The translations under genes and the position numbers were made by a program. Positions 1 to 64,000 of a DNA stretch of 64,000 nucleotides are shown piece after piece (positions within the stretch are counted from its first letter, which is position 1; the number at the start of each line of letters is the position of its first letter). The notes under the pieces are model-generated. The model searched no databases. It saw only the letters and a program-made list of their open reading frames with translations, and was not told the origin of the DNA. The DNA comes from an uncultured Anaerolinea sp. (GTDB lineage Bacteria > Chloroflexota > Anaerolineae > JAAEKA01), in NCBI GenBank assembly GCA_964626845.1, contig CAZVGR010000007.1, positions 4,820-68,819 on the forward strand, in the 5' to 3' direction.

Positions 1-578
1 TGATCTCCTGCACGCTGGTGGCCTATGGTTTCTCACGCTTCGACTTTCCCGGCCGTGATTTCCTGTTCATCGTGCTGATCGCCACCATCTTCCTGCCAGC
101 CTTCGTCACCGTTATCCCCACCTACACCTTCTTCCAGCGCATCGGCTGGGTGGGCACCTGGCTGCCGCTGATCGTGCCAACCTTCTTCGCCAACGCCTTC
201 GACGTCTTCTTACTGCGCCAGTATTTCATGACCATCCCGCGCGAGATGGACGAGGCGGCCATGATCGACGGCGCCAGCCGCTTCCGCGTGCTGACGTCGA
301 TTCTGCTGCCCCAGTCCTACCCGGTGCTGCTGGCCGTCACCGTCTTCCACATCGTCTACGCCTGGAACGACTTCTTCGGCCCGCTGATCTACCTCTCCAC
401 CAACCGCGCGGCCTGGCCGGTCTCTGTGGCGCTGAACACCTTCAACGGCATCTACGGCCAGAAGCCGCAGTTGATCCAGGCCGGCGCGCTGATGACGCTA
501 ATCCTGCCGCTGCTGCTGTTCATCTTCGCCCAGCGCTTCTTCGTGCAGGGGATTGTGATTACGGGAGTGGATAAGTAG
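1..578 (+). CDS. ABC sugar-transporter permease, C-terminal part (5' end outside window)
   Basis: ORF is open to the window edge. It carries the permease EAA-type motif 'DEAAMIDGASRFRVL'. It clearly parallels the C-terminus of permease 39221..40300 (by eye). Confidence 0.85.
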   Translation, partial: ISCTLVAYGFSRFDFPGRDFLFIVLIATIFLPAFVTVIPTYTFFQRIGWVGTWLPLIVPTFFANAFDVFLLRQYFMTIPREMDEAAMIDGASRFRVLTSILLPQSYPVLLAVTVFHIVYAWNDFFGPLIYLSTNRAAWPVSVALNTFNGIYGQKPQLIQAGALMTLILPLLLFIFAQRFFVQGIVITGVDK

Positions 579-628
579 ACGGGTAGATTGGTGATTGGTA
601 GATGGGTAGGTTTCGGGCCTGTTCAGGA

Positions 629-687
629 CCCCACCTTGGAAAGGTGGGGCTTCGTCGGCTGGCAAGCTCCACACTTCGAGTGTGGAG
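629..687. repeat. Two adjacent short REP-like hairpins after the permease stop
   Basis: CCCCACCTT-GGAA-AAGGTGGGG (629-649) and CTCCACACT-TCG-AGTGTGGAG (667-687). They are preceded by a TTGGTGA/TTGGTAGA-type heptamer run at 585-612. Confidence 0.5.
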
Positions 688-765
688 TGCTGCCATGCTA
701 ACGGATACTCCGGCGGCGTTGAGGGTTAGGCGGCATCCAACTGGACAAGACGATTCGAGGCAACT

Positions 766-2085
766 ATGAAAGTAGCAGTCATTGGCGGCGGATCGAGCTA
801 TACGCCGGAGCTGGTCAAGGGCTTTCTTGATCGGGTTGACACGTTCCCACTAACCGAGCTGTGGCTGGTGGACATCGACCCGCAGCGGCTGGAAATCGTG
901 GGCGGCTTTGCGCAGCGCATGGTAGCGGCCCAGGGCTCGCCCTTCGCCGTGTACCTGACTACCGACTGCCGCGCGGGCGTGGCCGGCGCCAGCTACGTCA
1001 CCACCCAGTTGCGCGTCGGCGGCATGGCCGCGCGGCGCAACGACGAGTACCTGGGTAAACGCCACGGCCTGATCGGCCAGGAGACCACCGGCGTGGGCGG
1101 CCTGGCCAAGGCCCTGCGCACCATCCCGGTGGTGCTGGACATTGCAGCCGACATGGCCGAGCTGGCGCCGGGCGCGCCGCTGGTCAACTTCACCAACCCG
1201 GCCGGCCTGGTCACCGAGGCGCTGGCCCGCTATGCACCCGCCACGCCGGCCATCGGCGTCTGCAACGTGCCGATCACGGCCAAGATGGGCATCCTCGACC
1301 TGCTCCAGCGCCGTACGGGCGAGTCCATCGCGCCGGAGCGGGCCGAGCTGAAGACCCTGGGCCTGAACCACCTCTCCTGGCACCGCGGCTTCACCGTGGA
1401 CGGCGAGGATGTCTGGCCAACGGTCATCGAGGGCACGCTGGCCGAGTTGCGGGAGAGCGATCACCCGGCCTGGGATCCGGCGCTGATCGAGACGCTGCAG
1501 ATGTTGCCCAACTACTACCTGTCCTACTTCTACACCACAGCCAAGAAGCTGGCCGAGCAGGACAAGTGGCCGCCCTCGCGCGCCGAGACGGTGATGCAGG
1601 TGGAAGCGGACCTGCTGACGGAGTACGCCGATCCCAACCGCCACGAGCCGCCGGCCGACCTGATGAAGCGCGGCGGCGCCTGGTACTCCACCCTGGCCAC
1701 GCAGTTGCTCAACGCCCACTACAACGACCCTTCGTCGGGCTCAGGGCAGCGCCTGGGCGAGACGCACATCGTCAACGTGCCGCACGGCGGGGCCGTGCCC
1801 GGCTGGCCGGCCGACTGGGTGCTGGAGCTGCCCGCGCGCGTCAGCCGCGCCGGCGTGGAGCCGCTGCCGGCCGAGCCGCTGCCGCCGGTCTGCTTCGGCC
1901 TGCTGGCCGCGGTCAAGTCCTACGAGCTGCTGACGGTCGAGGCTGCTGTCCACGGCGACCGCACCGCTCTCTACCAGGCGCTGCTGGCCCACCCCCTCGG
2001 CCCGGCCGCCGACCAGATCCCGGCCGTAATGGATGATCTGCTGGAGACGAATCGGGCCTATTTGCCGCGCTTTGTACGGGCATGA
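766..2085 (+). CDS. Glycoside hydrolase family 4 (6-phospho-beta-glucosidase / ChbF-CelF-like, NAD-dependent)
   Basis: N-terminus 'MKVAVIGGGSSYTPELVKGF' is the GH4 Rossmann signature. The length of 439 aa is typical. Confidence 0.85.
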   Translation: MKVAVIGGGSSYTPELVKGFLDRVDTFPLTELWLVDIDPQRLEIVGGFAQRMVAAQGSPFAVYLTTDCRAGVAGASYVTTQLRVGGMAARRNDEYLGKRHGLIGQETTGVGGLAKALRTIPVVLDIAADMAELAPGAPLVNFTNPAGLVTEALARYAPATPAIGVCNVPITAKMGILDLLQRRTGESIAPERAELKTLGLNHLSWHRGFTVDGEDVWPTVIEGTLAELRESDHPAWDPALIETLQMLPNYYLSYFYTTAKKLAEQDKWPPSRAETVMQVEADLLTEYADPNRHEPPADLMKRGGAWYSTLATQLLNAHYNDPSSGSGQRLGETHIVNVPHGGAVPGWPADWVLELPARVSRAGVEPLPAEPLPPVCFGLLAAVKSYELLTVEAAVHGDRTALYQALLAHPLGPAADQIPAVMDDLLETNRAYLPRFVRA

Positions 2086-3054
2086 ATGGCGGCGAACAGA
2101 CTCGTTAACGCATCGAATCGCCCATTCGCCGCCATTCATGCCCCTACGGTAACGACGATGAACCCCATATTGCGAAAAATCGGTTTTGCCTCCACCGACC
2201 GCGTCGTCATCCTGCACGCCGACGACATCGGCAGCAGCCAGGGCACGGTGGCGGCCTACGTCGATCTGGTTGAGGCCGGCGCCATGTCCTCGGCCGCGAC
2301 CATGGTCCCGTGTCCCTGGTTCCCGGCGGCTGCGGCTTTCTGCCGGCAACACCGCGACGACCCGCGCATCGATATGGGCGTGCATCTGACGCTGAACTGC
2401 GAGTGGAGCGCCTACCGCTGGGGGCCGATCTCGACGCGCAATCCGGCCAGCGGGCTGCTGGACGAGGAAGGCTATTTCCATCGCCGCGAGCCGGCTGCGC
2501 AGACAGAGGCCGATCTCGGCGCCGTGGAACGCGAGCTGAGCGCCCAGATCGACCGGGCGCTGGCGGCCGGCATCGACGTGACGCACATCGACACCCACAT
2601 GCTGACCCTCTTCCACCCGCGCCTGCTGCCTATCTACCTGCGGTTAAGCCAGCGCTATCGCCTGCCAGCCTTCCTGCTGCGGCCGGACGCCGAGCAGCTT
2701 CACCGCTGGGGCTACGGCCTGGACGACGCGCAAGAGGTGGCTGCCCTGGTGCGCCAGGCCGAGGCCGCCGGTCTGCCGCTCTTCGACCACGCCGACGTCA
2801 TGTCGCTGGACCGGCACGAGCAGCGACTGGAGGAGGCTGTCGAGCGGCTGACGCAGGCGCCGCCCGGCCTGACCTACTTTCTGTTCCACCCGGCCATCGA
2901 CACCCCCGAGCTGCGCGCCTTCGCCCCCGACTGGCGCAGCCGCGTGGCCGACTACGAGCTGTTCACCAGCGACGCCTGGCGCCAGGCTGTGCGAGAGGCG
3001 GGCGTACAGGTGGTCGGCTGGCGGGCGATTAGGAACGTGATGCGTAACGAGTAA
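2086..3054 (+). CDS. chbG: YdjC/ChbG-family carbohydrate (chito-oligosaccharide) deacetylase
   Basis: 'VVILHADDIGSSQG' is the YdjC-family N-terminal metal-binding motif. The ATG abuts the GH4 stop. An alternative start at 2158 (MNPILRK) is possible. Confidence 0.75.
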   Translation: MAANRLVNASNRPFAAIHAPTVTTMNPILRKIGFASTDRVVILHADDIGSSQGTVAAYVDLVEAGAMSSAATMVPCPWFPAAAAFCRQHRDDPRIDMGVHLTLNCEWSAYRWGPISTRNPASGLLDEEGYFHRREPAAQTEADLGAVERELSAQIDRALAAGIDVTHIDTHMLTLFHPRLLPIYLRLSQRYRLPAFLLRPDAEQLHRWGYGLDDAQEVAALVRQAEAAGLPLFDHADVMSLDRHEQRLEEAVERLTQAPPGLTYFLFHPAIDTPELRAFAPDWRSRVADYELFTSDAWRQAVREAGVQVVGWRAIRNVMRNE

Positions 3055-3115
3055 TGCGTAACCCGGAAGAATCGTCGCTGGCGAGCAGTTACGCATTACG
3101 CATTACGTGTTACCC
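3037..3115. repeat. Inverted array of tandem heptamers (TAATGCG / ACGCATT units) overlapping the chbG stop codon
   Basis: Left arm is GTGATGCGTAACGAGTAATGCGTAACCC (3037-3064). Right arm is GTTACGCATTACGCATTACGTGTTACCC (3088-3115). The arms are imperfectly complementary. Confidence 0.7.
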
Positions 3116-3150
3116 GACTCCAGTCACAAGATCACAGTCTTCTCCCAGTC

Positions 3151-4137
3151 ATGAACTACTACCTCGGCATCGACATCGGCGCCACCAAGAGCCATGCCCT
3201 CATCGCGGACGAGCACGGCTGCGCGGCCGGCTTTGGCCAGGGTGGGCCGGGCAACCATGAGGTCGTCGGCTACGAAGGCCTGACGGCGACGCTGCAAGCG
3301 ATCACCGGCCAGGCTCTGGCTGACGCCGGCATCCGCCGCGAGCAGATCGCAGGCGCGGGCTTTGGCGTGGCCGGCTACGATTGGCCGTCGGAGCTGGCGC
3401 CGACGCTGGAGGCCATCGGGACGCTGGGCCTGAGGGCGCCGCTGGAGGTGGTCAACGACACCATCATCGGCCTGGTGGCCGGCGCAGAGGCCGGCTGGGG
3501 CGTGGCCGTGATCGCCGGCACCAGCAACAACTGCTGGGGCTGGGACGCACAGCACCGCATCGGCCGGGTGACGGGCAACGGCGGCATGTTCGGCGAGCAC
3601 GGCGGCTCCGGCGAGCTGGTGCAGGAGGCCGTCGCCGCTGTGGCCAAGGCATGGACCCGGCGCGGCCCGCCCACCACGTTGACAGAGGCCTTCTGCCGGC
3701 TGGTGGGCGCATCCTCCGACGCGGACCTGCTGGAGGGACTGAGCCAGGGCTGGTACGACATCGGCGCGGCGGCTGCTCCGCTGGTCTTTCAGACGGCCGA
3801 GGCCGGCGACCCGGTGGCGCTGGCTGTGGTGCGCTGGGCCGCGGCGGAACTGGCCAGCCTGGCCAACGGCGTGATCCGCCAACTCCACCTGGAAGATCAG
3901 GCTTTCGATGTGGTGCTGGTGGGCAGCATGTACAACGGTGGGCCGTTGCTGTTGGAGCCGATGCAAGCTGCGGTGCAGGCTGTGGCGCCCGGCGCGCGCT
4001 TCGTCAGGCTGACTGTCCCGCCGGTGGTGGGCGCAGTGCTGCTGGGCATGCAGGCGGCTGGTCTGGAAGCGCGCGGCCTGCGACCGAACCTCATTTCCTC
4101 AACACAAAACCTGATGGCAGAAAGACAAATCCCATGA
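3151..4137 (+). CDS. N-acetylglucosamine kinase (BadF/BadG/BcrA/BcrD ATPase family)
   Basis: 'YYLGIDIGATKSHALI' is an ASKHA phosphate-1 motif. 'VNDTIIGLVAG' and 'VIAGTSNNCWG' are also present. The context is a GlcNAc/chitobiose locus. Confidence 0.8.
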   Translation: MNYYLGIDIGATKSHALIADEHGCAAGFGQGGPGNHEVVGYEGLTATLQAITGQALADAGIRREQIAGAGFGVAGYDWPSELAPTLEAIGTLGLRAPLEVVNDTIIGLVAGAEAGWGVAVIAGTSNNCWGWDAQHRIGRVTGNGGMFGEHGGSGELVQEAVAAVAKAWTRRGPPTTLTEAFCRLVGASSDADLLEGLSQGWYDIGAAAAPLVFQTAEAGDPVALAVVRWAAAELASLANGVIRQLHLEDQAFDVVLVGSMYNGGPLLLEPMQAAVQAVAPGARFVRLTVPPVVGAVLLGMQAAGLEARGLRPNLISSTQNLMAERQIP

Positions 4138-6740
4138 ACTACGGCTATTTCGACGATGCGGCCCGCGAGTACGTCATCACCCGGCCCGACACGCCGCTGC
4201 CCTGGATCAACTACCTGGGCAGCGAGGCCTACTTCGGCCTGATCTCCAATACCGCCGGCGGCTACAGCTTCTACCGCGACGCGCGGCTGCGCCGCATCAC
4301 CCGCTACCGCTACAACAACGTCCCCTTCGACGCAGGCGGCCGTTACCTCTACCTGCGCGACGACGCCAGCGGCCAGTTCTGGTCGCCTTCCTGGATGCCG
4401 ACCCGCACGCCCCTGGACGCCTACACTTGCCGCCACGGCATGGGCTACACCATCATCAGCTCGCAGGCGCACGGCATCGAGGCCAGCACGCTGTACTTTG
4501 TGCCGCTGGGCGCCAACCTGGAGATTTGGCGCACGCGCGTGACCAACCGGCGCAGCGAGCCAGCCGGGCTGTCCCTGTTCTCGGCCGTGGAGTTCAACCT
4601 GTGGGACGCCTGGGACGACCAGACCAACTTCCAGCGCAACTTCAACACCGGCGAGGTCGAGGTCGACGGCGGCGTCATCTACCACAAGACCGAGTACCGC
4701 GAGCGACGGGATCATTTCGCGTACTTCGCGTGTTCGGCCGCTCTTAGGACTGACAGTCCTGCTCCTGCGACGGACGATGTCGACACGTCGAGAGAGAGTC
4801 AACCGGTCGACCAGGACTGTCAGTCCTCTCCAACGTTCGTCGGCTTCGACACCCAGCGCGAGGCCTTCCTCGGCGCCTACCGCGGCTGGGACAATCCCAT
4901 CGCCGTCGAGCGCGGCCAGGCCGGCAACTCGGTCGCCCACGGCTGGTCGCCCATCGGCTCGCACCACGTGCGACTCAGCTTGCAACCGGGCGAGACCGCT
5001 GAGGTCATCTTCGTGCTGGGCTACCACGAGAACCCGGCGGACGACAAGTTCGATCCGCCCGGCCTGCGGCAGACCATCAACAAGCGCGCCGTGCTGCCCC
5101 TCATCCAGCGCCATCTCCAGCCGGACACCGTGGAGGCCGAGCTGGCCGCGCTGCGCAGCCGCTGGGATGACCTGTTGAGCATCTTCACCGTGCAGACGCC
5201 CGACGAGCACGTCAACCGCATGGTCAACATCTGGAACGCCTACCAGGTGATGGTCACCTTCAACCTGTCGCGCTCGGCGTCGTTCTTCGAGTCCGGCGTG
5301 GGCCGCGGTATGGGCTTCCGCGACTCCAACCAGGACCTGCTGGGCTTCGTGCAGATGGCGCCGGCGCGCGCCAGGGAGCGCCTGCTGGACCTGACCGCGA
5401 CGCAGCTTGAGAACGGCGGCGCGTACCATCAGTACCAGCCGCTGACCAAGCGCGGCAACGACGCGGTGGGCAGCGGCTTCAACGACGACCCGCTCTGGCT
5501 GGTGCTGGCCGCGGCCGCCTACCTCAAGGAGACCGGCGACTGGTCGATCCTGAGCGAGCCGGTGGTCTACGAGAACCGGCCCGGCAGCGAGCAGCCGCTG
5601 GCCGACCACCTGCAGCGCAGCATGCAGTACATCCTGGACCGCCTGGGACCCCACGGCCTGCCGCTGATCGGCCGGGCCGACTGGAACGACTGCCTCAATC
5701 TCAACTGCTTCTCCGAGACGCCCGGCGAGCCCTTCCAAACCACCGAGAACCGCGGCGAAGGTAAGATCGCCGAGTCAGTCTTCATCGCTGGCCAGTTCGT
5801 CCTCGCGGCCAAAGAGATGGCGGGCATTGCCGGGCAAGTTGCAGGTGGCAAGTTGCAGGTGGCAGGTCAGGCTATGGATGACCTGCGTGCAACCTGCAAC
5901 CTGCAACCTGCAACCTTTTACTTGCAACTTGCAGGGCAGATGGAAGCCGCGGTGCGGGCGCACGGCTGGGACGGCGCGTGGTTCCTGCGGGCCTACGACG
6001 CGCTGGGCGGCAAGGTCGGTTCGAGGGAGTGCGACGAAGGGCAGATCTTCATCGAGCCGCAGGGCATGTGCGTCATGGCCGGCATCGGCCTGGACCTCCC
6101 CGGCGGCCTGGCCGGGCAGGCGTTGGCCTCGGTGCAGCAGCATCTGGCCAGCGAGCACGGCGTCGTCCTGCTCCAGCCCGCTTACACCCGCTATCACCTG
6201 GAGCTGGGCGAGATCACCTCCTACCCGCCCGGCTACAAGGAGAACGCCAGCATCTTCTGCCACACCAACCCCTGGATCATGATTGCCGAGGCCATGCTGG
6301 GCCACGGGGAGCAGGCGCTGGACTATTACCACCGCATCTGCCCATCGGCCCGGGAGGCGATCAGCGACGTGCACCGCAGCGAGCCCTACGTCTACGCTCA
6401 GACCATCGCCGGCAAGGACGCGCCTAGCTTCGGCGAGGCCAAGAACTCGTGGCTGACCGGCACGGCGGCCTGGAACTACGTGGCCATCACCCAGTGGATC
6501 CTGGGCATCCGGCCCAGCCACGACGGCCTGCGCATTGCGCCGGTGATCCCGGCCAACTGGCCGGGCTTCAGCGCCACCCGCCAGTTCCGCGGCGTCACCT
6601 ATCACATCGACGTGCGCCGGACCGGGCCGGGCAACGCCGTGGCGCTGATGGTGGATGGACGACCGGTAGCGGGTGATGTCGTGCCATTGCCGCGCGCGGG
6701 GCAAACGGTTGTGCGCGTGCAGGCAATGGTAGGCGGGTGA
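4134..6740 (+). CDS. GH94 disaccharide phosphorylase (cellobiose / N,N'-diacetylchitobiose phosphorylase type)
   Basis: Starts 'MNYGYFDDAAREYVITRPDTPLPWINYLG'. Carries motifs 'GFRDSNQDLLG', 'GRADWNDCLNL', 'FCHTNPW' and 'NSWLTGTAAW'. Its ATGA overlaps the stop of the upstream kinase. The longer track ORF from 3381 is a frame artefact. Confidence 0.9.
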   Translation: MNYGYFDDAAREYVITRPDTPLPWINYLGSEAYFGLISNTAGGYSFYRDARLRRITRYRYNNVPFDAGGRYLYLRDDASGQFWSPSWMPTRTPLDAYTCRHGMGYTIISSQAHGIEASTLYFVPLGANLEIWRTRVTNRRSEPAGLSLFSAVEFNLWDAWDDQTNFQRNFNTGEVEVDGGVIYHKTEYRERRDHFAYFACSAALRTDSPAPATDDVDTSRESQPVDQDCQSSPTFVGFDTQREAFLGAYRGWDNPIAVERGQAGNSVAHGWSPIGSHHVRLSLQPGETAEVIFVLGYHENPADDKFDPPGLRQTINKRAVLPLIQRHLQPDTVEAELAALRSRWDDLLSIFTVQTPDEHVNRMVNIWNAYQVMVTFNLSRSASFFESGVGRGMGFRDSNQDLLGFVQMAPARARERLLDLTATQLENGGAYHQYQPLTKRGNDAVGSGFNDDPLWLVLAAAAYLKETGDWSILSEPVVYENRPGSEQPLADHLQRSMQYILDRLGPHGLPLIGRADWNDCLNLNCFSETPGEPFQTTENRGEGKIAESVFIAGQFVLAAKEMAGIAGQVAGGKLQVAGQAMDDLRATCNLQPATFYLQLAGQMEAAVRAHGWDGAWFLRAYDALGGKVGSRECDEGQIFIEPQGMCVMAGIGLDLPGGLAGQALASVQQHLASEHGVVLLQPAYTRYHLELGEITSYPPGYKENASIFCHTNPWIMIAEAMLGHGEQALDYYHRICPSAREAISDVHRSEPYVYAQTIAGKDAPSFGEAKNSWLTGTAAWNYVAITQWILGIRPSHDGLRIAPVIPANWPGFSATRQFRGVTYHIDVRRTGPGNAVALMVDGRPVAGDVVPLPRAGQTVVRVQAMVGG
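4746..4827. repeat. Palindrome-flanked small element lying in frame inside the GH94 gene
   Basis: AGGACTGACAGTCCT (4746-4760) and AGGACTGTCAGTCCT (4813-4827) flank 52 nt. The same termini are found at 10436-10518. Confidence 0.8.
5835..5935. repeat. Intragenic inverted heptamer array (GCAGGTG / CAACCTG units) inside the GH94 gene
   Basis: Left arm is CAAGTTGCAGGTGGCAAGTTGCAGGTGGCAGGTCA (5835-5869). Right arm is TGACCTGCGTGCAACCTGCAACCTGCAACCTGCAACC (5879-5915), followed by TTTTACTTGCAACTTGCAGG. Confidence 0.75.
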
Positions 6741-6752
6741 TGGCGCGCCGGA

Positions 6753-6907
6753 GATACCACAGCGGATACAGAATAGCGGATGACGTCGGGAATACCACAA
6801 CGAATGAAAACAACGAATGACGAACAGTGTGCTCTCATCATAGGGACCGGCGAGCCTGCGTGCAGTCCTCTCCTCCCCATTCGCTGTTCTTCATCCGCTG
6901 TGATACC
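6753..6907. repeat. Intergenic inverted short-unit repeat array (CAGCGGAT / ACGAATGA units)
   Basis: Left region is GATACCACAGCGGATACAGAATAGCGGATGACG...AACGAATGAAAACAACGAATGACGAACAGTG. Right arm is CATTCGCTGTTCTTCATCCGCTGTGATACC (6878-6907). Confidence 0.6.
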
Positions 6908-6934
6908 CCCTACCCCACCCACCACACCACTCCC

Positions 6935-8845
6935 ATGAAACGCACACTACTCGCCCTACTTACCGTCCTCCTACTAGCAGCGTGCAGCAACGCAATCACG
7001 CCTGCTGCGCCGCCTGCTGCCAGTCCACCGGCTGTTCCCACTGCCAGCATTGACGAGCGCGTTGCCACCCTGCTGGCCCAGATGACCCTGGCCGAGAAGA
7101 TCGGCCAGATGACCCAGGTGGAGAAGGGCAGCATCCAACCGCGCGACGTGACCCGCTACTTCATCGGCTCGGTGCTCAGCGGCGGCGGCGGCTCGCCGCC
7201 CAGCAACACGCCTGAGGACTGGCTGGCCATGGTCGGCGACTACCAGCAGGCCGCGCTGGCCACGCGGCTGGGCATCCCGCTGCTCTATGGCGTCGATGCC
7301 GTGCACGGCCACGCGGCCGTGGTCGGCGCGACCGTCTTTCCGCACAATATCGGCCTGGGCGCGGCTGACGACCCGGAGCTGATGCGGCAGATCGGGCGGG
7401 CCACCGCGCAGGAGATGGCTGCCACCGGCATCCGCTGGAACTTCGCGCCGGTGGTGGCCGTGCCGCAGGACGTGCGCTGGGGCCGCACCTACGAGAGTTT
7501 TGGCGAGGACCCGGCCCTGGTCAGCCGGCTGGCTGCGCCCTACATCGAAGGGCTGCAAAATGACGCGGGCGGCCAGCGCTTCGGCGATCCGGCCACCGTC
7601 GTCGCCACGCCCAAGCACTTTGTGGCCGACGGCGGCACAGTCTATGGCAGCTCGACCACCGAGAACATGGGCGTGCGCTACCTGCTGGACCAGGGCGACG
7701 CCCAAATCGACGAGGCGACGCTGCGCCGCATGCACCTGCCGCCGTACCAGGCCGCCGTCGACGCCGGCGCGGCCAGCGTCATGGTTTCATTCAGCAGCGT
7801 CAACGGCGTCAAGATGCACGCCAACCGCGACCTGCTCACCGGCGTGCTGCGCGACGAGCTGGGCTTCGAGGGCTTCGTCGTCTCCGACTGGCAGGGCATC
7901 GACCAGATTCCCGGCGAGTATTATTCCGATGTGGTGACCGCGATCAACGCCGGCATCGACATGGTCATGGTGCCCTACGACTACAAGGGCTTCATCGACA
8001 CGCTGACCGAGGCCATCGAAAAGGGCGATGTGCCGATGGAGCGCATCGACGAGGCGGTGCGGCGCATCCTGACCGTCAAGGCCGATCTGGGCCTGTTCGA
8101 CGGCGATCCTATGCAGCCCGGCGCGCCGCTGGAGGTGGTGGGATCAGCGGAGCACCGTGCGCTGGCCCGCCAGGCCGTGCGCCAGTCGTTGGTGCTGCTG
8201 AAGAATACCCAGAACGCGCTGCCGCTGATCGAGGACACGCCGCTGCTCTACGTCGGCGGGGTGGCGGCCGACGACATCGGCATCCAGATCGGCGGCTGGT
8301 CGACGCAGTGGCAGGGCCAGGCCGGCGACATCACCGACGGCGCGACGATCCTGGAGGGCATCCGTGAGGTCAGCCTGCCCGGCTCCAGCGTCATCTACGA
8401 CGCCGCCGGCCGTTTCGACCGCTTCACCAACGCCCAGGGAGGCCAGCTACTGGCCGACGCGGCCATCGCCGTGGTGGCCGAACGCCCCTACGCCGAGGGG
8501 GTCGGCGACTCGGCCGACCTGGCGCTGCCGCCGGACGACCTGGCCATGGTGCAGCGCATGCGCGACAGTTCGAAGCGGCTGGTGGTGATCGTGCTGGCTG
8601 GCCGGCCGGTGGACATCAGCGAGCTGCTGCCGCTGGCCGATGCGCTGCTGGTGGCCTGGCTGCCGGGCAGCGAGGGGGCTGGCGTGGCCGACGCGCTGTT
8701 CGGCCATGCGCCCTTCAGCGGCACCCTCCCCTTCACCTGGCCGCGCTCGGTCGATCAGTTGCCCTTTGACTTCACCGCGCTGCCGGCCGATGGACCGGAT
8801 GCGCCGCTCTTTGCCGCCGGTTTCGGCCTGACCACTGAGCCATGA
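6935..8845 (+). CDS. GH3 beta-glucosidase / exo-beta-glucanase-type lipoprotein
   Basis: Lipoprotein signal 'MKRTLLALLTVLLLAACS'. GH3 motifs 'GVDAVHGH', 'KHFVADGGT' and 'FVVSDWQGIDQI' are present. The track ORF start at 6827 lies inside the repeat region and is rejected. Confidence 0.88.
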   Translation: MKRTLLALLTVLLLAACSNAITPAAPPAASPPAVPTASIDERVATLLAQMTLAEKIGQMTQVEKGSIQPRDVTRYFIGSVLSGGGGSPPSNTPEDWLAMVGDYQQAALATRLGIPLLYGVDAVHGHAAVVGATVFPHNIGLGAADDPELMRQIGRATAQEMAATGIRWNFAPVVAVPQDVRWGRTYESFGEDPALVSRLAAPYIEGLQNDAGGQRFGDPATVVATPKHFVADGGTVYGSSTTENMGVRYLLDQGDAQIDEATLRRMHLPPYQAAVDAGAASVMVSFSSVNGVKMHANRDLLTGVLRDELGFEGFVVSDWQGIDQIPGEYYSDVVTAINAGIDMVMVPYDYKGFIDTLTEAIEKGDVPMERIDEAVRRILTVKADLGLFDGDPMQPGAPLEVVGSAEHRALARQAVRQSLVLLKNTQNALPLIEDTPLLYVGGVAADDIGIQIGGWSTQWQGQAGDITDGATILEGIREVSLPGSSVIYDAAGRFDRFTNAQGGQLLADAAIAVVAERPYAEGVGDSADLALPPDDLAMVQRMRDSSKRLVVIVLAGRPVDISELLPLADALLVAWLPGSEGAGVADALFGHAPFSGTLPFTWPRSVDQLPFDFTALPADGPDAPLFAAGFGLTTEP

Positions 8846-10443
8846 CCTGTCTGCGCTGGCCGGCCGTCGCAACTGCGCTTTTCCTCTTTATTGCACTGGC
8901 AGCCGGTTGTATGCGCGCTGAGCTTGCACCGCCTACGCCAACTGCGCCATCTACTGAAGCCACGAAAGCACCAGCCATGAATCCAATCATTCCCCTGCCA
9001 GTCTCAGTGACCGAAACCGGCGCTGCGTTTGCCCTGATCGGCGCTGCGCCGATTGTAGTCGATGCCGACGACGCCGAGTTGGCCGCCGTCGGCGCCTATC
9101 TGGCCGAATGGCTGGCCGCGGCGACCGGGATTGCTGCGTCTGTACTGGTCGGCGACATGGAGCCCGCCGGCTCCATCCGCCTGACCCTCGCTGGCGCGGA
9201 TCCGGCGCTGGGCGACGAAGGCTATGAGCTAGCGGTGACGTCCGACGGCGTGACGATCAAGGCCAACCGGCCGGCTGGCGTCTTCTACGGCGTCCAGACC
9301 CTGCGTCAACTGCTGCCGGTTGAGATGGAGAGCGGCGCAGTCAAGCTCGGACGATGGACGATCCCCGCCGCCGTAATCCGCGACGCGCCGCGCTTCGCCT
9401 GGCGCGGCATGATGCTGGACGTGGCACGCCACTTCCCACCCGGCGGCGTCGAGGACGTCCAGCGGCTGATCGATCTGATGGCGCTCTACAAGCTGAACCG
9501 GCTGCACCTGCACCTGACCGACGACCAGGGCTGGCGGCTGATGATCGAGTCGTGGCCCCGGCTGGCCGAGGTCGGCGGCACTGACGCGGCCGTGGACGGC
9601 GACCCCGGCGGCTACTACACCCAGGCCCAGTACGCTGAACTGGTGGCCTACGCCGCCAGCCGCTACATCGACATCGTGCCGGAGATCGACCTGCCCGGCC
9701 ACACCAACGCCGCGCTGGCCGCCTATGCTGAGCTGAACTGCGACGGCGTGGCGAGGGAGCCGTACACCGGCATCGAGGTTGGTTTCAGCTCGCTGTGCAT
9801 CGACAAGGAGATCACCTACCAATTCGTCGACGACGTGCTGCGCGAGCTGGCTGCGCTGACGCCGGGGCCGTACCTCCACGTGGGCGGCGACGAGGCCCAC
9901 AGCACGCCCGACGCCGACTATGAGCGTTTCATGGCCCGCGTGCAGGAGATCGTCCGCTCGCACGGCAAGCAGATGCTGGCCTGGGAAGAGGCCGCGCGCA
10001 TCGAGCTGGCGCCTGGCTCGGCCGTGCAGCACTGGCACAGCGAGATGGCCGCCCGCGCCGCAGCGCAGGGCGCGCAGGTCATCATGTCGCCCTCGGCGCA
10101 CGCCTACCTGGACATGAAGTACGACGACTCGACGGCGTTGGGCCTGAACTGGGCCGGCAACATCAGCGTCGAGAAAGCCTATAGCTGGGACCCCGCCACC
10201 GTGCAGCCCGGCATCCCGGAGGAGGCCATCCTGGGCGTCGAGGCGCCGCTGTGGACCGAGACCGTGCGCACCCTGGACGACCTGGAGTATCTCGTCTTCC
10301 CCCGCCTGCTGGGCATCGCCGAGATCGGCTGGTCGCCGGCCGCGGGCAGATCGTGGGACGAGTACCGCCAGCGCCTGGCCGGCCACGCGGCGCGGCTGGA
10401 GGCGCTGGGCGTGAACTTCTACCGGGGGTGGACCGAGGACTGA
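8842..10443 (+). CDS. GH20 beta-N-acetylhexosaminidase (lipoprotein)
   Basis: Motifs 'RFAWRGMMLDVARHF', 'HLHLTDDQGWR' and 'HVGGDEA'. Signal 'ALFLFIALAAGC'. ATGA overlaps the GH3 stop. Confidence 0.9.
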   Translation: MTCLRWPAVATALFLFIALAAGCMRAELAPPTPTAPSTEATKAPAMNPIIPLPVSVTETGAAFALIGAAPIVVDADDAELAAVGAYLAEWLAAATGIAASVLVGDMEPAGSIRLTLAGADPALGDEGYELAVTSDGVTIKANRPAGVFYGVQTLRQLLPVEMESGAVKLGRWTIPAAVIRDAPRFAWRGMMLDVARHFPPGGVEDVQRLIDLMALYKLNRLHLHLTDDQGWRLMIESWPRLAEVGGTDAAVDGDPGGYYTQAQYAELVAYAASRYIDIVPEIDLPGHTNAALAAYAELNCDGVAREPYTGIEVGFSSLCIDKEITYQFVDDVLRELAALTPGPYLHVGGDEAHSTPDADYERFMARVQEIVRSHGKQMLAWEEAARIELAPGSAVQHWHSEMAARAAAQGAQVIMSPSAHAYLDMKYDDSTALGLNWAGNISVEKAYSWDPATVQPGIPEEAILGVEAPLWTETVRTLDDLEYLVFPRLLGIAEIGWSPAAGRSWDEYRQRLAGHAARLEALGVNFYRGWTED

Positions 10444-10518
10444 CAGTCCTGGTCCACCGGCAAACCATCTCGCCGCGCCGAGACCTGCTCAACAAACGAA
10501 TTCAGGACTGTCAGTCCT
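10436..10518. repeat. Second copy of the AGGACTGNCAGTCCT-flanked element; contains the GH20 stop codon
   Basis: AGGACTGACAGTCCT (10436-10450; the TGA at 10441-10443 is the GH20 stop) and AGGACTGTCAGTCCT (10504-10518) flank 53 nt. Confidence 0.8.
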
Positions 10519-10535
10519 GCGAGTTGGAGACACCG

Positions 10536-10883
10536 ATGGCAACCAAAATCGACATGATCGGCATCTTCGTCAACGACCTGCCCCGCATGGTGGCGTTCTA
10601 TCGTGACGTCCTGGGCTTCGCGACCGAGTGGGACGGCCAGGGGCCGTACGCCGAGTTCAAGCACGAGGGCGTGCGCTTCTCGATGTACGAGCGGGCGCAA
10701 CTGCCCGGCCTGCTGGGCCAGCCTCCGAGCTTTCCCAGCGGCCTCAACGGCACGTTCGAGCTGGCTATCGATCTGCCCACGTCGGCTGACGCCGACGCCA
10801 TGTTCGCCGCGATCGTCCGTCCGCGAGAGCAAGCGCACCGGAACGATTTGCCAAATCGTTCTACAACCGAGTTGCGTGCATGA
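10536..10883 (+). CDS. VOC/glyoxalase-family protein (C-terminus atypical)
   Basis: 'IDMIGIFVNDLPRMVAFYRDVLGF' is typical of the glyoxalase/bleomycin-resistance fold. The last ~20 aa look unlike the family. A 9-bp hairpin, GAACGATTT-GCC-AAATCGTTC, sits in the 3' end. Confidence 0.6.
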   Translation: MATKIDMIGIFVNDLPRMVAFYRDVLGFATEWDGQGPYAEFKHEGVRFSMYERAQLPGLLGQPPSFPSGLNGTFELAIDLPTSADADAMFAAIVRPREQAHRNDLPNRSTTELRA

Positions 10884-10901
10884 CGTGATCTGGAGCGACC
10901 C

Positions 10902-12248
10902 ATGAAACGCCACATCCTTCTGTTGACCACAGCGTTGTTTCTGCTGGCTGCCTGTTATCCACCGTCCGCGCCGCAGCAGCCGGATTCCGTTGCGCCGGAT
11001 GCGGTCGAGGCCGTTCCCGCGACGCCCGCGCCTGGCGTGCTGGTCGTCGATCCGTCCATCGACCTGGGTCCCATCAGCCCCTACCTCTACGGCACCAACT
11101 ATGGGCCGATGCACGCCGTGCCCATCGAGATGATGCCGGACATGGTCGCATCGCGCTTCACGGCGCTGCGCTGGCCGGGCGGGGCGTGGACCGACGAGGT
11201 GGATATGCAGCCTTTCCAGCTCGACCAGTTCGTCTGGTTCTACCAGCAGTTGGGCGCGCTGCCCACGGTCAGCGTGCGGCTGTTCGGCGGCAAGCCGGAG
11301 ACCGCGGCTGATCTGGTGCGCTATGCCAACCTGGAGATGGGCTACGGCATCGAGTACTGGAGCATCGGCAACGAGCCGACGCTGTTCGAGGAACAAAAGA
11401 GGGTACCTTACGACACCGAACGTTTCAACCGCGAGTGGCGCGCCATTGCCGAGGCCATGAAGGCGATCGATCCCAGCATCAAGCTGCTGGGGCCGGAGCT
11501 GCACCAGTGGAACCGCGGCCTGGCCTCCACGCCCAAGGACGCGGCCGGCCGCGACTGGATGACTGAGTTCTTGCAGGCCAACGGCGACCTGGTAGACGTG
11601 GTGACGGTGCATCGCTATCCGTATTGGAGCGCGACCAACGAGCCGGCCAGCTTCGAGCAGATGCAGGCCTACGCCGCGGCCATGCCCCATGAGATCGCCT
11701 ACCTGCGCAGCCTGATCCAGGAGATCACCGGCCGCGACCTGCCCATCGCCGTCACCGAGCTGAACTCGACGCCCACCAGCGTCATGGGCCAGCCGGCCAG
11801 CCCCGACTCGCACTTCAACGCCATCTGGTACGCCGACGTGTTGGGCCGGCTGATGAGCGAGGACGTGTGGATGGTCAACCAGTGGGTCATCTCCCAGCGC
11901 AGCACCGGGCTGGGGCTGATCAACGGCTTCACCATCCGGCCGACGCTGTACACCTTCCAGATGTACAAGCACTTCGGCGACCAGCAGGTGCATGCCGCCT
12001 CAGGCGCGCCAGGCGTGACGGTCTACGCTGCGCGGCGGGACGACGGCGCGCTGACGGTGATGGCCATCAACCTGGGCGAGGCCGGGCAGACCGTCACCAT
12101 CGATCTGGCCGGCGTCTCGCCGACCGAGGCCGAGATATGGCTGCTGGACAAGGATCACAGCGCCGAGAGCCTGGGTGTGCAGCCGTGGCCGGCTGACGGC
12201 CAGATGACGCTGCCCGCGCAGTCGGTGACGTTGTACGTGGTGCGATAA
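10902..12248 (+). CDS. Secreted lipoprotein glycoside hydrolase, clan GH-A (beta/alpha)8 fold, family not assigned
   Basis: Signal 'LLLTTALFLLAACY'. Motifs 'LRWPGGAWTD', 'YWSIGNEP' (acid/base-type NEP motif) and 'VTELNS' (nucleophile-type). Confidence 0.65.
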   Translation: MKRHILLLTTALFLLAACYPPSAPQQPDSVAPDAVEAVPATPAPGVLVVDPSIDLGPISPYLYGTNYGPMHAVPIEMMPDMVASRFTALRWPGGAWTDEVDMQPFQLDQFVWFYQQLGALPTVSVRLFGGKPETAADLVRYANLEMGYGIEYWSIGNEPTLFEEQKRVPYDTERFNREWRAIAEAMKAIDPSIKLLGPELHQWNRGLASTPKDAAGRDWMTEFLQANGDLVDVVTVHRYPYWSATNEPASFEQMQAYAAAMPHEIAYLRSLIQEITGRDLPIAVTELNSTPTSVMGQPASPDSHFNAIWYADVLGRLMSEDVWMVNQWVISQRSTGLGLINGFTIRPTLYTFQMYKHFGDQQVHAASGAPGVTVYAARRDDGALTVMAINLGEAGQTVTIDLAGVSPTEAEIWLLDKDHSAESLGVQPWPADGQMTLPAQSVTLYVVR

Positions 12249-12302
12249 CCCAATGAATGCACCACCGGCGTCTTGAATGTGAAGCCCTCCCTCATGTGAG
12301 AT

Positions 12303-12423
12303 CGCCGGGGGATGAATCCCACCGGCTACAAAACTGCGCCGGATCAATCCGGCTTGACCGGCGCACAACCTAGCCCCGTTGACGGGGCGCCGCTGAATAG
12401 CCGGTGGGATTGATCCCCCGGCG
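12303..12423. repeat. Nested palindromic REP-like element (26-bp outer stem enclosing two small hairpins)
   Basis: CGCCGGGGGATGAATCCCACCGGCTA (12303-12328) pairs with TAGCCGGTGGGATTGATCCCCCGGCG (12398-12423). The inner hairpins are CCGGATCAATCCGG and GCCCCGTTGACGGGGC. Confidence 0.7.
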
Positions 12424-12493
12424 GTTGCCGCTGGCGCATTGATTTCATAATTGGTCATATCCCAATCCATGGTGCAAGGCTTGAGGAGATTCC

Positions 12494-14902
12494 ATGCAAT
12501 ACGGCCATTTCGACGACGACGCCAAAGAATACGTCATCACCCGCCCCGACACGCCCCAGTCGTGGAGCAACTACCTGGGTTCCACCGAGTACGGCGCGAT
12601 CATCACCAACAACGCGGGCGGCTATGGCTTCTACAAGTCGGGCGCGCGCGGCCGCTTCCTGCGCCTGCGCTTCAACAGCGTGCCCACCGACCAGCCCGGC
12701 CGCTACTTCTACCTGCGCGACCAGGAGAGCAGCGACTACTGGTCGGCCTCCTGGCAGCCGGTGGGCAAGCCGCTGGACGCCTACCAGTCCACGTGCCGCC
12801 ACGGCACGGCCTACACCGTGATCGAGGCGCGCTACAGCGGCATCCACAGCGAGTCCACCTATTTCGTGCCGCTGGGCCAGACCTTCGAGTACTGGCGGCT
12901 CAAGGTGACCAACGAGAGCGAGCGGCCGCGCCGCCTGGCAGTGTTCTCCTACTGCGAGTGGACCAACCAGTGGCACACGGTACAGGACCAGGTCAACCTG
13001 CAATACTCGCTCTTCATCGTCAAGGGCGGGCTGACCAAGGATGGCCTGTTGCGCATTGCCATCCACGATAACCTGACGCCGGAGCCGGGTGCGGACGCGA
13101 ACGCGGGCCGCGCCGACGACATCGGCATGCACGCCTGGTTGGCGCTGATCGGCGCGCCGCTGGCCGGCTACGACACCAGCCGGGAAGCGTTCCTCGGCCC
13201 TTACCGGGGCTACCACAACCCGATGGCCGTGGAGCAGGGCCGGTGCAGCAACTCCGACGCCTACGGCGACAACGCCTGCGGCAGCGTGCAGGCCGAGCTG
13301 GTCCTGCAGCCGGGCGAGAGCCGCGAGTTGTTGCTGATGCTGGGCATCGGCGACGCGCACACCCTGGGCCGCCGCGCGGTTGCCGAATATGGCTCGCTGG
13401 AGCGGGCCGAGGCCGAGCTGGCGCGGCTGAAGCAGAGCTGGCACAGCAAGCTGGGCAGCCTGGTGGTGCGGACGCCCGACCCCGATTTCGACCACACGGT
13501 CAACGTCTGGGGCCTCTACAACAGCCTGATCACCTTTGCCTGGTCGCGGGCCGCCAGCCTGGTCTACAACGGCGAGCGAGACGGCCTGGGCTTCCGCGAC
13601 TCGGTGCAGGACATCCTGGGCGTGGTCGCCGCCATTCCCGATGAGGCCCGCGCGCGGCTGGCGCTGATGCTGACCGGCCAGCTCGCCAACGGCGGCGCCA
13701 TGCCCATCGTCAAGCCCTTCGAGCACCGCCCCGGCCACGAGACCGCGCCGCCGTCCGACGAGCTGCGCTCCGACGACTGCCTCTGGTTCTTCAACGCCGT
13801 GCCGGCCTACGTGGCCGAGACGGGCGACTTCGACTTCTACAGCACGGTGCTGCCCTACGCCGACCAGGGCGAGGACACCGTCTTCGGCCACCTGCGCCGC
13901 GCCTTGCAGTTCAACCTGGAGCGCCGGGGACGCAACCAACTGCCCTGCGGCCTGGCGGCCGACTGGAACGACTGCCTGGTGCTGGGCTACCACGGCGAGA
14001 GCCTGTTCGTGGCCCTACAGCTCAGACTGGGGCTGACCGTCTATGCCGAGATCGCCGAGCGGCTGGGCAAGCCAGAGGAGGCGCGCTGGGCGCTGGCGCA
14101 CCGCAAGCGACTGGACGCCTACATCCAGAGCGTGGGCTGGGACGGCGACTGGTTCATCTGGGCCATCACCGAGGACGGCACGGTCTACGGCACCAAGAAC
14201 TACCCCGAGGGCCAGGTCTACCTCAACACCCAGGTCTGGGCGGTGCTCAGCGGCGCGGCCACCGCGGAGCAGGCCGAGCGCTGCATGGCGACGGTGCACG
14301 AACGGCTGGCGACCCCCTACGGCCTGATGCTGTCGGCCCCGCCCTTTGTCAAGAGCCCGGTGCAGGTGATGCGCGCGGTGGTCTTCAACCCCGGCATCAA
14401 GGAGAACGCAGGCATCTTCAACCACACCCAGGGCTGGGGCGTGATGGCCGAGTGCCTGCTGGGCCACGGCGACCGGGCCTGGGAGTACTACCGGGCCGCC
14501 ATGCCGGCCGCCTGGAACGACCGCGCCGAGATCCGCCAGTGCGAGCCCTACGTGCAGGGCCAGACCACCTACTCGACCTACTCCCCGCGGCCGGGCAACA
14601 CCCGCACCTCGTGGCTGACCGGCGCGGCCGCCTGGTCGTACTGGAGCGCGACGCAATACATCCTGGGCCTGCAGCCGGAGGTGGACGGCCTGCGCATAGA
14701 CCCGTGCATCCCGTCGGTCTGGCCTGGCTTCACGGCTACCCGCCGCTTCCGTGGCAAAGTCGTCGAGATCGAGGTGCGCAACCCAGAGGGCGTTTGCCGC
14801 GGCGTCCGGTCGATCACCCTCAACGGCGATGCGTTGGCCGACAACCTGCTGCCGGCCGGCCGGCTGGTCGCGCATAATTGGGTCGAGGTGGTGCTGGGGT
14901 AG
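12494..14902 (+). CDS. GH94 disaccharide phosphorylase, second paralog
   Basis: Starts 'MQYGHFDDDAKEYVITRPDTPQSWSNYLG'. Motifs 'GFRDSVQDILG', 'AADWNDCLVL', 'FNHTQGW' and 'TSWLTGAAAW'. Confidence 0.9.
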   Translation: MQYGHFDDDAKEYVITRPDTPQSWSNYLGSTEYGAIITNNAGGYGFYKSGARGRFLRLRFNSVPTDQPGRYFYLRDQESSDYWSASWQPVGKPLDAYQSTCRHGTAYTVIEARYSGIHSESTYFVPLGQTFEYWRLKVTNESERPRRLAVFSYCEWTNQWHTVQDQVNLQYSLFIVKGGLTKDGLLRIAIHDNLTPEPGADANAGRADDIGMHAWLALIGAPLAGYDTSREAFLGPYRGYHNPMAVEQGRCSNSDAYGDNACGSVQAELVLQPGESRELLLMLGIGDAHTLGRRAVAEYGSLERAEAELARLKQSWHSKLGSLVVRTPDPDFDHTVNVWGLYNSLITFAWSRAASLVYNGERDGLGFRDSVQDILGVVAAIPDEARARLALMLTGQLANGGAMPIVKPFEHRPGHETAPPSDELRSDDCLWFFNAVPAYVAETGDFDFYSTVLPYADQGEDTVFGHLRRALQFNLERRGRNQLPCGLAADWNDCLVLGYHGESLFVALQLRLGLTVYAEIAERLGKPEEARWALAHRKRLDAYIQSVGWDGDWFIWAITEDGTVYGTKNYPEGQVYLNTQVWAVLSGAATAEQAERCMATVHERLATPYGLMLSAPPFVKSPVQVMRAVVFNPGIKENAGIFNHTQGWGVMAECLLGHGDRAWEYYRAAMPAAWNDRAEIRQCEPYVQGQTTYSTYSPRPGNTRTSWLTGAAAWSYWSATQYILGLQPEVDGLRIDPCIPSVWPGFTATRRFRGKVVEIEVRNPEGVCRGVRSITLNGDALADNLLPAGRLVAHNWVEVVLG

Positions 14903-14942
14903 GTCCGGCTATTGGGAACCATCCCGGAGGGACCAGCCGGAC
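14903..14942. repeat. GTCCGGCT...AGCCGGAC hairpin after the GH94-2 stop
   Basis: 8-bp arms at 14903-14910 and 14935-14942. The same arm sequence forms a hairpin at 27862-27880. Confidence 0.4.
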
Positions 14943-14986
14943 GCTACGCACACCGGCGAACACGCCTGTCGCGTTGCCGCCGTGAC

Positions 14987-15505
14987 TTACGGTGTAGTCG
15001 GCAGAGGGATCTGCCGCCTGGTGGAAACAGCCTTGGCGACTGCCAGCAGGACGAACAGGCTAATCGGTATGCCAAGAATCACGTAAGCCCAGGTGAAGTA
15101 GGGCAGCGCCTCAGTGCGAATCATGGTGACGAGATCGGCGCCCGGAGCCAGGAACCACCTCAAGGTCGAAGCGATCGATCCGGGAAATGCTCCCAGGACA
15201 ACCATCGTTCCTGCCAGGATCAGCAGCCGCTCGCCCACCGCTGCGGCGATGCCGAGGATGCTCACTCGCAGTGTGTCGCCCAGTCGGAAGCAGCCCAGCA
15301 CAAGTCCTCCCGCCACATAGGGAACGACCAGCAGAGCGGCAGCCAACAAGAAAGCTGATCGCGGATCCACACCGATCTCGGGCGCATAGGAACCGTTGAG
15401 AGGACTGCGCCAACGGGCCTGGACAGCGAGCAGCGTGATGATGTAGCTCCAGATCACGGTCAGGAAGTAGAGCACTGACATGAGAAGGAAGGAGCGGGTT
15501 TTCAT
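14987..15505 (-). CDS. Hypothetical multi-pass membrane protein
   Basis: 172-aa ORF with about 4-5 hydrophobic segments. It lies 11 nt downstream of 15517..15873 on the same strand, in the lower-GC region. Confidence 0.6.
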   Translation of the reverse strand: MKTRSFLLMSVLYFLTVIWSYIITLLAVQARWRSPLNGSYAPEIGVDPRSAFLLAAALLVVPYVAGGLVLGCFRLGDTLRVSILGIAAAVGERLLILAGTMVVLGAFPGSIASTLRWFLAPGADLVTMIRTEALPYFTWAYVILGIPISLFVLLAVAKAVSTRRQIPLPTTP

Positions 15506-15516
15506 TGACTTGACAA

Positions 15517-15873
15517 TTATGGTGCGGGGAATTCGAGAATCTCGCTGCTGATTCGTTGACGAAACGACGCGTTATCTGTATTGTCCATGTACGGATAAGC
15601 ATAGACATATTGGATGCCATCAGCTTCTTGAACTGTCCAATGCAAGACCTTGTCACCAAATTCCTGGATCAGCAATTCATGGACATGTTTGCGAATTCCT
15701 TCTCCCATCTCTTCATGCAGGGCAATGACGTTGTAACCACCATCGCTCTTTTGTACAATCTCCCACGGCTGGAGGGGTCCTTGTTCCCCGTCCTGTGCTG
15801 ACGCCATGGCAGAGACGAACAGCATGCTCAACAGAGCAAGCACGATCAAGAACCCAATGCCTCGCTTCGACAT
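15517..15873 (-). CDS. Hypothetical small secreted protein
   Basis: Start 'MSKRGIGFLIVLALLSMLFVSAMASAQ' (signal peptide) is preceded by GGAGG. The track ORF start at 15924 runs into the conserved upstream element and is rejected. Confidence 0.6.
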   Translation of the reverse strand: MSKRGIGFLIVLALLSMLFVSAMASAQDGEQGPLQPWEIVQKSDGGYNVIALHEEMGEGIRKHVHELLIQEFGDKVLHWTVQEADGIQYVYAYPYMDNTDNASFRQRISSEILEFPAP

Positions 15874-15905
15874 GGTGAAACCTCCTAATGCCGCAAAACT
15901 CGTGC

Positions 15906-15998
15906 GCCGAACGCCTCGGCGCACTTACACCATACCACGAAATCCCCCGGAAACTTGTGATTGTTTGTGATTGTTTGAGATCACGGGCGAATACCCCG
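15906..15998 (-). promoter_or_regulatory. Conserved ~93-bp upstream module, copy 1 (tandem decamers, TGnTATGGT box, leader hairpin)
   Basis: Near-identical to 17365-17457. On the coding strand it reads ...ACAATCACAAACAATCACAAGTTTCCGGGGGATTTCGTGGTATGGTGTAAGTGCGCCGAGGCGTTCGGCGCAC. The hairpin GTGCGCCGA-N5-TCGGCGCAC (15902-15924) is followed by GAGTTTTG. Confidence 0.55.
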
Positions 15999-16159
15999 TA
16001 AGGAGGCACTGCCTTCGGTGGACGCGACCGCCCTGGTTTCCAGTCATAGGCGCTTGCAACCAATTCGTTATCTGCATTGGCAATACAGACGCCGCTGCAT
16101 GTGTGAGTTCAAGTCCTTCCAAGATGGTTTCCAATGCCTGACGCCTGCGGCCGAAGTGG

Positions 16160-17326
16160 TCACTCCTCCTTGACAACCAGTGATATCTTGTACGATGACC
16201 ACATGTCGATCCCCAAACCGTATGTCAGATGACCACCGAGCGTTTCCCTGGTCAGATCCATGCGGGCTTCGGGAAAGGGTTGGCCGTAGAAGACAAGTTC
16301 ATACTGCCCTGGTCTGGTTGGGGCTGTGATCTTCACAGGGATTACATATTGGGCCTGTGATTTGGCGGAGACATACAAAGGCGCATGGCGCTCCCTGCGA
16401 TGTTCAATGGGGATCTGTTCGTTATCCAGGAATGCAGAAAGCGCAAGATCAACCTGAATCGGCTGACTATTTGACAGATGGAGGTAGATCTGTATCTCTT
16501 GTTCAGGCGTTGCCGACAGCAGAGCGTCCTGTTGGACCCCACCCATCCGATTCCACGGCATTGCTTTCTTACTAGCCGCAAGGCCATCCATGCCCATGGC
16601 ATGTAGCGGCGCCGGTAGGCCCTTAAATGGGCGATCAACAGGCGTTGTGTCTCCGCCAACAGCTATGCTGGCTCGAATTGCCATGACCGTCGAAACCCAA
16701 CGCGCCTCCGGCTGCCCTTCGTCGTGATCCAGAAGCGGATCGCGCTCGAAAACTACTGTCAAGTCGTGTAGTCCTTGTTCCAATCCGTCGATCCTGATAG
16801 GTATTACAACAAGCTGACCATCGTTCAGCGTTACCATCTGCACGGCCGTTGTATCCGGAGTGCAAGGGCGCTGAATGAAATCGACCAGACAACTGATAGC
16901 GTAGGTGCGCGGCTTTGGCTCGAACGAACCAAGCTCGAACTGGCCAACAAACGGCGCGCCATTGTCGATAACGTAGAGCGAGTTGTCGTCGCTGGCCTGT
17001 TCCGACCAGGTTCCGAGCAAGGCGACATAGCCGCCGCGGTTGGTTTGGGCCACCGCCAGGACGTTCTCCAGATCATCCGGGGTGTTTCCTTTGATTGCCG
17101 TAGGGTCAGCGTCTGGCGGGACGGTCAGCGGTTGCACCGTTTCCGGTTCGCGCCAGGAAACAGTGCGCTCAGGGGCAAGCCAAACCAACGGCGTGTGCAA
17201 CAGCAGGCAATCTCTTCGGGTCAACAAGGTGGGGCCGGCGCAGTTTTGGGAGAGCGCGATATCTAGCAGGAGTACCACTAGTAACACCGCAAGAAGAAGA
17301 ATAGCGACGTGCTTCTTGGACATCAT
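16160..17326 (-). CDS. Hypothetical membrane-anchored extracytoplasmic protein
   Basis: Start 'MMSKKHVAILLLAVLLVVLLLDIAL' is preceded by AAGGAG. I recognise no domain. The track ORF start at 17611 reads through the conserved upstream module. Confidence 0.6.
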   Translation of the reverse strand: MMSKKHVAILLLAVLLVVLLLDIALSQNCAGPTLLTRRDCLLLHTPLVWLAPERTVSWREPETVQPLTVPPDADPTAIKGNTPDDLENVLAVAQTNRGGYVALLGTWSEQASDDNSLYVIDNGAPFVGQFELGSFEPKPRTYAISCLVDFIQRPCTPDTTAVQMVTLNDGQLVVIPIRIDGLEQGLHDLTVVFERDPLLDHDEGQPEARWVSTVMAIRASIAVGGDTTPVDRPFKGLPAPLHAMGMDGLAASKKAMPWNRMGGVQQDALLSATPEQEIQIYLHLSNSQPIQVDLALSAFLDNEQIPIEHRRERHAPLYVSAKSQAQYVIPVKITAPTRPGQYELVFYGQPFPEARMDLTRETLGGHLTYGLGIDMWSSYKISLVVKEE

Positions 17327-17364
17327 GGTATGGACTCCTTTCGCGTACGCCAGAAGACAGTTCC

Positions 17365-17457
17365 GCCGAACGCCTCGACGCACTTTCACCATACCACGAA
17401 ATCCCCCGGGAATTTGTGATTGTTTGTGATTGTTTATGATCTCAGGCGGATACCCCG
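17365..17457 (-). promoter_or_regulatory. Conserved ~93-bp upstream module, copy 2
   Basis: Aligns with 15906-15998 with a few substitutions or indels (by eye). The tandem TGTGATTGTT decamers are at 17415-17434 on the plus strand. Confidence 0.55.
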
Positions 17458-17519
17458 ACAGCGTTGCCCAATGCCTCGTAGTAGCTACTGCTCCAACTAC
17501 TAAATATCGGTACACCATG

Positions 17520-19070
17520 CTAACGCCCCACGCGCGTGTCCGCATCGTGAAAGAGCAGCTCGCCGTAGGGCGACTGCCGCTCGCCAGCCAGGCACGCACC
17601 GTGTACCGCAAACGTGATGCGTCGGGTTAGCAGCGGCTGCCAGATCGCTTGCTCCAGCACCGCGCGCTGCGCCTGGTTGATCAGTTGCTGGCGCAGCGTT
17701 GGATCGGTGGTCGCACGCGCCTGGCGGATCCAGCCGGCGATGTCCCCCTGCGCATAGTTCAGCAAATTGCGCGGCCCCGGCCCCAGAAAAATGCTCAGCG
17801 CAGTGTAGTCGGCCCAGGCATAGTCGAAAAGCAGCAGGTCGAATTCCTGACGCTCGGCCAGCAGGCGGGAGCGGGGCGTCTCCCGCACTCGGACCGGCCC
17901 CAAGCCCACGGCCTCCAACTGTGTCTGAACTAACGCAGCCAGAGTGCGGTAGGTTGCGCTCTCCGGGATCAGTAGTGTGATCGGCTGGCCATGACCCTGG
18001 CCAGCCTGGCTGAGCAGGCGCCGACTTTGTTCAGGGTCGTAGGCATAGCCAGCGCTGGCCACGGCGGGGTCGTAGCCCGCCGCATTCGGGGCCAAGGGGG
18101 TGTCGAGCACAGCGAAGGGACCTGTGGCGGCCAGAGCTGTCTTATCCAAAGCCAGCGCAACGGCCTGCCGCGCCCGCAGGTCTTGCCAGCGCGCTTTCTG
18201 AAAGTTGAAGCCCAGGTAGGTCACCCCGCCGCTGGCTGTGTAGAGACGCATCTGGGGCAAGCCGGCGGCCTGATCCAGGTCTTCCTGGCTCAGGCTCAGC
18301 ACACATCCGTCGCCCGCCATCAAGGCTGCCAGCCGCTCGGCGCGTTCAGCCTCAAAGACGAAGCGCAGTTGGGGGATTTGGGCCAGGCTCCGATTGGCGA
18401 AGAGTGCTGGCGGCCAGCGATAGGAGCGGTAACGTGTCAGCGTCAACGTCTCTTCCGGGCGATACAGCTCGCGCCGAAACTGATAAGGCCCGGTGCAGGC
18501 GACGAAGCCCGCTGCTACCTCGTCGGTCGCGTGCGGAGACACGATGGCCGCATACGGGTTGCTCAATACAAAGCGCACGAACTCGTAGTCCGGCTCAGGC
18601 AAAGTGAACTGAACGCTCATGCCGTCTGGCTGCGCCTCCACCTGCACCTGGCGCAAATCGCTCAGCAGCGGCGAGGCCCCCAGCCGTTGCAGGCGCTCGA
18701 AGCTGCGCTGCACCGCGGCCGCGTCCAGCGGCGCGCCATCGTGGAAGGTGATGCCCGGGCGCAACATCACCGTCACCCCACGACCATCCTCGCTGACCCG
18801 CCACTCGTCCTGCGCCAGCAACCCGCGCACGATGCCTTGCCCATCTTCGTAGAACAACGGCTCGCAGACGTGCCGAAAGACATCGGCCGCCACGGCGTTC
18901 GACGTGCGCTGTGGATCGAACATGCCGGGGTCGGCGCTCCACAGCACAGTCAGCGGCCGGCCACCCACATCATCCACCTGCGCCACGAACCACAGCAGCG
19001 CGGCCATCGTCCATAGCAGCGTTGCAGGCAAGGCCAATCTTGAGAGTGCCCCAAGCCAACGGCGTTTCAT
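17520..19070 (-). CDS. Family-5 (DppA/OppA-like) solute-binding protein with N-terminal TM anchor
   Basis: 'MKRRWLGALSRLALPATLLWTMAALLWFV' is followed by SBP_bac_5-like sequence ('FDPQRTSN...', 'ITFHDGAPLDAAAV'). ATGA overlaps the stop of 19067..19918. Confidence 0.75.
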   Translation of the reverse strand: MKRRWLGALSRLALPATLLWTMAALLWFVAQVDDVGGRPLTVLWSADPGMFDPQRTSNAVAADVFRHVCEPLFYEDGQGIVRGLLAQDEWRVSEDGRGVTVMLRPGITFHDGAPLDAAAVQRSFERLQRLGASPLLSDLRQVQVEAQPDGMSVQFTLPEPDYEFVRFVLSNPYAAIVSPHATDEVAAGFVACTGPYQFRRELYRPEETLTLTRYRSYRWPPALFANRSLAQIPQLRFVFEAERAERLAALMAGDGCVLSLSQEDLDQAAGLPQMRLYTASGGVTYLGFNFQKARWQDLRARQAVALALDKTALAATGPFAVLDTPLAPNAAGYDPAVASAGYAYDPEQSRRLLSQAGQGHGQPITLLIPESATYRTLAALVQTQLEAVGLGPVRVRETPRSRLLAERQEFDLLLFDYAWADYTALSIFLGPGPRNLLNYAQGDIAGWIRQARATTDPTLRQQLINQAQRAVLEQAIWQPLLTRRITFAVHGACLAGERQSPYGELLFHDADTRVGR

Positions 19071-19918
19071 GGAGCGGCGTCCTTTTGATCCACATACAGC
19101 GCATAGCCCATGCCATGCATGGTGCGGAGGAGGCGCGGTGAGCGCGGGTCCAGCTCGATCTTCTGGCGCACATTGAAGACCAATCGGCGCAACCGATCGC
19201 TTTGGTCCGCGCGCAGCCCCATCTCGTCCACATCCTCCCCGGGCCAAACCCACTGGAAGAGCGCTTTGGCTGGCTGCGCCTCATCTGGGTGCTGCAGCAG
19301 GGCGCGCAGCAAGCGCTGCTCGTTATCGGTCAACGTGCTCTCCTGCCAGGCCGCGTCCTCGTCTGCCTGCCATGGCTCGCTACGCTTCACCTGGACTACG
19401 GCGCGCGTGCGGTGGATGCGCACTGCCGGCTCCAGCATTAGCCACGGCTCAGTCTCGCTGGTCTGCATGGCGGAGGCAGCCGGCGCCGGGGTGATCGAGG
19501 GCGGCGCAGCGCGTGGCATGACCATGGCTACCACGCCGCTGACCTCATCTGGCCGCCAGAAGACCGGAACAATCACCACGGTTTTGTTGGGCAGGATCGT
19601 GTCCAGTTGGCTGGCGCGGGCCTCGACCTCAGCCTCCCACAACGCATCGGCCAGCGCGCTCAGCGCGCCGGCGTTGGACTGCCTCCATTCATGCAGCAAC
19701 GCTTCTGCCCCGACGTTGAGCGCAACGAACCCGCCCGCGCGATCGAAATAGATGGCCGGCTGGCTGGCCAGCGCTGGATCGACGGCTGCCAGCGCCGCGG
19801 AAAGCTTGGGGCGGCGAACCGCGAGAACCAGCAGCCAGACCAGCAAAAGCAGGCCGGTCGCTGCAACCACCAGCACTTGCCACAGAGGTGCGTGCCAATA
19901 AACGAATTGTGTCATCAT
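19067..19918 (-). CDS. Membrane-tethered transcriptional regulator with C-terminal OmpR/PhoB-type winged helix
   Basis: Start 'MMTQFVYWHAPLWQVLVVAATGLLLLVWLLVLAVRRPK' carries one TM. The C-terminus 'RLRRLVFNVRQKIE...LLRTMHGMGYALYV' matches the trans_reg_C pattern. There is no receiver domain. Confidence 0.7.
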   Translation of the reverse strand: MMTQFVYWHAPLWQVLVVAATGLLLLVWLLVLAVRRPKLSAALAAVDPALASQPAIYFDRAGGFVALNVGAEALLHEWRQSNAGALSALADALWEAEVEARASQLDTILPNKTVVIVPVFWRPDEVSGVVAMVMPRAAPPSITPAPAASAMQTSETEPWLMLEPAVRIHRTRAVVQVKRSEPWQADEDAAWQESTLTDNEQRLLRALLQHPDEAQPAKALFQWVWPGEDVDEMGLRADQSDRLRRLVFNVRQKIELDPRSPRLLRTMHGMGYALYVDQKDAAP

Positions 19919-20060
19919 AGCCTTCTCTGGCGCGTGGACCTGCGCTGAGCTTTGATCCAACTCCGCTACCCTTTGCACGACTGCGCCGCCCTGGCAGTTC
20001 ACGGAGCACGATGGCTTCACTGCCTTCATTATATGGCAAGCGCCAGGTCGCGTCAAAAGT

Positions 20061-20114
20061 GGTTCGACTCAGGACTGCCAGTCCATCCGAGGACTGGCAG
20101 TCCTGAGTCGAACC
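20061..20114. repeat. Perfect 24-bp-stem hairpin containing the AGGACTGNCAGTCC core
   Basis: GGTTCGACTCAGGACTGCCAGTCC, a 6-nt loop, then GGACTGGCAGTCCTGAGTCGAACC. ACTTTTGA follows on the minus strand, so it could terminate 20309..20770. Confidence 0.75.
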
Positions 20115-20308
20115 ATTTATATTCATCGGCTGAACTGGCCCAACTTGCCGGCTATCGGTCTCTGGCCGGCCCAGCAGATTGGCAACAGTCGCGCCCTACC
20201 TGGTACAAAGCCCCCTCCGACTCAAGACACGACGGATGAACCTCGCCAATCAATCTCGTCCGGGGCTTTACCCACAAACGAGCTCGCTTGGGAGGTCTGT
20301 TTGACCAA

Positions 20309-20770
20309 TCAACACGTATCTGAACAGAGCCAGTAGTATTCGTTCAGCCCGAAACCAGAATCGTAGAAGTAGTGCAAAGAGCGGTTTCTATATTGATGGC
20401 CATATTGACAATTCTGAAAGGTCCCTCGCGCATAGGCAGTTCCTGAGCTGTATGCCCAAGATGCAGAACTGCTGCCGTAACCGTATTGGGACCAAGCTTG
20501 CCAAGTCCCGTTCGAATTGGCACAACGGTCCTCTAGACGGGCGTCAGCAAAGATTTGTTCGATCACTCCTCGTGGTGTCTGAGCATTTGAGGAACTCCAC
20601 ATTTCGCGATCGTTGGGAGAGATCCAGTTAGTCGAGTGGGATCCTGACATACTGGACCCGTTCTTGTACCAAGAGCCAGAAGCTGCGAAGCCAACACCAA
20701 TGGTAGCGGAAAATGCCAATCCGACTATCACCAAGATTGCTACTGGCTGGGTAATCCTGGAAATTCTCAT
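20309..20770 (-). CDS. Hypothetical small secreted Trp/Tyr/Ser/Gly-rich protein with 4 Cys
   Basis: Signal/anchor 'MRISRITQPVAILVIVGLAFSATIGVGFA'. This has the lowest GC in the window by eye. I recognise no family. Confidence 0.55.
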   Translation of the reverse strand: MRISRITQPVAILVIVGLAFSATIGVGFAASGSWYKNGSSMSGSHSTNWISPNDREMWSSSNAQTPRGVIEQIFADARLEDRCANSNGTWQAWSQYGYGSSSASWAYSSGTAYARGTFQNCQYGHQYRNRSLHYFYDSGFGLNEYYWLCSDTC

Positions 20771-20815
20771 AATCCTACCTCGCTTTCTAGTATAACTGGA
20801 GCGTGTCTCGTGGCG

Positions 20816-22150
20816 CTACCTGGCTAGCGCGAAGCTCTGCAATAGTTCCAGGATTTGTTCCGCTGCCAACCCCCGGCCGCTCAGATGAAGAATCGTGTCA
20901 CCAGCTTCGATGACATAGCGCACCTGATCGGGATCCAACCCAATCAACTCCCAGGCAACGACTTGATTTTTGCCCAGCCCGATTTGAATCCGCTCAGCCC
21001 GGGTCCAGGTTGGCCTGGTTTGACGGAGAAGGTCGCGCATTGGGCCGAAGGGACCCTGGATCACTGTCAACCTGGCCGTGTTATCCTCGCTGACGTAGAT
21101 CGTCTGGACACCCACGCCAAGAGCGGCTGCGAACTCGATGTCCTGCAAAAAGCCTGGCCCTGGATGGGAGGAATCGGGGATGGTCAAGCTCGCCGCCACT
21201 AATTGCAGTGGGGCTGTCGAGTCGTCAAGGACGTATAGGGGATGATCTACGTGCCGTACGATCTGGTCCAAGGCAGTAAGGTACCGTGTTCCAGCCGGCG
21301 CAGAGAACGAATCTTGAAAGGCATGCTCAGGTATTTCCTGGCGGAACACCGCATCTGCCTGCGCGGTCTCGTCGGACACGAAGTCTGGCTCAGACAGGGT
21401 GCGATAGGAAACGACGTGTTCGGCGCCAGCTCGATCCCACACAACCCGGGCTTCGCCGATAGGCGCGAAACTGGCGGGATCGAAATCGAGCCGCGTCGCT
21501 TGTGACCTTGGTTGTAGATCGGCCACAAAAGGTCGGGAAAAGCTCAAGAGGGCCGCTTCGATGCCTTGAGACGCCCACGTCGCTCCGTCGAGATCGATCG
21601 CCTGGGTGTAGACGCTTATCACCGGGCGCCCATCCGGGGCAAGTGTCTGCCGGCGAGACAGCCCCTCTTGTTCCAGAAAGTCTTCGATGAGCGCCACCCG
21701 TTCGTCTCGAAAGGGGCTAGCCTGCATGGCATATCTATAGGCCTTGTCCTCTTGCGGGAAGTAATCGGTCTCGACGCCGTGGTCGAACATCAAATCTTGC
21801 AGCAGCTCACCATCTTCACTGCGCAACTGGGTCCGCCAGCGCACTGTTTCTCCCTGCGCATCGATCTCAAGCCAGGTGTCTTCAATCTGGCGGGCTGGCC
21901 AGATTTCTTCATAGGGCAGGTGATAAGGATCGCCCGGTTCCAGACCGGCCGGTGGTCCTCGGTGATACAAAGTATACGACAGATGGACGATTTGACCCGG
22001 CTCCGGCGTCTCGATCTGCGCCAAGGCCGTTTGCAGCACTTGTCTGGCCTCGCGCCCTTCTGCCACAGGCACGCCCACAGCAACCAGGGCGATCAGCAGG
22101 CTCGCCAGAATCAAGATCCCGGCGGCGCCTACAATGGGTTTAGATCTCAT
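20816..22150 (-). CDS. Hypothetical membrane-anchored protein
   Basis: 'MRSKPIVGAAGILILASLLIALVAVGV' anchor with GAAGGAGG upstream. 444 aa with no recognised domain. Confidence 0.6.
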   Translation of the reverse strand: MRSKPIVGAAGILILASLLIALVAVGVPVAEGREARQVLQTALAQIETPEPGQIVHLSYTLYHRGPPAGLEPGDPYHLPYEEIWPARQIEDTWLEIDAQGETVRWRTQLRSEDGELLQDLMFDHGVETDYFPQEDKAYRYAMQASPFRDERVALIEDFLEQEGLSRRQTLAPDGRPVISVYTQAIDLDGATWASQGIEAALLSFSRPFVADLQPRSQATRLDFDPASFAPIGEARVVWDRAGAEHVVSYRTLSEPDFVSDETAQADAVFRQEIPEHAFQDSFSAPAGTRYLTALDQIVRHVDHPLYVLDDSTAPLQLVAASLTIPDSSHPGPGFLQDIEFAAALGVGVQTIYVSEDNTARLTVIQGPFGPMRDLLRQTRPTWTRAERIQIGLGKNQVVAWELIGLDPDQVRYVIEAGDTILHLSGRGLAAEQILELLQSFALAR

Positions 22151-22539
22151 GCTGGCGCCTCCTTCAATTTTCCATCAATGAACTCCTCGTTGACACACCC
22201 ATCGTACCACAAAACCGCCTTCAATTTCATGAGACTTTATGACTTTTCATGAGTGTTTGTGATTTTGGGGCAGCTACCCCAACGGTATGACGCGATAACC
22301 ATGATACTTTTCGCCAAGACTGCATGATATGGGCCTCCTGTTGACTCATAGCCAAGCGATCCACGGTATCAAGGGGCCAAGAACCTCAACTTGCCTGCGA
22401 CTGAACTGGCGCAAAACCCAAACCGGGGTATCATGGCATCAATCGTTCGCAGATAACGAGACGTCCGACGCTTGTCTGATGAGTTGTCCGTGATGGGTCG
22501 CTCGGGTCAGGCGTCAGGCGCTTCTACAACTTCACCACG

Positions 22540-25407
<2,868 letters not shown>

Positions 25408-25418
25408 GGGTGTGGCTT

Positions 25419-25495
25419 GAGGAACTCGGAGGAGCTCAGAGGAACTCGGAGGAACTGGTGCCTCACTGAGTTCCCCTAGTTCCTCCAAGTTCCCC
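25419..25495. repeat. Inverted short-unit repeat array (GGAACTCGGA / GAGTTCC units) after the stop of 22540..25407
   Basis: Left arm is GAGGAACTCGGAGGAGCTCAGAGGAACTCGGAGGAACTGG. Right arm is GAGTTCCCCTAGTTCCTCCAAGTTCCCC. Confidence 0.7.
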
Positions 25496-25524
25496 AACAG
25501 ACCCCCTGGAAAGGAAGAAACGCT

Positions 25525-26955
25525 GTGGTATCAGCATTGCCTTTAGTGGAACCTGAATCCACGCCGCCTTTGGACCCGCGTTTCCGGCCGGCGGTGCTGG
25601 CCAACCGGGCGTTCCGCCGCGCGGCCGTCGAGGCCGGCGCGGCCACGCCGTTGGTGATCGCCCTGGAGCGCTCCGACGGCGCGGTGTCCCGCTTCGAGAC
25701 TGTGGCCCTGGCCGAGGATCACCCGCAGGCCGCGGCCAACCTGCCCTACGCCGAGCGGCTGGTCAAGTTCCTGCTCTGGGCGCGCGGCGGCTGGAAGGTG
25801 ACGGTCGGCGGGCCTGCCAGCCCCCGGTCGCAGCCGGGGACAAGCATCGCCGAGCACATCCGCCAGGTCTACTCGCCCAGCGGGCCGCGCGCCTTCGACT
25901 ACCACTTCATGGGCGAGCAGGTCTACCAGCAGCCGTTCACGGTCGAAGCGTGCGCAGCCGAGGAGGCGCCGGCAGCGCGCGAGGCCGGCCAAGCGCTGGG
26001 CCGCCATCTGGACGGCTGCCGCATCGGCTTCGACCTGGGTGCGTCGGACCTGAAAGTGTCGGCGGTGATCGACGGCGAACCGATATGGAGCGACGAGATC
26101 GTCTGGGAGCCGGTGGAGCAGACCGACCCCGACTACCACTACCAGCGCACCACGGCGGCGCTGCGCCTGGCCCAGAGCAAGCTGCCGCGGCTGGACGCCA
26201 TCGGCGGCAGCTCGGCCGGCGTCTACGTGGACAACCGGCCTATGGTCGCCTCGCTCTTCCGCGGCATCCCGGCCGAGCGCTACGGCGAGATCCGCAGCCT
26301 GTTCCTGCGCATCCGCGACGAGTTCGGCGTGCCGCTGGAGGTGATCAACGATGGCGATGTGACCGCGCTGGCCGGCGCGATGTCGCTGGAAGATAACGGG
26401 GTGCTGGGCATCGCCCTGGGCAGCAGCCAGGCCGTGGGCTACGTGGACCTGCGCGGGGCTGTTACCGGCTGGCTGAACGAGCTGGCCTTCGCGCCGGTGG
26501 ATTACAATCCCGCCGCGCCGGTCGACGAATGGTCGGGCGACAGCGGGGTCGGCTCGCAGTACTTCTCGCAGCAGTGCGTCTTCCGCCTGGCGCCGCAGGT
26601 GGGCATCGCCCTGCCCGACGGCCCCGGCGTCACCAAAGCCGAGAAGCTCAAGCACGTCCAGGGCTATCTGGAGGCCGGACACGACGGCGCGGTCAAGATC
26701 TGGCAGAGCATCGGCGTCTACCTGGGCTACGGGCTGGCCCACTACGCCGAGTTCTACGACCTGCGCCACGTGCTGATCCTGGGCCGGGTGACCAGCGGCA
26801 GCGGCGGCCAGTTGATCCTGGACGGCGCGAAAGCCGTGCTGGCGGCCGAGTTTCCGGAGCTGGCTGGCGTCAACATTCAGTTGCCCGACGAGAAGAGCCG
26901 GCGCGTGGGGCAGTCGATTGCTGCGGCCAGCTTGCCGGCGCGCGCGAATCGGTGA
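25525..26955 (+). CDS. ROK/ASKHA-type sugar kinase with ~170-aa N-terminal extension
   Basis: 'IGFDLGASDLKVSAV', 'VINDGDVTALAGAM' and 'LGIALGSSQAVGYVD' match a ROK/polyphosphate-glucokinase-like pattern. No CxCGxxGC zinc motif was seen. GTG start as given by the track. Confidence 0.6.
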   Translation: MVSALPLVEPESTPPLDPRFRPAVLANRAFRRAAVEAGAATPLVIALERSDGAVSRFETVALAEDHPQAAANLPYAERLVKFLLWARGGWKVTVGGPASPRSQPGTSIAEHIRQVYSPSGPRAFDYHFMGEQVYQQPFTVEACAAEEAPAAREAGQALGRHLDGCRIGFDLGASDLKVSAVIDGEPIWSDEIVWEPVEQTDPDYHYQRTTAALRLAQSKLPRLDAIGGSSAGVYVDNRPMVASLFRGIPAERYGEIRSLFLRIRDEFGVPLEVINDGDVTALAGAMSLEDNGVLGIALGSSQAVGYVDLRGAVTGWLNELAFAPVDYNPAAPVDEWSGDSGVGSQYFSQQCVFRLAPQVGIALPDGPGVTKAEKLKHVQGYLEAGHDGAVKIWQSIGVYLGYGLAHYAEFYDLRHVLILGRVTSGSGGQLILDGAKAVLAAEFPELAGVNIQLPDEKSRRVGQSIAAASLPARANR

Positions 26956-26976
26956 ATAGAAATCCCTGGTTCTCTG

Positions 26977-27005
26977 TTGACCGGTGTGGTGCGCTGTGCT
27001 ACAAT
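26977..27005 (+). promoter_or_regulatory. Near-consensus sigma70-type promoter for the UPF0175/DUF3368 cassette
   Basis: TTGACC (26977-26982), a 17-nt spacer, then TACAAT (27000-27005). It lies ~70 nt upstream of the ATG at 27078. Confidence 0.6.
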
Positions 27006-27077
27006 CACCTCAGGATGACCCTCAGGTCTCAATTCGTGGCGCAGGGCCAACACCCATAACGGGAGTCAGAGTGAAGC

Positions 27078-27329
27078 ATGACCATACGACAAGTAGTCCT
27101 CGATATCCCAGAGAAGGTGCTCTTGGCGGAAAAGACCGACGAGACATCCTTTGCGCGCGAACTGCGCATGCTAGCGGCAGTGAAGCTGTATGAACTGGGG
27201 CGGCTGTCTTCTGGCCGCGCGGCTGAGTTGGCAGGCATGCCCCGCGTGGAGTTCCTGCTGAATCTGGGACGCTACAAGGTGTTTCCATTGCAGTCTGAGT
27301 TGACTGATTTGGAAAGCCATCATGCCTAA
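27078..27329 (+). CDS. UPF0175-family antitoxin-like protein
   Basis: 'AAVKLYELGRLSSGRAAELAGMPRVEFLLNLGRYKV' matches the UPF0175 pattern. It overlaps the downstream PIN-like gene by 8 nt. Confidence 0.75.
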   Translation: MTIRQVVLDIPEKVLLAEKTDETSFARELRMLAAVKLYELGRLSSGRAAELAGMPRVEFLLNLGRYKVFPLQSELTDLESHHA

Positions 27330-27810
27330 GGCTATCAGCAACACATCGCCGTTGTTGTATCTCTACCGCATCGGGGGCATGGATTGGCTTCCAGCCCTGT
27401 TCGATGAAGTGTGGATTCCTGCGTCAGTCTTGGGGGAACTGAAGGAAGGTCAGAGAAGGGGCTACGATGTGCCTGATCCCAGCCATTATCGTTGGTTACG
27501 CGTGAAGAACCCTCAAGCCATGCCTTCTGAATGGCTGGCCCTGGATCTGGGACCAGGCGAACTCGCCGCCATGGCTCTAGCGCTTGAGAATCCGGAGCTG
27601 ATCGTTCTGCTGGACGATCAGCTTGCCCGGCATACTGCGCAGGCCGCTGGTCTGTCCGTCTGGGGGACGCTGCGAGTACTGCTGGAGGCCAAGTCAATCG
27701 GGCTGATTGCCATGGTTGAGCCTTTCGTCAACCGTTTGGGCGAAAGCGGTATGTGGCTCTCCACAGACATTCGTCAGCGCATCTTGGCTTTGGCTGGAGA
27801 GAGTGTGTAA
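27322..27810 (+). CDS. DUF3368 (PIN-like nuclease) toxin-like protein
   Basis: 'ISNTSPLLYLYRIGGMDWLPALFDEVWIPASVLGEL' matches the DUF3368 pattern. This family is the usual partner of UPF0175. Confidence 0.75.
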   Translation: MPKAISNTSPLLYLYRIGGMDWLPALFDEVWIPASVLGELKEGQRRGYDVPDPSHYRWLRVKNPQAMPSEWLALDLGPGELAAMALALENPELIVLLDDQLARHTAQAAGLSVWGTLRVLLEAKSIGLIAMVEPFVNRLGESGMWLSTDIRQRILALAGESV

Positions 27811-27823
27811 GCCCTGAGGTCGC

Positions 27824-27880
27824 GTCACCAACGGGGCACGACCCCGCCGTAACGGGTGACCGTCCGGCTGATAGCCGGAC
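27824..27880. repeat. REP-like hairpin pair
   Basis: GTCACC...GGTGAC encloses CGGGGCACGACCCCG. It is followed by GTCCGGCTGATAGCCGGAC (27862-27880). Confidence 0.5.
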
Positions 27881-27895
27881 TACGAAGCAGCACTC

Positions 27896-29047
<1,152 letters not shown>

Positions 29048-29058
29048 AGCATCAGCCA

Positions 29059-29127
29059 CGAATTGGGCGAATTAAGCGAATTTCGGATTCCGGCCTCTGC
29101 CATTCGTGAAATTCGCGAAATTCGCGG
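29059..29127. repeat. Inverted short-unit repeat array (GCGAATT units) between nagA and the SIS gene
   Basis: Left arm is CGAATTGGGCGAATTAAGCGAATTTCGG. Right arm is CATTCGTGAAATTCGCGAAATTCGCGG. Confidence 0.7.
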
Positions 29128-29142
29128 CAGAAAGACCTGACC

Positions 29143-30192
29143 ATGATCGACCTGACCACCACCAACCTATACCGGGAGATTCACGAGCAGCCGGCCGTGC
29201 TGGCGCGGGTGCTGCTGGAGGAGCGGGCTACGGCCGAGGCGCTGGCGGCAGAGATCCGGCGGCGCGGCGTGGACCACATGGTGATCGCGGCGCGCGGCAC
29301 CAGCGATAACGCGGCCCGCTACGCCCAATACCTGCTGGGCGCGCATAACGGCCTGCCCGTCGGCCTGGCCGCGCCCAGCCTGTTCAGCATCTATCGCCAG
29401 CCGCCCCGCTTCGGCAACGCGCTGGTGCTGGGCATCAGCCAGAGCGGCAAGAGCCCCGACATCGTCTCGGTGCTGGCTGAAGCGCAGCAGCAGGGCGCGC
29501 TGACGGCCGCCATCACCAACTTCCCTCACTCTGATCTGGCCCAGGTCGCAAACTTCGTCCTGGACCTGCACGCGGGCGAGGAGAAGTCGGTGGCTGCGAC
29601 CAAGACCTACACCGCCTCGCTGGCCGCGCTGGCCCTGCTCAGCGCGGCGCTGAGCAAAGACGATGAGCTGCGCGGCGCGCTGGACAAAGTCCCCGGCGTG
29701 GCGGCCCAGGCGCTGGCGCAGCCCGGTATCGACCGGGTGGCCGAGCGCTACCGCTACATGAACGCCTGCATCGCCATCGGCCGCGGCTTCAACTACTGCA
29801 CCGCCTTCGAGCTGGCCCTCAAGCTGAAGGAGCTGACCTACACCGTGGTCGAGCCGTACAGCAGCGCCGACTTCCTGCATGGCCCGCTGGCGCTGCTCAG
29901 TGAAGGCTTTCCCATGATCGTGGTCGCGCCGTCGGGCAAGATGCTGCCGGAGATCAAGGCTTTCATGGCCACCGCCAGGGAACGCGCGGCCGAGCTGGTG
30001 GTGATCAGCGACGAAGCCGACGCGCTGACCATGGCGCGCATGCCGCTGGCCCTGCCGGCCGGCGTGCCGGAGTGGCTGTCGCCCATGATTGCCATCCTGC
30101 CCGCTCAGCTCTTCGCCATGCATCTGGCCCACACGCGCGACTACGACCCCGACCGGCCGCGTGCGTTGCGGAAAGTGACAGAAACGCTGTGA
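29143..30192 (+). CDS. SIS-domain sugar-phosphate isomerase/deaminase (GlmS-isomerase-like; candidate GlcN-6-P deaminase NagB-II)
   Basis: Two SIS repeats ('[12 protein letters not shown]', '[11 protein letters not shown]'). Adjacent to nagA. Confidence 0.75.
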
Positions 30193-30224
30193 TTGCTGAT
30201 TGGGGGAGCAAGCTGGCTGGCAAC

Positions 30225-30253
30225 TTGCAGCAATCGACGCTGCCGGGTACAAT
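30225..30253 (+). promoter_or_regulatory. Near-consensus sigma70-type promoter for vapBC
   Basis: TTGCAG (30225-30230), a 17-nt spacer, then TACAAT (30248-30253). Confidence 0.6.
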
Positions 30254-30288
30254 CGATCATAGCGACAGGCAACGCAAGTATGATCGAT
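30252..30288 (+). promoter_or_regulatory. 10-bp inverted repeat, candidate VapB operator
   Basis: ATCGATCATA-N17-TATGATCGAT lies immediately after the -10 box and before the RBS AAGGAG. Confidence 0.5.
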
Positions 30289-30305
30289 CAAGGAGTGTGA
30301 GTCCT

Positions 30306-30512
30306 ATGGAGGCTGTGGTCGTCTCGCCGAAGTATCAAGTGGTCATTCCACGCTCGATTCGTGAGCCGTTGGGATTACGGCCCGGACAGACGGTGCAAGT
30401 GATTCTCTATGACAACCGTATCGAGCTCATTCCTGTCCGTCCGATCCGTGAGATGCGCGGGTTCCTGAGGGGAATCGACACCACGGTCGAACGGGAGCCT
30501 GATCGCGTATGA
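30306..30512 (+). CDS. vapB: AbrB/MazE/SpoVT-type antitoxin
   Basis: 'VVSPKYQVVIPRSIREPLGLRPGQTVQV' is a swapped-hairpin motif. It overlaps vapC by 4 nt. Confidence 0.8.
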   Translation: MEAVVVSPKYQVVIPRSIREPLGLRPGQTVQVILYDNRIELIPVRPIREMRGFLRGIDTTVEREPDRV

Positions 30513-30883
30513 ACGTTGTCGACTCATCTGGCTGGTTGGAATACCTTGCCGACGGCGCCAATGCAGACTTCTTTGCTCCAGCCATCGAAGACACGGACGC
30601 GTTGCTGGTGCCATCGATCAGCATCTTCGAGGTGTTCAAGCGGGTCTTAACCCAGCGCAGCGAGGACGAGGCTTTACAGGCCAGTGTGGCGATGCAGCAA
30701 GGTCGAGTGATCGATCTCGACACATCCCTGGCCCTCGAGGCAGCAAGGTTGTCAGCAGTGCTCAAACTGCCGATGGCCGACAGCATCATCTTGGCTACGG
30801 CCCGTGCCTTCAGCGCTACCCTGTGGACGCAGGATGCTGACTTCCGGGACATCACCGACGTTCAGTTCATCGAGAAGACCTGA
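30509..30883 (+). CDS. vapC: PIN-domain toxin
   Basis: '[11 protein letters not shown]...', 'SIFEV' and 'ADSIILATA...TQDADF' are conserved PIN acidic positions. Confidence 0.85.
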
Positions 30884-30885
30884 TC

Positions 30886-32232
30886 ATGAAGACAGTACCA
30901 CAGATCACTGCCGAGCAGGCCGCAGCACTGGTGCCCGAAGGCGCCGTGCTGATGGGCGGCGGCTTTGGCATGACCGGCAACCCGGTGCATCTGCTGCACG
31001 CGTTGGCCGACACCGGCACCCGCAACCTGACATTCATCGGCAACAACGTGGGCGAGCCGGGGCTGGGCGGCGGCCGGCTGCTGCGCAATGGGCAGATCAA
31101 GAAAGCCATCGGCTCCTTCTTCACCTCCAACCCCGAGGCGGTTAAGGCCTATCAGGCTGGACAGATCGAGATTCAACTGATCCCGCAGGGCTCGCTGGCC
31201 GAGGCGCTGCGGGCCGGCGGCGCGGGCATTGCCGGCTTCTACACCCCCACCGGCGCTGGCACCGTGGTGGCCGAAAGCACCGAGACGCGCTCGTTCGACG
31301 GCCAGAATTTTGTCTTCGTGCCCGGCCTGCGCGCTGACGTGGCCTTCGTGCGCGCCTGGCGGGCCGACACGGCCGGCAACCTGGTCTACCGCATGACCGA
31401 GCAGAACTTCAACCCGCTGATGGCCACAGCCGCCAAGCTGGTCATCGCCGAGGTGGAGGAGATCGTGCCGGTGGGCGCGATTCCGCCCGACCAGGTACAC
31501 ACCCCCGGCTGCTACGTGGACTATCTGGTGCAGGCTCACACGTCGTTGGAGGACCTGGGCACGTCGGCTTCGGTAGAGGCCAGCGGCAAGAAGGCCGACG
31601 AGAGCCGCATGGCCATGGCCCGCCGTGCGCTGGCCGAGCTACACCCCGGCGACGTAGTCAACCTGGGGATCGGCATCCCCACCCTGGTGGCCGATCTGAT
31701 CACGCCCGAGCACGGCATCACCTTGCACACCGAGAACGGCATGTTGGGCGTCGGCCCCGCGCCGGAGAGCGGCGGCGCGCTGGACTTCCCGGTCAACGCG
31801 GGCAAGCAGCCGGTGACCGCGTTGCCCGGCGCGGCCTACTTCGACAGCGCCGACAGCTTCGCCATGATCCGCGGCGGGCACGTAGACGTGGCCATCATGG
31901 GCGGTTTACAGGTGGACGAGCAGGCCAACCTGGCCAACTGGGCCGTGCCCGGCCAGCCGCTGTTGGGCATCGGCGGCGCCATGGACCTGGCCAGCGGCGC
32001 CCGGCGCTTGATCATCACCATGACCCACGTGGACGGCAAAGGCCGGCCCAAGATCGTGCCCCAGTGTACCCTGCCCCTGACCGCCCAGCGCGCCGTCAGC
32101 ATGGTCATCACCGACTGGGCCGTGTTCGAGTTTGTCGATGGCCGGTTGACCCTGACCGAGCTGCTGCCGGGTGCGACGCTGGAGCAGGTGCGGGCGGGGA
32201 CCGGAGCTCAGTTTGTCGAGGCGCTGCCCTAG
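30886..32232 (+). CDS. 3-oxoacid/acetate CoA-transferase, fused A and B subunits
   Basis: A-part '[16 protein letters not shown]...FIGNN'. B-part '[11 protein letters not shown]', '[11 protein letters not shown]' (catalytic Glu motif) and 'GIGGAMDL'. Confidence 0.85.
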
Positions 32233-32233
32233 T

Positions 32234-32375
32234 GGTGCGTTAAGCACCATTTGATGGTAGCATCGGGCCTTGTGCCCGTCCGGACGCCCACAAGGGGCGA
32301 TGCTACGATGCGGTGCCCGGCACTTTGGCGACGATTCGCCCATGATGACACACTCGGCGCAAGTGCCGGGCACCT
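32234..32375. repeat. Cluster of three REP-like hairpins
   Basis: GGTGCGTTAAGCACC; GTAGCATCGGGCCTTGTG...CACAAGGGGCGATGCTAC; GGTGCCCGGCACTT...CAAGTGCCGGGCACC. The last shares its arm with 51411-51454. Confidence 0.65.
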
Positions 32376-32476
32376 GAACAACTTTGTTAACAGAGTAGTG
32401 ACAGATTGGGCGACTGATGGTACAATGCCTGCATTGAGGCCACTGCTTTCGTCTACCGAGGCCTTGATGACTAGGA

Positions 32477-35400
32477 ATGCACGAACTAATGGCACGCACC
32501 TCTCGAAATGAACGACCGACCATCGGGGTCTTGGCAGGCTGGCAATATTATTGGACTGCCACACCATTGAGCTATCTCAGCCCTATCTATCGGGGGATTC
32601 GACTGGCCGCAGCCGAGCTGGGCTGCAACCTGCTGCTGGGCTGCGGCATGGGCGCGTCGGCCAGCGCGGCCGACTTGTTGCGCCCGGCCTGGCCCATTCC
32701 TTCGCCTGAGGTCGATTTCGTGCCTATCGGGCCGTGGAACACCGATGGCTTGATCGCAGTCAGCCCGTTGCATTCGGAGATCCGTTCGCGTTACATGCAA
32801 GAGGTGATGGCGGCCGGGCATCCAGTGGTCTTCGTCGGTTCAGGCGAACAAGGCCCCACGATCCTGGCGGACAACGCCAGCGGCATCATGCAGGCCATGC
32901 GCCACCTGGCCGAGCACGGCCACCGGCGTATCGCCTTCGTCGCGGGCAGCGTGGAGGACATGGAGGGTGACAGCGGCGACCGGCTGCGAGCTTATCGAGA
33001 CTCGCTGCGCACCTTTGATCTGGTGGACGATCCGCAGCTCGTGGCATTCGGCCAGCACACCTTCGGCTCAGGCTACACGGCGATGGAGCAGATCCTGCGC
33101 TCAGGGGCGCCGTTCGGCGCCGTGCTGGCCAGTAACGACGAGTCCGCGCTGGGGGCGATCCAGGCGTTGGCCGAGGCCGGCCGCCGCGTGCCGGACGACG
33201 TGGCCGTTATCGGCTTCGACGACCGCCCGGAGAGCTCGGTGCAGCAGCCTGCGCTGAGCAGCGTGCAGGTGCCGCTGTTCAAGATGGGCTACCGGGCGGT
33301 GGAGTTGCTGCTGCGCCGCATGGCTGGCAGGGCCGCGGTCGACGAACGGGTGCTGGCGCCCACGCGCCTGATCAGCCGCGAGTCGTGCGGCTGCGGCCGC
33401 AGCGCGGTGCTGGCCGACGTGCTGGACGCCACAGCCGCGCGCCTCAGGATCACAGCTAACGGCGCGCACCATTCCCGGCTGGCGCAGCGGATGGCGGCGG
33501 CAGTGCTGGCCGAGACCCAGGCGTTGGGCGAAGAGGAGACAGTCGCCCTGTGCCAACATTTGGTGGAAACGTTTACGGCCAGCGCGGCGCAGAACGACGC
33601 TGCCCGGTTTCAGCGCAGCCTGGACGAGGTGCTGCGCCAGGTTATTGCCCGCGGCGACGACGCGCATCTTTGGCAGGTGGCGATCTCGGTCCTGCGCGCC
33701 GAGCTGCCCGGCCTGCTGGCGACCATACCTGATCTAAATGGCCTCAATGTCGTGGAGGAGGGGCGCGAGATTCTCAACCAGGCGCGCATCACCATCAGCG
33801 CGGCGATGCGCCACCAGCATCGCCAGGTCGTCGTTGACCAGCGCTGGACCGGCGACCGTATCGGCCAGCTTACGGCCCAGTTGATCAACACCCTGGACGA
33901 AACGGAGGTCTACGACACGCTGGCGCAGGCCTTGCCGCAACTGGGTATTGACCTGGCCTGGGTGGCGCTGTTGGACGGCGAGGGCGATGATCCGGTGGCA
34001 TGGAGCGTGCTGCGCTCCGTCACCTCTCCTGGGCAAAGCGAACTGCGCTTGCCCAGCCGCGAGTTCCCGCCGTCAGATTGGGTGACGCAGGATGGCCCGT
34101 TCAGTCTGGCGCTGCTGCCGCTCATCGGCGGTCGGGGTCGGGCAGGCTACGTAGCATTGGGAACGGAGCAGTTGGAGCTGAACGGCGCCATCGCTCAGGA
34201 GCTGGCGGCGGCTGTCAACACTGCGCAGTTGTACCGCGAGGCAACAGAGGGACGGCGGCTGGCCGAGGAAGCCAGTCAGATGAAAAGCCGCTTCCTTTCG
34301 ACAGTCAGCCACGAGCTGCGCACACCTCTGAATCTGATTGTTGGGCTGACCGGTCTTTTGATCCAGCAGGATCACGACGACCTCCAGTTGCTGCCCGAAG
34401 CGCTGCGGGAGGATATGGAACGCATCCACGCTAACGCCCAACATCTTGGCGGCCTGATCGGCGACGTGCTGGATATGGCCAGCAGCGATGCAGGGCAGTT
34501 GCGGCTGACGCAGGAGTACGTAGACCTGGGGCAGGCGCTGCGTGTGGTGGCAGAGACCGGCAGACAAATGGCGGCCGACAAAGGGCTGGCCTGGCGGGCA
34601 GACTTGCCAGACTCCGGCCCCTGGGTGTGGGGTGATCGGCTGCGCCTGCGCCAGGTAGCCTTGAATCTGATCAGCAATGCGGTCAAGTTTACCGAGCGTG
34701 GCGAAGTGAGCCTGCTGATGAAGTCAGAAGGGGGAGTTGTCACGGTGGCCGTGAGCGACACCGGGCTGGGCATCCCGCCGGATGAGCAACAGACGATCTT
34801 CGAGGAGTTTCGTCGCTCGGAGCGCAGCATCCTGCGCAGCTATCGCGGCCTGGGATTGGGGCTGGCGATCTGCCAACGCCTGATTGGGCTGCACCAGGGA
34901 TCGATGGGGGTTTCTTCCAGCGGCGAAGAGGGCGCCGGATCGACCTTCTTTTTCACCCTGCCGGCTGTGCCAGCGCCAGTTGCTATACCCACACCGCCGG
35001 CTGCCCTGCCACTCGTCCGGCAGCGTGTTCTGGTGCTGACCCCACCGACTGGCGGCAGCCAACGGCTGCGAGAGCATTTGACCCAGCGCGGCTTTATGGT
35101 GCGCGTCGAGCCAGCAACCGACACCCAGAGCTGGCTGGCCCAGTTGCTGGCAGACCCGCCAGGCGCAGTAGTCTTGGATGTCAGCGCGGCGCCGAACCAT
35201 GGCTGGGATGCGTTGAAGGCGATTAAAGGCAACGCGGCGACGCGCAACATCCCGGTGCTGTTCTACGCAGCCGGAGGACAGGGCAGCTCGGTGATGGAGA
35301 TCGACTATCTCACCAAGCCGGTGGAGATGGCTGAGTTGACGCGGGCGCTGGACCAGCGCTGGTTGGTGGCTGGCGTTGATGCCGCCACGCGCACCTTCCT

Positions 35401-36106
35401 GGTGGTCGACGACGATCCCAACACCCTGGAGATGCATGCCCGCATTGTGCAGAACCATGCGCCTGGCAGCCGCGTGCTCAAGGCCCACACCGGCCGCGAG
35501 GCGCTGGGGCTGCTGGAGCAAGGTACGGTCGATCTGATGCTGCTGGATTTGATGATGCCAGAGATGGATGGATTCGCCGTGCTAGAAGCCATGCGAGAAC
35601 GGGAGACTATGCGGGATATCCCCGTGATCGTAGTCACCGGCCAGGTGCTGACCGAGGCAGAGATGGCGCGGCTCAACCAGGGCGTGGTGCGGGTGCTGAG
35701 CAAAGGGGTGTTTGACCTGGACGAAACCCTGGCGCAGGTCGATATGGCGTTGCAGCGACAGCAGAGGCTCAGCAGCGAGGCGCAGCGTCTGGTACGCAAG
35801 GCCATGGCCTATATTCAGCAGAACTACCAGGAAACGTTGACACGCCAGGACCTGGCGCGCTACGTGGGCATGAGCGACGATTACCTGACTTACTGCTTCC
35901 GCCAGGAACTGGGTCTTACGCCCATCGCCTACCTCAACCGCTATCGCATCACCCGGGCTAAGCGGCTGCTCAAGGAGAGCGACAGGACCATCACCCAGAT
36001 CGCGCTGGATGTGGGTTTTTCCGACAGCGGCTACTTTAGCCGTGTCTTCCGCCGGGAGATCGGCATGTCGCCCGATGGATATCGCCGCAGCGAGGGCGCT
36101 GTGTAA
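32477..36106 (+). CDS. Cytoplasmic hybrid regulator: LacI-type ligand-binding domain, GAF-like region, histidine kinase, two receiver-like domains, AraC HTH
   Basis: LacI/GalR core ('RPTIGVLAG...', 'HRRIAFVAG', 'AVLASNDESALGAIQAL', 'VIGFDD'). HisKA 'SRFLSTVSHELRTPLN' and HATPase 'SDTGLGIPPDEQ...GLGLGLAICQRL'. REC 'FLVVDDDPN...LLDLMMPEMDG'. AraC 'IAYLNRYRITRAKRLL...GFSDSGYFSRVFRREIG'. No TM segment seen. Confidence 0.85.
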   Translation: MHELMARTSRNERPTIGVLAGWQYYWTATPLSYLSPIYRGIRLAAAELGCNLLLGCGMGASASAADLLRPAWPIPSPEVDFVPIGPWNTDGLIAVSPLHSEIRSRYMQEVMAAGHPVVFVGSGEQGPTILADNASGIMQAMRHLAEHGHRRIAFVAGSVEDMEGDSGDRLRAYRDSLRTFDLVDDPQLVAFGQHTFGSGYTAMEQILRSGAPFGAVLASNDESALGAIQALAEAGRRVPDDVAVIGFDDRPESSVQQPALSSVQVPLFKMGYRAVELLLRRMAGRAAVDERVLAPTRLISRESCGCGRSAVLADVLDATAARLRITANGAHHSRLAQRMAAAVLAETQALGEEETVALCQHLVETFTASAAQNDAARFQRSLDEVLRQVIARGDDAHLWQVAISVLRAELPGLLATIPDLNGLNVVEEGREILNQARITISAAMRHQHRQVVVDQRWTGDRIGQLTAQLINTLDETEVYDTLAQALPQLGIDLAWVALLDGEGDDPVAWSVLRSVTSPGQSELRLPSREFPPSDWVTQDGPFSLALLPLIGGRGRAGYVALGTEQLELNGAIAQELAAAVNTAQLYREATEGRRLAEEASQMKSRFLSTVSHELRTPLNLIVGLTGLLIQQDHDDLQLLPEALREDMERIHANAQHLGGLIGDVLDMASSDAGQLRLTQEYVDLGQALRVVAETGRQMAADKGLAWRADLPDSGPWVWGDRLRLRQVALNLISNAVKFTERGEVSLLMKSEGGVVTVAVSDTGLGIPPDEQQTIFEEFRRSERSILRSYRGLGLGLAICQRLIGLHQGSMGVSSSGEEGAGSTFFFTLPAVPAPVAIPTPPAALPLVRQRVLVLTPPTGGSQRLREHLTQRGFMVRVEPATDTQSWLAQLLADPPGAVVLDVSAAPNHGWDALKAIKGNAATRNIPVLFYAAGGQGSSVMEIDYLTKPVEMAELTRALDQRWLVAGVDAATRTFLVVDDDPNTLEMHARIVQNHAPGSRVLKAHTGREALGLLEQGTVDLMLLDLMMPEMDGFAVLEAMRERETMRDIPVIVVTGQVLTEAEMARLNQGVVRVLSKGVFDLDETLAQVDMALQRQQRLSSEAQRLVRKAMAYIQQNYQETLTRQDLARYVGMSDDYLTYCFRQELGLTPIAYLNRYRITRAKRLLKESDRTITQIALDVGFSDSGYFSRVFRREIGMSPDGYRRSEGAV

Positions 36107-36312
36107 GAACCAGGGCATGCCTCACCCATGCAATCATGGATCGGGCAGAGTGTGCGCAGAGAGCAAGCTCGCAAACACTGGTAAAAAGCAAGGTTTCAGA
36201 CTTACGGCGACGTTGCATTGCGCAGCGCCGCCGTTTTCTATGATCTGTCCCGACATCTCTCGCTTTTCTCCAAGTCCAAACTCGTGCTATCTTATACAAT
36301 AGTCACGTTAAT

Positions 36313-36326
36313 TGGTAGCGCTTCCA
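36313..36326 (+). promoter_or_regulatory. LacI/cre-like 14-bp palindromic operator candidate
   Basis: TGGTAGCGCTTCCA has a central CG and one arm mismatch. Compare the TGNNANCGNTNNCA pattern of LacI-family sites. It lies 23 nt upstream of the LacI-HTH ORF. Confidence 0.5.
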
Positions 36327-36348
36327 GCGCCATCCAGAAAGGAGCATC

Positions 36349-36561
36349 ATGGCCCTCACTCTGGAACAAATCGCCAAACTGGCTGGCGTTTCCCTCACAA
36401 CCGCTTCCCGCGTGATTAATGAACAGCCCAATGTGCGGCCTGAAGTGCGCGAGCGGGTCTGGCAGGTCATTCGGGAGCATGGCTATCAACCCAATCTCGC
36501 TGCTCGTTCTTTGGCATTGAAACGCTTCGATGCCGATATAAAGACTGTTCAAGACACATAA
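36349..36561 (+). CDS. Stand-alone LacI-family HTH plus hinge (70 aa), no ligand-binding domain
   Basis: 'LEQIAKLAGVSLTTASRVINEQPNVRPEVRERVWQVIREHGYQPNLAARSL' is a canonical LacI N-terminal headpiece. The ORF ends ~15 aa later. RBS AAAGGAG. Confidence 0.65.
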   Translation: MALTLEQIAKLAGVSLTTASRVINEQPNVRPEVRERVWQVIREHGYQPNLAARSLALKRFDADIKTVQDT

Positions 36562-36660
36562 CTATCAGGAGGAACCCCATTAGCTAAGCACCCACCATTC
36601 TCCACACGCATTTGATCTATTTCAACATCCAACATCCCTGTAAGAAGGAGAAGATTCCCC

Positions 36661-38103
36661 ATGTCTCGGAAACACCTGACCATCGTTGTGTCGATGCTTG
36701 TGCTGCTCAGCATGCTGCTGGCAGCCTGTGGCGGCGGCGCTGAGCCGACTGCGGCCCCGGCCCCGGCAGCTCCTGCAGCCGAAGCCCCTGCGGCTCCTGC
36801 CGCTGAAGCCCCTGCGGCCCCGGCGCCGGCGGCTGGCAGCCCTGTAACGATCCGCTGGTTCATCGGCTTGGGCGCCGGCGGCAACCCCGAGGAGATCGAG
36901 CGAGAAAAGGTCTTCGTCGAGGCCTTCAACGCCAAGTACGGCGACAAGTACAATCTGGTCATGGACGTCGTGCCCAACAACACGGCTTATGACGTGCTGA
37001 AGACCCAGATTGCCGCTGGCGACGTGCCCGACATCGTCGGCCCGGTCGGCGTGCGCGGCCTGGCCAGCTTCGAAGGCGCCTGGCTCGACCTCAATCCTTA
37101 CATTCAGGCTTCTGGCTTCGACCTGAGCGACTACGATCCGGCGCTGGTGGAGTTCTACAAGTTCGGCACCGACGCCCAGTTGTTCCTGCCGTTCTCGGTC
37201 TTCCCATCGGCGCTGTGGTACAACAAGGCCCTGTTCGACGAGGCCGGCATGGAATATCCGCCGCACCAGTGGGGCGCCCCCTATGCCGACGGCGACGAGT
37301 GGACCTGGGACAAGCTGCGCGAGCTGGCTATGATCCTGACCGTGGACGGCAACGGCAACGACGCCACTGAAGCAGGCTTCGATCCCAGAAACATCGTCCA
37401 GTTCGGCTACGACGCGCAGTGGCAAGACATCCGCGCTGACTGGAGCCATATCCACGCCGGCAGCTTCGTAGACGAGAACGGCAAGGCCTATGTGCCGGAC
37501 GTCTGGCGCACGGCTGCCAAGTGGTACTACGACGGCATGTTCGGCGACTACTTCATCCCCAACGACAGCTACGTCAACAGCGACCTGATGGCCCAAGGCA
37601 ACACCTTCGGTTCCGGCAACCTGGCCATGAACGCGGTCAACCTGTGGTTCACCTGCTGCACCGAGGGCGTAGTCTGGGACGTGGCAGCCATGCCGTCCTT
37701 CGATGGCAACCTCACCTCCAAGCTGCACGCCGACACCTTCGGCATTCTGCGGGCGGCCAAGAATCCCCAGGCCTCCTGGGAAGTCTACAGCCTGTTCATG
37801 GATGAGTTTGCCGGCGAACTGGCTGCTGTCTATGGCGGCTTCCCTGCCCGCCAGAGTCTGCAAGCAGACGCTCTGGCCGGCCTGCAGGAGCGCTTCCCTG
37901 GCGTAGACTTCCAGGTCTTCGTCGATGGCCTGGCCTATCCTGACGATCCCAGCCACGAGTCGGCGATGCCGAACTTCCTCAAGGCCAGCGATACTTACGG
38001 CGTTTTCGGCGCCAAGTATCAGAGCACGCCTGGTCTGGACATCGACAAGGAACTCGATGCCCTGGTCGTCGAGCTGCAAAAGGTCTTTGACGAAGTGCAG
38101 TAA
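36661..38103 (+). CDS. ABC sugar-transporter solute-binding lipoprotein
   Basis: Signal 'LSMLLAACGG', a Pro/Ala-rich tether (APAAEAPA x2), then family-1 SBP-like sequence. Confidence 0.85.
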   Translation: MSRKHLTIVVSMLVLLSMLLAACGGGAEPTAAPAPAAPAAEAPAAPAAEAPAAPAPAAGSPVTIRWFIGLGAGGNPEEIEREKVFVEAFNAKYGDKYNLVMDVVPNNTAYDVLKTQIAAGDVPDIVGPVGVRGLASFEGAWLDLNPYIQASGFDLSDYDPALVEFYKFGTDAQLFLPFSVFPSALWYNKALFDEAGMEYPPHQWGAPYADGDEWTWDKLRELAMILTVDGNGNDATEAGFDPRNIVQFGYDAQWQDIRADWSHIHAGSFVDENGKAYVPDVWRTAAKWYYDGMFGDYFIPNDSYVNSDLMAQGNTFGSGNLAMNAVNLWFTCCTEGVVWDVAAMPSFDGNLTSKLHADTFGILRAAKNPQASWEVYSLFMDEFAGELAAVYGGFPARQSLQADALAGLQERFPGVDFQVFVDGLAYPDDPSHESAMPNFLKASDTYGVFGAKYQSTPGLDIDKELDALVVELQKVFDEVQ

Positions 38104-38116
38104 CCATAGCGACAGA

Positions 38117-38153
38117 GAGGGAGTCAGTGCCTGGCACTGGCTCCCTCGTTTTT
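38117..38153 (+). terminator. Rho-independent terminator/attenuator between the SBP and permease genes
   Basis: GAGGGAGTCAGTGCC/GGCACTGGCTCCCTC stem followed by GTTTTT. Confidence 0.7.
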
Positions 38154-38239
38154 CTAGCAAAAGTCGCCTTGCGCCTGTTTGCCAGGAGCGGTGACTGCCT
38201 CTCTCATACCCTCAGATCGCGCCAAGGAGGACTGCGCCC

Positions 38240-39217
38240 ATGGCTGTCAAAGATCAAACTTCCGCAGCAGTGGCGGCTCAACCGGCTGTAGCCAAGCCGG
38301 GTCGCCGCGCCTCAACAAAAGCGCAGCAACAACTGCGCTGGGGCCTGTTTTTCATCTCACCCTGGCTAATCGGCTTCCTGGTGTTCCAGTTGCTGCCAAT
38401 CATTGCTACGTTGGCCCTCTCGTTCACCAACTATAATCCCGTCCAACCTGAGAACGTTCGCTGGATCGGTGTGCAAAATTACATCACCATGGCAACTGAC
38501 TCGGCAGTCTGGAAGTCGCTGCAAGTCACGTTGACCTATGCGCTGATCGCCATCCCAGCCAGCTTCATCTTCGGCCTGTTGTTAGCCTCTCTGGTCAACT
38601 CAGTGTTCCTGGTGGGCACCGGCGCTTTCCGCACGCTGTTCTACTCTACGTCAATGATCCCGGTGGTGGCGGCAGGCGTCATCTGGGCTGGTGTAGCTAA
38701 CACCCAGACCGGCTGGCTCAACCTGTTCCTGGGCGCCGTGGGCGTGCAGAACCCGCCCGACTGGCTCAACTCGACCTTCTGGATCTATCCCCTGCTGGTG
38801 ATGATCGGCTTCTGGGGGCTGGGCAACCTGATGCTGACCCTGCTGGCCGGCATGCAAGGCGTGCCTACGGAGATCTATGAGGCGGCCATGATCGACGGCG
38901 CAGGCGGCTGGCGGCGGTTCCGCAACATCACCATCCCCATGATTACACCGGTGATCTTCTACAACCTGACCTTGATGGTGATCGGCGCTTTCAAGTACTT
39001 CGACCTGGCCTACGTTCTCAAGGACGGCACGGGAGGTCCGGAAAACGCCACCCTGTTCTACGCTCTCAACTTCTACAAGAACTCCTTCGTGTACAACCTG
39101 ATGGGCTACGGATCGGCCCTGGCCTGGGTGCTCTTCCTTATCACGCTGGCCTTCACGGCCGTCCTGTTCTGGTCGCAGAGCCGTTGGGTATACTACGCTG
39201 GCGAAGGGAGGAAATAG
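38240..39217 (+). CDS. ABC sugar-transporter permease (MalF/UgpA-type)
   Basis: Six-TM pattern. 'EAAMIDGAGGWRRFRNITIP' is the EAA loop. Confidence 0.88.
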   Translation: MAVKDQTSAAVAAQPAVAKPGRRASTKAQQQLRWGLFFISPWLIGFLVFQLLPIIATLALSFTNYNPVQPENVRWIGVQNYITMATDSAVWKSLQVTLTYALIAIPASFIFGLLLASLVNSVFLVGTGAFRTLFYSTSMIPVVAAGVIWAGVANTQTGWLNLFLGAVGVQNPPDWLNSTFWIYPLLVMIGFWGLGNLMLTLLAGMQGVPTEIYEAAMIDGAGGWRRFRNITIPMITPVIFYNLTLMVIGAFKYFDLAYVLKDGTGGPENATLFYALNFYKNSFVYNLMGYGSALAWVLFLITLAFTAVLFWSQSRWVYYAGEGRK

Positions 39218-39220
39218 ACC

Positions 39221-40300
39221 ATGGCTTCCGCTGCAACAACCGCTCCCAGCAAGAGTTCTGGCCTGACCAACAGACAGCGTGATCTGCTGAGCAAGGCGAT
39301 GGTCACCTCGGTGGCTTTATTACTCATGCTGCTCTTCCTGGCGCCGCTGGGCTACATGTTCACCACCGCCATCAAGAGCGCATCCCAGATCAGTGACCCC
39401 AACGCGCCGCCCCTCTGGCCCCATTCCCCGGTGACCTTCAACTATGAAGGCCAGGAGTTGGAGCTTCTTGTCGTGCCCATGCCCAACGGCAGGACGCAAG
39501 AGTTGGCTGCCTTGCAGAAGACGCGCACGCAAACCACGTTCATCGACCCTGAGAATCCCGCCGCAGGCCAGTTCGTCTGGGAAGGCAACTGGCGAACCCT
39601 GGAGCCTGTCTACGAGCGCGATGCTCAGTGGCAGAACTTCTCGCAGGCGTGGAATGACCTGAACTTCCCGCTGCTGTTCCGCAACACCCTGATCATCGCC
39701 GTCTTTGGCACGATCGGCGCGGTGGGCTCTTCGGTGTTGGTGGCCTATGGCTTCGCCCGCTTCAACTTCAAGGGCAAGAACATCTTGTTCACGATCCTGA
39801 TCGCCACCATCGTGCTGCCGATCCAGGCCACCTTGGTGCCGACGTTCATCCTGTTCTCGACCATCGGCTGGACCAACACCTTCCTGCCGCTGATCGTGCC
39901 GCACTACTTCGCCAACGCCTATAACGTCTTCCTGCTGCGTCAGTACTTCATGCAGATTCCGCGCGATCTGGACGAGGCCGCGGCCATCGACGGCGCTAAC
40001 CCGTTGCGCATCTTCTGGTCGGTGATCCTGCCGCAGTCGATTCCCGCGCTGACGGCTGTGATCCTGTTCCACTTCTTCTTCGCGTGGAACGACTTCTTCG
40101 CTCCGCTGATCTACCTGGTGTCGAAGCCGGATCTCTGGCCGTTGTCGGTGGGCTTACAGAAGTTCAACGCCCTCTACGGCCGGCAGCCGAACCTGATCCA
40201 GGCTGGCGCGCTGATCACCCTGGCGCTGCCAGTAGTGATCTTCTTCCTGGCCCAGCGTGTATTCATGCGCGGCATCGTCTTCTCGGGCGTCGAGAAGTAA
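39221..40300 (+). CDS. ABC sugar-transporter permease (MalG/UgpE-type) with enlarged first external loop
   Basis: 'EAAAIDGANPLRIFWSVILP' is the EAA loop. It is a paralog of the partial permease at 1..578. Confidence 0.88.
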   Translation: MASAATTAPSKSSGLTNRQRDLLSKAMVTSVALLLMLLFLAPLGYMFTTAIKSASQISDPNAPPLWPHSPVTFNYEGQELELLVVPMPNGRTQELAALQKTRTQTTFIDPENPAAGQFVWEGNWRTLEPVYERDAQWQNFSQAWNDLNFPLLFRNTLIIAVFGTIGAVGSSVLVAYGFARFNFKGKNILFTILIATIVLPIQATLVPTFILFSTIGWTNTFLPLIVPHYFANAYNVFLLRQYFMQIPRDLDEAAAIDGANPLRIFWSVILPQSIPALTAVILFHFFFAWNDFFAPLIYLVSKPDLWPLSVGLQKFNALYGRQPNLIQAGALITLALPVVIFFLAQRVFMRGIVFSGVEK

Positions 40301-40315
40301 AGATTTCGGAAGCTT

Positions 40316-40348
40316 CGACGCTGGGCGCTGGGGCAGCGCCCAGCGTCG
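40316..40348 (+). terminator. GC-rich hairpin after the permease operon
   Basis: CGACGCTGGGCGCT-N5-AGCGCCCAGCGTCG. No T-tract follows. Confidence 0.45.
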
Positions 40349-40373
40349 GAGACTGACAATAAGGAGACCCTAC

Positions 40374-40874
40374 ATGCCAACAGGAGTCGCTATCGTTACT
40401 TTCCAGGATACGGAAGGCGCCGGCAAGCTGCTTGACATGATTCATGGCCTGGAGAAACAGAAACTGGTCGAGCTGGAGGACGCCGTGATCGTAGTCAAGA
40501 CGGCCGACGGCGAGGTCAAAGTTAAGGAAACCAAGGATCTCACCAAGGCCAAAGGCGCCGCCAAGGGCGGCACACTGGGCTTCGTGGTGGGCTTGATGAT
40601 GGGTGGCCCCATCGGCGGTGTGCTGTTGGGCGCGGCGGCCGGCGCTCTGGTCTCACGCAAGATCGACCTGGGTATTCCCAAGGACAAGATCGACCTGCTG
40701 GTGAGCGAAATGGTGGACGGCAGCTCGGCGCTATTCATCCAGGGCACATCAAAGCGAGAAGGCGTCCTGCGCGGCGCTCTGCGCGAGTCCGGCGGCAATC
40801 TCCACGAATTGCAGCTAACGGATGAGGCGATGGTGAATGTGCAGAATGTCGCCGCGACCAGGGATTACTATTGA
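40374..40874 (+). CDS. DUF1269-family membrane protein
   Basis: 'VAIVTFQDTEGAGKLLDMIHGLEKQKLVELEDAVIVVKTADGEVKV' plus the Gly-rich TM 'GFVVGLMMGGPIGGVLLGAAAGAL'. RBS AAGGAG. Confidence 0.75.
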   Translation: MPTGVAIVTFQDTEGAGKLLDMIHGLEKQKLVELEDAVIVVKTADGEVKVKETKDLTKAKGAAKGGTLGFVVGLMMGGPIGGVLLGAAAGALVSRKIDLGIPKDKIDLLVSEMVDGSSALFIQGTSKREGVLRGALRESGGNLHELQLTDEAMVNVQNVAATRDYY

Positions 40875-41166
40875 TCGTGTCCGTGTGCGCCGCACACAAG
40901 GCGCTGCCTTTGGTTGTCTTGAAAACGTGACGCAACCTGGCAACTTGCGTTGCAGCTAACTTCATCGGGGCCAGGTATGTCCCGGCGCCGTGGCCGAATC
41001 GGAATGTGCAGGGTGGTTCTCCTCCTTGGTTGGTGTGTGGCCGGCCGCCGGGTTGTCGGTCCCCGGCGCCGGTCACACCCGTCCACTGTGTCTGTTCACC
41101 CTACCCTGCCGGACGCGGGAGCTCACAAGCCAGATCTGAATGTTCCGGAGATAAGATTCTTGTCGT

Positions 41167-41247
41167 TCATTGCGAGCCATCTGCGGCGAAGCAGCACTGC
41201 ACCTGCGGCGCACGTGCAGGTGTTGCCTCGGCAGCCCTCGCAATGAC
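41167..41247. repeat. REP-like palindromic element (TCATTGCGAG...CTCGCAATGA)
   Basis: 10-bp terminal inverted arms enclose partly self-complementary sequence, upstream of the GH16 gene. Confidence 0.55.
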
Positions 41248-41305
41248 GCGATCAACTGCTTTGTTTACGCTGTACTGAAAGCCTACAATTTGGAGGTTCG
41301 CTCGA

Positions 41306-44300
41306 ATGATACGCAAGACCATGCTTCTGTTTTCGCTTTTCCTGCTCATTGCCAGCATCGCATCGCCCTTTGCGATGTTTGCGCCAACCGCTGTTTCGGC
41401 GGCCCCTGCGGAACCGTGGCCCACCATCACTTTTGACTCGGATGCGGTCACCTACACCCTGACCGGCTTTGGCGGCGCTGAGGACTCGACTGTCGTGGTC
41501 GATCCCACCGATCCCGCCAACAATGTAGCCCGGGTGGTCAAGTCGGCGACGGCTCAGTTGTGGGCCGGGACCACGGTATCCACCGGCCCGAACAACACGG
41601 TTCCTCAGTTGCTGTTCACGGCTGACGACACGACCATGTCGGTGCGGGTCTGGTCGCCTGACGCGGGCATCCAGGTCCGGCTGAAGGTCGAGGACGCCGC
41701 GGACGGCAGCAAGTCGGTGGAGACCGAGGCGACGACCACGGTGGCGGCCGGCTGGGAGACGCTGACCTTCGACTTCGCCAACCCGGCGCCGGGCACCCAG
41801 CCGCTGAACCTGGGCTACACCTACAATCGGGCTTCCATCTTCTTCAACTTCGGCGTGCCTGGCTCCGTGGCCGGAGAGAAGATCTACTTCTTCGACGACG
41901 TCGCCTTCAGCGGCGGCACAGTCCCACCACCGCCGCCCCCGCCAGGCCAATGGCCCACCATCACCTTCGACTCGGATGCGGTCACCTACACCCTGACCGG
42001 CTTTGGCGGCGCTGAGGACTCGACCGTTGTGGTCGATCCCACCGACCCCGCCAACAACGTGGCCCGTGTGGTCAAGTCGGCGACGGCTGAGCTGTGGGCT
42101 GGGACCACGGTATCCACTGGCGCCAACCTGACGATACCGCAGTTGCTGTTCACGACTGAGACCACAACCATGACGGTGCGGGTTTGGTCGCCTGACGCGG
42201 GCATCCAGGTGCGGCTGAAGGTCGAGGATGCAGCAGACGGCAGCAAATCGGTGGAGACCGAGGCGACGACCACGGTGGCGACCGACTGGGAGACGTTGAC
42301 CTTCGACTTCGCCAACCCGGCGCCGGGCACCCAGCCGCTGAACCTGGGCTACACCTACAATCGGGCTTCCATCTTCTTCAACTTCGGCGTGCCTGGCTCC
42401 GTGGCCGGAGAGAAGATCTACTTCTTCGACGACGTCGCCTTCAGCGGCGGCACAGTCCCACCACCGCCGCCCCCGCCAGGCCAATGGCCCACCATCACCT
42501 TCGACTCGGATGCGGTCACCTACACCCTGACCGGCTTTGGCGGCGCTGAGGACTCGACCGTCGTGGTCGATCCCACCGATCCCACCAACAACGTGGCCCG
42601 GGTGGTCAAGTCGGCGACGGCCGAGCTGTGGGCTGGGACCACAGTGTCCACCGGCCCCAACCTGACCGTGCCAGCGCTGCCGTTCACGGCTGACGACACC
42701 ACCATGTCGGTGCGGGTCTGGTCGCCTGACGCGGACATCCAGGTCCGGCTAAAGGTCGAGGATGCAACGGACGGCAGCAAATCGGTGGAGACCGAGGCAA
42801 CGACCACCGTGGCGGGCGACTGGGAGACGCTGGTCTTCGACTTCGCTAACCCGGCAGCCGGCACCCAGCCCCTGAACCTGGGCTACACCTACGACAAGGC
42901 TTCCATCTTCTTCAACTTCGGCGTGCCTGGCGCTGTGGCCGGAGAGAAGATCTACTTCTTCGACGACGTCGCGTTCGGCGGCGCGCCGCCCCCACCGCCT
43001 GCCCCTGGAAAATCGGTCATCATCGACGACTTCGAGGATGGCTTGTTGCCCACGGGCACTGATCCTAACGGCATTGGCGTGGGCTTCATCACGGCCAACG
43101 CACCCGGCGCCAGCGTCGCCATCGCCATCACCGACGCGCCGCCTGCGCCCGTCCCCGGCGCGGCTGTGCCCAACAACGTGCTGCAAGAGGATCTGACCCT
43201 GGGCGTCGGCCAGTGGGCCGTGTTCGTCCACAACTTCACCAACGACGCGGCCGATGCCTGGGTGCCGCAAGACTGGACTTCGTACGAAGGCTTCAGCCTG
43301 TGGCTGTACGGCAACAACACCGGCGGCACGATCTTCCTGGACATCCTGGACAACCGCAACCCCGACTCCACCACCGACGACGCTGAGCGCTGGAGCGTTG
43401 ACATCCCCGACACCTTCAACGGCTGGCAGCACTTCCTGTTCACCTGGGACCAGTTCAACCGCAAGGACATCGGCAACGGCGCACCCAACGACGGCTTCAC
43501 CCTGACCGAGGTCCACGGCTACGCGGTCGGCGGCTATGGCAACGTCAACATGGGCAGCCAGAGCTACTTCATCGACGACGTGGGCCTGATCGTCCGCACC
43601 ACGATCATCGACGACTTCGAGGATGGCCTGTTGCCCACGGGCACTGATCCTAACGGCATTGGCGTGGGCTTCATCACGGCCAACGCACCCGGCGCCAGCG
43701 TCGCCATCGCCATCACCGACGCGCCGCCTGCGCCCGTCCCCGGCGCGGCTGTGCCCAACAACGTGCTGCAAGAGGATCTGACCCTGGGCGTCGGCCAGTG
43801 GGCCGTGTTCGTCCACAACTTCACCAACGACGCGGCCGATGCCTGGGTGCCGCAAGACTGGACTTCGTACGAAGGCTTCAGCCTGTGGCTGTACGGCAAC
43901 AACACCGGCGGCACGATCTTCCTGGACATCCTGGACAACCGCAACCCCGACTCCACCACCGACGACGCTGAGCGCTGGAGCGTTGACATCCCCGACACCT
44001 TCAACGGCTGGCAGCACTTCCTGTTCACCTGGGACCAGTTCAACCGCAAGGACATCGGCAACGGCGCACCCAACGACGGCTTCACCCTGACCGAGGTCCA
44101 CGGCTACGCGGTCGGCGGCTATGGCAACGTCAACATGGGCAGCCAGAGCTACTTCATCGACGACGTGGCGATCTTCGGCAACACTGGCGGCGGCGAGCAG
44201 CCGTTGCAGGTCCAGTTCAGCCGCAACTTCTACCAGGTGACCGAGGGCGACACGGCTGTGATCACCGTGACGCTCAACATGACCTCCACTGCGCCAGTCT

Positions 44301-46390
44301 CGATCAGCTACATCACCGTCGAGGGCTACGCCACGCCTGATCGCAACTACGTGCCCACCAGCGGCGAGGTAGTCATCGCACCCGGCGAGCTGGCGCAGAC
44401 CTTCACCGTGGCAACGATCCACGACGGCAAGCCCAGCGGCGAGCAGCGGCTGATGCTGAACCTGCGCAACCCCAACGGCGCCGACGCCGGCTTCCGGGTA
44501 CAGGCCATGCTCACCATCCTGGACATCGACCCCGTAAATCCGATGATGGTGGACGACTTCCAGGGCTTCCATCGCTTCGCCACTTCCGGCGATATCGCGC
44601 TGTCGATCACCGAGCTGGCGGCCGGCTCGGCTATGGCCCTGCCGGGGCAGATGTTCTACGAGGACGTGCTGACCGGCGTCTACGGCCCGGCCGGCGGCGC
44701 TGCACCCAGCTTCCTCCAGACCTTCCCTGTCAGCGAGGACTGGAGCGGCTACAACGGCCTGACCTTCTGGTACTACGGCAGCAACAGCGGCCAAGCGATG
44801 ACCGTCAACCTGCTGGACAACCAGACGACGACCACGGCCCAGACACCGCCCGACCAATGGGAACTGGTTTGGAGCGACGAGTTCGATGACCAGGCCGGCA
44901 TCGGCCCCAACCCGAATGTCTGGTCGCACGAAATCGGCGACGGCACGCTCAACAACATCCCCGGCTGGGGCAACAGCGAGTTCCAGTTCTACACGGACAG
45001 CCTGGACAACGCAGCCACTGACGGCGGCGGCAACCTGGCCATCACCCTGGACGAGGCTGATCCTGCCCAGGAGCTGCGCTGTTGGTACGGCCCATGCCGG
45101 TACACCTCTGCCCGCCTGATCTCGGCCAACAAGATCGAGGCTGAGTACGGACGTATCGAGTCCCGCATCCTGGTGCCCGATGGCCCAGCCGGCCTGTGGC
45201 CCGCCTTCTGGATGCTGGGCACCAACATCGGCGAGGTCGGCTGGCCGCAGAGCGGCGAGATTGACATCATGGAGTACGTCAGCCGCAACCCCTACGAGGT
45301 GTTCGGCACGATCCACGGCCCTGGCTACTCTGGCGGCGCGGCCTTCGGCAACACCTACACCTTCCCGCAGCCGGTGGCCGAGGACTATCACACCTTCTCG
45401 GTGGAGTGGTCGCCCGACCAGATCCTCTGGTACGTGGACGACATCCTCTACCACAGCGCTACTCCGGCCAACGTGGCGCCTAACGAATGGGTCTTCAACC
45501 ATCCCTTCTTCCTGATCCTGAACCTGGCGATCGGCGGCAACTTTGGCGGCACGATCAGCCCTGACATGACCTTCCCGCAGCAGGCGCTGGTGGACTACGT
45601 GCGGGTCTATCAGAAGCCCAACAACTCGGAGCGCTTCGAGGCCAGCTTCGTCGATAACTTCAGCGGCTGGCGCCAGGTGACTGTGCCCTTCTCGGCCTTC
45701 ACCCGCAGCGCGCAGCAGCCAGCCGGCGCACCCAACGACGGCCTGGGCCTGAACCAGGTCTGGGGCTACGGCATCACCCTGCCGGCAAACAGCAGCGGCA
45801 CGTTCCACATGGACCAGGTGCAACTGGCCCGCATCCCGACCGTGCAGCGCTCGCGGCGCTTCAACGTCGATCAGGATACCTTCATCAACGGCGCGCAGCC
45901 GGCTGTGGCCTTCGGCAGCGCCCAGAGCATGTGGGTTGGCTTCTTCGATCAACTGCGCCCAGTGGTGCATGCGCCCATCGCAGGAATCCCTAACGACGCA
46001 GAGATCGACCTGGCCTACCTGTACCTCTACGTGTTCGAGGGCCGCGGCTTCACGCAGTGGGCTAACTCGGTCATCGAAAACGTCTCTGCTCACGCCGTCA
46101 CCACGCCTTGGGTGTCCGACACCGCCACCTGGTGGACGCCGTGGACCATGCCTGGCGGCGACTACGGCCCGGCCGTGGGCGCCAACCACATCGGCTCCGG
46201 CAAGATCAACACCTGGCTGCGGCTGGATGTGACCGAGGCCGTGCGCGACATCGTCAGCAGCGGCGTCAACCACGGCATCCTGCTAACGTCCAGCGACAAC
46301 CGCGGCGTGCGCTATGGGTTGGCCGCCTCAGAGTACTTCGACCCCTCGAAGAACGGCTACATCCGCGTGTACTTCCGCACTGTAGACTGA
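41306..46390 (+). CDS. Secreted multidomain GH16 beta-1,3(4)-glucanase (laminarinase type)
   Basis: Domain order: signal peptide; 3 x 178-aa module; 2 x 195-aa CBM-like module; Calx-beta-like segment ('QVQFSRNFYQVTEGDTAVITVTLN'); GH16 catalytic domain; DNRLRE-like C-terminal domain ('TSSDNRGVRYG'). The GH16 domain carries 'WSDEFD' and the catalytic motif 'GEIDIMEY'. Confidence 0.9.
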   Translation: MIRKTMLLFSLFLLIASIASPFAMFAPTAVSAAPAEPWPTITFDSDAVTYTLTGFGGAEDSTVVVDPTDPANNVARVVKSATAQLWAGTTVSTGPNNTVPQLLFTADDTTMSVRVWSPDAGIQVRLKVEDAADGSKSVETEATTTVAAGWETLTFDFANPAPGTQPLNLGYTYNRASIFFNFGVPGSVAGEKIYFFDDVAFSGGTVPPPPPPPGQWPTITFDSDAVTYTLTGFGGAEDSTVVVDPTDPANNVARVVKSATAELWAGTTVSTGANLTIPQLLFTTETTTMTVRVWSPDAGIQVRLKVEDAADGSKSVETEATTTVATDWETLTFDFANPAPGTQPLNLGYTYNRASIFFNFGVPGSVAGEKIYFFDDVAFSGGTVPPPPPPPGQWPTITFDSDAVTYTLTGFGGAEDSTVVVDPTDPTNNVARVVKSATAELWAGTTVSTGPNLTVPALPFTADDTTMSVRVWSPDADIQVRLKVEDATDGSKSVETEATTTVAGDWETLVFDFANPAAGTQPLNLGYTYDKASIFFNFGVPGAVAGEKIYFFDDVAFGGAPPPPPAPGKSVIIDDFEDGLLPTGTDPNGIGVGFITANAPGASVAIAITDAPPAPVPGAAVPNNVLQEDLTLGVGQWAVFVHNFTNDAADAWVPQDWTSYEGFSLWLYGNNTGGTIFLDILDNRNPDSTTDDAERWSVDIPDTFNGWQHFLFTWDQFNRKDIGNGAPNDGFTLTEVHGYAVGGYGNVNMGSQSYFIDDVGLIVRTTIIDDFEDGLLPTGTDPNGIGVGFITANAPGASVAIAITDAPPAPVPGAAVPNNVLQEDLTLGVGQWAVFVHNFTNDAADAWVPQDWTSYEGFSLWLYGNNTGGTIFLDILDNRNPDSTTDDAERWSVDIPDTFNGWQHFLFTWDQFNRKDIGNGAPNDGFTLTEVHGYAVGGYGNVNMGSQSYFIDDVAIFGNTGGGEQPLQVQFSRNFYQVTEGDTAVITVTLNMTSTAPVSISYITVEGYATPDRNYVPTSGEVVIAPGELAQTFTVATIHDGKPSGEQRLMLNLRNPNGADAGFRVQAMLTILDIDPVNPMMVDDFQGFHRFATSGDIALSITELAAGSAMALPGQMFYEDVLTGVYGPAGGAAPSFLQTFPVSEDWSGYNGLTFWYYGSNSGQAMTVNLLDNQTTTTAQTPPDQWELVWSDEFDDQAGIGPNPNVWSHEIGDGTLNNIPGWGNSEFQFYTDSLDNAATDGGGNLAITLDEADPAQELRCWYGPCRYTSARLISANKIEAEYGRIESRILVPDGPAGLWPAFWMLGTNIGEVGWPQSGEIDIMEYVSRNPYEVFGTIHGPGYSGGAAFGNTYTFPQPVAEDYHTFSVEWSPDQILWYVDDILYHSATPANVAPNEWVFNHPFFLILNLAIGGNFGGTISPDMTFPQQALVDYVRVYQKPNNSERFEASFVDNFSGWRQVTVPFSAFTRSAQQPAGAPNDGLGLNQVWGYGITLPANSSGTFHMDQVQLARIPTVQRSRRFNVDQDTFINGAQPAVAFGSAQSMWVGFFDQLRPVVHAPIAGIPNDAEIDLAYLYLYVFEGRGFTQWANSVIENVSAHAVTTPWVSDTATWWTPWTMPGGDYGPAVGANHIGSGKINTWLRLDVTEAVRDIVSSGVNHGILLTSSDNRGVRYGLAASEYFDPSKNGYIRVYFRTVD
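41417..43018 (+). repeat. 3 x 534-bp tandem coding repeat (putative glycan-binding modules with poly-Pro linkers)
   Basis: TGGCCCACCATCAC... recurs at 41417, 41951 and 42485. The copies differ by scattered substitutions. Confidence 0.9.
43019..44188 (+). repeat. 2 x 585-bp tandem coding repeat, almost identical at DNA level
   Basis: ATCATCGACGACTTCGAGGATGG... occurs at 43019 and 43604. The antisense track ORFs 42952..43500 and 43564..44085 differ at a single residue over the shared part. Confidence 0.9.
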
Positions 46391-46398
46391 TCGAACCT

Positions 46399-46435
46399 GG
46401 GGTGGGGCGCAAAGGCTTCGCATTGCGCCCCACCC
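46399..46435 (+). terminator. GC-rich hairpin after the GH16 gene
   Basis: GGGGTGGGGCGCAA-N10-TTGCGCCCCACCC. No clear T-tract follows. Confidence 0.5.
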
Positions 46436-46474
46436 GTCACGAATCTGACCAAGGTTCGCCGGTGTAAGTGCATA

Positions 46475-46537
46475 GTTCGTAGTGGCGACTTCAGTCGCTT
46501 CGGGGCCACCGAGACGACTGAAGTCGTCACTACGAAC
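46475..46537. repeat. REP-like palindrome (GTTCGTAGTGGCGACTTCAGTCG...CGACTGAAGTCGTCACTACGAAC)
   Basis: About 23-bp arms with one or two mismatches and a 16-nt loop. Confidence 0.7.
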
Positions 46538-46584
46538 GGCCTGACATCGACAAAGCCAGCGCACTTGACAATGAGGCCCTTCTC

Positions 46585-47922
46585 TTGCAACTCCACCACC
46601 ACTGCACAGCCCAACACACCCCCTATCGCCTGACCGAGCTTCCGATTCCAGCCATCGACGCCGCCAGCGCTGAGATGGCATCGATCTTTGTCGACACCAC
46701 CGTGCGTTATCAGGAGATCGAGGGCTTCGGCGGCGCATTCACCGAAGCGGCCGCGCTGACCTTCTTCAAGCTGCCGGCCGAGCGCCAGGCTGAGGTTCTC
46801 GCGGCCTACTTCGACCCCACCCACGGCCACGGCTACACCCTCGGCCGCACGCACATCAACAGTTGCGACTTCTCGCTGGGCAACTACGCCTATGCCGAGG
46901 TGGACGGCGACGTGGAGCTGCGCCGCTTCTCCATCGAGCGCGACCGCCAGGCGCTGATCCCGCTGATCCATGCAGCCCAGCAGACCGCCGGCCGGCCGCT
47001 CAAGTTGCTGGCCTCGCCCTGGAGCCCGCCGGCCTGGATGAAGACCAACGGCGACATGTGCCACGGCGGCCAGCTCAAGCCCGAATACCGCGCAGCCTGG
47101 GCCGAGTACTACTGCCGCTATGTGCGCGCCTACGAGCAGGAGGGCATCCCCATCTGGGCGTTGACGGTGCAGAACGAGCCAGAGGCGGTGCAGGTCTGGG
47201 AGTCTTGCATCTTCAGCGGCGAAGCGGAGCGCGACTTTGTGCGCGACTACCTGGGACCGGCGCTGGCGCAGGCCGGCCTGGCCGACGTGCATTTGCTGAT
47301 CTGGGACCACAACCGCGATCGCATGGTTGAGCGGGCCAGCGCCGTGCTCAGCGACCCTGAAGCGGCAAGGTATGTTTGGGGCGTGGCCTTTCACTGGTAT
47401 GTGGTCGACTGCTTCGACAACGTGCAGCGGGTGCATGATGCTTTTCCCGACAAAAAGCTGCTCTTCACCGAGGGCACGCAGGAAGGCGGCCCGCACCTGG
47501 GCGAGTGGTCCATGGCCGAGCGCTACGCTCGCTCGATCATCAACGACCTCAACCGCTGGACGGTAGGCTGGATCGACTGGAACCTGCTGCTGGATACCAC
47601 GGGCGGACCGAACCATGTGGGCAACCTGTGCAGCGCGCCCATCCTGGCCGACACGGAGACCGGCGAGCTGCATTATCAGAGCAGCTACTACGCCATCGGC
47701 CACTTTGCCCGTTTCATCCAGCCCGGCGCGCAGCGCGTGCTCTGCGCCACAACGCACGACTTGTTGGAAGCAGCCGCTTTCGTCAACCCCGCTGGACAAA
47801 CCATCGTCGTGCTGCTCAATCGTTCGGACCAAATGGGCCAGGTGACACTGGCGATAAACAACGAACGGGCCGTCGTCGATTGTCCGGCCCATTCCATTTC
47901 AACTTTCCAGGTTGTATCATGA
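46585..47922 (+). CDS. GH30 glycoside hydrolase (glucosylceramidase / beta-1,6-glucanase type); start uncertain
   Basis: Motifs 'YQEIEGFGGAFTEAAA', 'SPWSPPAWMKTNG', 'WALTVQNEPE' and 'LFTEG'. The only upstream in-frame start is TTG at 46585, and there is no signal peptide. Confidence 0.8.
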   Translation: MQLHHHCTAQHTPYRLTELPIPAIDAASAEMASIFVDTTVRYQEIEGFGGAFTEAAALTFFKLPAERQAEVLAAYFDPTHGHGYTLGRTHINSCDFSLGNYAYAEVDGDVELRRFSIERDRQALIPLIHAAQQTAGRPLKLLASPWSPPAWMKTNGDMCHGGQLKPEYRAAWAEYYCRYVRAYEQEGIPIWALTVQNEPEAVQVWESCIFSGEAERDFVRDYLGPALAQAGLADVHLLIWDHNRDRMVERASAVLSDPEAARYVWGVAFHWYVVDCFDNVQRVHDAFPDKKLLFTEGTQEGGPHLGEWSMAERYARSIINDLNRWTVGWIDWNLLLDTTGGPNHVGNLCSAPILADTETGELHYQSSYYAIGHFARFIQPGAQRVLCATTHDLLEAAAFVNPAGQTIVVLLNRSDQMGQVTLAINNERAVVDCPAHSISTFQVVS

Positions 47923-50900
47923 CGACCAACACCAAAACCGCTATCTGGATCGGCAACACGCCGCTGATCGATGAAGCTGCACCGGTCACCGGGGAGTACG
48001 TGCAACTTCTTGGCGAGGAATACTACCGCATCGCCCACGTCGATCAAATGCCCCCGTTTTTCATGAGCCTGGTGAGCGGCGCCAACCACTGGCTGTTCAT
48101 CGCCAGCAACGGCGGGCTCACGGCTGGGCGCACCAACTCCGACTCGGCGCTTTTTCCCTATGAGACGGTCGACAAGATTCAGGCGCACGGCGAGCAGATC
48201 GGCAGCAAGACCATCCTGCGAGTCACGCTCAGCGGCCGCACCCACCTGTGGGAGCCGTTTTCAGAGCGCTATGCCGGCGTCTATCGCCGTGAACGCCACC
48301 TGTACAAGAACGTCTATGGCAACAAGCTGATTTTCGAGGAGATTAACCACGACTTGCAACTGGCGCTGCGCGTGGCCTGGCGCACCGGCGACCGCTTCGG
48401 CTTCATCAGAAGCTGCTGGCTGGAAAACCTGGGCGACAGCACGTGCCACGTGGAGCTGCTCGACGGCGTGCAGAACATCCTGCCTTTTGGCGCCACCAGC
48501 CAGTTGCAGAACGGCATGAGCAACCTGCTCGACGCTTACAAACGCAACGAGATGGAACCCGCCAGCGGGCTGGGCATTTTCACCCTCAGCGCTACGCTGA
48601 CCGACCGCGCCGAGCCCAGCGAGTCGCTCAAGGCGACCATGGCCTGGCAGGTAGGGCTGGACGACGTCCGCTATCTGCTCTGCGCCGATCAAATCGACGC
48701 CTTTCGCCGCGGCCACACCGTCACAACCGAACAAGACATATGCGGCAAGCCAGGCGCATATCTGGCCAGCGCTGCGATCGACCTGCCGCCAGGCCAGACC
48801 CACCGCTGGCACATCGTGGCCGACGTCAACCAGGACAGCGCGGCCGTCAGCCGGCTGACGCAGTTTCTGCGCCAGGAAAAAGCCAGCATCGAGGCGCAGA
48901 TCGAAGCAGACATCGCCCGCGGCACTGAGGAGTTGGTGCGCTTCGTGGCCTCGGCCGACGGCCTGCAGCTCACCGCCCAGGAAACAACCACCGCCCACCA
49001 TTTCGCCAACGTCCTGTTCAACATCATGCGCGGCGGCATCTTCGTGGACAACTACCAGGTAGACCGGGACGACCTGAGCGACTTCGTGCGCGTGCGCAAC
49101 CGCGTTGTCTGGGCCAACCATGCGCAATGGTTTGCTGACCTGCCGGCCAAACTCTCCATTCAAGACCTCTATGCGCGCGCCAGCGCGGACGGCGCAGCAG
49201 ATATGATCCGCCTGTGCTACGAGTACCTGCCTTTGACCTTCAGCCGGCGGCACGGCGACCCCAGCCGGCCCTGGAACCACTTCTCCATCAACGTCACCAA
49301 ACCCGATGGCTCAGCCCGCCTGGACTACCAGGGCAACTGGCGCGACATCTTCCAGAACTGGGAGCCGCTGGCGCTCAGCTTCCCCGGTTTCGTGGAGGGC
49401 ATGGTAGCCAAGTTCCTGAATGCGACTACGGTAGACGGCTACAACCCCTACCGGATCACGCGCGACGGCATCGAGTGGGAAACGCCTGAGCCGCACAACC
49501 CCTGGTCCAATATCGGTTACTGGAACGACCACCAGATCATCTACCTGCTCAAACTGCTGGAGATCGTGGCGCAGGTCCATCCTGATGCCCTGTCTGGCCT
49601 GTGGAACCACCCCGTATTCTCCTACGCCAACGTTCCCTACCGCCTGCGCCCCTATCCGCAGATGCTGGCCGACTGGTACAACACCATTGAGTTCGATTAC
49701 GAGCAAGAAGAGGCAATCGCCGCGGCAGTTGCCGCCATGGGCACAGACGGACGGCTGCTGCGCAACGCCGCTGGGGCCGTTGTGCATGTCACACTGACCG
49801 AAAAGCTGCTGGTGTTGCTGCTGGCCAAGCTGACCAACCTGGCGCCAGAGGGCGGCATCTGGATGAACACGCAGCGCCCGGAGTGGAACGACGCCAACAA
49901 CGCGCTGGTAGGCAAGGGCCTGTCTATCGTCACTGCTGGCTATCTGCGCCGCTTCATCGCCTTCTGGCAGGCGCAGATCGACGCAGCTCAGGCAGCCGCG
50001 CTGGCCGTCAACCCGGCCCTGGCCGATCTGTTCGCTGCCGTGTACGGCATCCTGCGTGCGCACGAGCCGCAACTGGCCAGCGCATTCAGCGATCAGGCGC
50101 GGCGGGCGATGATGGACGAGCTGGGCATGGCGGCCACGGCCTACCGCACGCGCGTCTATCAAGACGGCGTGCCAGCGGCGCGGGTCGAACTGGACGGCCA
50201 GACGCTGCATGACTTCCTGGCGCTGGCGCAACGCTACGTAGAGCACACGCTGCGCGCCAATCAGCGCCCCGACGGCATGTTCCACAGCTACAACATCCTG
50301 CGCTTGCACGACGAGGGCGTTGCGATCGACAACCTCTACCTGATGTTGGAGGGACAGGTGGCGCTGCTGTCGTCAGGCATGTTGACGCCAGAGGAGGCGC
50401 TGGCAGTGCTGCACAGCCTGCGCCACAGCGATCTCTATCGGCCGGATCAGCATTCCTACATGCTCTATCCCAACCGCCAGTTGCCCGGTTTCTTGCAGAA
50501 GAACCAGGTAGCGGCAGAGGCAGTGGCCGGCTCTGCGCTGGTCGCCGCGCTGACGGCCGTCAACGATCGGCGCTTGCTGATCTGCGACGACGCGGGCGTG
50601 TATCACTTCAACGGCAGCTTCCGCAACGCGGGCGACGTCGCCCGCACGTTGGATGAGCTGGGCCAGGAGCCGGCCTTTGCGCCGCTGGTGGCGGCAGAGC
50701 GCGGCCTGGTGCTCGACCTGTTTGAAGCCACCTTCGACCACCGGGCCTTCACCGGCCGCTCTGGCACCTTCTTCGCCTACGAGGGGCTGGGCAGCATCTA
50801 CTGGCACATGGTATCGAAACTGCTGCTGGCCGCGCAGGAGTGCTACCAACAGGCGCTGGCAGCCAACACAGACCCCGCCGTCACAGCCGCGCTGGCCGCA

Positions 50901-51389
50901 GCCTACTATGACATCCGGCAGGGGCTGGGCTTCAACAAATCGCCAGCCGAGTACGGCGCGTTCCCCACCGATCCTTATTCGCACACGCCGATGGGCGCTG
51001 GCGCGCGCCAGCCAGGCATGACCGGCCAGGTCAAAGAGGAGGTCCTGACGCGCTTCGGCGAGCTGGGCGTGTCTGTGCAGGATGGGGTGCTGTGCTTTGC
51101 GCCGACCATGCTGCACAAGGATGAATTCCTGCGTGCGCCGGGCGAGTTTGCCTACACCGACGTAGCGCACCAGCCGAAGACTCTGTCACTCCCGCCCGAT
51201 CTGCTGACCTTCACCGTTTGCCAAACCCCTGTGGTCTACGTCTGCGGCAACACGCCACAGATGAAGGTGACATTTGCCGATGGGCAATGCGTGACTGTGC
51301 CAGGGAGCCGCCTGGATTTGGCAACTTCCCAGCACATCTTCGAGCGCGATGGCTGGGTGCAGATGGTTCGGGTTACAGTTCCTATCTAA
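47919..51389 (+). CDS. Large cytoplasmic GH94-clan-like protein, candidate glycan phosphorylase (GH149/GH161-like?)
   Basis: 1157 aa, with ATGA overlapping the GH30 stop. 'QRPEWNDANNAL', 'GNWRDIFQNWEP', 'IYWHMVSK' and 'RQPGMTGQV' parallel GH94 motifs by eye. The family assignment is not verified. Confidence 0.55.
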   Translation: MTTNTKTAIWIGNTPLIDEAAPVTGEYVQLLGEEYYRIAHVDQMPPFFMSLVSGANHWLFIASNGGLTAGRTNSDSALFPYETVDKIQAHGEQIGSKTILRVTLSGRTHLWEPFSERYAGVYRRERHLYKNVYGNKLIFEEINHDLQLALRVAWRTGDRFGFIRSCWLENLGDSTCHVELLDGVQNILPFGATSQLQNGMSNLLDAYKRNEMEPASGLGIFTLSATLTDRAEPSESLKATMAWQVGLDDVRYLLCADQIDAFRRGHTVTTEQDICGKPGAYLASAAIDLPPGQTHRWHIVADVNQDSAAVSRLTQFLRQEKASIEAQIEADIARGTEELVRFVASADGLQLTAQETTTAHHFANVLFNIMRGGIFVDNYQVDRDDLSDFVRVRNRVVWANHAQWFADLPAKLSIQDLYARASADGAADMIRLCYEYLPLTFSRRHGDPSRPWNHFSINVTKPDGSARLDYQGNWRDIFQNWEPLALSFPGFVEGMVAKFLNATTVDGYNPYRITRDGIEWETPEPHNPWSNIGYWNDHQIIYLLKLLEIVAQVHPDALSGLWNHPVFSYANVPYRLRPYPQMLADWYNTIEFDYEQEEAIAAAVAAMGTDGRLLRNAAGAVVHVTLTEKLLVLLLAKLTNLAPEGGIWMNTQRPEWNDANNALVGKGLSIVTAGYLRRFIAFWQAQIDAAQAAALAVNPALADLFAAVYGILRAHEPQLASAFSDQARRAMMDELGMAATAYRTRVYQDGVPAARVELDGQTLHDFLALAQRYVEHTLRANQRPDGMFHSYNILRLHDEGVAIDNLYLMLEGQVALLSSGMLTPEEALAVLHSLRHSDLYRPDQHSYMLYPNRQLPGFLQKNQVAAEAVAGSALVAALTAVNDRRLLICDDAGVYHFNGSFRNAGDVARTLDELGQEPAFAPLVAAERGLVLDLFEATFDHRAFTGRSGTFFAYEGLGSIYWHMVSKLLLAAQECYQQALAANTDPAVTAALAAAYYDIRQGLGFNKSPAEYGAFPTDPYSHTPMGAGARQPGMTGQVKEEVLTRFGELGVSVQDGVLCFAPTMLHKDEFLRAPGEFAYTDVAHQPKTLSLPPDLLTFTVCQTPVVYVCGNTPQMKVTFADGQCVTVPGSRLDLATSQHIFERDGWVQMVRVTVPI

Positions 51390-51410
51390 GCCATCACTGT
51401 TCAACTACCA

Positions 51411-51454
51411 GCGCCGGGCACTTGAGTCCACTATCAGTGACAAGTGCCCGGCGC
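51411..51454. repeat. Hairpin GCGCCGGGCACTTG-N16-CAAGTGCCCGGCGC after the stop of 47919..51389
   Basis: 14-bp perfect arms. The arm motif is shared with 32311-32375. Confidence 0.65.
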
Positions 51455-51679
51455 CGCAATAGTGACGCCGAGACAACCTTACCGCGAGCTGGGGACAGAG
51501 GGTTGCTGGCCGCGATCGTTTTTGACTTTACAGCCAGCGATTGCCGTGGTATGATGGAGCTATCGTGCCGTGGTGTACTCTGGCTGCGGCAAAAGTCCAA
51601 TTCATCGCAGACACCGCGCAGGGGCAATGGGCATTGGCCCCCATAGCAGGGCCAACACAACGCGAAAGGAAGGTCTCAA

Positions 51680-52900
51680 ATGGAACGCTCTCAATGGACA
51701 ACGCTCTGCCTGACGCTGCTGCTGGCAGGGCTGCTTGCGCTGGGTTCCCCCTTGGCTGCTTCGGCGGCAGGACACGCTCAGAGCAGCGCTGCGCAGCAAG
51801 GCCCCAGCACGCCCGGCCGCTCGGACAGAAACGTCATCTCTGTCCCTGGCGTTTTCTCTTTGTGGTTGGGGCAGGGGCTGAGCACGCGCAACAACATGTT
51901 GACGGTCGACGGCGCAGAGATTGACCTGCCGGCCCTGAATGCCACTGCCACCGTCGATGGCTTTAGCTTCAGCCTGCGGGACAGCTCCTATAGCTGGGAT
52001 GCCATCACTGTGACCCAGGTCGGTCCCAGGGAAAGCGACGCGCTGACCATCGCCGATACCCGCATGGTGGTGCAAGGGCCGGCGACAAACTTCAGCACCG
52101 ACCTCTCGACGCGCATCGAGCTAAACCCCAGTCCCGAAGTGCAAGCCAGCGCCACAGTTGGCTTGAGCTTCGATGGGCTGACCAGCCAGGCTGAGCTGGC
52201 AGTGGCTGACGGCAGCGCCCAAGTGGCTGCGGGCCCAGCCACGATCACGGTGCAAGGGCTGAACGCGGGCGGCGGCGCGTTCAGCGTCGACGCGGCGCAG
52301 GTGATGTTCCCCGAAGCTGAGACGGGCGTGCGGGTCGATGGCTTCACCGTTATCGATGGCAGTCCCTCGTGGCAGGCGTTGGCCTGGTATGGCCGCGAGT
52401 TCAACCTGGGCGACGTGGTCACGCTGTCCGACAACCTGGTGGTGGTCCCGGGCTCAGCCGCCGGCGACACACGGGCCGGCGGCGCAACCACCACCTTCAC
52501 GGTCAACGTGGGCGAGCTGGGCCAGACCGGCGGTCAACTGGTCCTCATGACCGATCCGGCCACCGGCCAGCCGGCGCTAATGCTGCGCAACGGCAGCGCC
52601 ATGCTGGGGGCGGCCGGCTGGAGCGTGGCCGCAAGCGGGATCAACGTTGGGCCCAGCGGCGCGGCTGTCGATACAGTCACGCTGATTGTCGAGCCTTTGG
52701 GGGTGCAGGCCCAGGTGACCGGCCTCGAAGCGACTGCAGGAGCCGGCGCCAGCTTCGACCAGACCAGGATCCTTTACCTGCCGCCCCAGAACGGCGCCAG
52801 CCGCACCGTAGCCGGCTTCGAGCTGGTCATCAGCAGCACGCAGGCCGGCTACGTGGTGACGACGACGACGCTGCTGCCGACGGCGACGCGAACGGAATAA
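51680..52900 (+). CDS. Hypothetical secreted Ala/Gly/Thr/Val-rich protein
   Basis: Signal 'LCLTLLLAGLLALGSPLAASAAG'. 406 aa with no recognised domain. Confidence 0.6.
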   Translation: MERSQWTTLCLTLLLAGLLALGSPLAASAAGHAQSSAAQQGPSTPGRSDRNVISVPGVFSLWLGQGLSTRNNMLTVDGAEIDLPALNATATVDGFSFSLRDSSYSWDAITVTQVGPRESDALTIADTRMVVQGPATNFSTDLSTRIELNPSPEVQASATVGLSFDGLTSQAELAVADGSAQVAAGPATITVQGLNAGGGAFSVDAAQVMFPEAETGVRVDGFTVIDGSPSWQALAWYGREFNLGDVVTLSDNLVVVPGSAAGDTRAGGATTTFTVNVGELGQTGGQLVLMTDPATGQPALMLRNGSAMLGAAGWSVAASGINVGPSGAAVDTVTLIVEPLGVQAQVTGLEATAGAGASFDQTRILYLPPQNGASRTVAGFELVISSTQAGYVVTTTTLLPTATRTE

Positions 52901-52926
52901 CTGGCCCGTAGCGCGTCACACATATT

Positions 52927-52972
52927 GCGAAGATGCCATCACGGTTTCCGGAACTCGTGATGGCATCTTCGC
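52927..52972 (+). terminator. 17-bp perfect hairpin after 51680..52900
   Basis: GCGAAGATGCCATCACG-N12-CGTGATGGCATCTTCGC. Confidence 0.55.
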
Positions 52973-53135
52973 GCTGAAACCAGGGCAATCAGCGGCGGTT
53001 CGATTCTTCAAACTGATAGACGGTGATTTGGGTCAACCATAGTAGCTAGCATTGAGCATGCTGCTCCATGTTTTCCTGCGTCGCGATGTCACGACAAATG
53101 ACGAAGCCAACGGTCCAAATTGGCCTTTCGCTGCT

Positions 53136-53390
53136 TCACCTACTCGCACCCTCGCTGATCCACCCGCGCAACAGCGCAGGCCGGTTGATCTCCGTGGTGC
53201 GATAACCAGGGCGGTAGGGCTGGTAGACGTATTCCAGATTGGACGCCCGGTAGTGGACCTCGACCACCTGGATCGGTATCTCACCGTTGCTGGTGTGTGG
53301 CCCTGTGACCACGGCGTCGAACTCAATCTGCTTGCCGGACACGAAGACTTTGTCCCCTGTTCGCAAGGATCGGAATTCCGAATCGGTCAT
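53136..53390 (-). CDS. Hypothetical 84-aa protein
   Basis: 'MTDSEFRSLRTGDKVFVSGKQIEFDAVV...'. Its start lies 4 nt after the stop of 53395..53670. It was split out of the longer track ORF 53136..53939. Confidence 0.5.
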   Translation of the reverse strand: MTDSEFRSLRTGDKVFVSGKQIEFDAVVTGPHTSNGEIPIQVVEVHYRASNLEYVYQPYRPGYRTTEINRPALLRGWISEGASR

Positions 53391-53394
53391 AGTG

Positions 53395-53670
53395 TTACCC
53401 TCGCTCCGTCTTCCATTGCTCGAAGACCTCGTCGGCGATCTGTTTGGTTTCGGCTGAAAGCCGGCCGCCGAGGTTGTCTGCGTGCCGTTGGGCGTCATCG
53501 CGCGCATCCGCGACTGCCCAGGATTTCTCCTCAAGTTCATGGCGTTGCTGCGGGAATAGCGCTCCGAGGATTGGATTGTATCGCGCTTTTGCAGCCTGCA
53601 ATACGTGGTCGGCAACCTCCGCTTGCTGGCGGGCTTGCAGGTATTCGGCTGCTGTCTGTAGTTCGTCCAT
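53395..53670 (-). CDS. Hypothetical 91-aa helical protein
   Basis: Charged, Ala/Gln/Glu-rich and helix-like. Tightly coupled to the downstream 84-aa ORF. Confidence 0.5.
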   Translation of the reverse strand: MDELQTAAEYLQARQQAEVADHVLQAAKARYNPILGALFPQQRHELEEKSWAVADARDDAQRHADNLGGRLSAETKQIADEVFEQWKTERG

Positions 53671-53799
53671 GACCTAACCTCTCTTTCTGTGATGGTTTGT
53701 TTACCCGGCTGGTAGTTGGAGACTGAATGCTTTGGTCCGCCAATCGACCTAAACTCGCAGAGGCGCCGCGGACCCTTCACGCACTCTCCGCCTTCTTGT

Positions 53800-55224
53800 T
53801 TACGACATCGACCGTGCAAACAAAGACCGTGTGCTTTCCTCCAGCTTGGACAAGGTTCCATTAGCGCGCGCCGCAAGGTATGCCTCGAAGAACTCTGAGA
53901 ACCGGGGCATCTGCCCTTCGTGAGCGGCCATCTCCTCAAAGTATTGGATTGCGCTTTTGGCTTGCAGCTTCGGTTTCTTGATCCGATTGATGGCTACGAT
54001 CACACCAAGCACAGGTGATAAGAGCAATCCAAGCGACAAGCATATGTTACCATCGCTATTGCCAGCGACCAGGACCAAAGCGACCAAGAGCAAAACCAAA
54101 ACAGTGCCGAGAAAAGCACCAACGCCCTGCAGAATGGCCGAAAGATAATTCGGTTTGGCGTGCGTGTCAGCTTCGGTCCATACTTGTGTAATGCCCTTGG
54201 CGTAGACAGCCTTAGCAGCATCGAGGTATCGCTCAAAAGAGGAGTGACGATTCTCGAGTTCAGCAGCGCGCGCTCTGTCAGTGTCTGCTTCCGCGTGAGT
54301 ACCCATCCTCTCGAACAACGCCGAACGCAGTTTCAGCGTTGCAATGTCGTCTGGAGCTACGGCAAGGGCAGCTGAATAATCGATCAGAGCGTTGGATTGA
54401 TCCCCCCGGTCGGCGTAGAACTGGCCTCTGGTGCGAAGGTTAGTTGCACTGCGGTTGAGCGCAACTGCCTTATCGAAATCCGCAAGGGCTTTTTCAGCAG
54501 ATGAAAGCAGGGCATGCAACTTACCGCGTTCGCGATAATTATCGGCGTCGCCAGGTTGAAGCGAAATCGCCTGATTGATATCGGCTAGTGCGCGTTCGTG
54601 CTCACCGATCTCGCGCAGTGCTTGACTGCGCGAGTAGTACGGCGCATGCCAATTCGGAGCAAGCTGAATAGCTTTGGTATAGTCACGTAAGGCATCTGCC
54701 AGTTGCTTCTGCTTCACATAAGCCATGCCTCTTCCCCAATAGGAGATTGGCAAGGCATCTCCTAAGGCTTCTGAGTCCAGGGGGGCAGGGGACTTCTCAA
54801 CTATAAGGATTACTTTCGAGAGATCGTCCACTGCCTCGGCATATCTACTGCAATTGAACTGTGCCTGGCCTCGATGGAGATAGCCCTGAACCTTGGCTTC
54901 GACAATGTCGCTGGATATGAGATGCGTGGTTGCCGTATTAATCGCTTCTTCTGGCAGCCCTTGGTCGATCTGTAAGTCGCAAAGCTTCATCGCCTGATTG
55001 ATTGCATCGATCTTGGCATTCTGTTTTGCCATTCGATTGGATCTGATGCCCAGGCCAACAAGTGTACCGATGCCTTCGGCCGCGCTGTTCACGAAGTGTT
55101 CGTCATCGCGCGCGTTGATGGCCCCACCAACACCCCGAGCTGATGCTGCTCCTTGCTGCACGCCCTGCTGCATGCCAGCCTGGTCTTGTTCGTATTTGGT
55201 CTTGACTTCATCATAAGTCGGCAT
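53800..55224 (-). CDS. TPR-repeat protein with two C-terminal TM helices
   Basis: Start 'MPTYDEVK' is preceded by GGAGA. It has multiple 34-aa TPR-like units ('ALRDYTKAIQLAPNWHAPYYSRS...', 'ALADINQAISLQPGDADNYRERG...'). The TM helices are 'AFLGTVLVLLLVALVLVAG' and 'LSLGLLLSPVLGVIVAI'. Confidence 0.7.
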   Translation of the reverse strand: MPTYDEVKTKYEQDQAGMQQGVQQGAASARGVGGAINARDDEHFVNSAAEGIGTLVGLGIRSNRMAKQNAKIDAINQAMKLCDLQIDQGLPEEAINTATTHLISSDIVEAKVQGYLHRGQAQFNCSRYAEAVDDLSKVILIVEKSPAPLDSEALGDALPISYWGRGMAYVKQKQLADALRDYTKAIQLAPNWHAPYYSRSQALREIGEHERALADINQAISLQPGDADNYRERGKLHALLSSAEKALADFDKAVALNRSATNLRTRGQFYADRGDQSNALIDYSAALAVAPDDIATLKLRSALFERMGTHAEADTDRARAAELENRHSSFERYLDAAKAVYAKGITQVWTEADTHAKPNYLSAILQGVGAFLGTVLVLLLVALVLVAGNSDGNICLSLGLLLSPVLGVIVAINRIKKPKLQAKSAIQYFEEMAAHEGQMPRFSEFFEAYLAARANGTLSKLEESTRSLFARSMS

Positions 55225-55307
55225 AGTATCTCCACTTCTGTTCCGTGTATTCTGGCCAGCACCTATCAACTGGATTGGGTGAAAACCAGTAAAAGATGCT
55301 AAAAGGC

Positions 55308-55499
55308 TCACTTGTAGATCCGTCCCGCCACCCGACTCTCCGTCGAATGGCAGCGGGGACACTCTCGACCGCCGTTGCTACCAGGACAGCGCCAGCAGAA
55401 TTGGGCGTAACAACTGTTGCACTGGTACACATCCATATGGGATGCGCCCCAGCTATCAGGCTTGCTGCCGCAGTTAGGGCAGCGATGGTAGTCTGCCAT
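55308..55499 (-). CDS. 63-aa double zinc-ribbon protein
   Basis: 'MADYHRCPNCG...CNSC...CWRC...CPRC' carries four CxxC pairs. GGAGG lies upstream of the ATG at 55499. Confidence 0.6.
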   Translation of the reverse strand: MADYHRCPNCGSKPDSWGASHMDVYQCNSCYAQFCWRCPGSNGGRECPRCHSTESRVAGRIYK

Positions 55500-55572
55500 A
55501 TGACCTCCGACGCTTAAATCCAAGGCAGTTGAGCCGGTGGTGGTCTGGTCCCACCCAGCCAGCATTTGCACA

Positions 55573-55669
55573 GCGCATACGTAATTATGCGCCCAAAGCG
55601 GTCTGCATTACAATGGGACAAGTACCCCGATACTTTAGGGCAAACTTGCCCTAACATCTACCGGTAGAT
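55573..55669. promoter_or_regulatory. Divergent control region with three palindromes
   Basis: GCGCATA-N6-TATGCGC (55573-55592); perfect TTAGGGCAA-AC-TTGCCCTAA (55635-55654); perfect ATCTACCGGTAGAT (55656-55669). A TACAAT box is at 55609-55614. Confidence 0.5.
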
Positions 55670-55680
55670 GGAAGGCGAAT

Positions 55681-56436
55681 ATGTCTGATCATCAACGCTT
55701 TGGCGGCGCCGCCCTTCTGGTCGAAGACGACCCCTTTTTACAGCAATCCGCAAGTAGCCTTCTGGCCGATCTTGGCTTCAAACCTAGCGTGACGAGCACC
55801 TATGCTCAAGCCGTTGACCTGCTGGCTTGCACTACAGCCGAGTTTAGTCTGGCTGTCGTCGACCTGTCGCTGCCTGAGCGTAGCATTGAGGACGCTGCAC
55901 CACGCAAACCATTGGGCCTGGATATTGTTAAGCGGGTCAAGCAGACGTGCGCCAAAACAGGAGTGGTGGTCTGGTCTGCCTACACGCACCATTTACCTGA
56001 CATTCTGGCGTTGGTCGAAGAAGGATACCGCGGGCTAGCCTTCGTGCCCAAGGGCAGTCGAGTGGAAACCCTGCGCCGGGCGATCGTTCTGGCGCTTGAC
56101 GGCGATGTTTACTTGCCTGCCGGCGCCATTGCCAGGTCGACGTCTGAAGCTGTTGCGCAGTTCTTTCACGCCTTGCGCCCCGATGTAGCTCTGGTTGTAC
56201 AGAACGTAGAGTCTCGCCTGGGCCAACTGTCTCCCCGGCAATTTGAGGTGGCAGCCCTGTTGACGTTGCGTCCAGACGCAATCGCAAGGGAACTTGGCCT
56301 TAGCGAGAAGACGGTGCGCAATTACCTCGATGATCTGTACGAGAATCTGCAATTGAAAGATCACGACATGGATGACTATCGCCGTGAAGGAATTGTCGCT
56401 CTTGCCTTCTTGCTGCGCCGTCTTCACCAACGTTGA
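55681..56436 (+). CDS. Response regulator, REC plus LuxR/NarL-type HTH
   Basis: 'ALLVEDDPF...AVVDLSLPE' is the receiver. 'LSPRQFEVAALL...ELGLSEKTVRNYLDDLYENL' is the LuxR HTH. Confidence 0.8.
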   Translation: MSDHQRFGGAALLVEDDPFLQQSASSLLADLGFKPSVTSTYAQAVDLLACTTAEFSLAVVDLSLPERSIEDAAPRKPLGLDIVKRVKQTCAKTGVVVWSAYTHHLPDILALVEEGYRGLAFVPKGSRVETLRRAIVLALDGDVYLPAGAIARSTSEAVAQFFHALRPDVALVVQNVESRLGQLSPRQFEVAALLTLRPDAIARELGLSEKTVRNYLDDLYENLQLKDHDMDDYRREGIVALAFLLRRLHQR

Positions 56437-56462
56437 TCTGATGTCTTGGCGGAGGGGCTTGT

Positions 56463-58814
56463 ATGTTCCTGGATTCCTGGCCAGCACGATCTGTATTGGT
56501 GGCAGCTTTTGGCGTTGTAGTTCTTGTCAGCGCTTGCTTGCTGCTCCTACAACTCGTCACCTCGTTTCACAATCGCATCGGATTTGGCGCCTGGGGGTAT
56601 TGGTCGGTTCCGGACGATTGTTACTTGATTAGCCCGGCTACGCCTAGCTCTTGGCCGGCGTTCAAGGACGGGACTCTACTCACCTCAGATTGCATCGTTA
56701 CAATTGACGGCGTATCTATTGCCGAATATAAGGACAAAACCAATCTCTTGCTCACTTGGTTTTTGTTGGACGCATCGCCCGATCAGATGTTGGCTGTCAG
56801 CATCTCTCGCAATGGCGAACGCTCAGTAGTGGAGGTGGCCTCACTTCGTTTGACGCTGACGCGCCTTCTCGAGGGCGTTCTAGCCCTTGTCATTCCTGGT
56901 CTGACATGGTGGGTGTTGGCTTGGGCTGTGCTCGCGGCACAGCCTAACTCAGAGGGCAATCTGGTACTGGCTGTTCTACTCTTTCTTGGCGCGCAACTAC
57001 TATTGACAAATGTAACGGGTCTCTATCATGGCTGGTCATCTCAGATGCACGGGTGGCTTTTCACTTGGGCCGCCAGGCCGTTTCTTGGAGCACTGCTATT
57101 TCAGTTTGCCTTTCTGTTTCCTGAACCACCTGTGAGGAATCCTTTGCGGAACTGGCGTTTCGCATTGCAGCCTCTTGCATTATTGGCCTGTCTTCTTAGC
57201 GCATACGTATTCTTGGAGGCTGAAGGTCTTGGCGCGTGGTCAAAACCGCTGTACTTGAGCAACAATGCTCTCATAGCGTTCATCTTTGTCGTGGGTAGCC
57301 TGGTCTTCTTTGGCCGTAGCCTCGTCATCGCGCTCCGCTCATCTTCGCTACGATCAAAACATCAGGCCAACCTGCTTATGTTTAGTCTCCTTGGTGTTGT
57401 ACCAATTGTGGCTATGCACATGATCCTGATCGAACTCCGGTTACCTTGGATAGTTCCCGCTGCTTCGAACAGTACTTTTATCTACTGGATGATTCCCACG
57501 GCGACACTGCTTACGTACGCGATGCTGCGCTATCAAACCTTTGCTTATCGAGGTTATGCCTTGACCGCCTTGATTGTGCTTATGGTTAGTGCAGCCCTCA
57601 CTCAGATCTATTCCTTCTTCATAACACCGCGAGGTTGGGATGGCGTTCAGTTTGCCACTGTTTGGGGCGCGGTGTTGTTGACCACGCTGTTTTGGTTCGT
57701 TGACTCCCCCTTGCGCCGCGGTTTTCGGCGTCTCTTTGTACGCCACGAGTTCGACTTCCAAATCACCGATCGTTTCTCGCAAGAGATGGCGGTAACTCAG
57801 GGCGTCGATGACGCATTGGCGCGCAGCGCAAGCTCTCTGTGCGAGAGCATGGAGGTTGCCTGGGCGGCAGTAACCAGTGTATACCGGCAGGGCCGCGTTT
57901 GGTTGGCTGAAGTCGAGAAGCCAGTCTGTACCACGATTGCTGTGGTCGATGGCCTGTCAGAGGCTGTGTTGCCTGGCTCGTCGGCGTTGACCCACAATCT
58001 TGACGATGGCGACAAACCAGTCGGGATGATCTTGCTAGGCCATCGCACCACGGCCGAACCGCTCGATGACAAGGATAGGCGACTGATCGCTCTTCTTGGC
58101 CATGAACTAACCCGCACCCTGTCCGTCCATGCGTACATCGAGAACCTGGAACAAGTGCCTGGGCGGATCCTGGCTGCGGTTGATGCCGACCGCAGTCGCA
58201 TCGGCCAAGACCTGCACGATTCCGTATTGCAGTTCCTTGGCGCCATTCCGTTGGAATTGGACCGGGCTATCCGGTTGGCTGACCACGATCCGGCGCAAGT
58301 CCGTGCCATTCTGGATCGCGCCATCGATCAGGCTGAGATCATCTCGCAGGAAACACGAGCGTCGGTTTATGACCTAAGTCCTCCGCTGCTGCTTCGTCAC
58401 GGCGTTGCTGATGCAGCGCGTGCCTATGCCGAGCATGCCTGCACGCGTACCGGTGTCCAACTGTGTTGGTCGGTTGACTCAGAACCGGTGTGGCGTCAGT
58501 TGCCAGAGACGCAGGCCACTCAGGTATACCGGATCGTACAGCAGGCAGTGGACAATGCCCTGGCTCATGCCCGCCCTACAGTTCTCAGTGTTCGATTTGA
58601 GTGCGGGAAGGAAGATTTGTTCGTCCAGGTGAGCGATGATGGCGTCGGCTTCGATCCCGCCTCGATCTCGCTAGCCTCACAAGTCTCTCCGCAGGAGGCT
58701 CGTCTTGGTTACATCTCTATACAAGCGCGCGCCAAAGCATTGGCTGGTACGCTGATTGTACGCAGCTCACCAGACGTAGGCACGACGATTACGTTGCGTT
58801 TTCCGCCCATTTGA
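56463..58814 (+). CDS. Multi-TM sensor histidine kinase (HisKA_3 / NarX-DesK type)
   Basis: About 9-10 hydrophobic segments and a GAF-like region. 'RSRIGQDLHDSVLQ' is the H-box, and there is a C-terminal HATPase ('VSDDGVGFDP'). Confidence 0.8.
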   Translation: MFLDSWPARSVLVAAFGVVVLVSACLLLLQLVTSFHNRIGFGAWGYWSVPDDCYLISPATPSSWPAFKDGTLLTSDCIVTIDGVSIAEYKDKTNLLLTWFLLDASPDQMLAVSISRNGERSVVEVASLRLTLTRLLEGVLALVIPGLTWWVLAWAVLAAQPNSEGNLVLAVLLFLGAQLLLTNVTGLYHGWSSQMHGWLFTWAARPFLGALLFQFAFLFPEPPVRNPLRNWRFALQPLALLACLLSAYVFLEAEGLGAWSKPLYLSNNALIAFIFVVGSLVFFGRSLVIALRSSSLRSKHQANLLMFSLLGVVPIVAMHMILIELRLPWIVPAASNSTFIYWMIPTATLLTYAMLRYQTFAYRGYALTALIVLMVSAALTQIYSFFITPRGWDGVQFATVWGAVLLTTLFWFVDSPLRRGFRRLFVRHEFDFQITDRFSQEMAVTQGVDDALARSASSLCESMEVAWAAVTSVYRQGRVWLAEVEKPVCTTIAVVDGLSEAVLPGSSALTHNLDDGDKPVGMILLGHRTTAEPLDDKDRRLIALLGHELTRTLSVHAYIENLEQVPGRILAAVDADRSRIGQDLHDSVLQFLGAIPLELDRAIRLADHDPAQVRAILDRAIDQAEIISQETRASVYDLSPPLLLRHGVADAARAYAEHACTRTGVQLCWSVDSEPVWRQLPETQATQVYRIVQQAVDNALAHARPTVLSVRFECGKEDLFVQVSDDGVGFDPASISLASQVSPQEARLGYISIQARAKALAGTLIVRSSPDVGTTITLRFPPI

Positions 58815-58831
58815 CTTTCAGGCTATGCAGA

Positions 58832-59608
58832 TCAAGCTTTGGACGTTTCCTGCTGCCAGCCGGCCAGCAATTCCTCCACCCACGCCGCAGCCTCCCCCTC
58901 GAACGGCGGCACAGGTTCACGGCGGTAATCGATGCTCAGGTCGTAGCCGGCGCGGTCGTAGAGGTCGTGGAGAAGCTGTCCCACATCCACGAGAGGCTCC
59001 TCGTCTCCTTGACGCAATGGAAGGAGGAAGGTTGGGATTGGCTCCTGGACATCAAACCCATACAATTCGGCTTGCGGTCGCAGGTGGCTACGGCTGACCA
59101 GAATGCGGTAGTGGCTGTGATGGCCGTTGCCGTACACCAACATAGGCTCGTAGGCGCGCAGCAGGTCGATCTCGACCAGATGCGTCATGGAGTCGAGCAC
59201 GGCTGTACGCTTCGTAACATAGTGACGCCGTCCCTTGCCCGGACGCTTGTTCGTGGGAGACAGCAGTTCGATCACCGTGACCACTTCGCCGCTTTGCACC
59301 TCACTCACGACCAGATAGCGCTCCTTGATGGTCTCGCTGGTGGGTACTTGAACCGTCTGCGCTTGCCCCGGCACTCGATAGGCGACTGCGGCCTCGCTGA
59401 TCCGCACAGCAAGCACATCAGGTATGCCTACCAGGTCCAATTCCTGTGTTCTCACCCTGTAGGTGCGTTCCTCGACAAGCACGCGGTAGCGTGGACGCAA
59501 CACTGGCGCCAATGCGTCTCGGATCGAGGCGATCATGCCCAAATGAACATCATGCCATAGGGCTGGATGTTCAAGATAGGGATCCATGCCGGGAAAGGGA
59601 GTAGGCAT
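58832..59608 (-). CDS. DUF4058-family protein
   Basis: 'MPTPFPGMDPYLEHPALWHDVHLGMI' is the typical DUF4058 N-terminus. Confidence 0.75.
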   Translation of the reverse strand: MPTPFPGMDPYLEHPALWHDVHLGMIASIRDALAPVLRPRYRVLVEERTYRVRTQELDLVGIPDVLAVRISEAAVAYRVPGQAQTVQVPTSETIKERYLVVSEVQSGEVVTVIELLSPTNKRPGKGRRHYVTKRTAVLDSMTHLVEIDLLRAYEPMLVYGNGHHSHYRILVSRSHLRPQAELYGFDVQEPIPTFLLPLRQGDEEPLVDVGQLLHDLYDRAGYDLSIDYRREPVPPFEGEAAAWVEELLAGWQQETSKA

Positions 59609-59619
59609 CGGGAACCTCG

Positions 59620-59850
59620 CTACAGTGCTGTGATCTCGGGAATGTGCTCGTCTTCGTACTTTTCGATCAGCACGCCGAGCACTTCCATGAGAGACGCCAG
59701 CGGATGCGATTCGTCCTCGCCGACCTCGTCGATCAGGAAATCAAGCAAGCTCACCGTCTCTTCATAGTCCACTTCGTTGCTCGGCACACGGACCACTGGC
59801 GCTACTGTCGGCCATAACTTCACAACCTGCTGTGCTCTTGTAGCTAACAT
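59620..59850 (-). CDS. HigA-like antitoxin fragment lacking the C-terminal HTH
   Basis: 'EETVSLLDFLIDEVGEDESHPLASLMEVLGVLIEKYEDEHIPE' resembles the N-terminal half of HigB-partner antitoxins. The ATG at 59850 lies 4 nt after the higB stop, with a GGAAGGAA RBS. The alternative track start is 59889. Confidence 0.55.
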   Translation of the reverse strand: MLATRAQQVVKLWPTVAPVVRVPSNEVDYEETVSLLDFLIDEVGEDESHPLASLMEVLGVLIEKYEDEHIPEITAL

Positions 59851-59854
59851 GGCT

Positions 59855-60142
59855 TCATTCCTTCCATTTGCCTTGATCATACTCTTCATGAGTCAGAACA
59901 GCGCGAATATAGACCTTGCGTCGATTGTAATGAATGGCGGCGACCAATCGAGCCTTGTTCCCGCCAATATTGAACACCGTTAGCTTGCCAACCTGATCGG
60001 CGCTTGGAAAGACAGATCGCAGATCGGCAAAGGACGAGAAATTGCGGGACTTCATCAAGCGGTACCATTGCTGCAAAGCTGACTTGGTGCCAGAATGCTT
60101 GGTTGCGTAATCATTGAGTCTCTTGCGGGTGATTATGTGCAT
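59855..60142 (-). CDS. higB: HigB-family type II toxin (RelE fold)
   Basis: 'MHIITRKRLNDYA...WYRLMKSRNFSSFADLRSVFPSADQVGKLTVFNIGGNKARLVAAIHYNRRKVYIRAVLTHEEYDQGKW' closely matches the HigB_toxin family pattern. Confidence 0.85.
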   Translation of the reverse strand: MHIITRKRLNDYATKHSGTKSALQQWYRLMKSRNFSSFADLRSVFPSADQVGKLTVFNIGGNKARLVAAIHYNRRKVYIRAVLTHEEYDQGKWKE

Positions 60143-60177
60143 CTTGGCGTTGACTCCCTCCGGAACAACATCTATCG

Positions 60178-60888
60178 TCACAACCGCGCCAGAAGCTGCT
60201 GCTTCTTTTGCTCGAATTCCTGCTCGGTCAACACACCAGCCGTGCGAAGTTGGTCAAGCGCTTTGATCAGGTTTACTTTCTCAGACGCGCCAGAATCTGG
60301 TGGGCCAGCAACAGGTTCAGTCACGAGCTTGCCGTCGCGCTCAATTGCAGTATTGAGCAGTTGACAAACCTGATCGCCGTCTGTGGCCTTGAACGCTGTG
60401 TACCACAAGTGTCCACCGTTCCTGAATCCTATGCCAAGCTCGGTCAAGGAGTGGGAGGCGCCATTCTTTTGATTGATCTCGTAGTTGGTTCGCGTGACGC
60501 CCTCGATCTTATCGTAGCGGTAGTCATAAATGTAAACGAAGTCAGCGTCCTTTGCTGTAATCGGAATCGGAAACCGATCCTTACCATACCTGTCAGTATC
60601 TACCCATCTACGGTCAATCTGGTGCTTGCCTGACCCCACCCGAAAGTAGCTTTCACTTATGACAATCTCGGACTTCTTACTGCTGGTGATAGCCAAGAAT
60701 CTCTTGTCAAGCAGTATCATGAAACCCCACTCGGGTGAAAATCTGGAATCCACGTTTAGTGTCAAGCCGGCCGCGTAGAAGATCGACTCGCCAACATAGA
60801 CGCGATTTTTGCACTGATCCAAGAATGCTGCGTGGAAGCACGGACTCAAAATGCCGAGAACCTGGTCCTGTGTCATTGGTAGAGGCAT
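60178..60888 (-). CDS. Hypothetical protein with C-terminal SHOCT domain
   Basis: The C-terminus 'LIKALDQLRTAGVLTEQEFEQKKQQLLARL' is the SHOCT motif. The ATG at 60888 is preceded by GGAG. The track GTG start at 60945 has no RBS. Confidence 0.6.
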   Translation of the reverse strand: MPLPMTQDQVLGILSPCFHAAFLDQCKNRVYVGESIFYAAGLTLNVDSRFSPEWGFMILLDKRFLAITSSKKSEIVISESYFRVGSGKHQIDRRWVDTDRYGKDRFPIPITAKDADFVYIYDYRYDKIEGVTRTNYEINQKNGASHSLTELGIGFRNGGHLWYTAFKATDGDQVCQLLNTAIERDGKLVTEPVAGPPDSGASEKVNLIKALDQLRTAGVLTEQEFEQKKQQLLARL

Positions 60889-61028
60889 GTTCCACTCCGA
60901 GTACGGCTCTGCATGTGAAGAGTTCTGGCGCTGATGGATAACCACAGTAAAGGATCAGACACGCTTGAGATTCTTGAAGCGCGCATACGCTAGAGAGAGT
61001 ATAGCGTCAAACATTCATCAGGTCAACT

Positions 61029-61068
61029 AACAAACCCGGCGTCAAATAGAGATGACGCCGGATTTGTT
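61029..61068 (-). terminator. 16-bp hairpin downstream of asnS
   Basis: AACAAACCCGGCGTCA-N8-TGACGCCGGATTTGTT. Confidence 0.5.
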
Positions 61069-61098
61069 GTCTTTCCAAAACAAGCTGAGAGATCGGGT

Positions 61099-62412
61099 TT
61101 ACGGATAGAACCGCCTGTATAGCCGCGGGAACGGCAGCGCCTCTCGAATGTGCGGCAGGCCGCCCAGCCACATCAGCACCCGCTCCAGGCCCATGCCGAA
61201 GCCGCTGTGCGGCTGGGTGCCGTACTGGCGCAGGTCCAGGTACCACTCGTAGGCCTCGCGCGGCAGCTTGTGGGCGTCGATGGCGTCCAGCAGCACCCCG
61301 AAGTCATGCATGCGCTGGCTGCCGCCCACGATCTCGCCGTAGCCCTCGGGCGCGATCAGGTCGCAGGCCAGCACGGTGTCGGGCCGCTCTGGGTCGGGCT
61401 GCATGTAGAAGGCCTTGACCCCGCGCGGGTAGTGGTGGACGAAGACCGGCTTGTCGAACTGGGCGCTGATGGCGTCCTCGTGCGGCGCGCCGAAGTCCTC
61501 GCCCCAGGGGAAGTCGGGGTAGCCGTTGGCGTGCAGCAGCTTGACCGCATCGTCGTAGTGGATGCGCGGGAAGGGAGGGACCACGGCCTGCAAGCGGGTG
61601 GTGTCACGGCCTAACACGGCCAGGTCGTCGGCGCGCTGCTCCAGCACCGTCTGCACACAGTAACTGACGAACTGCTCGATCACTTCCATGTTCTCGACCA
61701 GGTCGGTGAAGGCCATCTCCGGCTCCACCATCCAGAACTCCATGGCGTGGCGGCGGGTGTCGGACTTTTCGGCGCGGAAGGTGGGGCCGAAGCAGTAGAC
61801 GCGGCCCAGGGCGTAGATGTTGGCCTCGTTGTAGAGCTGGCCGGTCTGGGCCAGGTAGGCCGGCTCGTCGAAGTACTTGGTAGCGAAGAGGTTGGTCGTG
61901 CCCTCGGCGGCCGACGGCGTGATGATAGGCGTGTCCACCAGGGTGAAGCCGTTGCCGTCCAGCCAGTCGCGGATGGCCTTGACCAGGGTGGCGCGCATGC
62001 GCAGGATGGCCGTCTGGCGCGGGTCGCGCAGCCAGAGGTGGCGGTGGTTGAGCAGGAAATCACTGCCGTGCTCGCCGCCGTCGCGCTTGGGCGCCAGCGG
62101 GTAGGGATCGGCCGCGCGGCCGACCACCTCGAAAGCCGCGGCGTCCAGCTCATAGCCGCCCGGCGCGCGCGGCTCCGCCCGCAGGGCGCCGCTGATGGCC
62201 ACGGCCGACTCCAGCGTGATGTAGCGGGCGGCCTCGAACTGCTCCTCGGGCAGGTTCTTCTTGAAGACGACGCACTGCATAGCGCCGCTGCCGTCGCGCA
62301 GCGTGATGAACTGTAGCTTGCCCTTGTCGGCACGCTTCTGCACCCAGCCGGTGAGGGTGACGTCCTGGCCGACGTGGTCGGCAGCTTGGTTGATTTTGAT
62401 GGGGGTGGACAA
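61099..62412 (-). CDS. asnS: Asparagine--tRNA ligase
   Basis: Class IIb aaRS. '[21 protein letters not shown]', '[22 protein letters not shown]' and 'GGSQR' favour AsnRS over AspRS. Confidence 0.8.
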
Positions 62413-62429
62413 AGTAGGTTACCCTTCCT

Positions 62430-62636
62430 TTAGAGTGGCTGTAGGGCTGCAGGTAACGGGCGCTTCATGTCTTCATACAGTTCAATCACTGCAACCAGCG
62501 CATCAGCCACATGGGGATAGATCTCCGAAGCGTCATTAGCCTCGGTAATCAGCTCTGGCAGGAGCGGACAAGTGATCGTATATCCGCCTTCTGGCTGCGG
62601 TTCAAGGACAAGTGGAAGTTTGTAAATACTGTTCAT
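62430..62636 (-). CDS. HicB-like (UPF0150) antitoxin-fold protein
   Basis: 'LPLVLEPQPEGGYTITCPLLPELITEANDASEIYPHVADAL' matches the HicB N-terminal domain pattern. Confidence 0.65.
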   Translation of the reverse strand: MNSIYKLPLVLEPQPEGGYTITCPLLPELITEANDASEIYPHVADALVAVIELYEDMKRPLPAALQPL

Positions 62637-62905
62637 TGGTTTCTCTCTTCCCAGATGAGCCTGCGTTCCTCTTCCAAACCCTGTAGCAACTCCGCCAAGC
62701 TGACGCCTGCTTCCTGCATCATGCCTGAAAACTGAAGCGAGAGCTCAGGAATCCTGGCATCTCGGCGCGACAACAGGAGAACGTCCTCAATCTGCACCAG
62801 ACTCAGCACGTCGCCTGCTTTGATAGCAAGGCTCTTACGAACGGCTTGCGGTAGCGTAATCTGTCCTTGCTCGCCGACGCGCAGCGTGTAGCCAGACTGT
62901 GTCAT
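62633..62905 (-). CDS. AbrB/MazE/SpoVT-family DNA-binding protein
   Basis: 'LRVGEQGQITLPQAVRKSLAIKAGDVLSLV' is the swapped-hairpin motif. ATGA overlaps the downstream HicB-like gene. Confidence 0.7.
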   Translation of the reverse strand: MTQSGYTLRVGEQGQITLPQAVRKSLAIKAGDVLSLVQIEDVLLLSRRDARIPELSLQFSGMMQEAGVSLAELLQGLEEERRLIWEERNQ

Positions 62906-62927
62906 GTCGCCTTCACCGTGATAGGTG

Positions 62928-62965
62928 CTGAGCTGCGCTTGGTTGATCTACCAGGCGCAGCTCAG
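62928..62965 (-). terminator. 11-bp hairpin after the malic enzyme gene
   Basis: CTGAGCTGCGC-N16-GCGCAGCTCAG. No U-tract follows. Confidence 0.4.
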
Positions 62966-62974
62966 GCAATCATC

Positions 62975-64000
62975 TCAACACACGTATGACTCATAGCGCG
63001 GCTCGTACATCGCCGCCCGGGCTGCAGCCACCAGGTCGGCCGGCTGGGGCACGGTGGCCAGGCCGCGGTCGTAGGCCACCTGGGCCGTGGCCGCAGCGAT
63101 GTAGGCCGACACCTCGCGGATGCGCTCCAGTCCCGGGTAGACGCGGCCCAGGGCCAGATCGTCCTCGGTGACCAGCCCAGCCAGCGCCTTGGCCGAGGCC
63201 AGGAACATCTCGTCGGGGATGCGGATGGCCCCGGACAAAATCACGCCCAGCCCCACGCCGGGGAAGACGTAAGAGTTGTTGCCCTGGCCCGGCACCAGCC
63301 GCTTGCCATTGTACTCCATGGGCGGGAAGGGGCTGCCGCTGGCGAAGATCGCCTTGCCGTCGGACCAGGTGTAGGCCTCCTCGGCGGTACACTCCGACTT
63401 GGAGGTGGGGTTGGAGAGGGCGAAGATGATCGGCTTCTCGTTGAGCCGGGTCATGGCCTCGACGATGGGCTGGGTGAAGGCCTTGCCCGCGCCGGCCACG
63501 CCGATCAGCCCCGTCGGCTTGAGCGTCTCGACCGCGGCCAGGAAGTCGCCGATGAAGGGGTGCTCGTGCGCGTAGGGCCGCTTGTGCGCCACCAGATCTG
63601 TGCGTTCAGCCACCACCAGCCCTTTGGAGTCGAAGAACCAGCAGCGCTGCCGCGCCTCGGCCTCGCTCAGCCCTTCCTCCATCATGGCGGTCACGATCAG
63701 GTCGCCGATGCCGATGCCGGCCTCGCCCGCGCCGTAGAACAGGTACTTGTGATCGCTCAGGCTGCCGCCTGTCAGGCGCAGCGACGCGTACAGCCCGGCC
63801 AGCACCACGCCGGCCGTGCCCTGGATGTCGTCGTCGAAGGTGCAGATGCGGTCGCGGTATTCGTGCAACAGACGGAAGGCGTTGGCGTTGCCGAAGTCCT
63901 CGAACTGCACGATGGCGCGCGGGTAGACCTGCTGCGTAGCCTGGATGAACTCCTCCACCAGCGCATCGTAGGCCTCGCCGCGCACGCGCTGGTGCGGCAG
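62975..64000 (-). CDS. NAD(P)-dependent malic enzyme, C-terminal part (5' end outside window)
   Basis: 'FEDFGNANAFRLLHEYRDRICTFDDDIQGTAGVVLAGL' and 'FYGAGEAGIGIGDLI' are malic-enzyme NAD-binding region motifs. The ORF is open to the window edge. Confidence 0.88.
   Translation of the reverse strand: MPHQRVRGEAYDALVEEFIQATQQVYPRAIVQFEDFGNANAFRLLHEYRDRICTFDDDIQGTAGVVLAGLYASLRLTGGSLSDHKYLFYGAGEAGIGIGDLIVTAMMEEGLSEAEARQRCWFFDSKGLVVAERTDLVAHKRPYAHEHPFIGDFLAAVETLKPTGLIGVAGAGKAFTQPIVEAMTRLNEKPIIFALSNPTSKSECTAEEAYTWSDGKAIFASGSPFPPMEYNGKRLVPGQGNNSYVFPGVGLGVILSGAIRIPDEMFLASAKALAGLVTEDDLALGRVYPGLERIREVSAYIAAATAQVAYDRGLATVPQPADLVAAARAAMYEPRYESYVC

Follow-up and report, generated by a model that had tools for sequence, protein, structure and literature searches.

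REP sequences and BIMEs are extragenic palindromes at gene ends in operons, where REPs stabilise the upstream mRNA, and Rickettsia palindromic elements (RPEs) and other gene-inserting MITEs are hairpin-forming, in-frame inserts that add a tolerated surface segment to the protein. STRR sequences are tandem repeats, mostly of 7 bp, located in intergenic and intercistronic positions in filamentous cyanobacteria; some form hairpins, as between hupS and hupL, with suggested roles in transcript stability and translational coupling (PMC2670836). The TAACTGA heptamer repeats of Beggiatoaceae, cyanobacteria and Bacteroidetes comprise 169 direct sets and one inverted set (MacGregor 2015, PMC4679880), and (GATAGRA)n heptamer satellites are present in Chloroflexus aurantiacus (PMC6749651). 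Hairpin arms arise, become homogeneous and lengthen through template switching (PMC8794818; PMC13100816). In the glycoside-hydrolase (cip-cel) operon, stem-loops between cistrons fix transcript stoichiometry (PMC4423207).

The window analysed here is a 64,000-nucleotide stretch of DNA from an uncultured Anaerolinea sp., for which a preliminary description had proposed at least five loci featuring tandem copies of a short unit followed by copies of its complement. Sequence reading, Tandem Repeats Finder and an inverted-repeat search revealed tandem units on one side and the complement on the other side at all five loci. Four of these are strong tandem-armed hairpins, while the fifth, at 6750–6910, has a like design but is weak. 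The elements are located between genes of a sugar-utilisation cluster, except for one that lies in frame inside an enzyme gene:

3037–3113, plus strand: inverted heptamer arrays in the YdjC(ChbG)|sugar-kinase spacer (dG −33.3 kcal/mol, z −3.6, RNAfold)
5828–5938, plus strand: in-frame inverted arrays in the GH94 phosphorylase gene, which spans 4134–6740 (dG −65.5 kcal/mol, z −6.0, RNAfold)
6750–6910, plus strand: composite element in the GH94|GH3 spacer (z −2.1, weak, RNAfold)
25419–25495, plus strand: inverted decamer arrays, 12 nt past the GH18 chitinase stop codon (dG −45.6 kcal/mol, z −4.3, RNAfold)
29052–29130, plus strand: inverted 9-nt arrays in the NagA|SIS spacer (dG −33.7 kcal/mol, z −4.2, RNAfold)

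Unit periods in these elements are 7, 7/14, 9, 10 and 13/14. Paired arrays of this class form a 25–40-bp stem with periodic mismatches and a loop of 6–30 nt, longer in composites. The tandem-armed elements of the window share no unit, loop or flanks, and neither Tandem Repeats Finder nor the inverted-repeat search detected a sequence family linking the five. The class is real, and its members have an architecture in common rather than a single repeated sequence; the preliminary description was right to set it apart from the classical REP family. Like REPs and BIMEs, the elements are gene-end extragenic palindromes inside operons. In contrast, REPs are one conserved imperfect palindrome in hundreds of copies, whereas here the sequence varies per locus and the arms are internally repetitive; moreover, no RAYT was found among the scanned products of the window (30 of about 48).

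A strict scan, for an exact 6-mer repeated at a period of 6–15 whose reverse complement is also tandem and at most 150 nt away, identified 4 loci in the window, whereas 200 dinucleotide-preserving shuffles yielded 0.1 on average and 3 at most. When shuffling was restricted to spacers, 3 real loci stood against 0.0, and the structures are thus more frequent than in shuffled spacer sequence, as had been anticipated. In mirror, complement and direct controls, matches overlapped the same elements or consisted of one unrelated match. Chance origin was rejected on the shuffles of both the whole window and the spacers. An assembly artefact was likewise rejected, as independent assemblies show the elements; at the 3037 element, six independent short-read contigs of this organism match the window exactly, with no strain polymorphism. 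An Rfam search of the whole window at gathering thresholds gave no match, and a promoter and terminator consensus scan of positions 1–20000 gave none at the elements and a total count not above that of shuffles. The elements resemble intrinsic terminators, and the U-tract-less “I-shaped” hairpins proposed in high-G+C bacteria, in being stable stem-loops a few nucleotides past stop codons. They differ in having no T-run or U-tract in the 20 nt downstream of each element, 25–40-bp stems with periodic mismatches and loops of 8–31 nt, and in lying mostly within operons. Canonical intrinsic termination, one of the roles initially envisaged, does not fit the elements, as T-runs are missing and the loops are too long.

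The survey sample consisted of 1.7 Mb, comprising the window and 160 related loci (L numbers), most of it drawn from two sugar-utilisation gene clusters. The genomes nearest to that of the window are Anaerolineae/Caldilineales MAGs of Chloroflexota. At the YdjC|kinase junction of the window, GTRAYGN heptamers face GYATTAC heptamers: the 5′ arm spans 3037–3061, the loop measures 27 nt, and the 3′ arm, (TTACGCA)x2.7, spans 3089–3113. The 5′ arm corresponds to the YdjC gene end, which in L050 reads ...GCCATGCGATGA, and includes the YdjC/ChbG stop codon (TAA, 3052–3054), an overlap correctly reported in the preliminary description. A homologous element is found at the L007 junction and a remnant at L011. 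Units vary by lineage, being GTAATGC in the window and L007, CACAGAGA in L008 and CGTATTN in L019. All five spacers of at least 35 nt at this junction contain tandem arrays, and in six more distant lineages the two genes have a −4 overlap. Compared with the window, L007 has two extra GTAATCC units in one arm only, and a loop insertion, CTTCTGG, that complements CCGGAAG across the loop and looks like the product of a template-switch event. The 3′ arm (3089–3113) differs from L007 at 1 of 30 positions, compared to 35% at 4-fold-degenerate sites. As read from this alignment, such conservation indicates a sequence-level constraint, which a neutral by-product model would not predict. Upstream, a plain hairpin at 2074–2147 shows one compensatory pair relative to L007.

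In the GH94 gene, (GGCAAGTTGCAGGT)x2.3 on the 5′ side is matched by about (TGCAACC)x4.1 on the 3′ side. The element lengthens a catalytic-domain loop by 18 aa (54 nt), and the insert aligns to a gap in the solved cellobiose phosphorylase 3QDE. Inserts are present at this site in 7 of 11 GH94 orthologues, and 6 of the 7 fold into a hairpin. The insert of L009 is exactly 21 nt, i.e., three heptamers, longer than that of the window; in L008, TTCATCN units stand in place of the array and no longer form a hairpin. The 3′ arm encodes FxLxP[AS][TS][FY]Y, common to the insert-carrying lineages, and continues into a conserved YLQLA. The sole direct repeat in the flanks, GGGCA, is itself part of the outer stem. 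Inspection by eye suggests that the in-frame hairpin is kept, with matching changes in the two arms, down to 61% protein identity; RNAalifold predicted no pairs on these inserts, and MAFFT did not align the 5′ arms of six lineages. As an in-frame hairpin in a protein-coding gene, the insert is reminiscent of RPEs. However, RPEs are a conserved-sequence family, whereas the GH94 array has no sequence counterpart in the window and its 3′ arm runs on into native coding sequence. The RPE-like element of this gene is a separate one, GGACTGnCAGTCC (~82 nt), a true small hairpin family with conserved sequence, distinct from the tandem-armed elements. Since one of its copies lies in the reading frame of this GH94 gene, in-frame hairpin insertion occurs in the clade. 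Multiple conserved full-length copies, the hallmark of MITEs and RPEs, are found for the GGACTGnCAGTCC family and not for the tandem-armed hairpins.

The composite element in the GH94|GH3 spacer features a unit of ~27 nt, itself composed of two CAGCGGATN-like sub-units of 13/14 nt, in two direct copies (about 6756–6782 and 6796–6822) and one inverted copy (6878–6906). The arms are 95 nt apart, and the inverted pair covers 33 nt with 79% complementarity. L008 has a cleaner homologue (dG −72) with the same CAGCGGAT units as the window, while L010 carries unrelated ACAGGATTT/AATCCTGT arrays. In the alignment with L008, the arms are no more conserved, the whole alignable spacer being similar. Downstream of the GH18 gene, the arms are GAGGAACTCG x3.8 and AGTTCCCCN about x3–3.1; at the orthologous junction, the closest relative (L087) has another upstream gene and no hairpin, and the hairpin of L091 is a plain one. 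Within the NagA|SIS spacer, CGAATTnnn x2.7 pairs with ATTCGCGAA x2.8 in a stem in which 6–7-bp helices are set between 2x2 internal loops. Tandem-armed hairpins made of other units are found at the same junction in L089, L090, L091 and L123, for a total of five different units, and a GGACTG-family hairpin is found in L087.

Across the 1.7 Mb sample, 22 arrays have an inverted partner at a score of at least 36, compared to 1 in the mirror control. Among intergenic arrays, 47 of 234 (~20%) form inverted pairs, versus 10 in the control. The commonest intergenic period is 7 (78 of 234 arrays), which bears out the resemblance to STRRs put forward earlier, and periods of 8–14 are also common. Arrays are 2.7 times denser in non-coding sequence (234 in the ~10% that is non-coding versus 781 in the coding 90%). 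Inverted pairs are mostly intergenic (24/31, against 10% non-coding sequence, P ~1e-18), and 20 of the 24 intergenic ones sit within operons, flanked by co-directional genes. The data show a clade-wide class of STRR-kind short-tandem-repeat arrays, about one-fifth of the intergenic ones being paired with an array of complementary units.

The view that unit sequences are unrelated is correct within the window but fails at the scale of the clade, where a few heptamers turn up at several loci and in several genomes (CGTAATG in 8 arrays, CGTGAAA in 6, CAACCTG in 5, compared to at most 3 in random sets). Exact CGTAATGCGTAATG has 5 matches, versus 0.008 expected, and the TTCATC unit is found at two loci in L008. 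Heptamers recurring at unrelated loci hint at a sequence-specific factor or at array exchange, as simple local slippage would not explain them. Similarly, the association with stop codons holds in the window, where all four intergenic elements start 0–12 nt past the upstream stop codon and the elements are nearer this stop than the start codon; in the wider data set, the bias to the stop side of the spacer (10/16) is not significant. Placement at stop codons arises largely because the element is itself the spacer. At NagA|SIS and other junctions, distant relatives follow the YdjC|kinase pattern, with a 4-nt ATGA overlap and no spacer. Because stop and start codons overlap (ATGA) in distant relatives, the elements look like derived insertions that would have created the spacer. 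Relatives carry tandem-armed elements at the corresponding junctions, in most cases built from other units. Direct arrays adjoin an ATG in L009, L011, L017 and L008, with different units; start-codon positions in the survey are approximate, being derived from a crude gene caller.

The arrays resemble STRRs in several respects. Both feature tandem, mostly heptameric short units, are dispersed over many intergenic sites and concentrated in non-coding sequence, and include several unit families per clade; some arrays fold into a hairpin between co-transcribed genes, and position is kept while sequence varies by species. STRRs rely on a small set of units; here, each hairpin of the window has its own unit, and CGTAATG, CGTGAAA and CAACCTG recur across loci. 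One difference from STRRs, which concerns taxonomic range and not mechanism, is that the arrays are found in Chloroflexota of about 63% G+C and not in heterocystous or filamentous cyanobacteria. Other differences concern the units, the frequent periods of 8–14, the hairpin arrangement of ~20% of intergenic arrays, and the in-frame hairpin array kept across lineages in an enzyme gene, for which no STRR report was found in the literature searched. The inverted arrangement, initially presented as a departure from STRRs, is not one, as hairpin-forming STRRs, e.g., at hupS/hupL, had already been reported (PMC2670836). What is new is the extension of STRR-kind hairpin arrays to another phylum, Chloroflexota, hairpin-forming heptamer STRRs between cyanobacterial genes having been described before. 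TAACTGA and (GATAGRA)n repeats are also heptamer arrays in spacers, often just before start codons, in which one favoured heptamer recurs, and occur in filamentous bacteria. However, they are essentially direct repeats of one unit, whereas many units occur here and one-fifth of intergenic arrays are matched by a complementary array. STRR-like arrays in another, unrelated phylum provide a comparative system for STRR function and origin. Unit turnover, copy-number steps, a spacerless apparent ancestral state and an in-frame case are all observed, with orthologous junctions available from many genomes. In such a system, the origin of the arrays (slippage and template switching) and their function (RNA stability, translational uncoupling) would be separable.

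We see roughly even chances that the elements are local STRR-kind arrays, generated by slippage and inverted duplication, that form intercistronic stem-loops when transcribed. Local, non-transposed making of the arrays seems to have some direct comparative support, since differences of the slippage or stem-extension type are found between close relatives, at 3037 in L007 and at the GH94 site in L009 and L008. The seed would be a 7–14-nt unit of native sequence, such as the end of the YdjC gene at 3037 or the coding sequence for Y-L-Q-L-A at 5828. Replication slippage would amplify this unit, and the opposite arm would derive from inverted duplication, i.e., intrastrand template switching. Thereafter, the two arms would gain or lose copies independently through slippage, and variant units would sweep through the array. 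Arrays would persist only where insertions are tolerated, either between cistrons, wedging apart once-overlapping ATGA junctions, or in permissive surface loops, with the length staying a multiple of 3. Template-switch hairpins also gain a perfect arm in one step from the opposite strand; they represent, however, a mutational process rather than an element family, and were described in rRNA, miRNA and promoters, there not combined with tandem-unit slippage (Monttinen & Loytynoja 2022, PMC8794818; yeast promoter inverted repeats, PMC13100816). In polycistronic sugar-utilisation mRNAs, the very stable intercistronic stem-loop could uncouple the translation of neighbouring cistrons. Instead of working as a canonical intrinsic terminator, it could also be a 3′ exonuclease barrier or processing site that sets the ratios of mRNA segments. 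The effect of the stem-loop would be tunable through copy-number slippage. These RNA roles, whether uncoupling, exonuclease barrier or processing, are proposed with low confidence.

Alternatively, and less probably, selection may keep the hairpins as intercistronic mRNA structures, i.e., U-tract-less terminators or attenuators, 3′-end stabilisers, RNase sites or translational-coupling devices, tandem arms being the easiest route to a long stem or to register-tolerant folding. This tentative reading is consistent with the folding data. At five orthologous junctions, 17 of 29 spacers of at least 35 nt fold with z < −3, as do 11 of 32 spacers of the window compared to 1 of 60 coding controls, and the hairpin recurs at the same junctions despite complete sequence turnover. 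The conservation of the 3′ arm at 3089–3113, the compensatory pair at 2074–2147 and the matching two-arm changes of the GH94 hairpin also argue for selection, as do the precedents of STRR hairpins, for which roles in transcript stability or translational coupling were put forward (PMC2670836), and of the stem-loops setting cistron stoichiometry in the cip-cel operon (PMC4423207). However, stem mismatches include 44 G·U and 62 A·C pairs, with no sense-strand G·U bias, and sense folds are not favoured, as the antisense fold is more stable in 19 of 29 elements (a weak trend, p 0.045, which matches the mild A+C excess of the strand). The elements lack a U-tract, decayed hairpins are seen in L008 (GH94 site) and L011 (kinase junction), and copy-number changes in one arm are uncompensated on the other. 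The hairpin also appears to be dispensable, because the apparent ancestral junctions are 4-nt overlaps with no hairpin.

Local generation and retention may also be combined. In a broader scenario, which we regard as rather unlikely, non-transposon slippage and template switching would make arrays from native sequence, perhaps helped by a heptamer-preferring factor common to cyanobacterial STRRs and Beggiatoaceae TAACTGA repeats; the arrays would pry genes apart, enter enzymes in frame and be kept as copy-number-tunable regulators. If true, this would define a class of self-organising regulatory elements, neither mobile nor designed.

It is improbable that the elements are non-autonomous mobile elements, similar to MITEs, REPs or RPEs and with internally repetitive arms, inserting at gene boundaries and in frame. 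The presence of CGTAATG, CAACCTG and CGTGAAA units at different junctions of different genomes fits mobility, as does the GGACTGnCAGTCC hairpin family with its in-frame copy; moreover, the L008 element differs from that of the window and L007 at the same junction at similar divergence, and looks like a replacement. However, besides the lack of any shared unit, loop or flanks in the window, elements made of CGTAATG units differ in both loop and flanks, with nothing shared beyond a short CCGGAA. Target-site duplications are not evident at the elements in comparisons that included no very close relative with an empty site, and Pfam scans of 30 of about 48 predicted products of the window revealed no transposase. 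One arm is native gene sequence, and copy-number differences correspond to whole units, as expected of slippage.

Arrays of protein-binding sites, either operator/iteron-like or single-stranded RNA sites, with the inversion reflecting a dimeric or cooperative binder, are the least probable explanation: heptamer families recur, the ATTACGC x3 arm, which lies 38 nt before the kinase ATG, shows sequence-level conservation, and the start-codon direct arrays of L009, L011, L017 and L008 resemble TAACTGA arrays, for which S1, Csp and CsrA-type binders have been suggested (PMC4679880), but five units in 30 kb would require five binders, units turn over at one junction between close relatives, and reverse-complement partners far exceed mirror partners, which points to base pairing.

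Direct arrays lacking an inverted partner, or located in coding sequence, were also identified in the window:

585–612, plus strand: direct heptamer-like array (TTGGTGA/TGGGTAG) past the ABC-permease stop codon, without inverted partner (z −0.45 for 575–660)
15955–15981, no strand assigned: direct decamer array TTTGTGATTG x2.7, without inverted partner (z −1.7)
22547–22562, plus strand: direct array (GAAACGT)x2.3 in the GH18 signal-peptide coding sequence (Tandem Repeats Finder)

The arrays at 585–612 and 15956–15975 had been regarded as half-elements. Both are indeed direct arrays, the second extending over 15955–15981, but neither forms a hairpin. A second copy of TTTGTGATTG is present at 17413–17440; both copies are in spacers of a minus-strand operon, without inverted partner. 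The unit at 22547–22562 belongs to the recurrent CGTGAAA family, the 6 arrays of which are distributed among 5 genomes and include a hairpin-forming pair in L011 at 4975–5026. Arrays of this kind break short-read assemblies and extend or interrupt predicted proteins, and therefore matter for the quality and annotation of Chloroflexota MAGs. Downstream of the 585–612 array, a plain hairpin occurs at about 626–652, and short-read contigs of the same organism start at 628, just past the array.

The window has a G+C content of ~63%, and its plus strand carries genes for chitin and beta-glucan utilisation, including those for an ABC permease, GH4, YdjC/ChbG, a BadF-type sugar kinase, GH94, GH3, GH20, a second GH94, GH18, NagA and a SIS-domain protein, among others. 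The closest genomes are Anaerolineae/Caldilineales MAGs of Chloroflexota (73-89% kinase identity). Five loci in the window carry hairpins whose arms are tandem short-repeat arrays.

Hairpin elements of the window, with single-strand folding energy and z relative to dinucleotide shuffles
3037-3113, between the YdjC and kinase genes: -33.3 kcal/mol, z -3.6
5828-5938, inside the GH94 gene: -65.5 kcal/mol, z -6.0
25419-25495: -45.6 kcal/mol, z -4.3
29052-29130, between the NagA and SIS genes: -33.7 kcal/mol, z -4.2
6750-6910, between the GH94 and GH3 genes: composite, a ~27-nt unit (two CAGCGGATN-like sub-units) present twice in direct and once in inverted orientation

In the first four, 2-4 tandem units of 7-14 nt are followed, after a gap of 8-31 nt, by 2-4 reverse-complement units. 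Both arms were recovered as arrays by Tandem Repeats Finder, and the arms were paired by an inverted-repeat search. A strict scan, requiring a 6-mer repeated at a period of 6-15 with its reverse complement also tandemly repeated within 150 nt, found 4 loci in the window versus a mean of 0.1 in 200 shuffles, and 3 versus 0.0 when spacers alone were shuffled. Chance is therefore ruled out; the observation holds up and has solid statistical support. The preliminary description, which had reported inverted tandem arrays at five or more loci, is thus borne out by four strong hairpins; the fifth shares the design but folds weakly alone (z -2.1), and its homologue in L008 (L007 and higher numbers denote loci from related genomes) is a clean hairpin of -72 kcal/mol. 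The supposed half-elements at 585-612 and 15955-15981 proved to be direct arrays only. The latter and 17413-17440 contain the decamer TTTGTGATTG (x2.7-2.8) and occupy consecutive spacers of an operon on the minus strand, whose genes encode a family-5 solute-binding protein and unknown products; these arrays may serve as an operator-like site or just be one more array family. Logan contigs assembled from short reads of this organism (L001-L006) match the window identically and have ends at 628, directly past array 585-612 (start), and at 5862, within the GH94 5' arm (stop). Short-read assemblers therefore break at these arrays, which may account for the many related MAG contigs ending near such junctions.

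The window and 160 related loci (1.7 Mb) were surveyed by aligning each Tandem Repeats Finder array locally to the reverse complement of the 160 nt beyond it, using mirror partners (reverse, not complement) as the control; transitions were scored as neutral, avoiding bias in later tests. Inverted partners were found for 22 arrays at a score of at least 36 (control, 1) and for 26 at a score of at least 32 (control, 5). Among 234 intergenic arrays, period 7 leads (78) and 47 belong to inverted pairs, versus 10 in the control. Most classifiable elements (24/31) are intergenic, although non-coding sequence makes up just 10% of bases (P ~1e-18), and flanking genes are co-directional for 20 of these 24. 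The number of elements per Mb drops with distance from the window, from 47 in the window itself to 46, 32, 13 and 5 in loci of ≥80%, 70-80%, 60-70% and <60% protein identity, respectively. Tandem-armed hairpins are a clade-wide class.

The same junction may hold different units in different lineages.

Units at three orthologous junctions
YdjC/kinase: homologous GTAATGC-type element (window, L007); remnant plus CTGCCAC array (L011); unrelated CACAGAGA/TCTCTGTG arrays in a 220-nt spacer (L008, as close as L007); CGTATTN/GAATACG (L019)
NagA/SIS: CGAATTnnn (window); CCATAGA/ATCGTCT (L089); CAAAGAC-type (L090); GCTGATG/CCATTTG (L091); ACACGGATnA (L123); hairpin from another family (L087)
GH94/GH3: common CAGCGGAT-type units (window, L008); ACAGGATTT/AATCCTGT (L010)

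In six more distant lineages, the YdjC stop and kinase start codons overlap by 4 nt (ATGA), and all five lineages with a YdjC/kinase spacer of at least 35 nt have tandem arrays in it. Likewise, the NagA/SIS, GH4/YdjC and kinase/GH94 junctions feature either an overlap or very short spacer, or a long structured one. Folds with z < -3 were obtained for 17 of 29 spacers of at least 35 nt at five orthologous junctions, and for 11/32 window spacers versus 1/60 coding controls. The comparison of junctions suggests that the elements are derived and that their insertion created the spacer. The proximity to stop codons noted in the preliminary description stands, but largely because the element itself makes up the spacer; the bias to the stop side within spacers is not significant.

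Many other window spacers hold long, near-perfect plain hairpins, unique in sequence and without a T-run (2074-2147, 12303-12423, 32254-32309, 40316-40351, 46397-46537, 52927-52972, 61035-61067 and 62928-62965). The first overlaps the stop codon of GH4 and, compared with L007, has one compensatory pair; the second is nested, with arms of 52 nt.

Differences between the window and L007, in which 35% of 4-fold-degenerate sites differ, illustrate how elements change. In the 3037 element, the 5' arm in L007 has two extra GTAATCC units, and a loop insertion in L007 (CTTCTGG) complements CCGGAAG across the loop, resulting in a longer stem. Such differences are yielded by unit slippage and intrastrand template switching (PMC8794818; PMC13100816). 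The 3' arm differs at only 1/30 positions, which indicates that one arm is under constraint. The two arms of the 29052 element are complementary in their 6-nt cores but not in the 3-nt spacers between these, and units are alike within each arm, which points to growth by within-arm duplication and not to an arm copied as a whole from its partner.

In the catalytic domain of GH94, element 5828-5938 lengthens one loop by 54 nt, in frame, and in alignment the inserted segment falls opposite a gap in the solved cellobiose phosphorylase 3QDE. The base state of 102 nt is found in L010, L011, L050 and L080. Inserts at this site (L009, +75 nt; L008, +33; L027, +42; L036, +51; L065, +36; L074, +24) fold as repetitive-armed hairpins in all but L008, in which the array is now TTCATCN and the hairpin is lost; its TTCATC unit recurs in tandem upstream of the start codon of YdjC. 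L009 and the window differ by exactly 21 nt, that is, three heptamers. The window, L027 and L065 have homologous 3' arms, which feature the heptamers [CG]AACCTG, [CG]AAYCTT and [TC]GACCTG and encode a similar peptide, FNLxPxTFY; matching complementary changes are present in the 5' arms. The outer 3' arm is the native Y-L-Q-L-A coding sequence, itself CTTGCAA x2. Three further sites of the gene hold in-frame hairpin inserts in various lineages.

At these three sites, the inserts of relatives are near-perfect hairpins of 18-81 nt, each unique in sequence (L008 3327-3374, L027 11215-11253, L036 11210-11311, L009 1721-1771, L010 11731-11796 and L011 11649-11714). At one of them, GTTGCCATCTTT/AAAGATGGCAAC is common to L009, L010 and L011, and the window has the GGACTG element in its place. 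The second GH94 paralogue (12494-14902, 802 aa), an internal control, has no insert at either hairpin site and aligns colinearly with its Pfam profile, which suggests that only one GH94 copy tolerated or acquired inserts.

Units had been described as unrelated from locus to locus, which is not fully the case. Among canonicalised heptamers, CGTAATG makes up 8 arrays, spread over at least three different junctions, and CGTGAAA makes up 6, from five genomes; there are 5 arrays of CAACCTG and 4 each of ACCTGCC and ACACCTG. Recurrence in random sets is at most 3. The CGTGAAA family includes array 22547-22562, within the GH18 signal-peptide coding sequence of the window, and exact CGTAATGCGTAATG occurs 5 times versus 0.008 expected. 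Because CGTAATG contains the overlapping stop/start motif TAATG and resembles the compact YdjC gene end of L050 (GCCATGCGATGA), it may have been seeded from coupled junctions. The CAACCTG/CACCTGC unit, found at 5888-5916 and in relatives, contains ACCTGC, a sequence recognised by type IIS restriction enzymes, among them BspMI and AarI. A link between heptamer families and restriction-modification sites would have a parallel in cyanobacterial HIP1.

No T-run follows any element, a consensus scan of 1-20000 gave no terminator-like match at the elements there, and no Rfam family was found. On the sense strand, stems show no excess of G·U (44) over A·C (62), and the sense fold is more stable in 10 elements, the antisense fold in 19; the stems therefore lack the classic mark that selection on a sense-strand RNA helix would leave. 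In contrast, the recurrence of hairpins at the same junctions, the long-lived in-frame hairpin and the single conserved arm argue against pure neutrality. Local origin, in which elements would arise by slippage and inverted duplication, is therefore held with more confidence than function. Most likely, by analogy, the elements would act as intercistronic stem-loops uncoupling neighbour cistrons and stabilising or processing mRNA segments, as in the cip-cel operon (PMC4423207) and in proposals for cyanobacterial STRR hairpins (PMC2670836).

STRR heptamer arrays, which include hupS/hupL intergenic hairpins, are the closest known kind; TAACTGA repeats and the (GATAGRA)n satellites of Chloroflexus are related heptamer arrays. 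No conserved palindrome or full-length sequence links the elements of the window and no U-tract follows them, which sets them apart from REP/BIME, intrinsic terminators and MITEs; they are interpretable as a variant of a known, poorly understood kind of element. A literature search found no paper on such hairpin arrays in Chloroflexota. What appears to be new is the phylum, a measured proportion of arrays that are arranged as hairpins, evidence of elements splitting formerly overlapping genes, and an in-frame hairpin array that several lineages have kept.

A ~82-nt family looks MITE/REP/RPE-like and separate from the tandem-armed hairpins.

Copies of the ~82-nt family
Window: 4746-4827, 10436-10518, 20057-20118
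Relatives: L007 11596-11677; L008 3018-3099; L011 17469-17654; L087 ~7170-7250

Its sequence is truly conserved, interior included, and is bounded by the palindromes AGGACTGACAGTCCT and AGGACTGTCAGTCCT, which have 6 matches in the window versus 0.26 expected. One copy lies in frame in the GH94 supersandwich domain, another overlaps the stop codon of GH20, and a regulator gene has a short form upstream.

Follow-up and report, generated by a model that had tools for sequence, protein, structure and literature searches.

A soluble hybrid regulator joining a LacI-type core to a histidine kinase and AraC output beside a Chloroflexota beta-glucan locus

The question raised by this locus is whether one cytoplasmic protein can join a LacI-type sugar-binding domain to a histidine kinase and an AraC-type output, and what such a protein would sense and control. 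The window, by which we mean the whole stretch of 64,000 nucleotides of DNA from an uncultured Anaerolinea sp. that was analysed, carries an open reading frame on its forward strand (32477..36106) that encodes a single polypeptide of 1209 aa, exactly as an earlier note on this DNA had claimed. The probable start is Met5 (32489), and public gene calls begin there to give a protein of 1205 aa (P0001). Upstream lies a putative promoter of the regulator gene (32398..32426, +; GTGACA-17-TACAAT with TG before the -10) which, judged by its match to the consensus at 10 of 12 positions, would be a good sigma-70-like promoter.

Domain architecture of the hybrid regulator

Pfam, PDB matches and AF2 models agree on the order of domains. 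From the N-terminus, a LacI/GalR core without an HTH is followed by a helical bundle and a GAF-like domain; HisKA/HATPase comes next, then two receivers, the first degenerate and the second canonical, and the chain closes with an AraC HTH. Apart from the bundle, this is the order that the earlier note had given. The ligand-binding core spans residues 14–305 (32516..33391, +) and is of the LacI type, as the note had read it: Peripla_BP_3 is matched at residues 142–304 (E 1.9e-36) and Peripla_BP_1 at residues 89–300, and residues 1–348 match LacI-family chains in the PDB (E 3e-35). Residue alignment places R169, N220 and D248 of the hybrid at the effector-contact positions R197, N246 and D274 of LacI. 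Across diverse relatives of the sensor cassette (the core, bundle and GAF-like region together) R169 and D248 hardly vary, and N220 is invariant among close homologues.

At the junction lies an R-x-S-C-G-C motif (residues 301–306; 33377..33394, +) that is invariant or nearly so in cassette relatives down to 28% identity. It is followed by the helical bundle (residues about 308–415; 33398..33721, +), which is seen in AF2 models and gave no Pfam or PDB sequence match, and then by a long helix and the GAF-like alpha/beta domain (residues about 425–562; 33749..34162, +; pLDDT about 90). An AF2 model of residues 301–610 (pLDDT 89) likewise shows the helical bundle and then a five-stranded alpha/beta domain. 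The top Foldseek matches of this domain in the PDB are all GAF domains (PDE5A, PtsP, KdpD, NifA-like) with a probability of about 1.0, but they are weak, with a best E of 3e-3 and a TM score of about 0.5 when single GAF domains are compared, and the Pfam GAF and GAF_2 thresholds were not reached, GAF_2 at residues 473–515 scoring 16.2 bits where 28.6 are required. The true sensor, or a second one, could lie in this domain.

The signalling helix is continuous with the DHp/HisKA domain (34163..34495, +; Pfam HisKA at residues 602–673), which carries the phospho-acceptor His612 (codon 34310–34312); in the full-length AF2 model one unbroken helix, residues 566–631, runs into the DHp. The HATPase_c catalytic domain (residues 719–830; 34631..34966, +), found by Pfam, has conserved N, G1, F and G2 boxes, and the motifs SHELRTPLN (H612), LNLISNAVKFT, DTGLGI and GLGLGLAI are each kept in at least 95% of 116 homologues. 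Pfam matches Response_reg in two stretches, the best at residues 975–1083. This is the canonical receiver (residues about 973–1090; 35393..35746, +), supported also by alignment, in which D978/D979, the phospho-acceptor D1024 (codon 35546–35548), T1053 and K1075 are all conserved. The degenerate (pseudo-)receiver (residues about 850–960; 35024..35356, +) matches PDB receivers (E 1.8e-7) and has a (beta-alpha)5 fold in the full-length AF2 model. Its D901 aligns with the phospho-acceptor Asp and K947 is kept, but it has neither the acidic pair nor the Thr/Ser (VLVLTPPTGG; PVLFYAAG); since D901 and K947 are conserved, some phospho-chemistry may be possible in this domain. The chain ends in an AraC-type HTH_18 output domain (residues 1126–1204; 35852..36088, +; Pfam 4.8e-27).

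Pfam finds no Hpt family in the hybrid, even at E ≤ 1. Since there is no Hpt and no metal-binding acidic pair in the first receiver, a single His-to-Asp step is expected, and phosphotransfer would be direct and not a multi-step phosphorelay, the term used in the note, which was too strong. Over the HK-REC part the best NCBIfam similarities are to kinases of the ArcB/BarA/TorS/RcsC type, far under the family cut-offs (TorS 225 against 676 bits); unlike those phosphorelay kinases, the hybrid has neither Hpt nor TM segment and carries its DNA-binding output within its one chain.

No TM segment was found, the top Kyte-Doolittle 19-residue window being 1.29, and an N-terminal signal peptide or credible TM segment was absent from the query, from 120 close homologues and from 108 cassette representatives of at least 600 aa. 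In-frame stop codons directly 5' of the ATG indicate that no HTH or signal peptide is concealed upstream. The LacI HTH (PF00356) gives no Pfam match in the protein and is encoded separately, at 36349–36561. We conclude that the hybrid is a soluble, cytoplasmic, one-polypeptide two-component regulator, as the earlier note had proposed.

A Chloroflexota family that reuses its sensor cassette

Homologues were drawn from four data sources (NCBI, JGI, ENA and Logan assemblies). Of the 120 best database clusters, 116 are full-length proteins that carry the hybrid's Pfam set, at 58–86% identity, and all are from Chloroflexota (Anaerolineae/Caldilineales), a lineage very different from Bacteroidetes, as had been claimed. 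The possibility that a frameshift or mis-assembly had fused LacI-like, kinase and AraC response-regulator genes, in favour of which nothing was found, is refuted by these 116 clusters of the same architecture from independent assemblies, by an independent Logan contig that carries an identical gene, and by the continuous helices that span the domain junctions in the full-length AF2 model; we regard it as extremely improbable. No published characterisation of the family was found.

A search with residues 1–600 returned 907 clusters at 50% identity (E ≤ 1e-30). In these relatives the cassette of LacI-type core, bundle and GAF-like domain is also fused to GGDEF, HD-GYP, STAS, REC-AraC or AraC alone. 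One protein (P0125) consists of the cassette and AraC only, which shows that the signal enters through the cassette itself and that AraC can be driven without phosphotransfer. By these domain combinations the cassette is a modular cytoplasmic input. The architecture whose spread the note had proposed to survey is thus real in its order but is not a one-off, belonging instead to a large family that reuses the sensor cassette with several outputs. Distant HK-type members adjoin other sugar ABC loci; in one of these (L014) the neighbours are a solute-binding protein with a pullulanase X25 domain and a MalF-like permease. As a separate observation, frameshifts in a low-quality long-read contig (L090) break the same hybrid gene into pieces, the opposite of a fusion.

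Promoter elements and genes downstream of the regulator

The regulator gene is followed by a terminator-like hairpin and T-run (36204..36238, +), recognised by alignment, which is imperfect in the window and perfect in L002 and L004; a simple terminator scan of the window made no call there. Next comes a two-box element (36240..36274, +) composed of box A, ATGATCTGTCC (36240–36250), and box B, CGCTTTTCTCCAAG (36261–36274), a candidate site for the AraC domain that overlaps the -35 position. The element is found at the same place 3' of the regulator in the window and in L002, L004, L005, L006, L007, L008, L011, L088/89, L090, L091, L092 and L093, and box B is conserved though the flanking DNA diverges. 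A -10 hexamer, TACAAT (36295..36300, +), lies 20 nt 3' of box B; related loci have TAnAAT/TACAAT, and the spacing from box B to such a -10 is 17–21 nt across loci. Upstream of 36295..36300 there is no -35 match, and the scan called no sigma-70-type promoter there. A two-box motif over the -35 position fits AraC-type activation, with the AraC domain of the hybrid as the putative binding protein.

Between the -10 and the ribosome-binding site is a 14-bp palindrome with a central CG, TGGTAGCGCTTCCA (36313..36326), a candidate LacI-type operator. One such match in the window carries no significance by itself, and counterparts at this position are confined to loci with the small gene that follows. 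This gene (36349..36561, +; RBS AAAGGAG at 36338–36344) comes after the regulator and before the transporter genes and encodes a stand-alone LacI HTH and hinge helix of 70 aa (Pfam LacI PF00356, 1.4e-18) that aligns with LacI residues 4–60. It has 257 homologues at E ≤ 1e-5, and among the 120 listed all are 56–103 aa and none is full length. The gene adjoins hybrid homologues in L002-4, L011, L088-90, L092 and L093, and every one of the nine distinct carrier loci sampled shows this neighbourhood. Among the related loci sampled, about two thirds keep gene and palindrome; L005, L006, L007 and L091, about a third of the beta-glucan-type loci, lack the gene. With a LacI HTH and hinge gene and a palindrome directly 3' of the regulator, LacI-type repression is probably still in the circuit. 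The note's contention that sensing is by phosphorelay "rather than by simple repression" is in this respect incomplete.

The genes that follow encode a lipoprotein solute-binding protein of a CUT1-type ABC sugar importer (36661..38103, +; lipobox LLAACGGG), which has no Pfam match at 1e-3 and whose syntenic orthologues carry SBP_bac_1/8; two ABC permeases (38240–39217 and 39221–40300, +; BPD_transp_1); a secreted-type beta-glucanase of 1694 aa (41306..46390, +) in which Pfam finds three CBM11 domains, Calx-beta and GH16, and which is kept downstream of the regulator in relatives; and a GH30 glycoside hydrolase (46585..47922, +; Pfam Glyco_hydro_30, 4.7e-83). Families of the SusC/SusD type were not found among the neighbours scanned. 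The earlier note had placed the regulator at the head of a beta-glucan locus, and this position is supported by at least 12 independent loci in which regulator, ABC importer and GH16/CBM11 are syntenic. ABC importer and/or GH16/CBM11 genes lie downstream of the regulator in L002–L008, L088–L093 and the window, and the linkage to importer and GH16/CBM11 (and GH30) is still seen where sensor identity has fallen to about 43%. L006 and L091 lack the transporter; there the regulator is followed by the glucanase gene, and box B and a -10 are still present. A second copy of box A/B was looked for 5' of the GH16 gene in the window and not found, so that co-regulation of GH16 would depend on read-through or another promoter. 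The hybrid gene probably heads a beta-glucan uptake and degradation operon, which may extend past the permeases.

Known systems, the proposed mechanism and its alternatives

The hybrid two-component systems (HTCS) of Bacteroidetes, whose biology is described in PMC11253607, share with the hybrid a HisKA, HATPase, REC and AraC HTH on one chain (Pfam, AF2), and the likeness drawn in the note holds. Shared too is the position of the gene beside glycan-utilisation genes that it presumably controls, with paralogues paired with different glycan loci. BT1754 of B. thetaiotaomicron is reportedly an HTCS fructose sensor whose sensor has a periplasmic-binding-protein fold, and a type-I PBP-fold sensor is common to both. 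Unlike those of HTCS, the sensor here is cytoplasmic, with no signal peptide or TM segment, and is of the LacI-repressor and not the ribose-binding-protein lineage. The hybrid also adds the helical bundle, GAF-like domain and pseudo-receiver, has an ABC importer and secreted multidomain glycoside hydrolases as partners and not SusC/SusD, would sense an imported and not a periplasmic oligosaccharide, and is hosted by Chloroflexota. On sequence grounds it would be an HTCS-like variant, its ligand and phosphotransfer being predicted.

The core is also homologous to that of LacI/GalR repressors of cello-/beta-gluco-oligosaccharide systems, such as CelR of Thermobifida fusca (PDB 5ysz, E 4.8e-29), with the effector-contact residues kept. 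CebR of Streptomyces is said to recognise the box TGGGAGCGCTCCCA; a CebR-like palindrome lies in the putative operon promoter here, and a LacI HTH and hinge are encoded in the locus. In contrast to CelR and CebR, core and headpiece come from different genes, the core is joined to kinase, receiver and AraC domains, and the headpiece-only protein forms a conserved family of its own (56–103 aa among the matches listed). The Firmicutes sugar-sensing three-part systems, XylFII-LytS among them (PMC8050422), share the path from PBP-fold sugar sensor through histidine kinase and AraC-type response regulator to an ABC sugar transporter operon. They do so with three proteins (an SBP-like sensor, a membrane kinase and a YesN-type REC-AraC) and sense outside the cell, whereas the hybrid is one soluble polypeptide that would sense inside.

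The explanation that we favour, and hold to be reasonably probable, is that an imported sugar acts through the LacI-type core, kinase, receiver and AraC domain to activate the operon; we infer the ligand, the direction of kinase control and the DNA that each HTH protein binds. In this scheme the secreted GH16/CBM11 and GH30 enzymes would free an oligosaccharide from beta-1,3/1,4(/1,6)-glucan, the adjacent ABC transporter would import it, and the cleft of the HTH-less core would bind it. A conformational change of the core dimer would pass through the helical bundle and GAF-like domain to the continuous signalling helix and the DHp, altering autophosphorylation of His612, from which the phosphoryl group would move directly to Asp1024 of the canonical receiver, with the pseudo-receiver as a structural or regulatory spacer. 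Receiver phosphorylation would release the AraC domain to bind box A/box B, overlapping the missing -35 (promoter at about 36240–36300), and so activate an operon of the small headpiece gene, solute-binding protein, permeases and, probably, glucanases. The headpiece-only LacI protein, product of the operon's first gene, would most likely sit on the palindrome just 3' of the -10 and add LacI-type repression or negative feedback at the same promoter. By itself a LacI headpiece should have only a weak hold on DNA, which makes this role uncertain.

The two halves of LacI could instead work together. The 70-aa headpiece would dock non-covalently on the N-subdomain face of the hybrid's core dimer, two headpieces being held on the palindrome to repress in the absence of sugar; sugar would free them and turn on kinase-to-AraC activation. 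The headpiece corresponds to LacI 4–60 and homology of the hybrid's core begins at about LacI residue 62, so that they read as colinear halves of one LacI, and no cassette representative of 150 has an HTH of its own. Wherever the small gene was sampled it adjoins a hybrid homologue, the palindrome occurs only where it is present, and in L088/89 the headpiece retains 76% identity against 43–45% for the sensor cassette. In LacI structures the N-terminus (DNA side) and C-terminus of the core lie at opposite ends, a geometry that would be compatible with such docking. However, the hybrid evidently functions without the headpiece in L005, L006, L007 and L091, where the gene is missing, the headpiece tail past the hinge helix is unconserved and offers no obvious docking peptide, and no natural ('Rosetta stone') fusion was found; we consider this arrangement unlikely. 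Somewhat more doubtful still is that the core has lost sugar binding and is a dimerisation scaffold only, another cytoplasmic signal (such as a nucleotide, metal or redox state) being sensed by the GAF-like domain or by the invariant Cys motif. The GAF-like fold, the R-x-S-C-G-C motif and C359 are indeed kept in every cassette relative whatever its output. Against this reading, the LacI effector contacts are retained as R169, N220 and D248, sugar importers or sugar-catabolic genes consistently neighbour family members, and the GAF-like domain is small and falls under the Pfam threshold.

Activation of the operon by imported sugar through the kinase and AraC domain is the reading that we retain. 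Should the less likely case of a naturally split LacI hold, one cytoplasmic sensor would both repress (headpiece, palindrome at +1) and activate (phospho-AraC, boxes at -35) the same promoter, and the cassette more broadly would be a general sugar-input module of Chloroflexota, feeding c-di-GMP signalling (GGDEF, HD-GYP), partner switching (STAS), two-component systems and one-component regulators.

Architecture and location of the hybrid regulator

The hybrid regulator is encoded by an uninterrupted open reading frame of 1209 codons (32477–36106, plus strand), preceded by a putative sigma-70-like promoter of its own that matches the consensus at 10 of 12 positions (GTGACA-17-TACAAT, 32398–32426). 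An identical protein in public gene calls (P0001) starts at Met5 and has 1205 aa. Pfam assigns Peripla_BP_1 (residues 89–300) and Peripla_BP_3 (residues 142–304, E 1.9e-36) to the N-terminal region, followed by a below-threshold GAF_2 match (473–515), HisKA (602–673), HATPase_c (719–830), Response_reg in two stretches (best 975–1083) and HTH_18/HTH_AraC (1126–1204). Pfam shows no Hpt family in the protein even at E ≤ 1, and none of the curated NCBIfam models reaches its cut-off. Two in-frame stop codons lie directly 5' of the ATG, and therefore no HTH or signal peptide is concealed there. Kyte-Doolittle hydropathy over 19-residue windows peaks at 1.29, well under the transmembrane range, and the windows of at least 1.6 seen in relatives are internal β-strands of the GAF, REC and CA domains. 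The upstream stops, the hydropathy and the relatives together rule out a hidden N-terminal HTH, signal peptide or transmembrane segment, and the domain order, gene boundaries and lack of a membrane segment described in the earlier note are borne out.

Residues 1–348 match LacI-family chains in the PDB, with ancestral LacI at 3e-35 and the cellobiose repressor CelR (5ysz) at 5e-29, followed by AscG, CcpA, LacI and PurR. When the hybrid is compared with E. coli LacI by BLASTP, the homology starts at about LacI residue 62, exactly past the hinge helix, and R169, N220 and D248 of the hybrid align with R197, N246 and D274, the classic effector contacts of LacI. Both R169 and D248 are nearly invariant among relatives down to 28% identity, and N220 is invariant in close homologues. 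The linker that follows (residues 306–608) has no significant sequence match in the PDB. In its AF2 model (pLDDT 89) a bundle of five helices is followed by a 45-residue helix, an α/β domain with five strands and, at the C-terminal end, one more helix. Foldseek matches of the linker in the PDB are modest (best E 3e-3, TM ~0.5), the top ones all being GAF domains (PDE5A, a dual-sensor kinase, PtsP, KdpD, NifA-like), and ‘GAF-like’ is a fair description of the modelled α/β domain, short of proven GAF membership. In the full-length AF2 model (pLDDT 78.7) a single unbroken helix runs from this domain into the DHp. We refer to residues ~1–600, that is the LacI core without HTH, the bundle and the GAF-like domain, as the cassette. 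At the junction of core and bundle an R-x-S-C-G-C motif (residues 301–306, window 33377–33394) is invariant in cassette relatives of any output, and a third cysteine, C359 (33551–33553), is nearly so; these residues may have a structural role, bind metal or act in redox chemistry.

In the kinase, at least 95% of 116 homologues retain the H-box (His612) as well as the N, G1, F and G2 boxes. All five signature residues are present in the second receiver. The first (residues ~850–960) retains D901 and K947 and has neither the acidic pair nor the Thr; it is a genuine receiver homologue, matching PDB receivers at 1.8e-7 and adopting a (βα)5 fold in the full-length AF2 model.

Homologues, cassette outputs and genomic setting

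Among 5.8 billion proteins searched, 1256 match the hybrid at E ≤ 1e-30. The 120 best include 116 full-length proteins, and almost all of the 120 carry the same Pfam set, with 58–86% identity. The homologues are drawn from NCBI, JGI, ENA and Logan assemblies, their named sources are Anaerolineae, Caldilineales or Chloroflexi MAGs, and their annotations are generic (e.g. ‘substrate-binding domain-containing protein’). These independent full-length proteins, together with an identical gene on a Logan contig, rule out a frameshift or assembly fusion.

With residues 1–600 as query, an exhaustive phmmer search of 1.84 billion representatives clustered at 50% identity yielded 907 matches at E ≤ 1e-30; of the best 150, approximately 130 span the entire cassette. 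Besides the HK-REC-REC-AraC arrangement of the window protein (~1200 aa), the cassette is joined to GGDEF (~750 aa, P0131 and many others), an HD-GYP-type HD_5 domain (718 aa, P0143), STAS (767 aa, P0151), REC-AraC without a kinase (851 aa, P0126), a kinase only (801–881 aa, P0139 and P0153) or an AraC HTH alone (714 aa, P0125). A LacI HTH is missing from all of the best 150 representatives, as are N-terminal signal peptides and credible transmembrane segments. In a scan of one genome per GTDB species, which gives a lower bound on taxonomic spread, the full-cassette matches listed fall in Chloroflexota only, including Caldilineaceae, Anaerolineaceae/-ales, a Chloroflexus MAG and others; partial matches among those listed come from Myxococcota, Limnocylindria and Spirochaetota MAGs, and the remainder listed are ordinary LacI repressors. 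One Anaerolineae MAG (L023) carries two cassette paralogues less than 5 kb apart (2025–4955 and 7699–9837, ~30% identity to the query), a pairing that points to expansion of the family within genomes.

Downstream of the regulator in the window lie a lipoprotein solute-binding protein (SBP) gene (36661–38103), two permease genes (38240–40300), a DUF1269 gene, a gene for a 1694-aa CBM11x3/Calx-beta/GH16 enzyme (41306–46390) and a GH30 gene (46585–47922). The SBP has no Pfam match at 1e-3, and its syntenic orthologues are SBP_bac_1/8 proteins; after its lipobox (LLAACGGG) comes a repeat linker rich in Ala and Pro (APAAPAAEAPAAPAAEAPAAPAPAAG). The order regulator, ABC importer, GH16/CBM11 enzyme recurs in related loci L002/3 (84% identity), L004 (73%), L005, L007, L008, L092 and L093 (60–69%), L011 (49%) and L088–90 (43–67%), while in L006 and L091 a glucanase gene follows the regulator and the transporter is missing. 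Distant kinase-type members adjoin other sugar ABC loci, as in L014, where the neighbours are an SBP with a pullulanase X25 domain and a MalF-like permease. A GGDEF-type member (L015, 5622–7880) has a ribokinase and two inosine-uridine nucleoside hydrolases as neighbours, a hint that its ligand is ribose or a nucleoside. The family thus behaves as a set of paralogous sugar sensors, each tied to its own uptake locus, a pattern that parallels the pairing of HTCS (HK-REC-AraC hybrid regulators) with PULs in Bacteroides.

Several other features of the region were recorded. A 1294-aa open reading frame without a Pfam match (47505–51389, plus strand) follows the GH16 and GH30 genes, and Pfam-less frames of 1075–1177 aa also follow glucanase genes in L004, L006, L088 and L091; this large protein may be a conserved component of the β-glucan locus. 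Upstream of the regulator an amino-sugar/chitin-type cluster (22540–30192) includes a 955-aa DUF5060 and GH18 protein, a NagA-like amidohydrolase (27896–29047) and a SIS-domain protein (29143–30192). The amidohydrolase-SIS-CoA-transferase order on this side is kept in L002, which adds NanE, DUF4127 and ROK genes. Inserted between the SIS and CoA-transferase genes (30300–30883) are a small AbrB/SpoVT-like frame (within 30072–30512) and a PIN-domain frame (30509–30883) that share 4 nt and resemble a VapBC-type toxin-antitoxin pair; L002 has a Uma2-family gene there. Between 54000 and 62000 the G+C content falls from ~0.64 to 0.54–0.58 in a region, possibly of different origin, with genes for a TPR protein (53800–55362, minus strand) and a HisKA_3 kinase (56463–58814).

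Promoter elements and a stand-alone LacI headpiece

The regulator gene is followed by a terminator hairpin that is perfect in L002 and L004 and imperfect in the window. Beyond it lies a block (36240–36300) that is conserved though the surrounding DNA varies: box A (ATGATCTGTCC or GAAATGTCC), ~10 nt, box B (CGCTTTTCTCCAAG, 36261–36274 in the window) and, after 17–21 nt, a TAnAAT-type −10 (TACAAT in the window). It was found in 13/13 loci inspected (the window, L002, L004–L008, L011 and L088–L093, with L088/89 counted once), and in L006 and L091 the block stands immediately 5' of the glucanase gene. A scan of the window found no −35 hexamer at this promoter. A conserved site overlapping the −35 position is the classic arrangement of AraC/XylS-type activators, and because box A/B overlaps that position we infer that it is a candidate target of the AraC domain of the hybrid. 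Further copies of box B within the window, for example before the GH16 or GH18 genes, were sought, and there is one exact copy only; a three-mismatch match at 22305 has neither box A nor −10 context.

Between this promoter and the SBP gene is a 70-aa gene (36349–36561, plus strand), the mini-HTH, with AAAGGAG 5' of its start and a Pfam LacI match at 1.4e-18; the identical Logan contig carries it as a called gene with PF00356. The product aligns with LacI residues 4–60 at 42% identity, covering the HTH and hinge helix, and the alignment stops where the core homology of the hybrid starts. There are 257 homologues, and all 120 listed are intact proteins of 56–103 aa (65–95% identity) with highly conserved residues 1–59 and a variable tail, showing that the family is real and not the remnant of a decaying pseudogene. 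Both homologues with context examined (P0385 and P0388) lie between a hybrid homologue and an SBP gene. By tblastn the gene is present in L002–4, L011, L088–90, L092 and L093 and missing from L005, L006, L007 and L091, which rules it out as a universal partner. Where the cassette has diverged to 43–45% identity (L088/89), the mini-HTH is still 76% identical to that of the window.

A 14-bp palindrome with a central CG sits between the −10 and the RBS of the mini-HTH gene (TGGTAGCGCTTCCA at 36313–36326 in the window; TGGTAGCGCTCCCA in L002, TGGCAGCGCTCCCA in L004, TGAAAGCGGTTTCA in L088, TGGAAGCGATCCCA in L090, TGGAACCGATCCCA in L092/93; variant GGGAG-CGTT-CTCCC in L011). It is absent in L007, whose equivalent promoter directly drives the SBP gene, and it resembles the CebR/CelR box (TGGGAGCGCTCCCA). 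The window holds no additional copy, a count not above chance alone; the palindrome is a candidate operator because its position is conserved and it co-occurs with the mini-HTH gene.

A predicted circuit, its rivals and its significance

The best-supported reading, which we consider probable, is that the hybrid is a cytoplasmic one-polypeptide two-component regulator predicted to drive the box A/B promoter. An imported β-gluco-oligosaccharide would bind the LacI-type cleft, the signal would reach the DHp by way of the bundle, the GAF-like domain and the signalling helix, His612~P would be passed directly to Asp1024, and the AraC domain, once released, would activate transcription. The mini-HTH, as the first gene of the induced operon, would most simply give LacI-type repression or negative feedback at the palindrome around +1. 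The earlier suggestion of phosphorelay rather than simple repression therefore needs amending on both counts: Hpt is missing and transfer would thus be a single His-to-Asp step, and a LacI-type repression element, the mini-HTH with its palindrome, probably remains in the circuit.

The two proteins might alternatively form a split LacI, in which the headpiece docks on the HTH-less core and the sugar-sensing hybrid governs DNA binding in trans. They are colinear with the two halves of LacI, the small gene is strictly adjacent to the hybrid homologue and the operator co-occurs with it; however, the patchy distribution of the mini-HTH, its non-conserved tail and the lack of any natural fusion found make this arrangement rather unlikely. 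A weaker rival, and a still less probable one, places the true sensor in the GAF-like domain or in the invariant R-x-S-C-G-C/C359 motif instead of the cleft.

The regulator that we favour, a soluble kinase acting through its AraC domain, resembles the HTCS of Bacteroidetes in working, and HTCS BT1754 uses a PBP-fold sensor. It differs from them in being without their two defining features, the extracytoplasmic sensor and the pairing with SusC/D. Unlike LacI/GalR factors it has a LacI core but no HTH in the same chain, and unlike the ArcB/TorS phosphorelay kinases it lacks Hpt and scores below the NCBIfam cut-offs. Two-component systems are usually described as sensing sugars outside the cytoplasm, and LacI-type sensors as one-component repressors. 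This family unites both, with a repressor-type pocket that would read the imported sugar and a kinase that would report to an AraC activator in one soluble protein. In the open-access full-text literature (including PMC11253607, PMC8050422, PMC10443332 and PMC4052901) we came across neither a cytoplasmic kinase with a LacI core nor a LacI family reduced to the headpiece. The hybrid family is widespread in sequence databases, with no characterisation found in that literature, and the conserved headpiece-only protein is apparently an undescribed class of small DNA-binding protein there and offers a natural system in which to test LacI allostery in trans. The soluble sensor, defined promoter boxes and operator are compact candidate parts for oligosaccharide biosensors.

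The Anaerolineae and Caldilineae are abundant, poorly cultivated polysaccharide degraders of sludge, sediments and soils, and the hybrid family is the dominant regulator type at their β-glucan loci. The joining of the cassette to GGDEF, HD-GYP, STAS and AraC outputs points to a general means for intracellular sugars to control biofilm and second-messenger decisions in this phylum.

Follow-up and report, generated by a model that had tools for sequence, protein, structure and literature searches.

A predicted GH149 β-1,3-glucan phosphorylase at the end of a putative laminarin operon in an uncultured Chloroflexota bacterium

Main Finding

The gene at positions 47919..51389 (+ strand) of the window, that is, of the whole 64-kb stretch of DNA analysed here, probably encodes a cytoplasmic inverting phosphorylase of family GH149, the last enzyme of a laminarin operon in a bacterium of the Anaerolineae-type Chloroflexota; we put the probability of this reading at a little under nine in ten. 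As regards the family, the gene is an ordinary and clear-cut full-length member of GH149, a known one. Its activity, that of a β-1,3-glucan (laminari-oligosaccharide) phosphorylase, is predicted from the family and from its upstream neighbours, which encode a laminarinase, an importer and a GH30 enzyme. The three characterised GH149 enzymes (Pro_7066, EgP1, and GH149_H) are all β-1,3-glucan phosphorylases that yield α-glucose 1-phosphate (Glc1P) (PMC8950772; PMC5827456). A preliminary description of this DNA had proposed a β-1,3-glucan phosphorylase of the GH94 clan, belonging to either GH149 or GH161, and the choice falls on GH149 by the curated family profile, the identity to Pro_7066 and the conserved active-site residues.

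Membership in Family GH149

CAZy families are defined by sequence, and membership in GH149 was judged by significant full-length similarity to founding or characterised members. A profile search gave 1614.8 bits against the NCBIfam equivalog NF058639 ("1,3-beta-D-glucan phosphorylase, GH149 family"; cut-off 1150 bits), over the full length: residues 21-1154 of the protein lie on profile positions 3-1133 of 1134. Pro_7066 (PDB 6HQ6/6HQ8; chain 6HQ6_A) aligns end to end, with E=0, 47% identity and 7 gap columns in 1140. All four domains of Pro_7066, together with the GH149-specific insertions Dom1 and Dom2, are covered by this alignment at 28-49% identity and with few gaps, taking the domain boundaries published for Pro_7066 (PMC6771811) and comparing by sequence homology only. 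A single-sequence AlphaFold2 model of the protein was too poor to use (mean pLDDT 34.7, pTM 0.26), and the fold is therefore taken from homology to the Pro_7066 crystal structure. Among the loci of the genome collection, the nearest homologue is 83% identical.

The Pfam scan of the protein returned no family at E≤1. This is not a sign of novelty, because the Pfam matches include no GH149 model. Membership in the related families was also considered and rejected. For GH161, only three short stretches match 9QQK_A and the similar 9H8V_A (E about 1e-13; the GH149 match has E=0), and for GH94 the catalytic-domain (PF17167) and supersandwich (PF06165) models are unmatched at E≤1.

Active-Site Residues and Likeness to GH94

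In the alignment with Pro_7066, all seven published active-site residues map to identical residues of the window protein (R475, D476, W656, N657, D658, E955, and H963), and these are invariant in 79 of 79 homologues. R475-D476 (49341..49346), which forms the RD motif in the -1 (sugar-1-phosphate) subsite, is equivalent to R470/D471 of Pro_7066; W656-N657-D658 (49884..49892) is the catalytic loop, equivalent to W651/N652/D653, with D658 as the predicted general acid; and the stretch from E955 to H963 (YEGLGSIYWH; 50781..50807) holds the equivalents of E951 and H959, all of them on the + strand. In Pro_7066, D653 is the catalytic Asp, E951 contacts a sugar hydroxyl and H959 recognises phosphate (PMC6771811). 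A further residue, T1035 in GMTGQ (51021..51023, + strand), is a candidate equivalent of the phosphate-site Thr of GH94 (T731 in cellobiose phosphorylase), and its position is occupied by T or S in 78 of the 79 homologues. The surface binding site of Pro_7066 is partly kept, E990/Y993/E994 being replaced by A/Y/D.

Two GH94 proteins are encoded in the window (ORFs 3381-6740 and 12494-14902), both matching PF17167 and PF06165 at 1e-80 to 1e-146; the one of 802 aa is closest to chitobiose phosphorylases. Four motifs of the GH149 protein had been paired by eye with motifs of these two proteins. Each quoted string occurs at one place in the protein named, and three of the pairings stand, as they are the known active-site motifs GNWRD, EWND, and YWH, while the fourth (GMTGQ with WLTGT) is only plausible. 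The RD, WND, and His motifs are structurally conserved between GH149 and GH94, as described with the Pro_7066 structure (PMC6771811). By alignment offsets, H644/T709 of the 802-aa GH94 protein fall on 666/731 of cellobiose phosphorylase (3RRS) and on 644/709 of chitobiose phosphorylase (1V7V). These GH94 positions are presumably those of the phosphate-site His and Thr, which makes the fourth pairing plausible; T1035 may plausibly be the counterpart of the GH94 phosphate-site Thr. When a profile of 79 GH149 sequences was compared by hhalign with the two aligned GH94 proteins of the window, no significant catalytic-domain alignment was obtained, even with relaxed settings; the sole match was N-terminal and non-significant (probability 2.8%), the GH94 profile consisting of two sequences only. 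By itself, the motif likeness to GH94 has no statistical support.

The Gene and Its Operon

Translation of ORF 47919-51389 (+) gives 1156 codons plus a stop, with no internal stop. The reading frame given in the preliminary description is correct, whereas its length of 1157 aa includes the stop codon and the protein has 1156 aa. At the junction with the GH30 gene (...gtatcATGAcgacc), the ATG of the GH149 gene (47919-47921) overlaps the TGA of the GH30 gene (47920-47922), which is the ATGA coupling that had been claimed. No hydrophobic signal-like segment was seen on inspection of the N-terminus, from which the protein is judged likely to be cytoplasmic. An exact-sequence look-up found the protein already deposited in public collections (NCBI and Logan), where it forms a singleton cluster at the 90% identity level.

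The genes are arranged in the order hybrid sensor/AraC regulator, sugar-binding lipoprotein, permease, permease, GH16, GH30, GH149, so that a secreted laminarinase and a sugar ABC importer do lie upstream, as had been described. The GH30 gene (46675..47922, + strand; start at ATG 46675 or TTG 46585, uncertain) encodes a cytoplasmic β-glycosidase matching PF02055 (4.7e-83) and PF17189. Its product is closest to Salmonella SrfJ and glucosylceramidase (PDB 2WNW 2.3e-105, human glucosylceramidase 9.5e-86, 5NGK 1.4e-54), and it reaches 253 bits against the endo-1,6-β-glucanase equivalog, under the cut-off of 700. The GH16 gene (41306..46390, + strand) encodes a secreted endo-β-1,3-glucanase (laminarinase) of 1694 aa with Calx-beta, CBM11-like, and DNRLRE/CBM96 modules, a signal-peptide-like N-terminal sequence and a GH16 domain closest to solved laminarinases (3AZX, 8.7e-71). 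The importer is of the CUT1 type. Its lipoprotein sugar-binding component (36661..38103, + strand; LLAAC lipobox) has weak matches to PDB sugar-binding proteins (5K2Y 2.7e-8) and in NCBIfam, and its two permeases (38240-39217 and 39221-40300, + strand; PF00528, BPD_transp_1) are UgpA/UgpE-, GlcT/GlcU-, and MalF/MalG-like. No Walker A/LSGGQ signature of an ABC ATPase was found in six frames across the window. The candidate regulator (32477..36106, + strand) lies upstream of the binding-protein gene at a distance of 554 bp. By its Pfam architecture it is a hybrid that unites a periplasmic-binding domain, a histidine kinase, a receiver, and an AraC HTH in a single polypeptide; its position suggests a role in the laminarin operon.

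The order binding protein, permease, permease, GH16, (GH30), GH149 recurs in many Chloroflexota loci, and the layout of GH149 with importer and regulator is also found in Actinomycetota loci. Copies of the binding protein, 43-51% identical, occupy the same position in five loci, and in three loci the GH30 and GH149 genes keep their ATGA overlap. The hybrid regulator has weak relatives (33-37% identity) close to GH149 in several of the loci, frequently encoded on the opposite strand. An ABC cassette, a phosphorylase and a regulator constitute the "type I" GH149 cluster (Kuhaudomlarp et al. 2018; PMC5827456), which the arrangement in the window matches; here the ABC transporter components and the regulator near GH149 are all upstream and on the same strand. 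A promoter/terminator scan of 36000-53500 gave counts not above shuffled expectation, and the extent of the operon is therefore drawn from spacing and strand; the genes are probably co-transcribed. Downstream of GH149, a hairpin (51501-51517) and a promoter-like site (51527-51555) were noticed, and both are only suggestive.

Proposed Pathway and Alternative Readings

In the proposed pathway, the secreted, CBM-decorated GH16 laminarinase would cut β-1,3-glucan outside the cell, and the oligosaccharides would be imported via the permease pair and its binding lipoprotein, with an ATPase presumably encoded elsewhere. The coupled cytoplasmic GH30 enzyme would then probably strip β-1,6 branches or handle residual glucosides. 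With inorganic phosphate, GH149 would take glucose units from the non-reducing end, D658 acting as general acid, R475, D476, and E955 holding the glucosyl unit, and H963, probably with T1035, holding the phosphate. The expected products are α-D-glucose 1-phosphate and a glucan one unit shorter, down to glucose. Pro_7066 converts laminaritriose to glucose (PMC6484121). Glucose 1-phosphate would enter glycolysis through phosphoglucomutase, with one ATP saved per linkage. We infer the chain-length preference, the role of GH30, and the regulation by the hybrid sensor in this scheme. A more specific proposal, which we consider doubtful, is that the Chloroflexota GH149 and the coupled glucosylceramidase-like GH30 form a dedicated module, debranching and then phosphorolysing imported branched β-1,3/1,6 oligosaccharides, and distinguished from the three characterised enzymes by its tolerance of chain length or branching or by having lost the surface site.

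The GH149 enzyme might have another natural substrate, such as branched β-1,3/1,6 or mixed-linkage β-1,3/1,4 glucans, the disaccharide only, or another β-1,3-linked sugar. An identity of just 47% to the characterised Pro_7066 leaves room for a shifted preference in chain length or branching, Chloroflexota homologues are 54-83% identical to the window protein compared with 47-53% for those of other phyla, the surface-site residues are unlike those of Pro_7066, and the tight coupling to GH30 hints at branched substrates. Nonetheless, the score lies far over the curated equivalog cut-off, the residues of the -1 subsite and the phosphate site are the same as in Pro_7066, the secreted enzyme encoded next to it is a GH16 of the laminarinase type, and every characterised GH149 enzyme uses β-1,3-glucans, so that a different substrate appears unlikely.

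A role in synthesis, building an intracellular β-1,3-glucan reserve from Glc1P, or an action as hydrolase or transglycosylase, is very improbable. It is true that GH149 reactions are reversible, with products of Pro_7066 and EgP1 reaching DP 11-12 in vitro, and that the euglenid members occur in paramylon-storing organisms (PMC5827456). However, the gene shares its operon with a secreted endo-glucanase, an importer, and GH30, a catabolic layout that Chloroflexota conserve; the phosphate-site His is retained, and no glucan-storage genes were seen nearby. Finally, that the protein founds an undescribed family of clan GH-Q, apart from GH94, GH149, and GH161, has hardly any chance of being right: the lack of a Pfam match and of a significant profile alignment to the window GH94 proteins would fit it, but the further family that the preliminary description had left open is refuted by the full-length equivalog match over the cut-off and by the match to a GH149 crystal-structure sequence at E=0 and 47% identity. 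The reading as a catabolic GH149 β-1,3-glucan phosphorylase is the one retained here.

Significance

The assignment gives a function to a large gene without a Pfam match and would give an uncultured Chloroflexota bacterium of the Anaerolineae type a complete and coherent laminarin pathway. To carbohydrate-enzyme specialists it will be unsurprising. The founding papers describe GH149 as a family mainly of Bacteroidetes, Proteobacteria, and euglenids (PMC5827456). The locus scan recovered a sizeable and syntenic set of Chloroflexota GH149 genes, and therefore filamentous Chloroflexota may use the ATP-saving phosphorolysis of β-1,3-glucans. The window protein is also a further candidate catalyst for the synthesis of β-1,3-gluco-oligosaccharides from Glc1P.

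Comparison with Known Systems

The closest characterised system is Pro_7066, a bacterial enzyme of metagenomic origin, which is numbered to residue 1156 (PMC6771811), compared with 1156 aa for the window protein. The two agree fully in the RD, WND, Glu, and His residues of the active site and have the same four domains with Dom1 and Dom2, the most diverged part being Dom1 (31% identity, 8 gap columns). They differ in phylum: the loci most like Pro_7066 are from Chitinophagales/Chitinophaga (58-60% identity), while the window is from Chloroflexota. EgP1 from Euglena gracilis, the founder of GH149, belongs to the same CAZy family, with the same predicted inverting phosphorolysis to α-Glc1P (PMC5827456). 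This eukaryotic enzyme prefers short acceptors, whereas Pro_7066 has no chain-length preference (PMC5827456).

GH161, represented by PapP of Paenibacillus polymyxa and by the solved structure 9QQK, shares clan GH-Q and the substrate class with GH149, and its operons are similar, combining an ABC importer with GH16 and with GH30 or β-glucosidases (PMC6484121). Its similarity to the window protein is weak but significant (E about 1e-13) and includes the RD region, although in fragments only, and the GH161-like chain that was matched carries WYD in place of the WND of GH149. In addition, GH161 stops at the disaccharide while GH149 proceeds to glucose (PMC6484121). GH94, which includes the laminaribiose phosphorylase PsLBP and the cellobiose and chitobiose phosphorylases, belongs to the same clan and is, like GH149, built of an N-terminal β-sandwich, a helical linker, an (α/α)6 barrel and, C-terminally, a jelly roll; the catalytic Asp in WND, the RD motif, and the phosphate-site His are common to it and GH149 (PMC6771811). 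The window GH149 protein exceeds the 802-aa GH94 protein by about 350 aa, with Dom1 and Dom2 as insertions, and the characterised β-1,3-specific GH94 enzymes, the laminaribiose phosphorylases, use the disaccharide.

Assignment to family GH149

The open reading frame at 47919-51389 (+), at the position given in the preliminary description, encodes a protein of 1156 residues and ends in a stop codon. In the mechanical list of open reading frames the same frame runs upstream to a GTG at 47505. The ATG at 47919 is favored over this GTG because homologue alignments in other genomes begin at residues 1-9, the family profile match begins at residue 21, and the ATG and the TGA stop of the upstream GH30 gene overlap as ATGA, the coupling noticed earlier. 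Four related loci of the genome collection have GH30 upstream, and three of them (L001, L002, and L012) also show the four-base overlap, which is absent in L036. The exact protein is already present in public collections, where clustering at the 90% level leaves it a singleton.

The Pfam scan of the 1156-residue protein gave no family match. The NCBIfam equivalog NF058639 ("1,3-beta-D-glucan phosphorylase, GH149 family") aligns residues 21-1154 with profile positions 3-1133 of 1134, with a score of 1614.8 bits, the curated cut-off being 1150. Among sequences of solved structures, the best match (E = 0, residues 17-1154) is Pro_7066, a characterized GH149 enzyme deposited as "bacterial beta-1,3-oligosaccharide phosphorylase" (6HQ6/6HQ8), with 534 identities in 1140 columns (47%) and seven gap columns in the reassembled printed alignments. 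The domains of Pro_7066, which include an N-terminal beta-sandwich, a helical linker, and, at the C-terminus, a jelly roll (PMC6771811), are all covered, at 28-49% identity. The next-best solved relatives, the GH161 phosphorylase 9QQK and the similar 1039-residue chain 9H8V (deposited under cellobiose phosphorylase), match in three short stretches only (E ~1e-13). Together with the conserved active site, these matches show the protein to be a member of GH149, and not of GH161, GH94, or a new family. Of the two families offered for a beta-1,3-glucan phosphorylase in the preliminary description, GH149 is thus the one retained, with the activity predicted, and GH161 is rejected for its fragmentary similarity to the solved chain. 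Membership of GH94 was likewise rejected, since there is no Pfam match. Every in silico test of membership pointed to GH149. A single-sequence AlphaFold model had a mean pLDDT of 34.7 and was unusable.

Active site and motifs shared with GH94

Residue roles and numbering for Pro_7066 were taken from the structure paper (PMC6771811), and the mapping was made after the numbering of the PDB chain had been corrected for its 19-residue tag. Each named active-site residue falls on an identical residue of the window protein: W651, N652, and D653 of the catalytic loop, whose Asp is the predicted catalytic residue, on W656, N657, and D658; R470 and D471, involved in sugar-1-phosphate recognition, on R475 and D476; E951, whose contact mimics sugar hydroxyl binding, on E955; and H959, involved in phosphate recognition, on H963. 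These window residues are invariant in an alignment with 78 homologues, whose sequences were obtained by translating genome loci.

The protein had originally been likened by eye to the two GH94 enzymes of the window through four motif pairings, and each quoted string occurs once in the protein concerned. The RD motif lies within GNWRDIFQNWEP, the WND catalytic loop within QRPEWNDANNAL, and the phosphate-site His within IYWHMVSK; three of the pairings thereby coincide with the features listed as conserved in structure across GH149 and GH94 (PMC6771811). In the 802-residue GH94 protein, the His of FNHTQGW is H644 and the Thr of SWLTG is T709, which by alignment offsets correspond to 644/709 of the Vibrio chitobiose phosphorylase 1V7V and to 666/731 of the cellobiose phosphorylase 3RRS. 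H666 and T731 are phosphate-site residues of the latter enzyme, and for this reason the fourth pairing, of RQPGMTGQV with NSWLTGTAAW, is plausible from the sequences. The His-to-Thr spacing is 72 residues in GH149 vs. 65 in GH94. Profile-profile comparison of the GH149 alignment with the two GH94 proteins gave nothing significant in the catalytic domain, in agreement with the reported absence of significant overall similarity between the families (PMC6771811); motif likeness by itself carries little statistical weight.

The proposed laminarin cluster

The previously described neighborhood, comprising GH30, a secreted GH16 laminarinase, sugar ABC importer genes, and two GH94 genes upstream, is present. 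Upstream of the operon, 32477-36106 (+) encodes a one-protein hybrid two-component regulator of 1209 residues, with matches to a periplasmic-binding domain, a histidine kinase (HisKA/HATPase), a receiver, and an AraC HTH; in several Chloroflexota loci, weak relatives are present in the vicinity of GH149. It is followed by a sugar-binding lipoprotein with an N-terminal lipobox (36661-38103, +) and by two ABC permeases identified by family matches (38240-39217 and 39221-40300, +). A strong hairpin at 38117-38147 (+), with 14 pairs (nine G-C) and then a T run, lies between the binding-protein and permease genes, and may be an attenuating terminator that lifts binding-protein expression above that of the permeases. 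Promoter and terminator scans around the cluster gave counts at chance level. ABC-transporter ATPase signatures (sugar-type Walker A or LSGGQ) are absent from the whole window in all frames, so the importer must borrow its ATPase from elsewhere; the ATPase is likewise missing from most GH161 clusters (PMC6484121).

The second permease gene is separated from that for GH16 by 1 kb, which holds a gene for a small DUF1269 membrane protein (40374-40874, +; 1.2e-13). The GH16 laminarinase (41306-46390, +) has a signal-peptide-like N-terminus, and its GH16 domain is closest to laminarinases of solved structure (3AZX, 8.7e-71). It is unusually large (1694 residues), with about 1200 residues N-terminal of the GH16 domain showing only a Calx-beta match and spurious short matches, and with CBM11-like and DNRLRE/CBM96 modules mainly C-terminal of that domain. 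The GH30 protein (46675-47922, +; PF02055, 4.7e-83) lacks a signal-like segment at its N-terminus. Its nearest solved relatives are Salmonella SrfJ (2.3e-105) and human glucosylceramidase (9.5e-86), followed by 5NGK, another chain deposited under glucosylceramidase; the endo-1,6-beta-glucanase equivalog was rejected at 253 bits, below its cut-off of 700. The GH149 gene is followed after 290 bp by 51680-52900 (+), encoding a protein of 406 residues whose N-terminus resembles a signal peptide. The protein is rich in Ala, Gly, Thr, and Val, and Pfam and NCBIfam searches gave no match for it. In L001, the closest relative, a copy 64% identical lies directly 3′ of the gene for GH149.

Remainder of the window

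The first half of the window (766-14902, 22540-25407, and 27896-30192, all +) is a chitin/N-acetylglucosamine utilization region with genes for GH4, YdjC, a BadF-type kinase, GH94, GH3, GH20, a GH39/44-like protein, the 802-residue second GH94 (12494-14902), GH18 with DUF5060, an amidohydrolase, and a SIS-domain protein. Given this setting, and since the 802-residue protein has its closest relatives among N,N'-diacetylchitobiose phosphorylases (8BOU, 2.6e-231), the GH94 enzymes probably serve chitobiose and not laminaribiose. The other GH94 frame (3381-6740, +; 1119 residues) overlaps the BadF-type kinase frame (3151-4137), and its supersandwich domain starts only at residue 272; its true start probably lies well downstream of the mechanical one. 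Downstream of the glucan cluster, a TPR-repeat protein (53800-55362, -) and a LuxR-type response regulator with a HisKA_3 histidine kinase (55681-58814, +) appear unrelated to the operon. The G+C content of the window is 56-67%.

Proposed function and comparison with known systems

The protein belongs to GH149, its catalytic apparatus is conserved, and its syntenic context is catabolic. A GH149 beta-1,3-glucan phosphorylase acting in laminarin catabolism is the predicted function, to which we give a probability of about 0.88. Beta-1,3-glucan would be cut outside the cell by the secreted GH16, the resulting oligosaccharides would enter through the ABC system, and GH30 could remove either beta-1,6 branches or leftover glucosides. 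With D658 serving as its general acid and H963 holding phosphate, the GH149 enzyme would then release alpha-glucose 1-phosphate from the non-reducing end, stepwise to glucose, and the glucose 1-phosphate would join central metabolism without ATP cost. The main alternative, a GH149 enzyme with a shifted substrate or chain-length preference, is compatible with the 47% identity to Pro_7066 and with the partly changed surface binding site, in which E990/Y993/E994 are A/Y/D, and is improbable. A biosynthetic or hydrolytic role, in this catabolic setting, is less probable still. That the gene product founds a further family, the earlier fallback, is scarcely credible with a full-length NF058639 match and E = 0 to Pro_7066.

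In the species-representative genome collection, the closest GH149 genes (54-83% identity) belong to Anaerolineae, Caldilineales, Ardenticatenales, and Promineifilaceae, all Chloroflexota, followed by Bacteroidota, Actinomycetota, Verrucomicrobiota, and others (47-53%). When the window's proteins were compared with 80 loci by tblastn, the order binding protein, permease, permease, GH16, GH149 was repeated in many Chloroflexota loci, and in the nearest of them (L001, L002, L012, and L036) GH30 stands directly 5′ of the phosphorylase. The early literature placed GH149 mostly in Gram-negative bacteria and euglenids (PMC5827456; PMC6484121). The Chloroflexota genes widen this published distribution, and current curated models already recognize them; the result is useful as an annotation, holds little surprise, and adds a member to an already known family. 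The cluster is the 'type I' GH149 cluster, defined by an ABC cassette, a phosphorylase, and a regulator (PMC5827456). Beta-1,3-glucan phosphorolysis yielding alpha-glucose 1-phosphate is common to all three characterized GH149 enzymes (PMC8950772), and Pro_7066, which degrades laminaritriose stepwise to glucose (PMC6484121), is the enzyme that the window protein is predicted to resemble in its mode of working.
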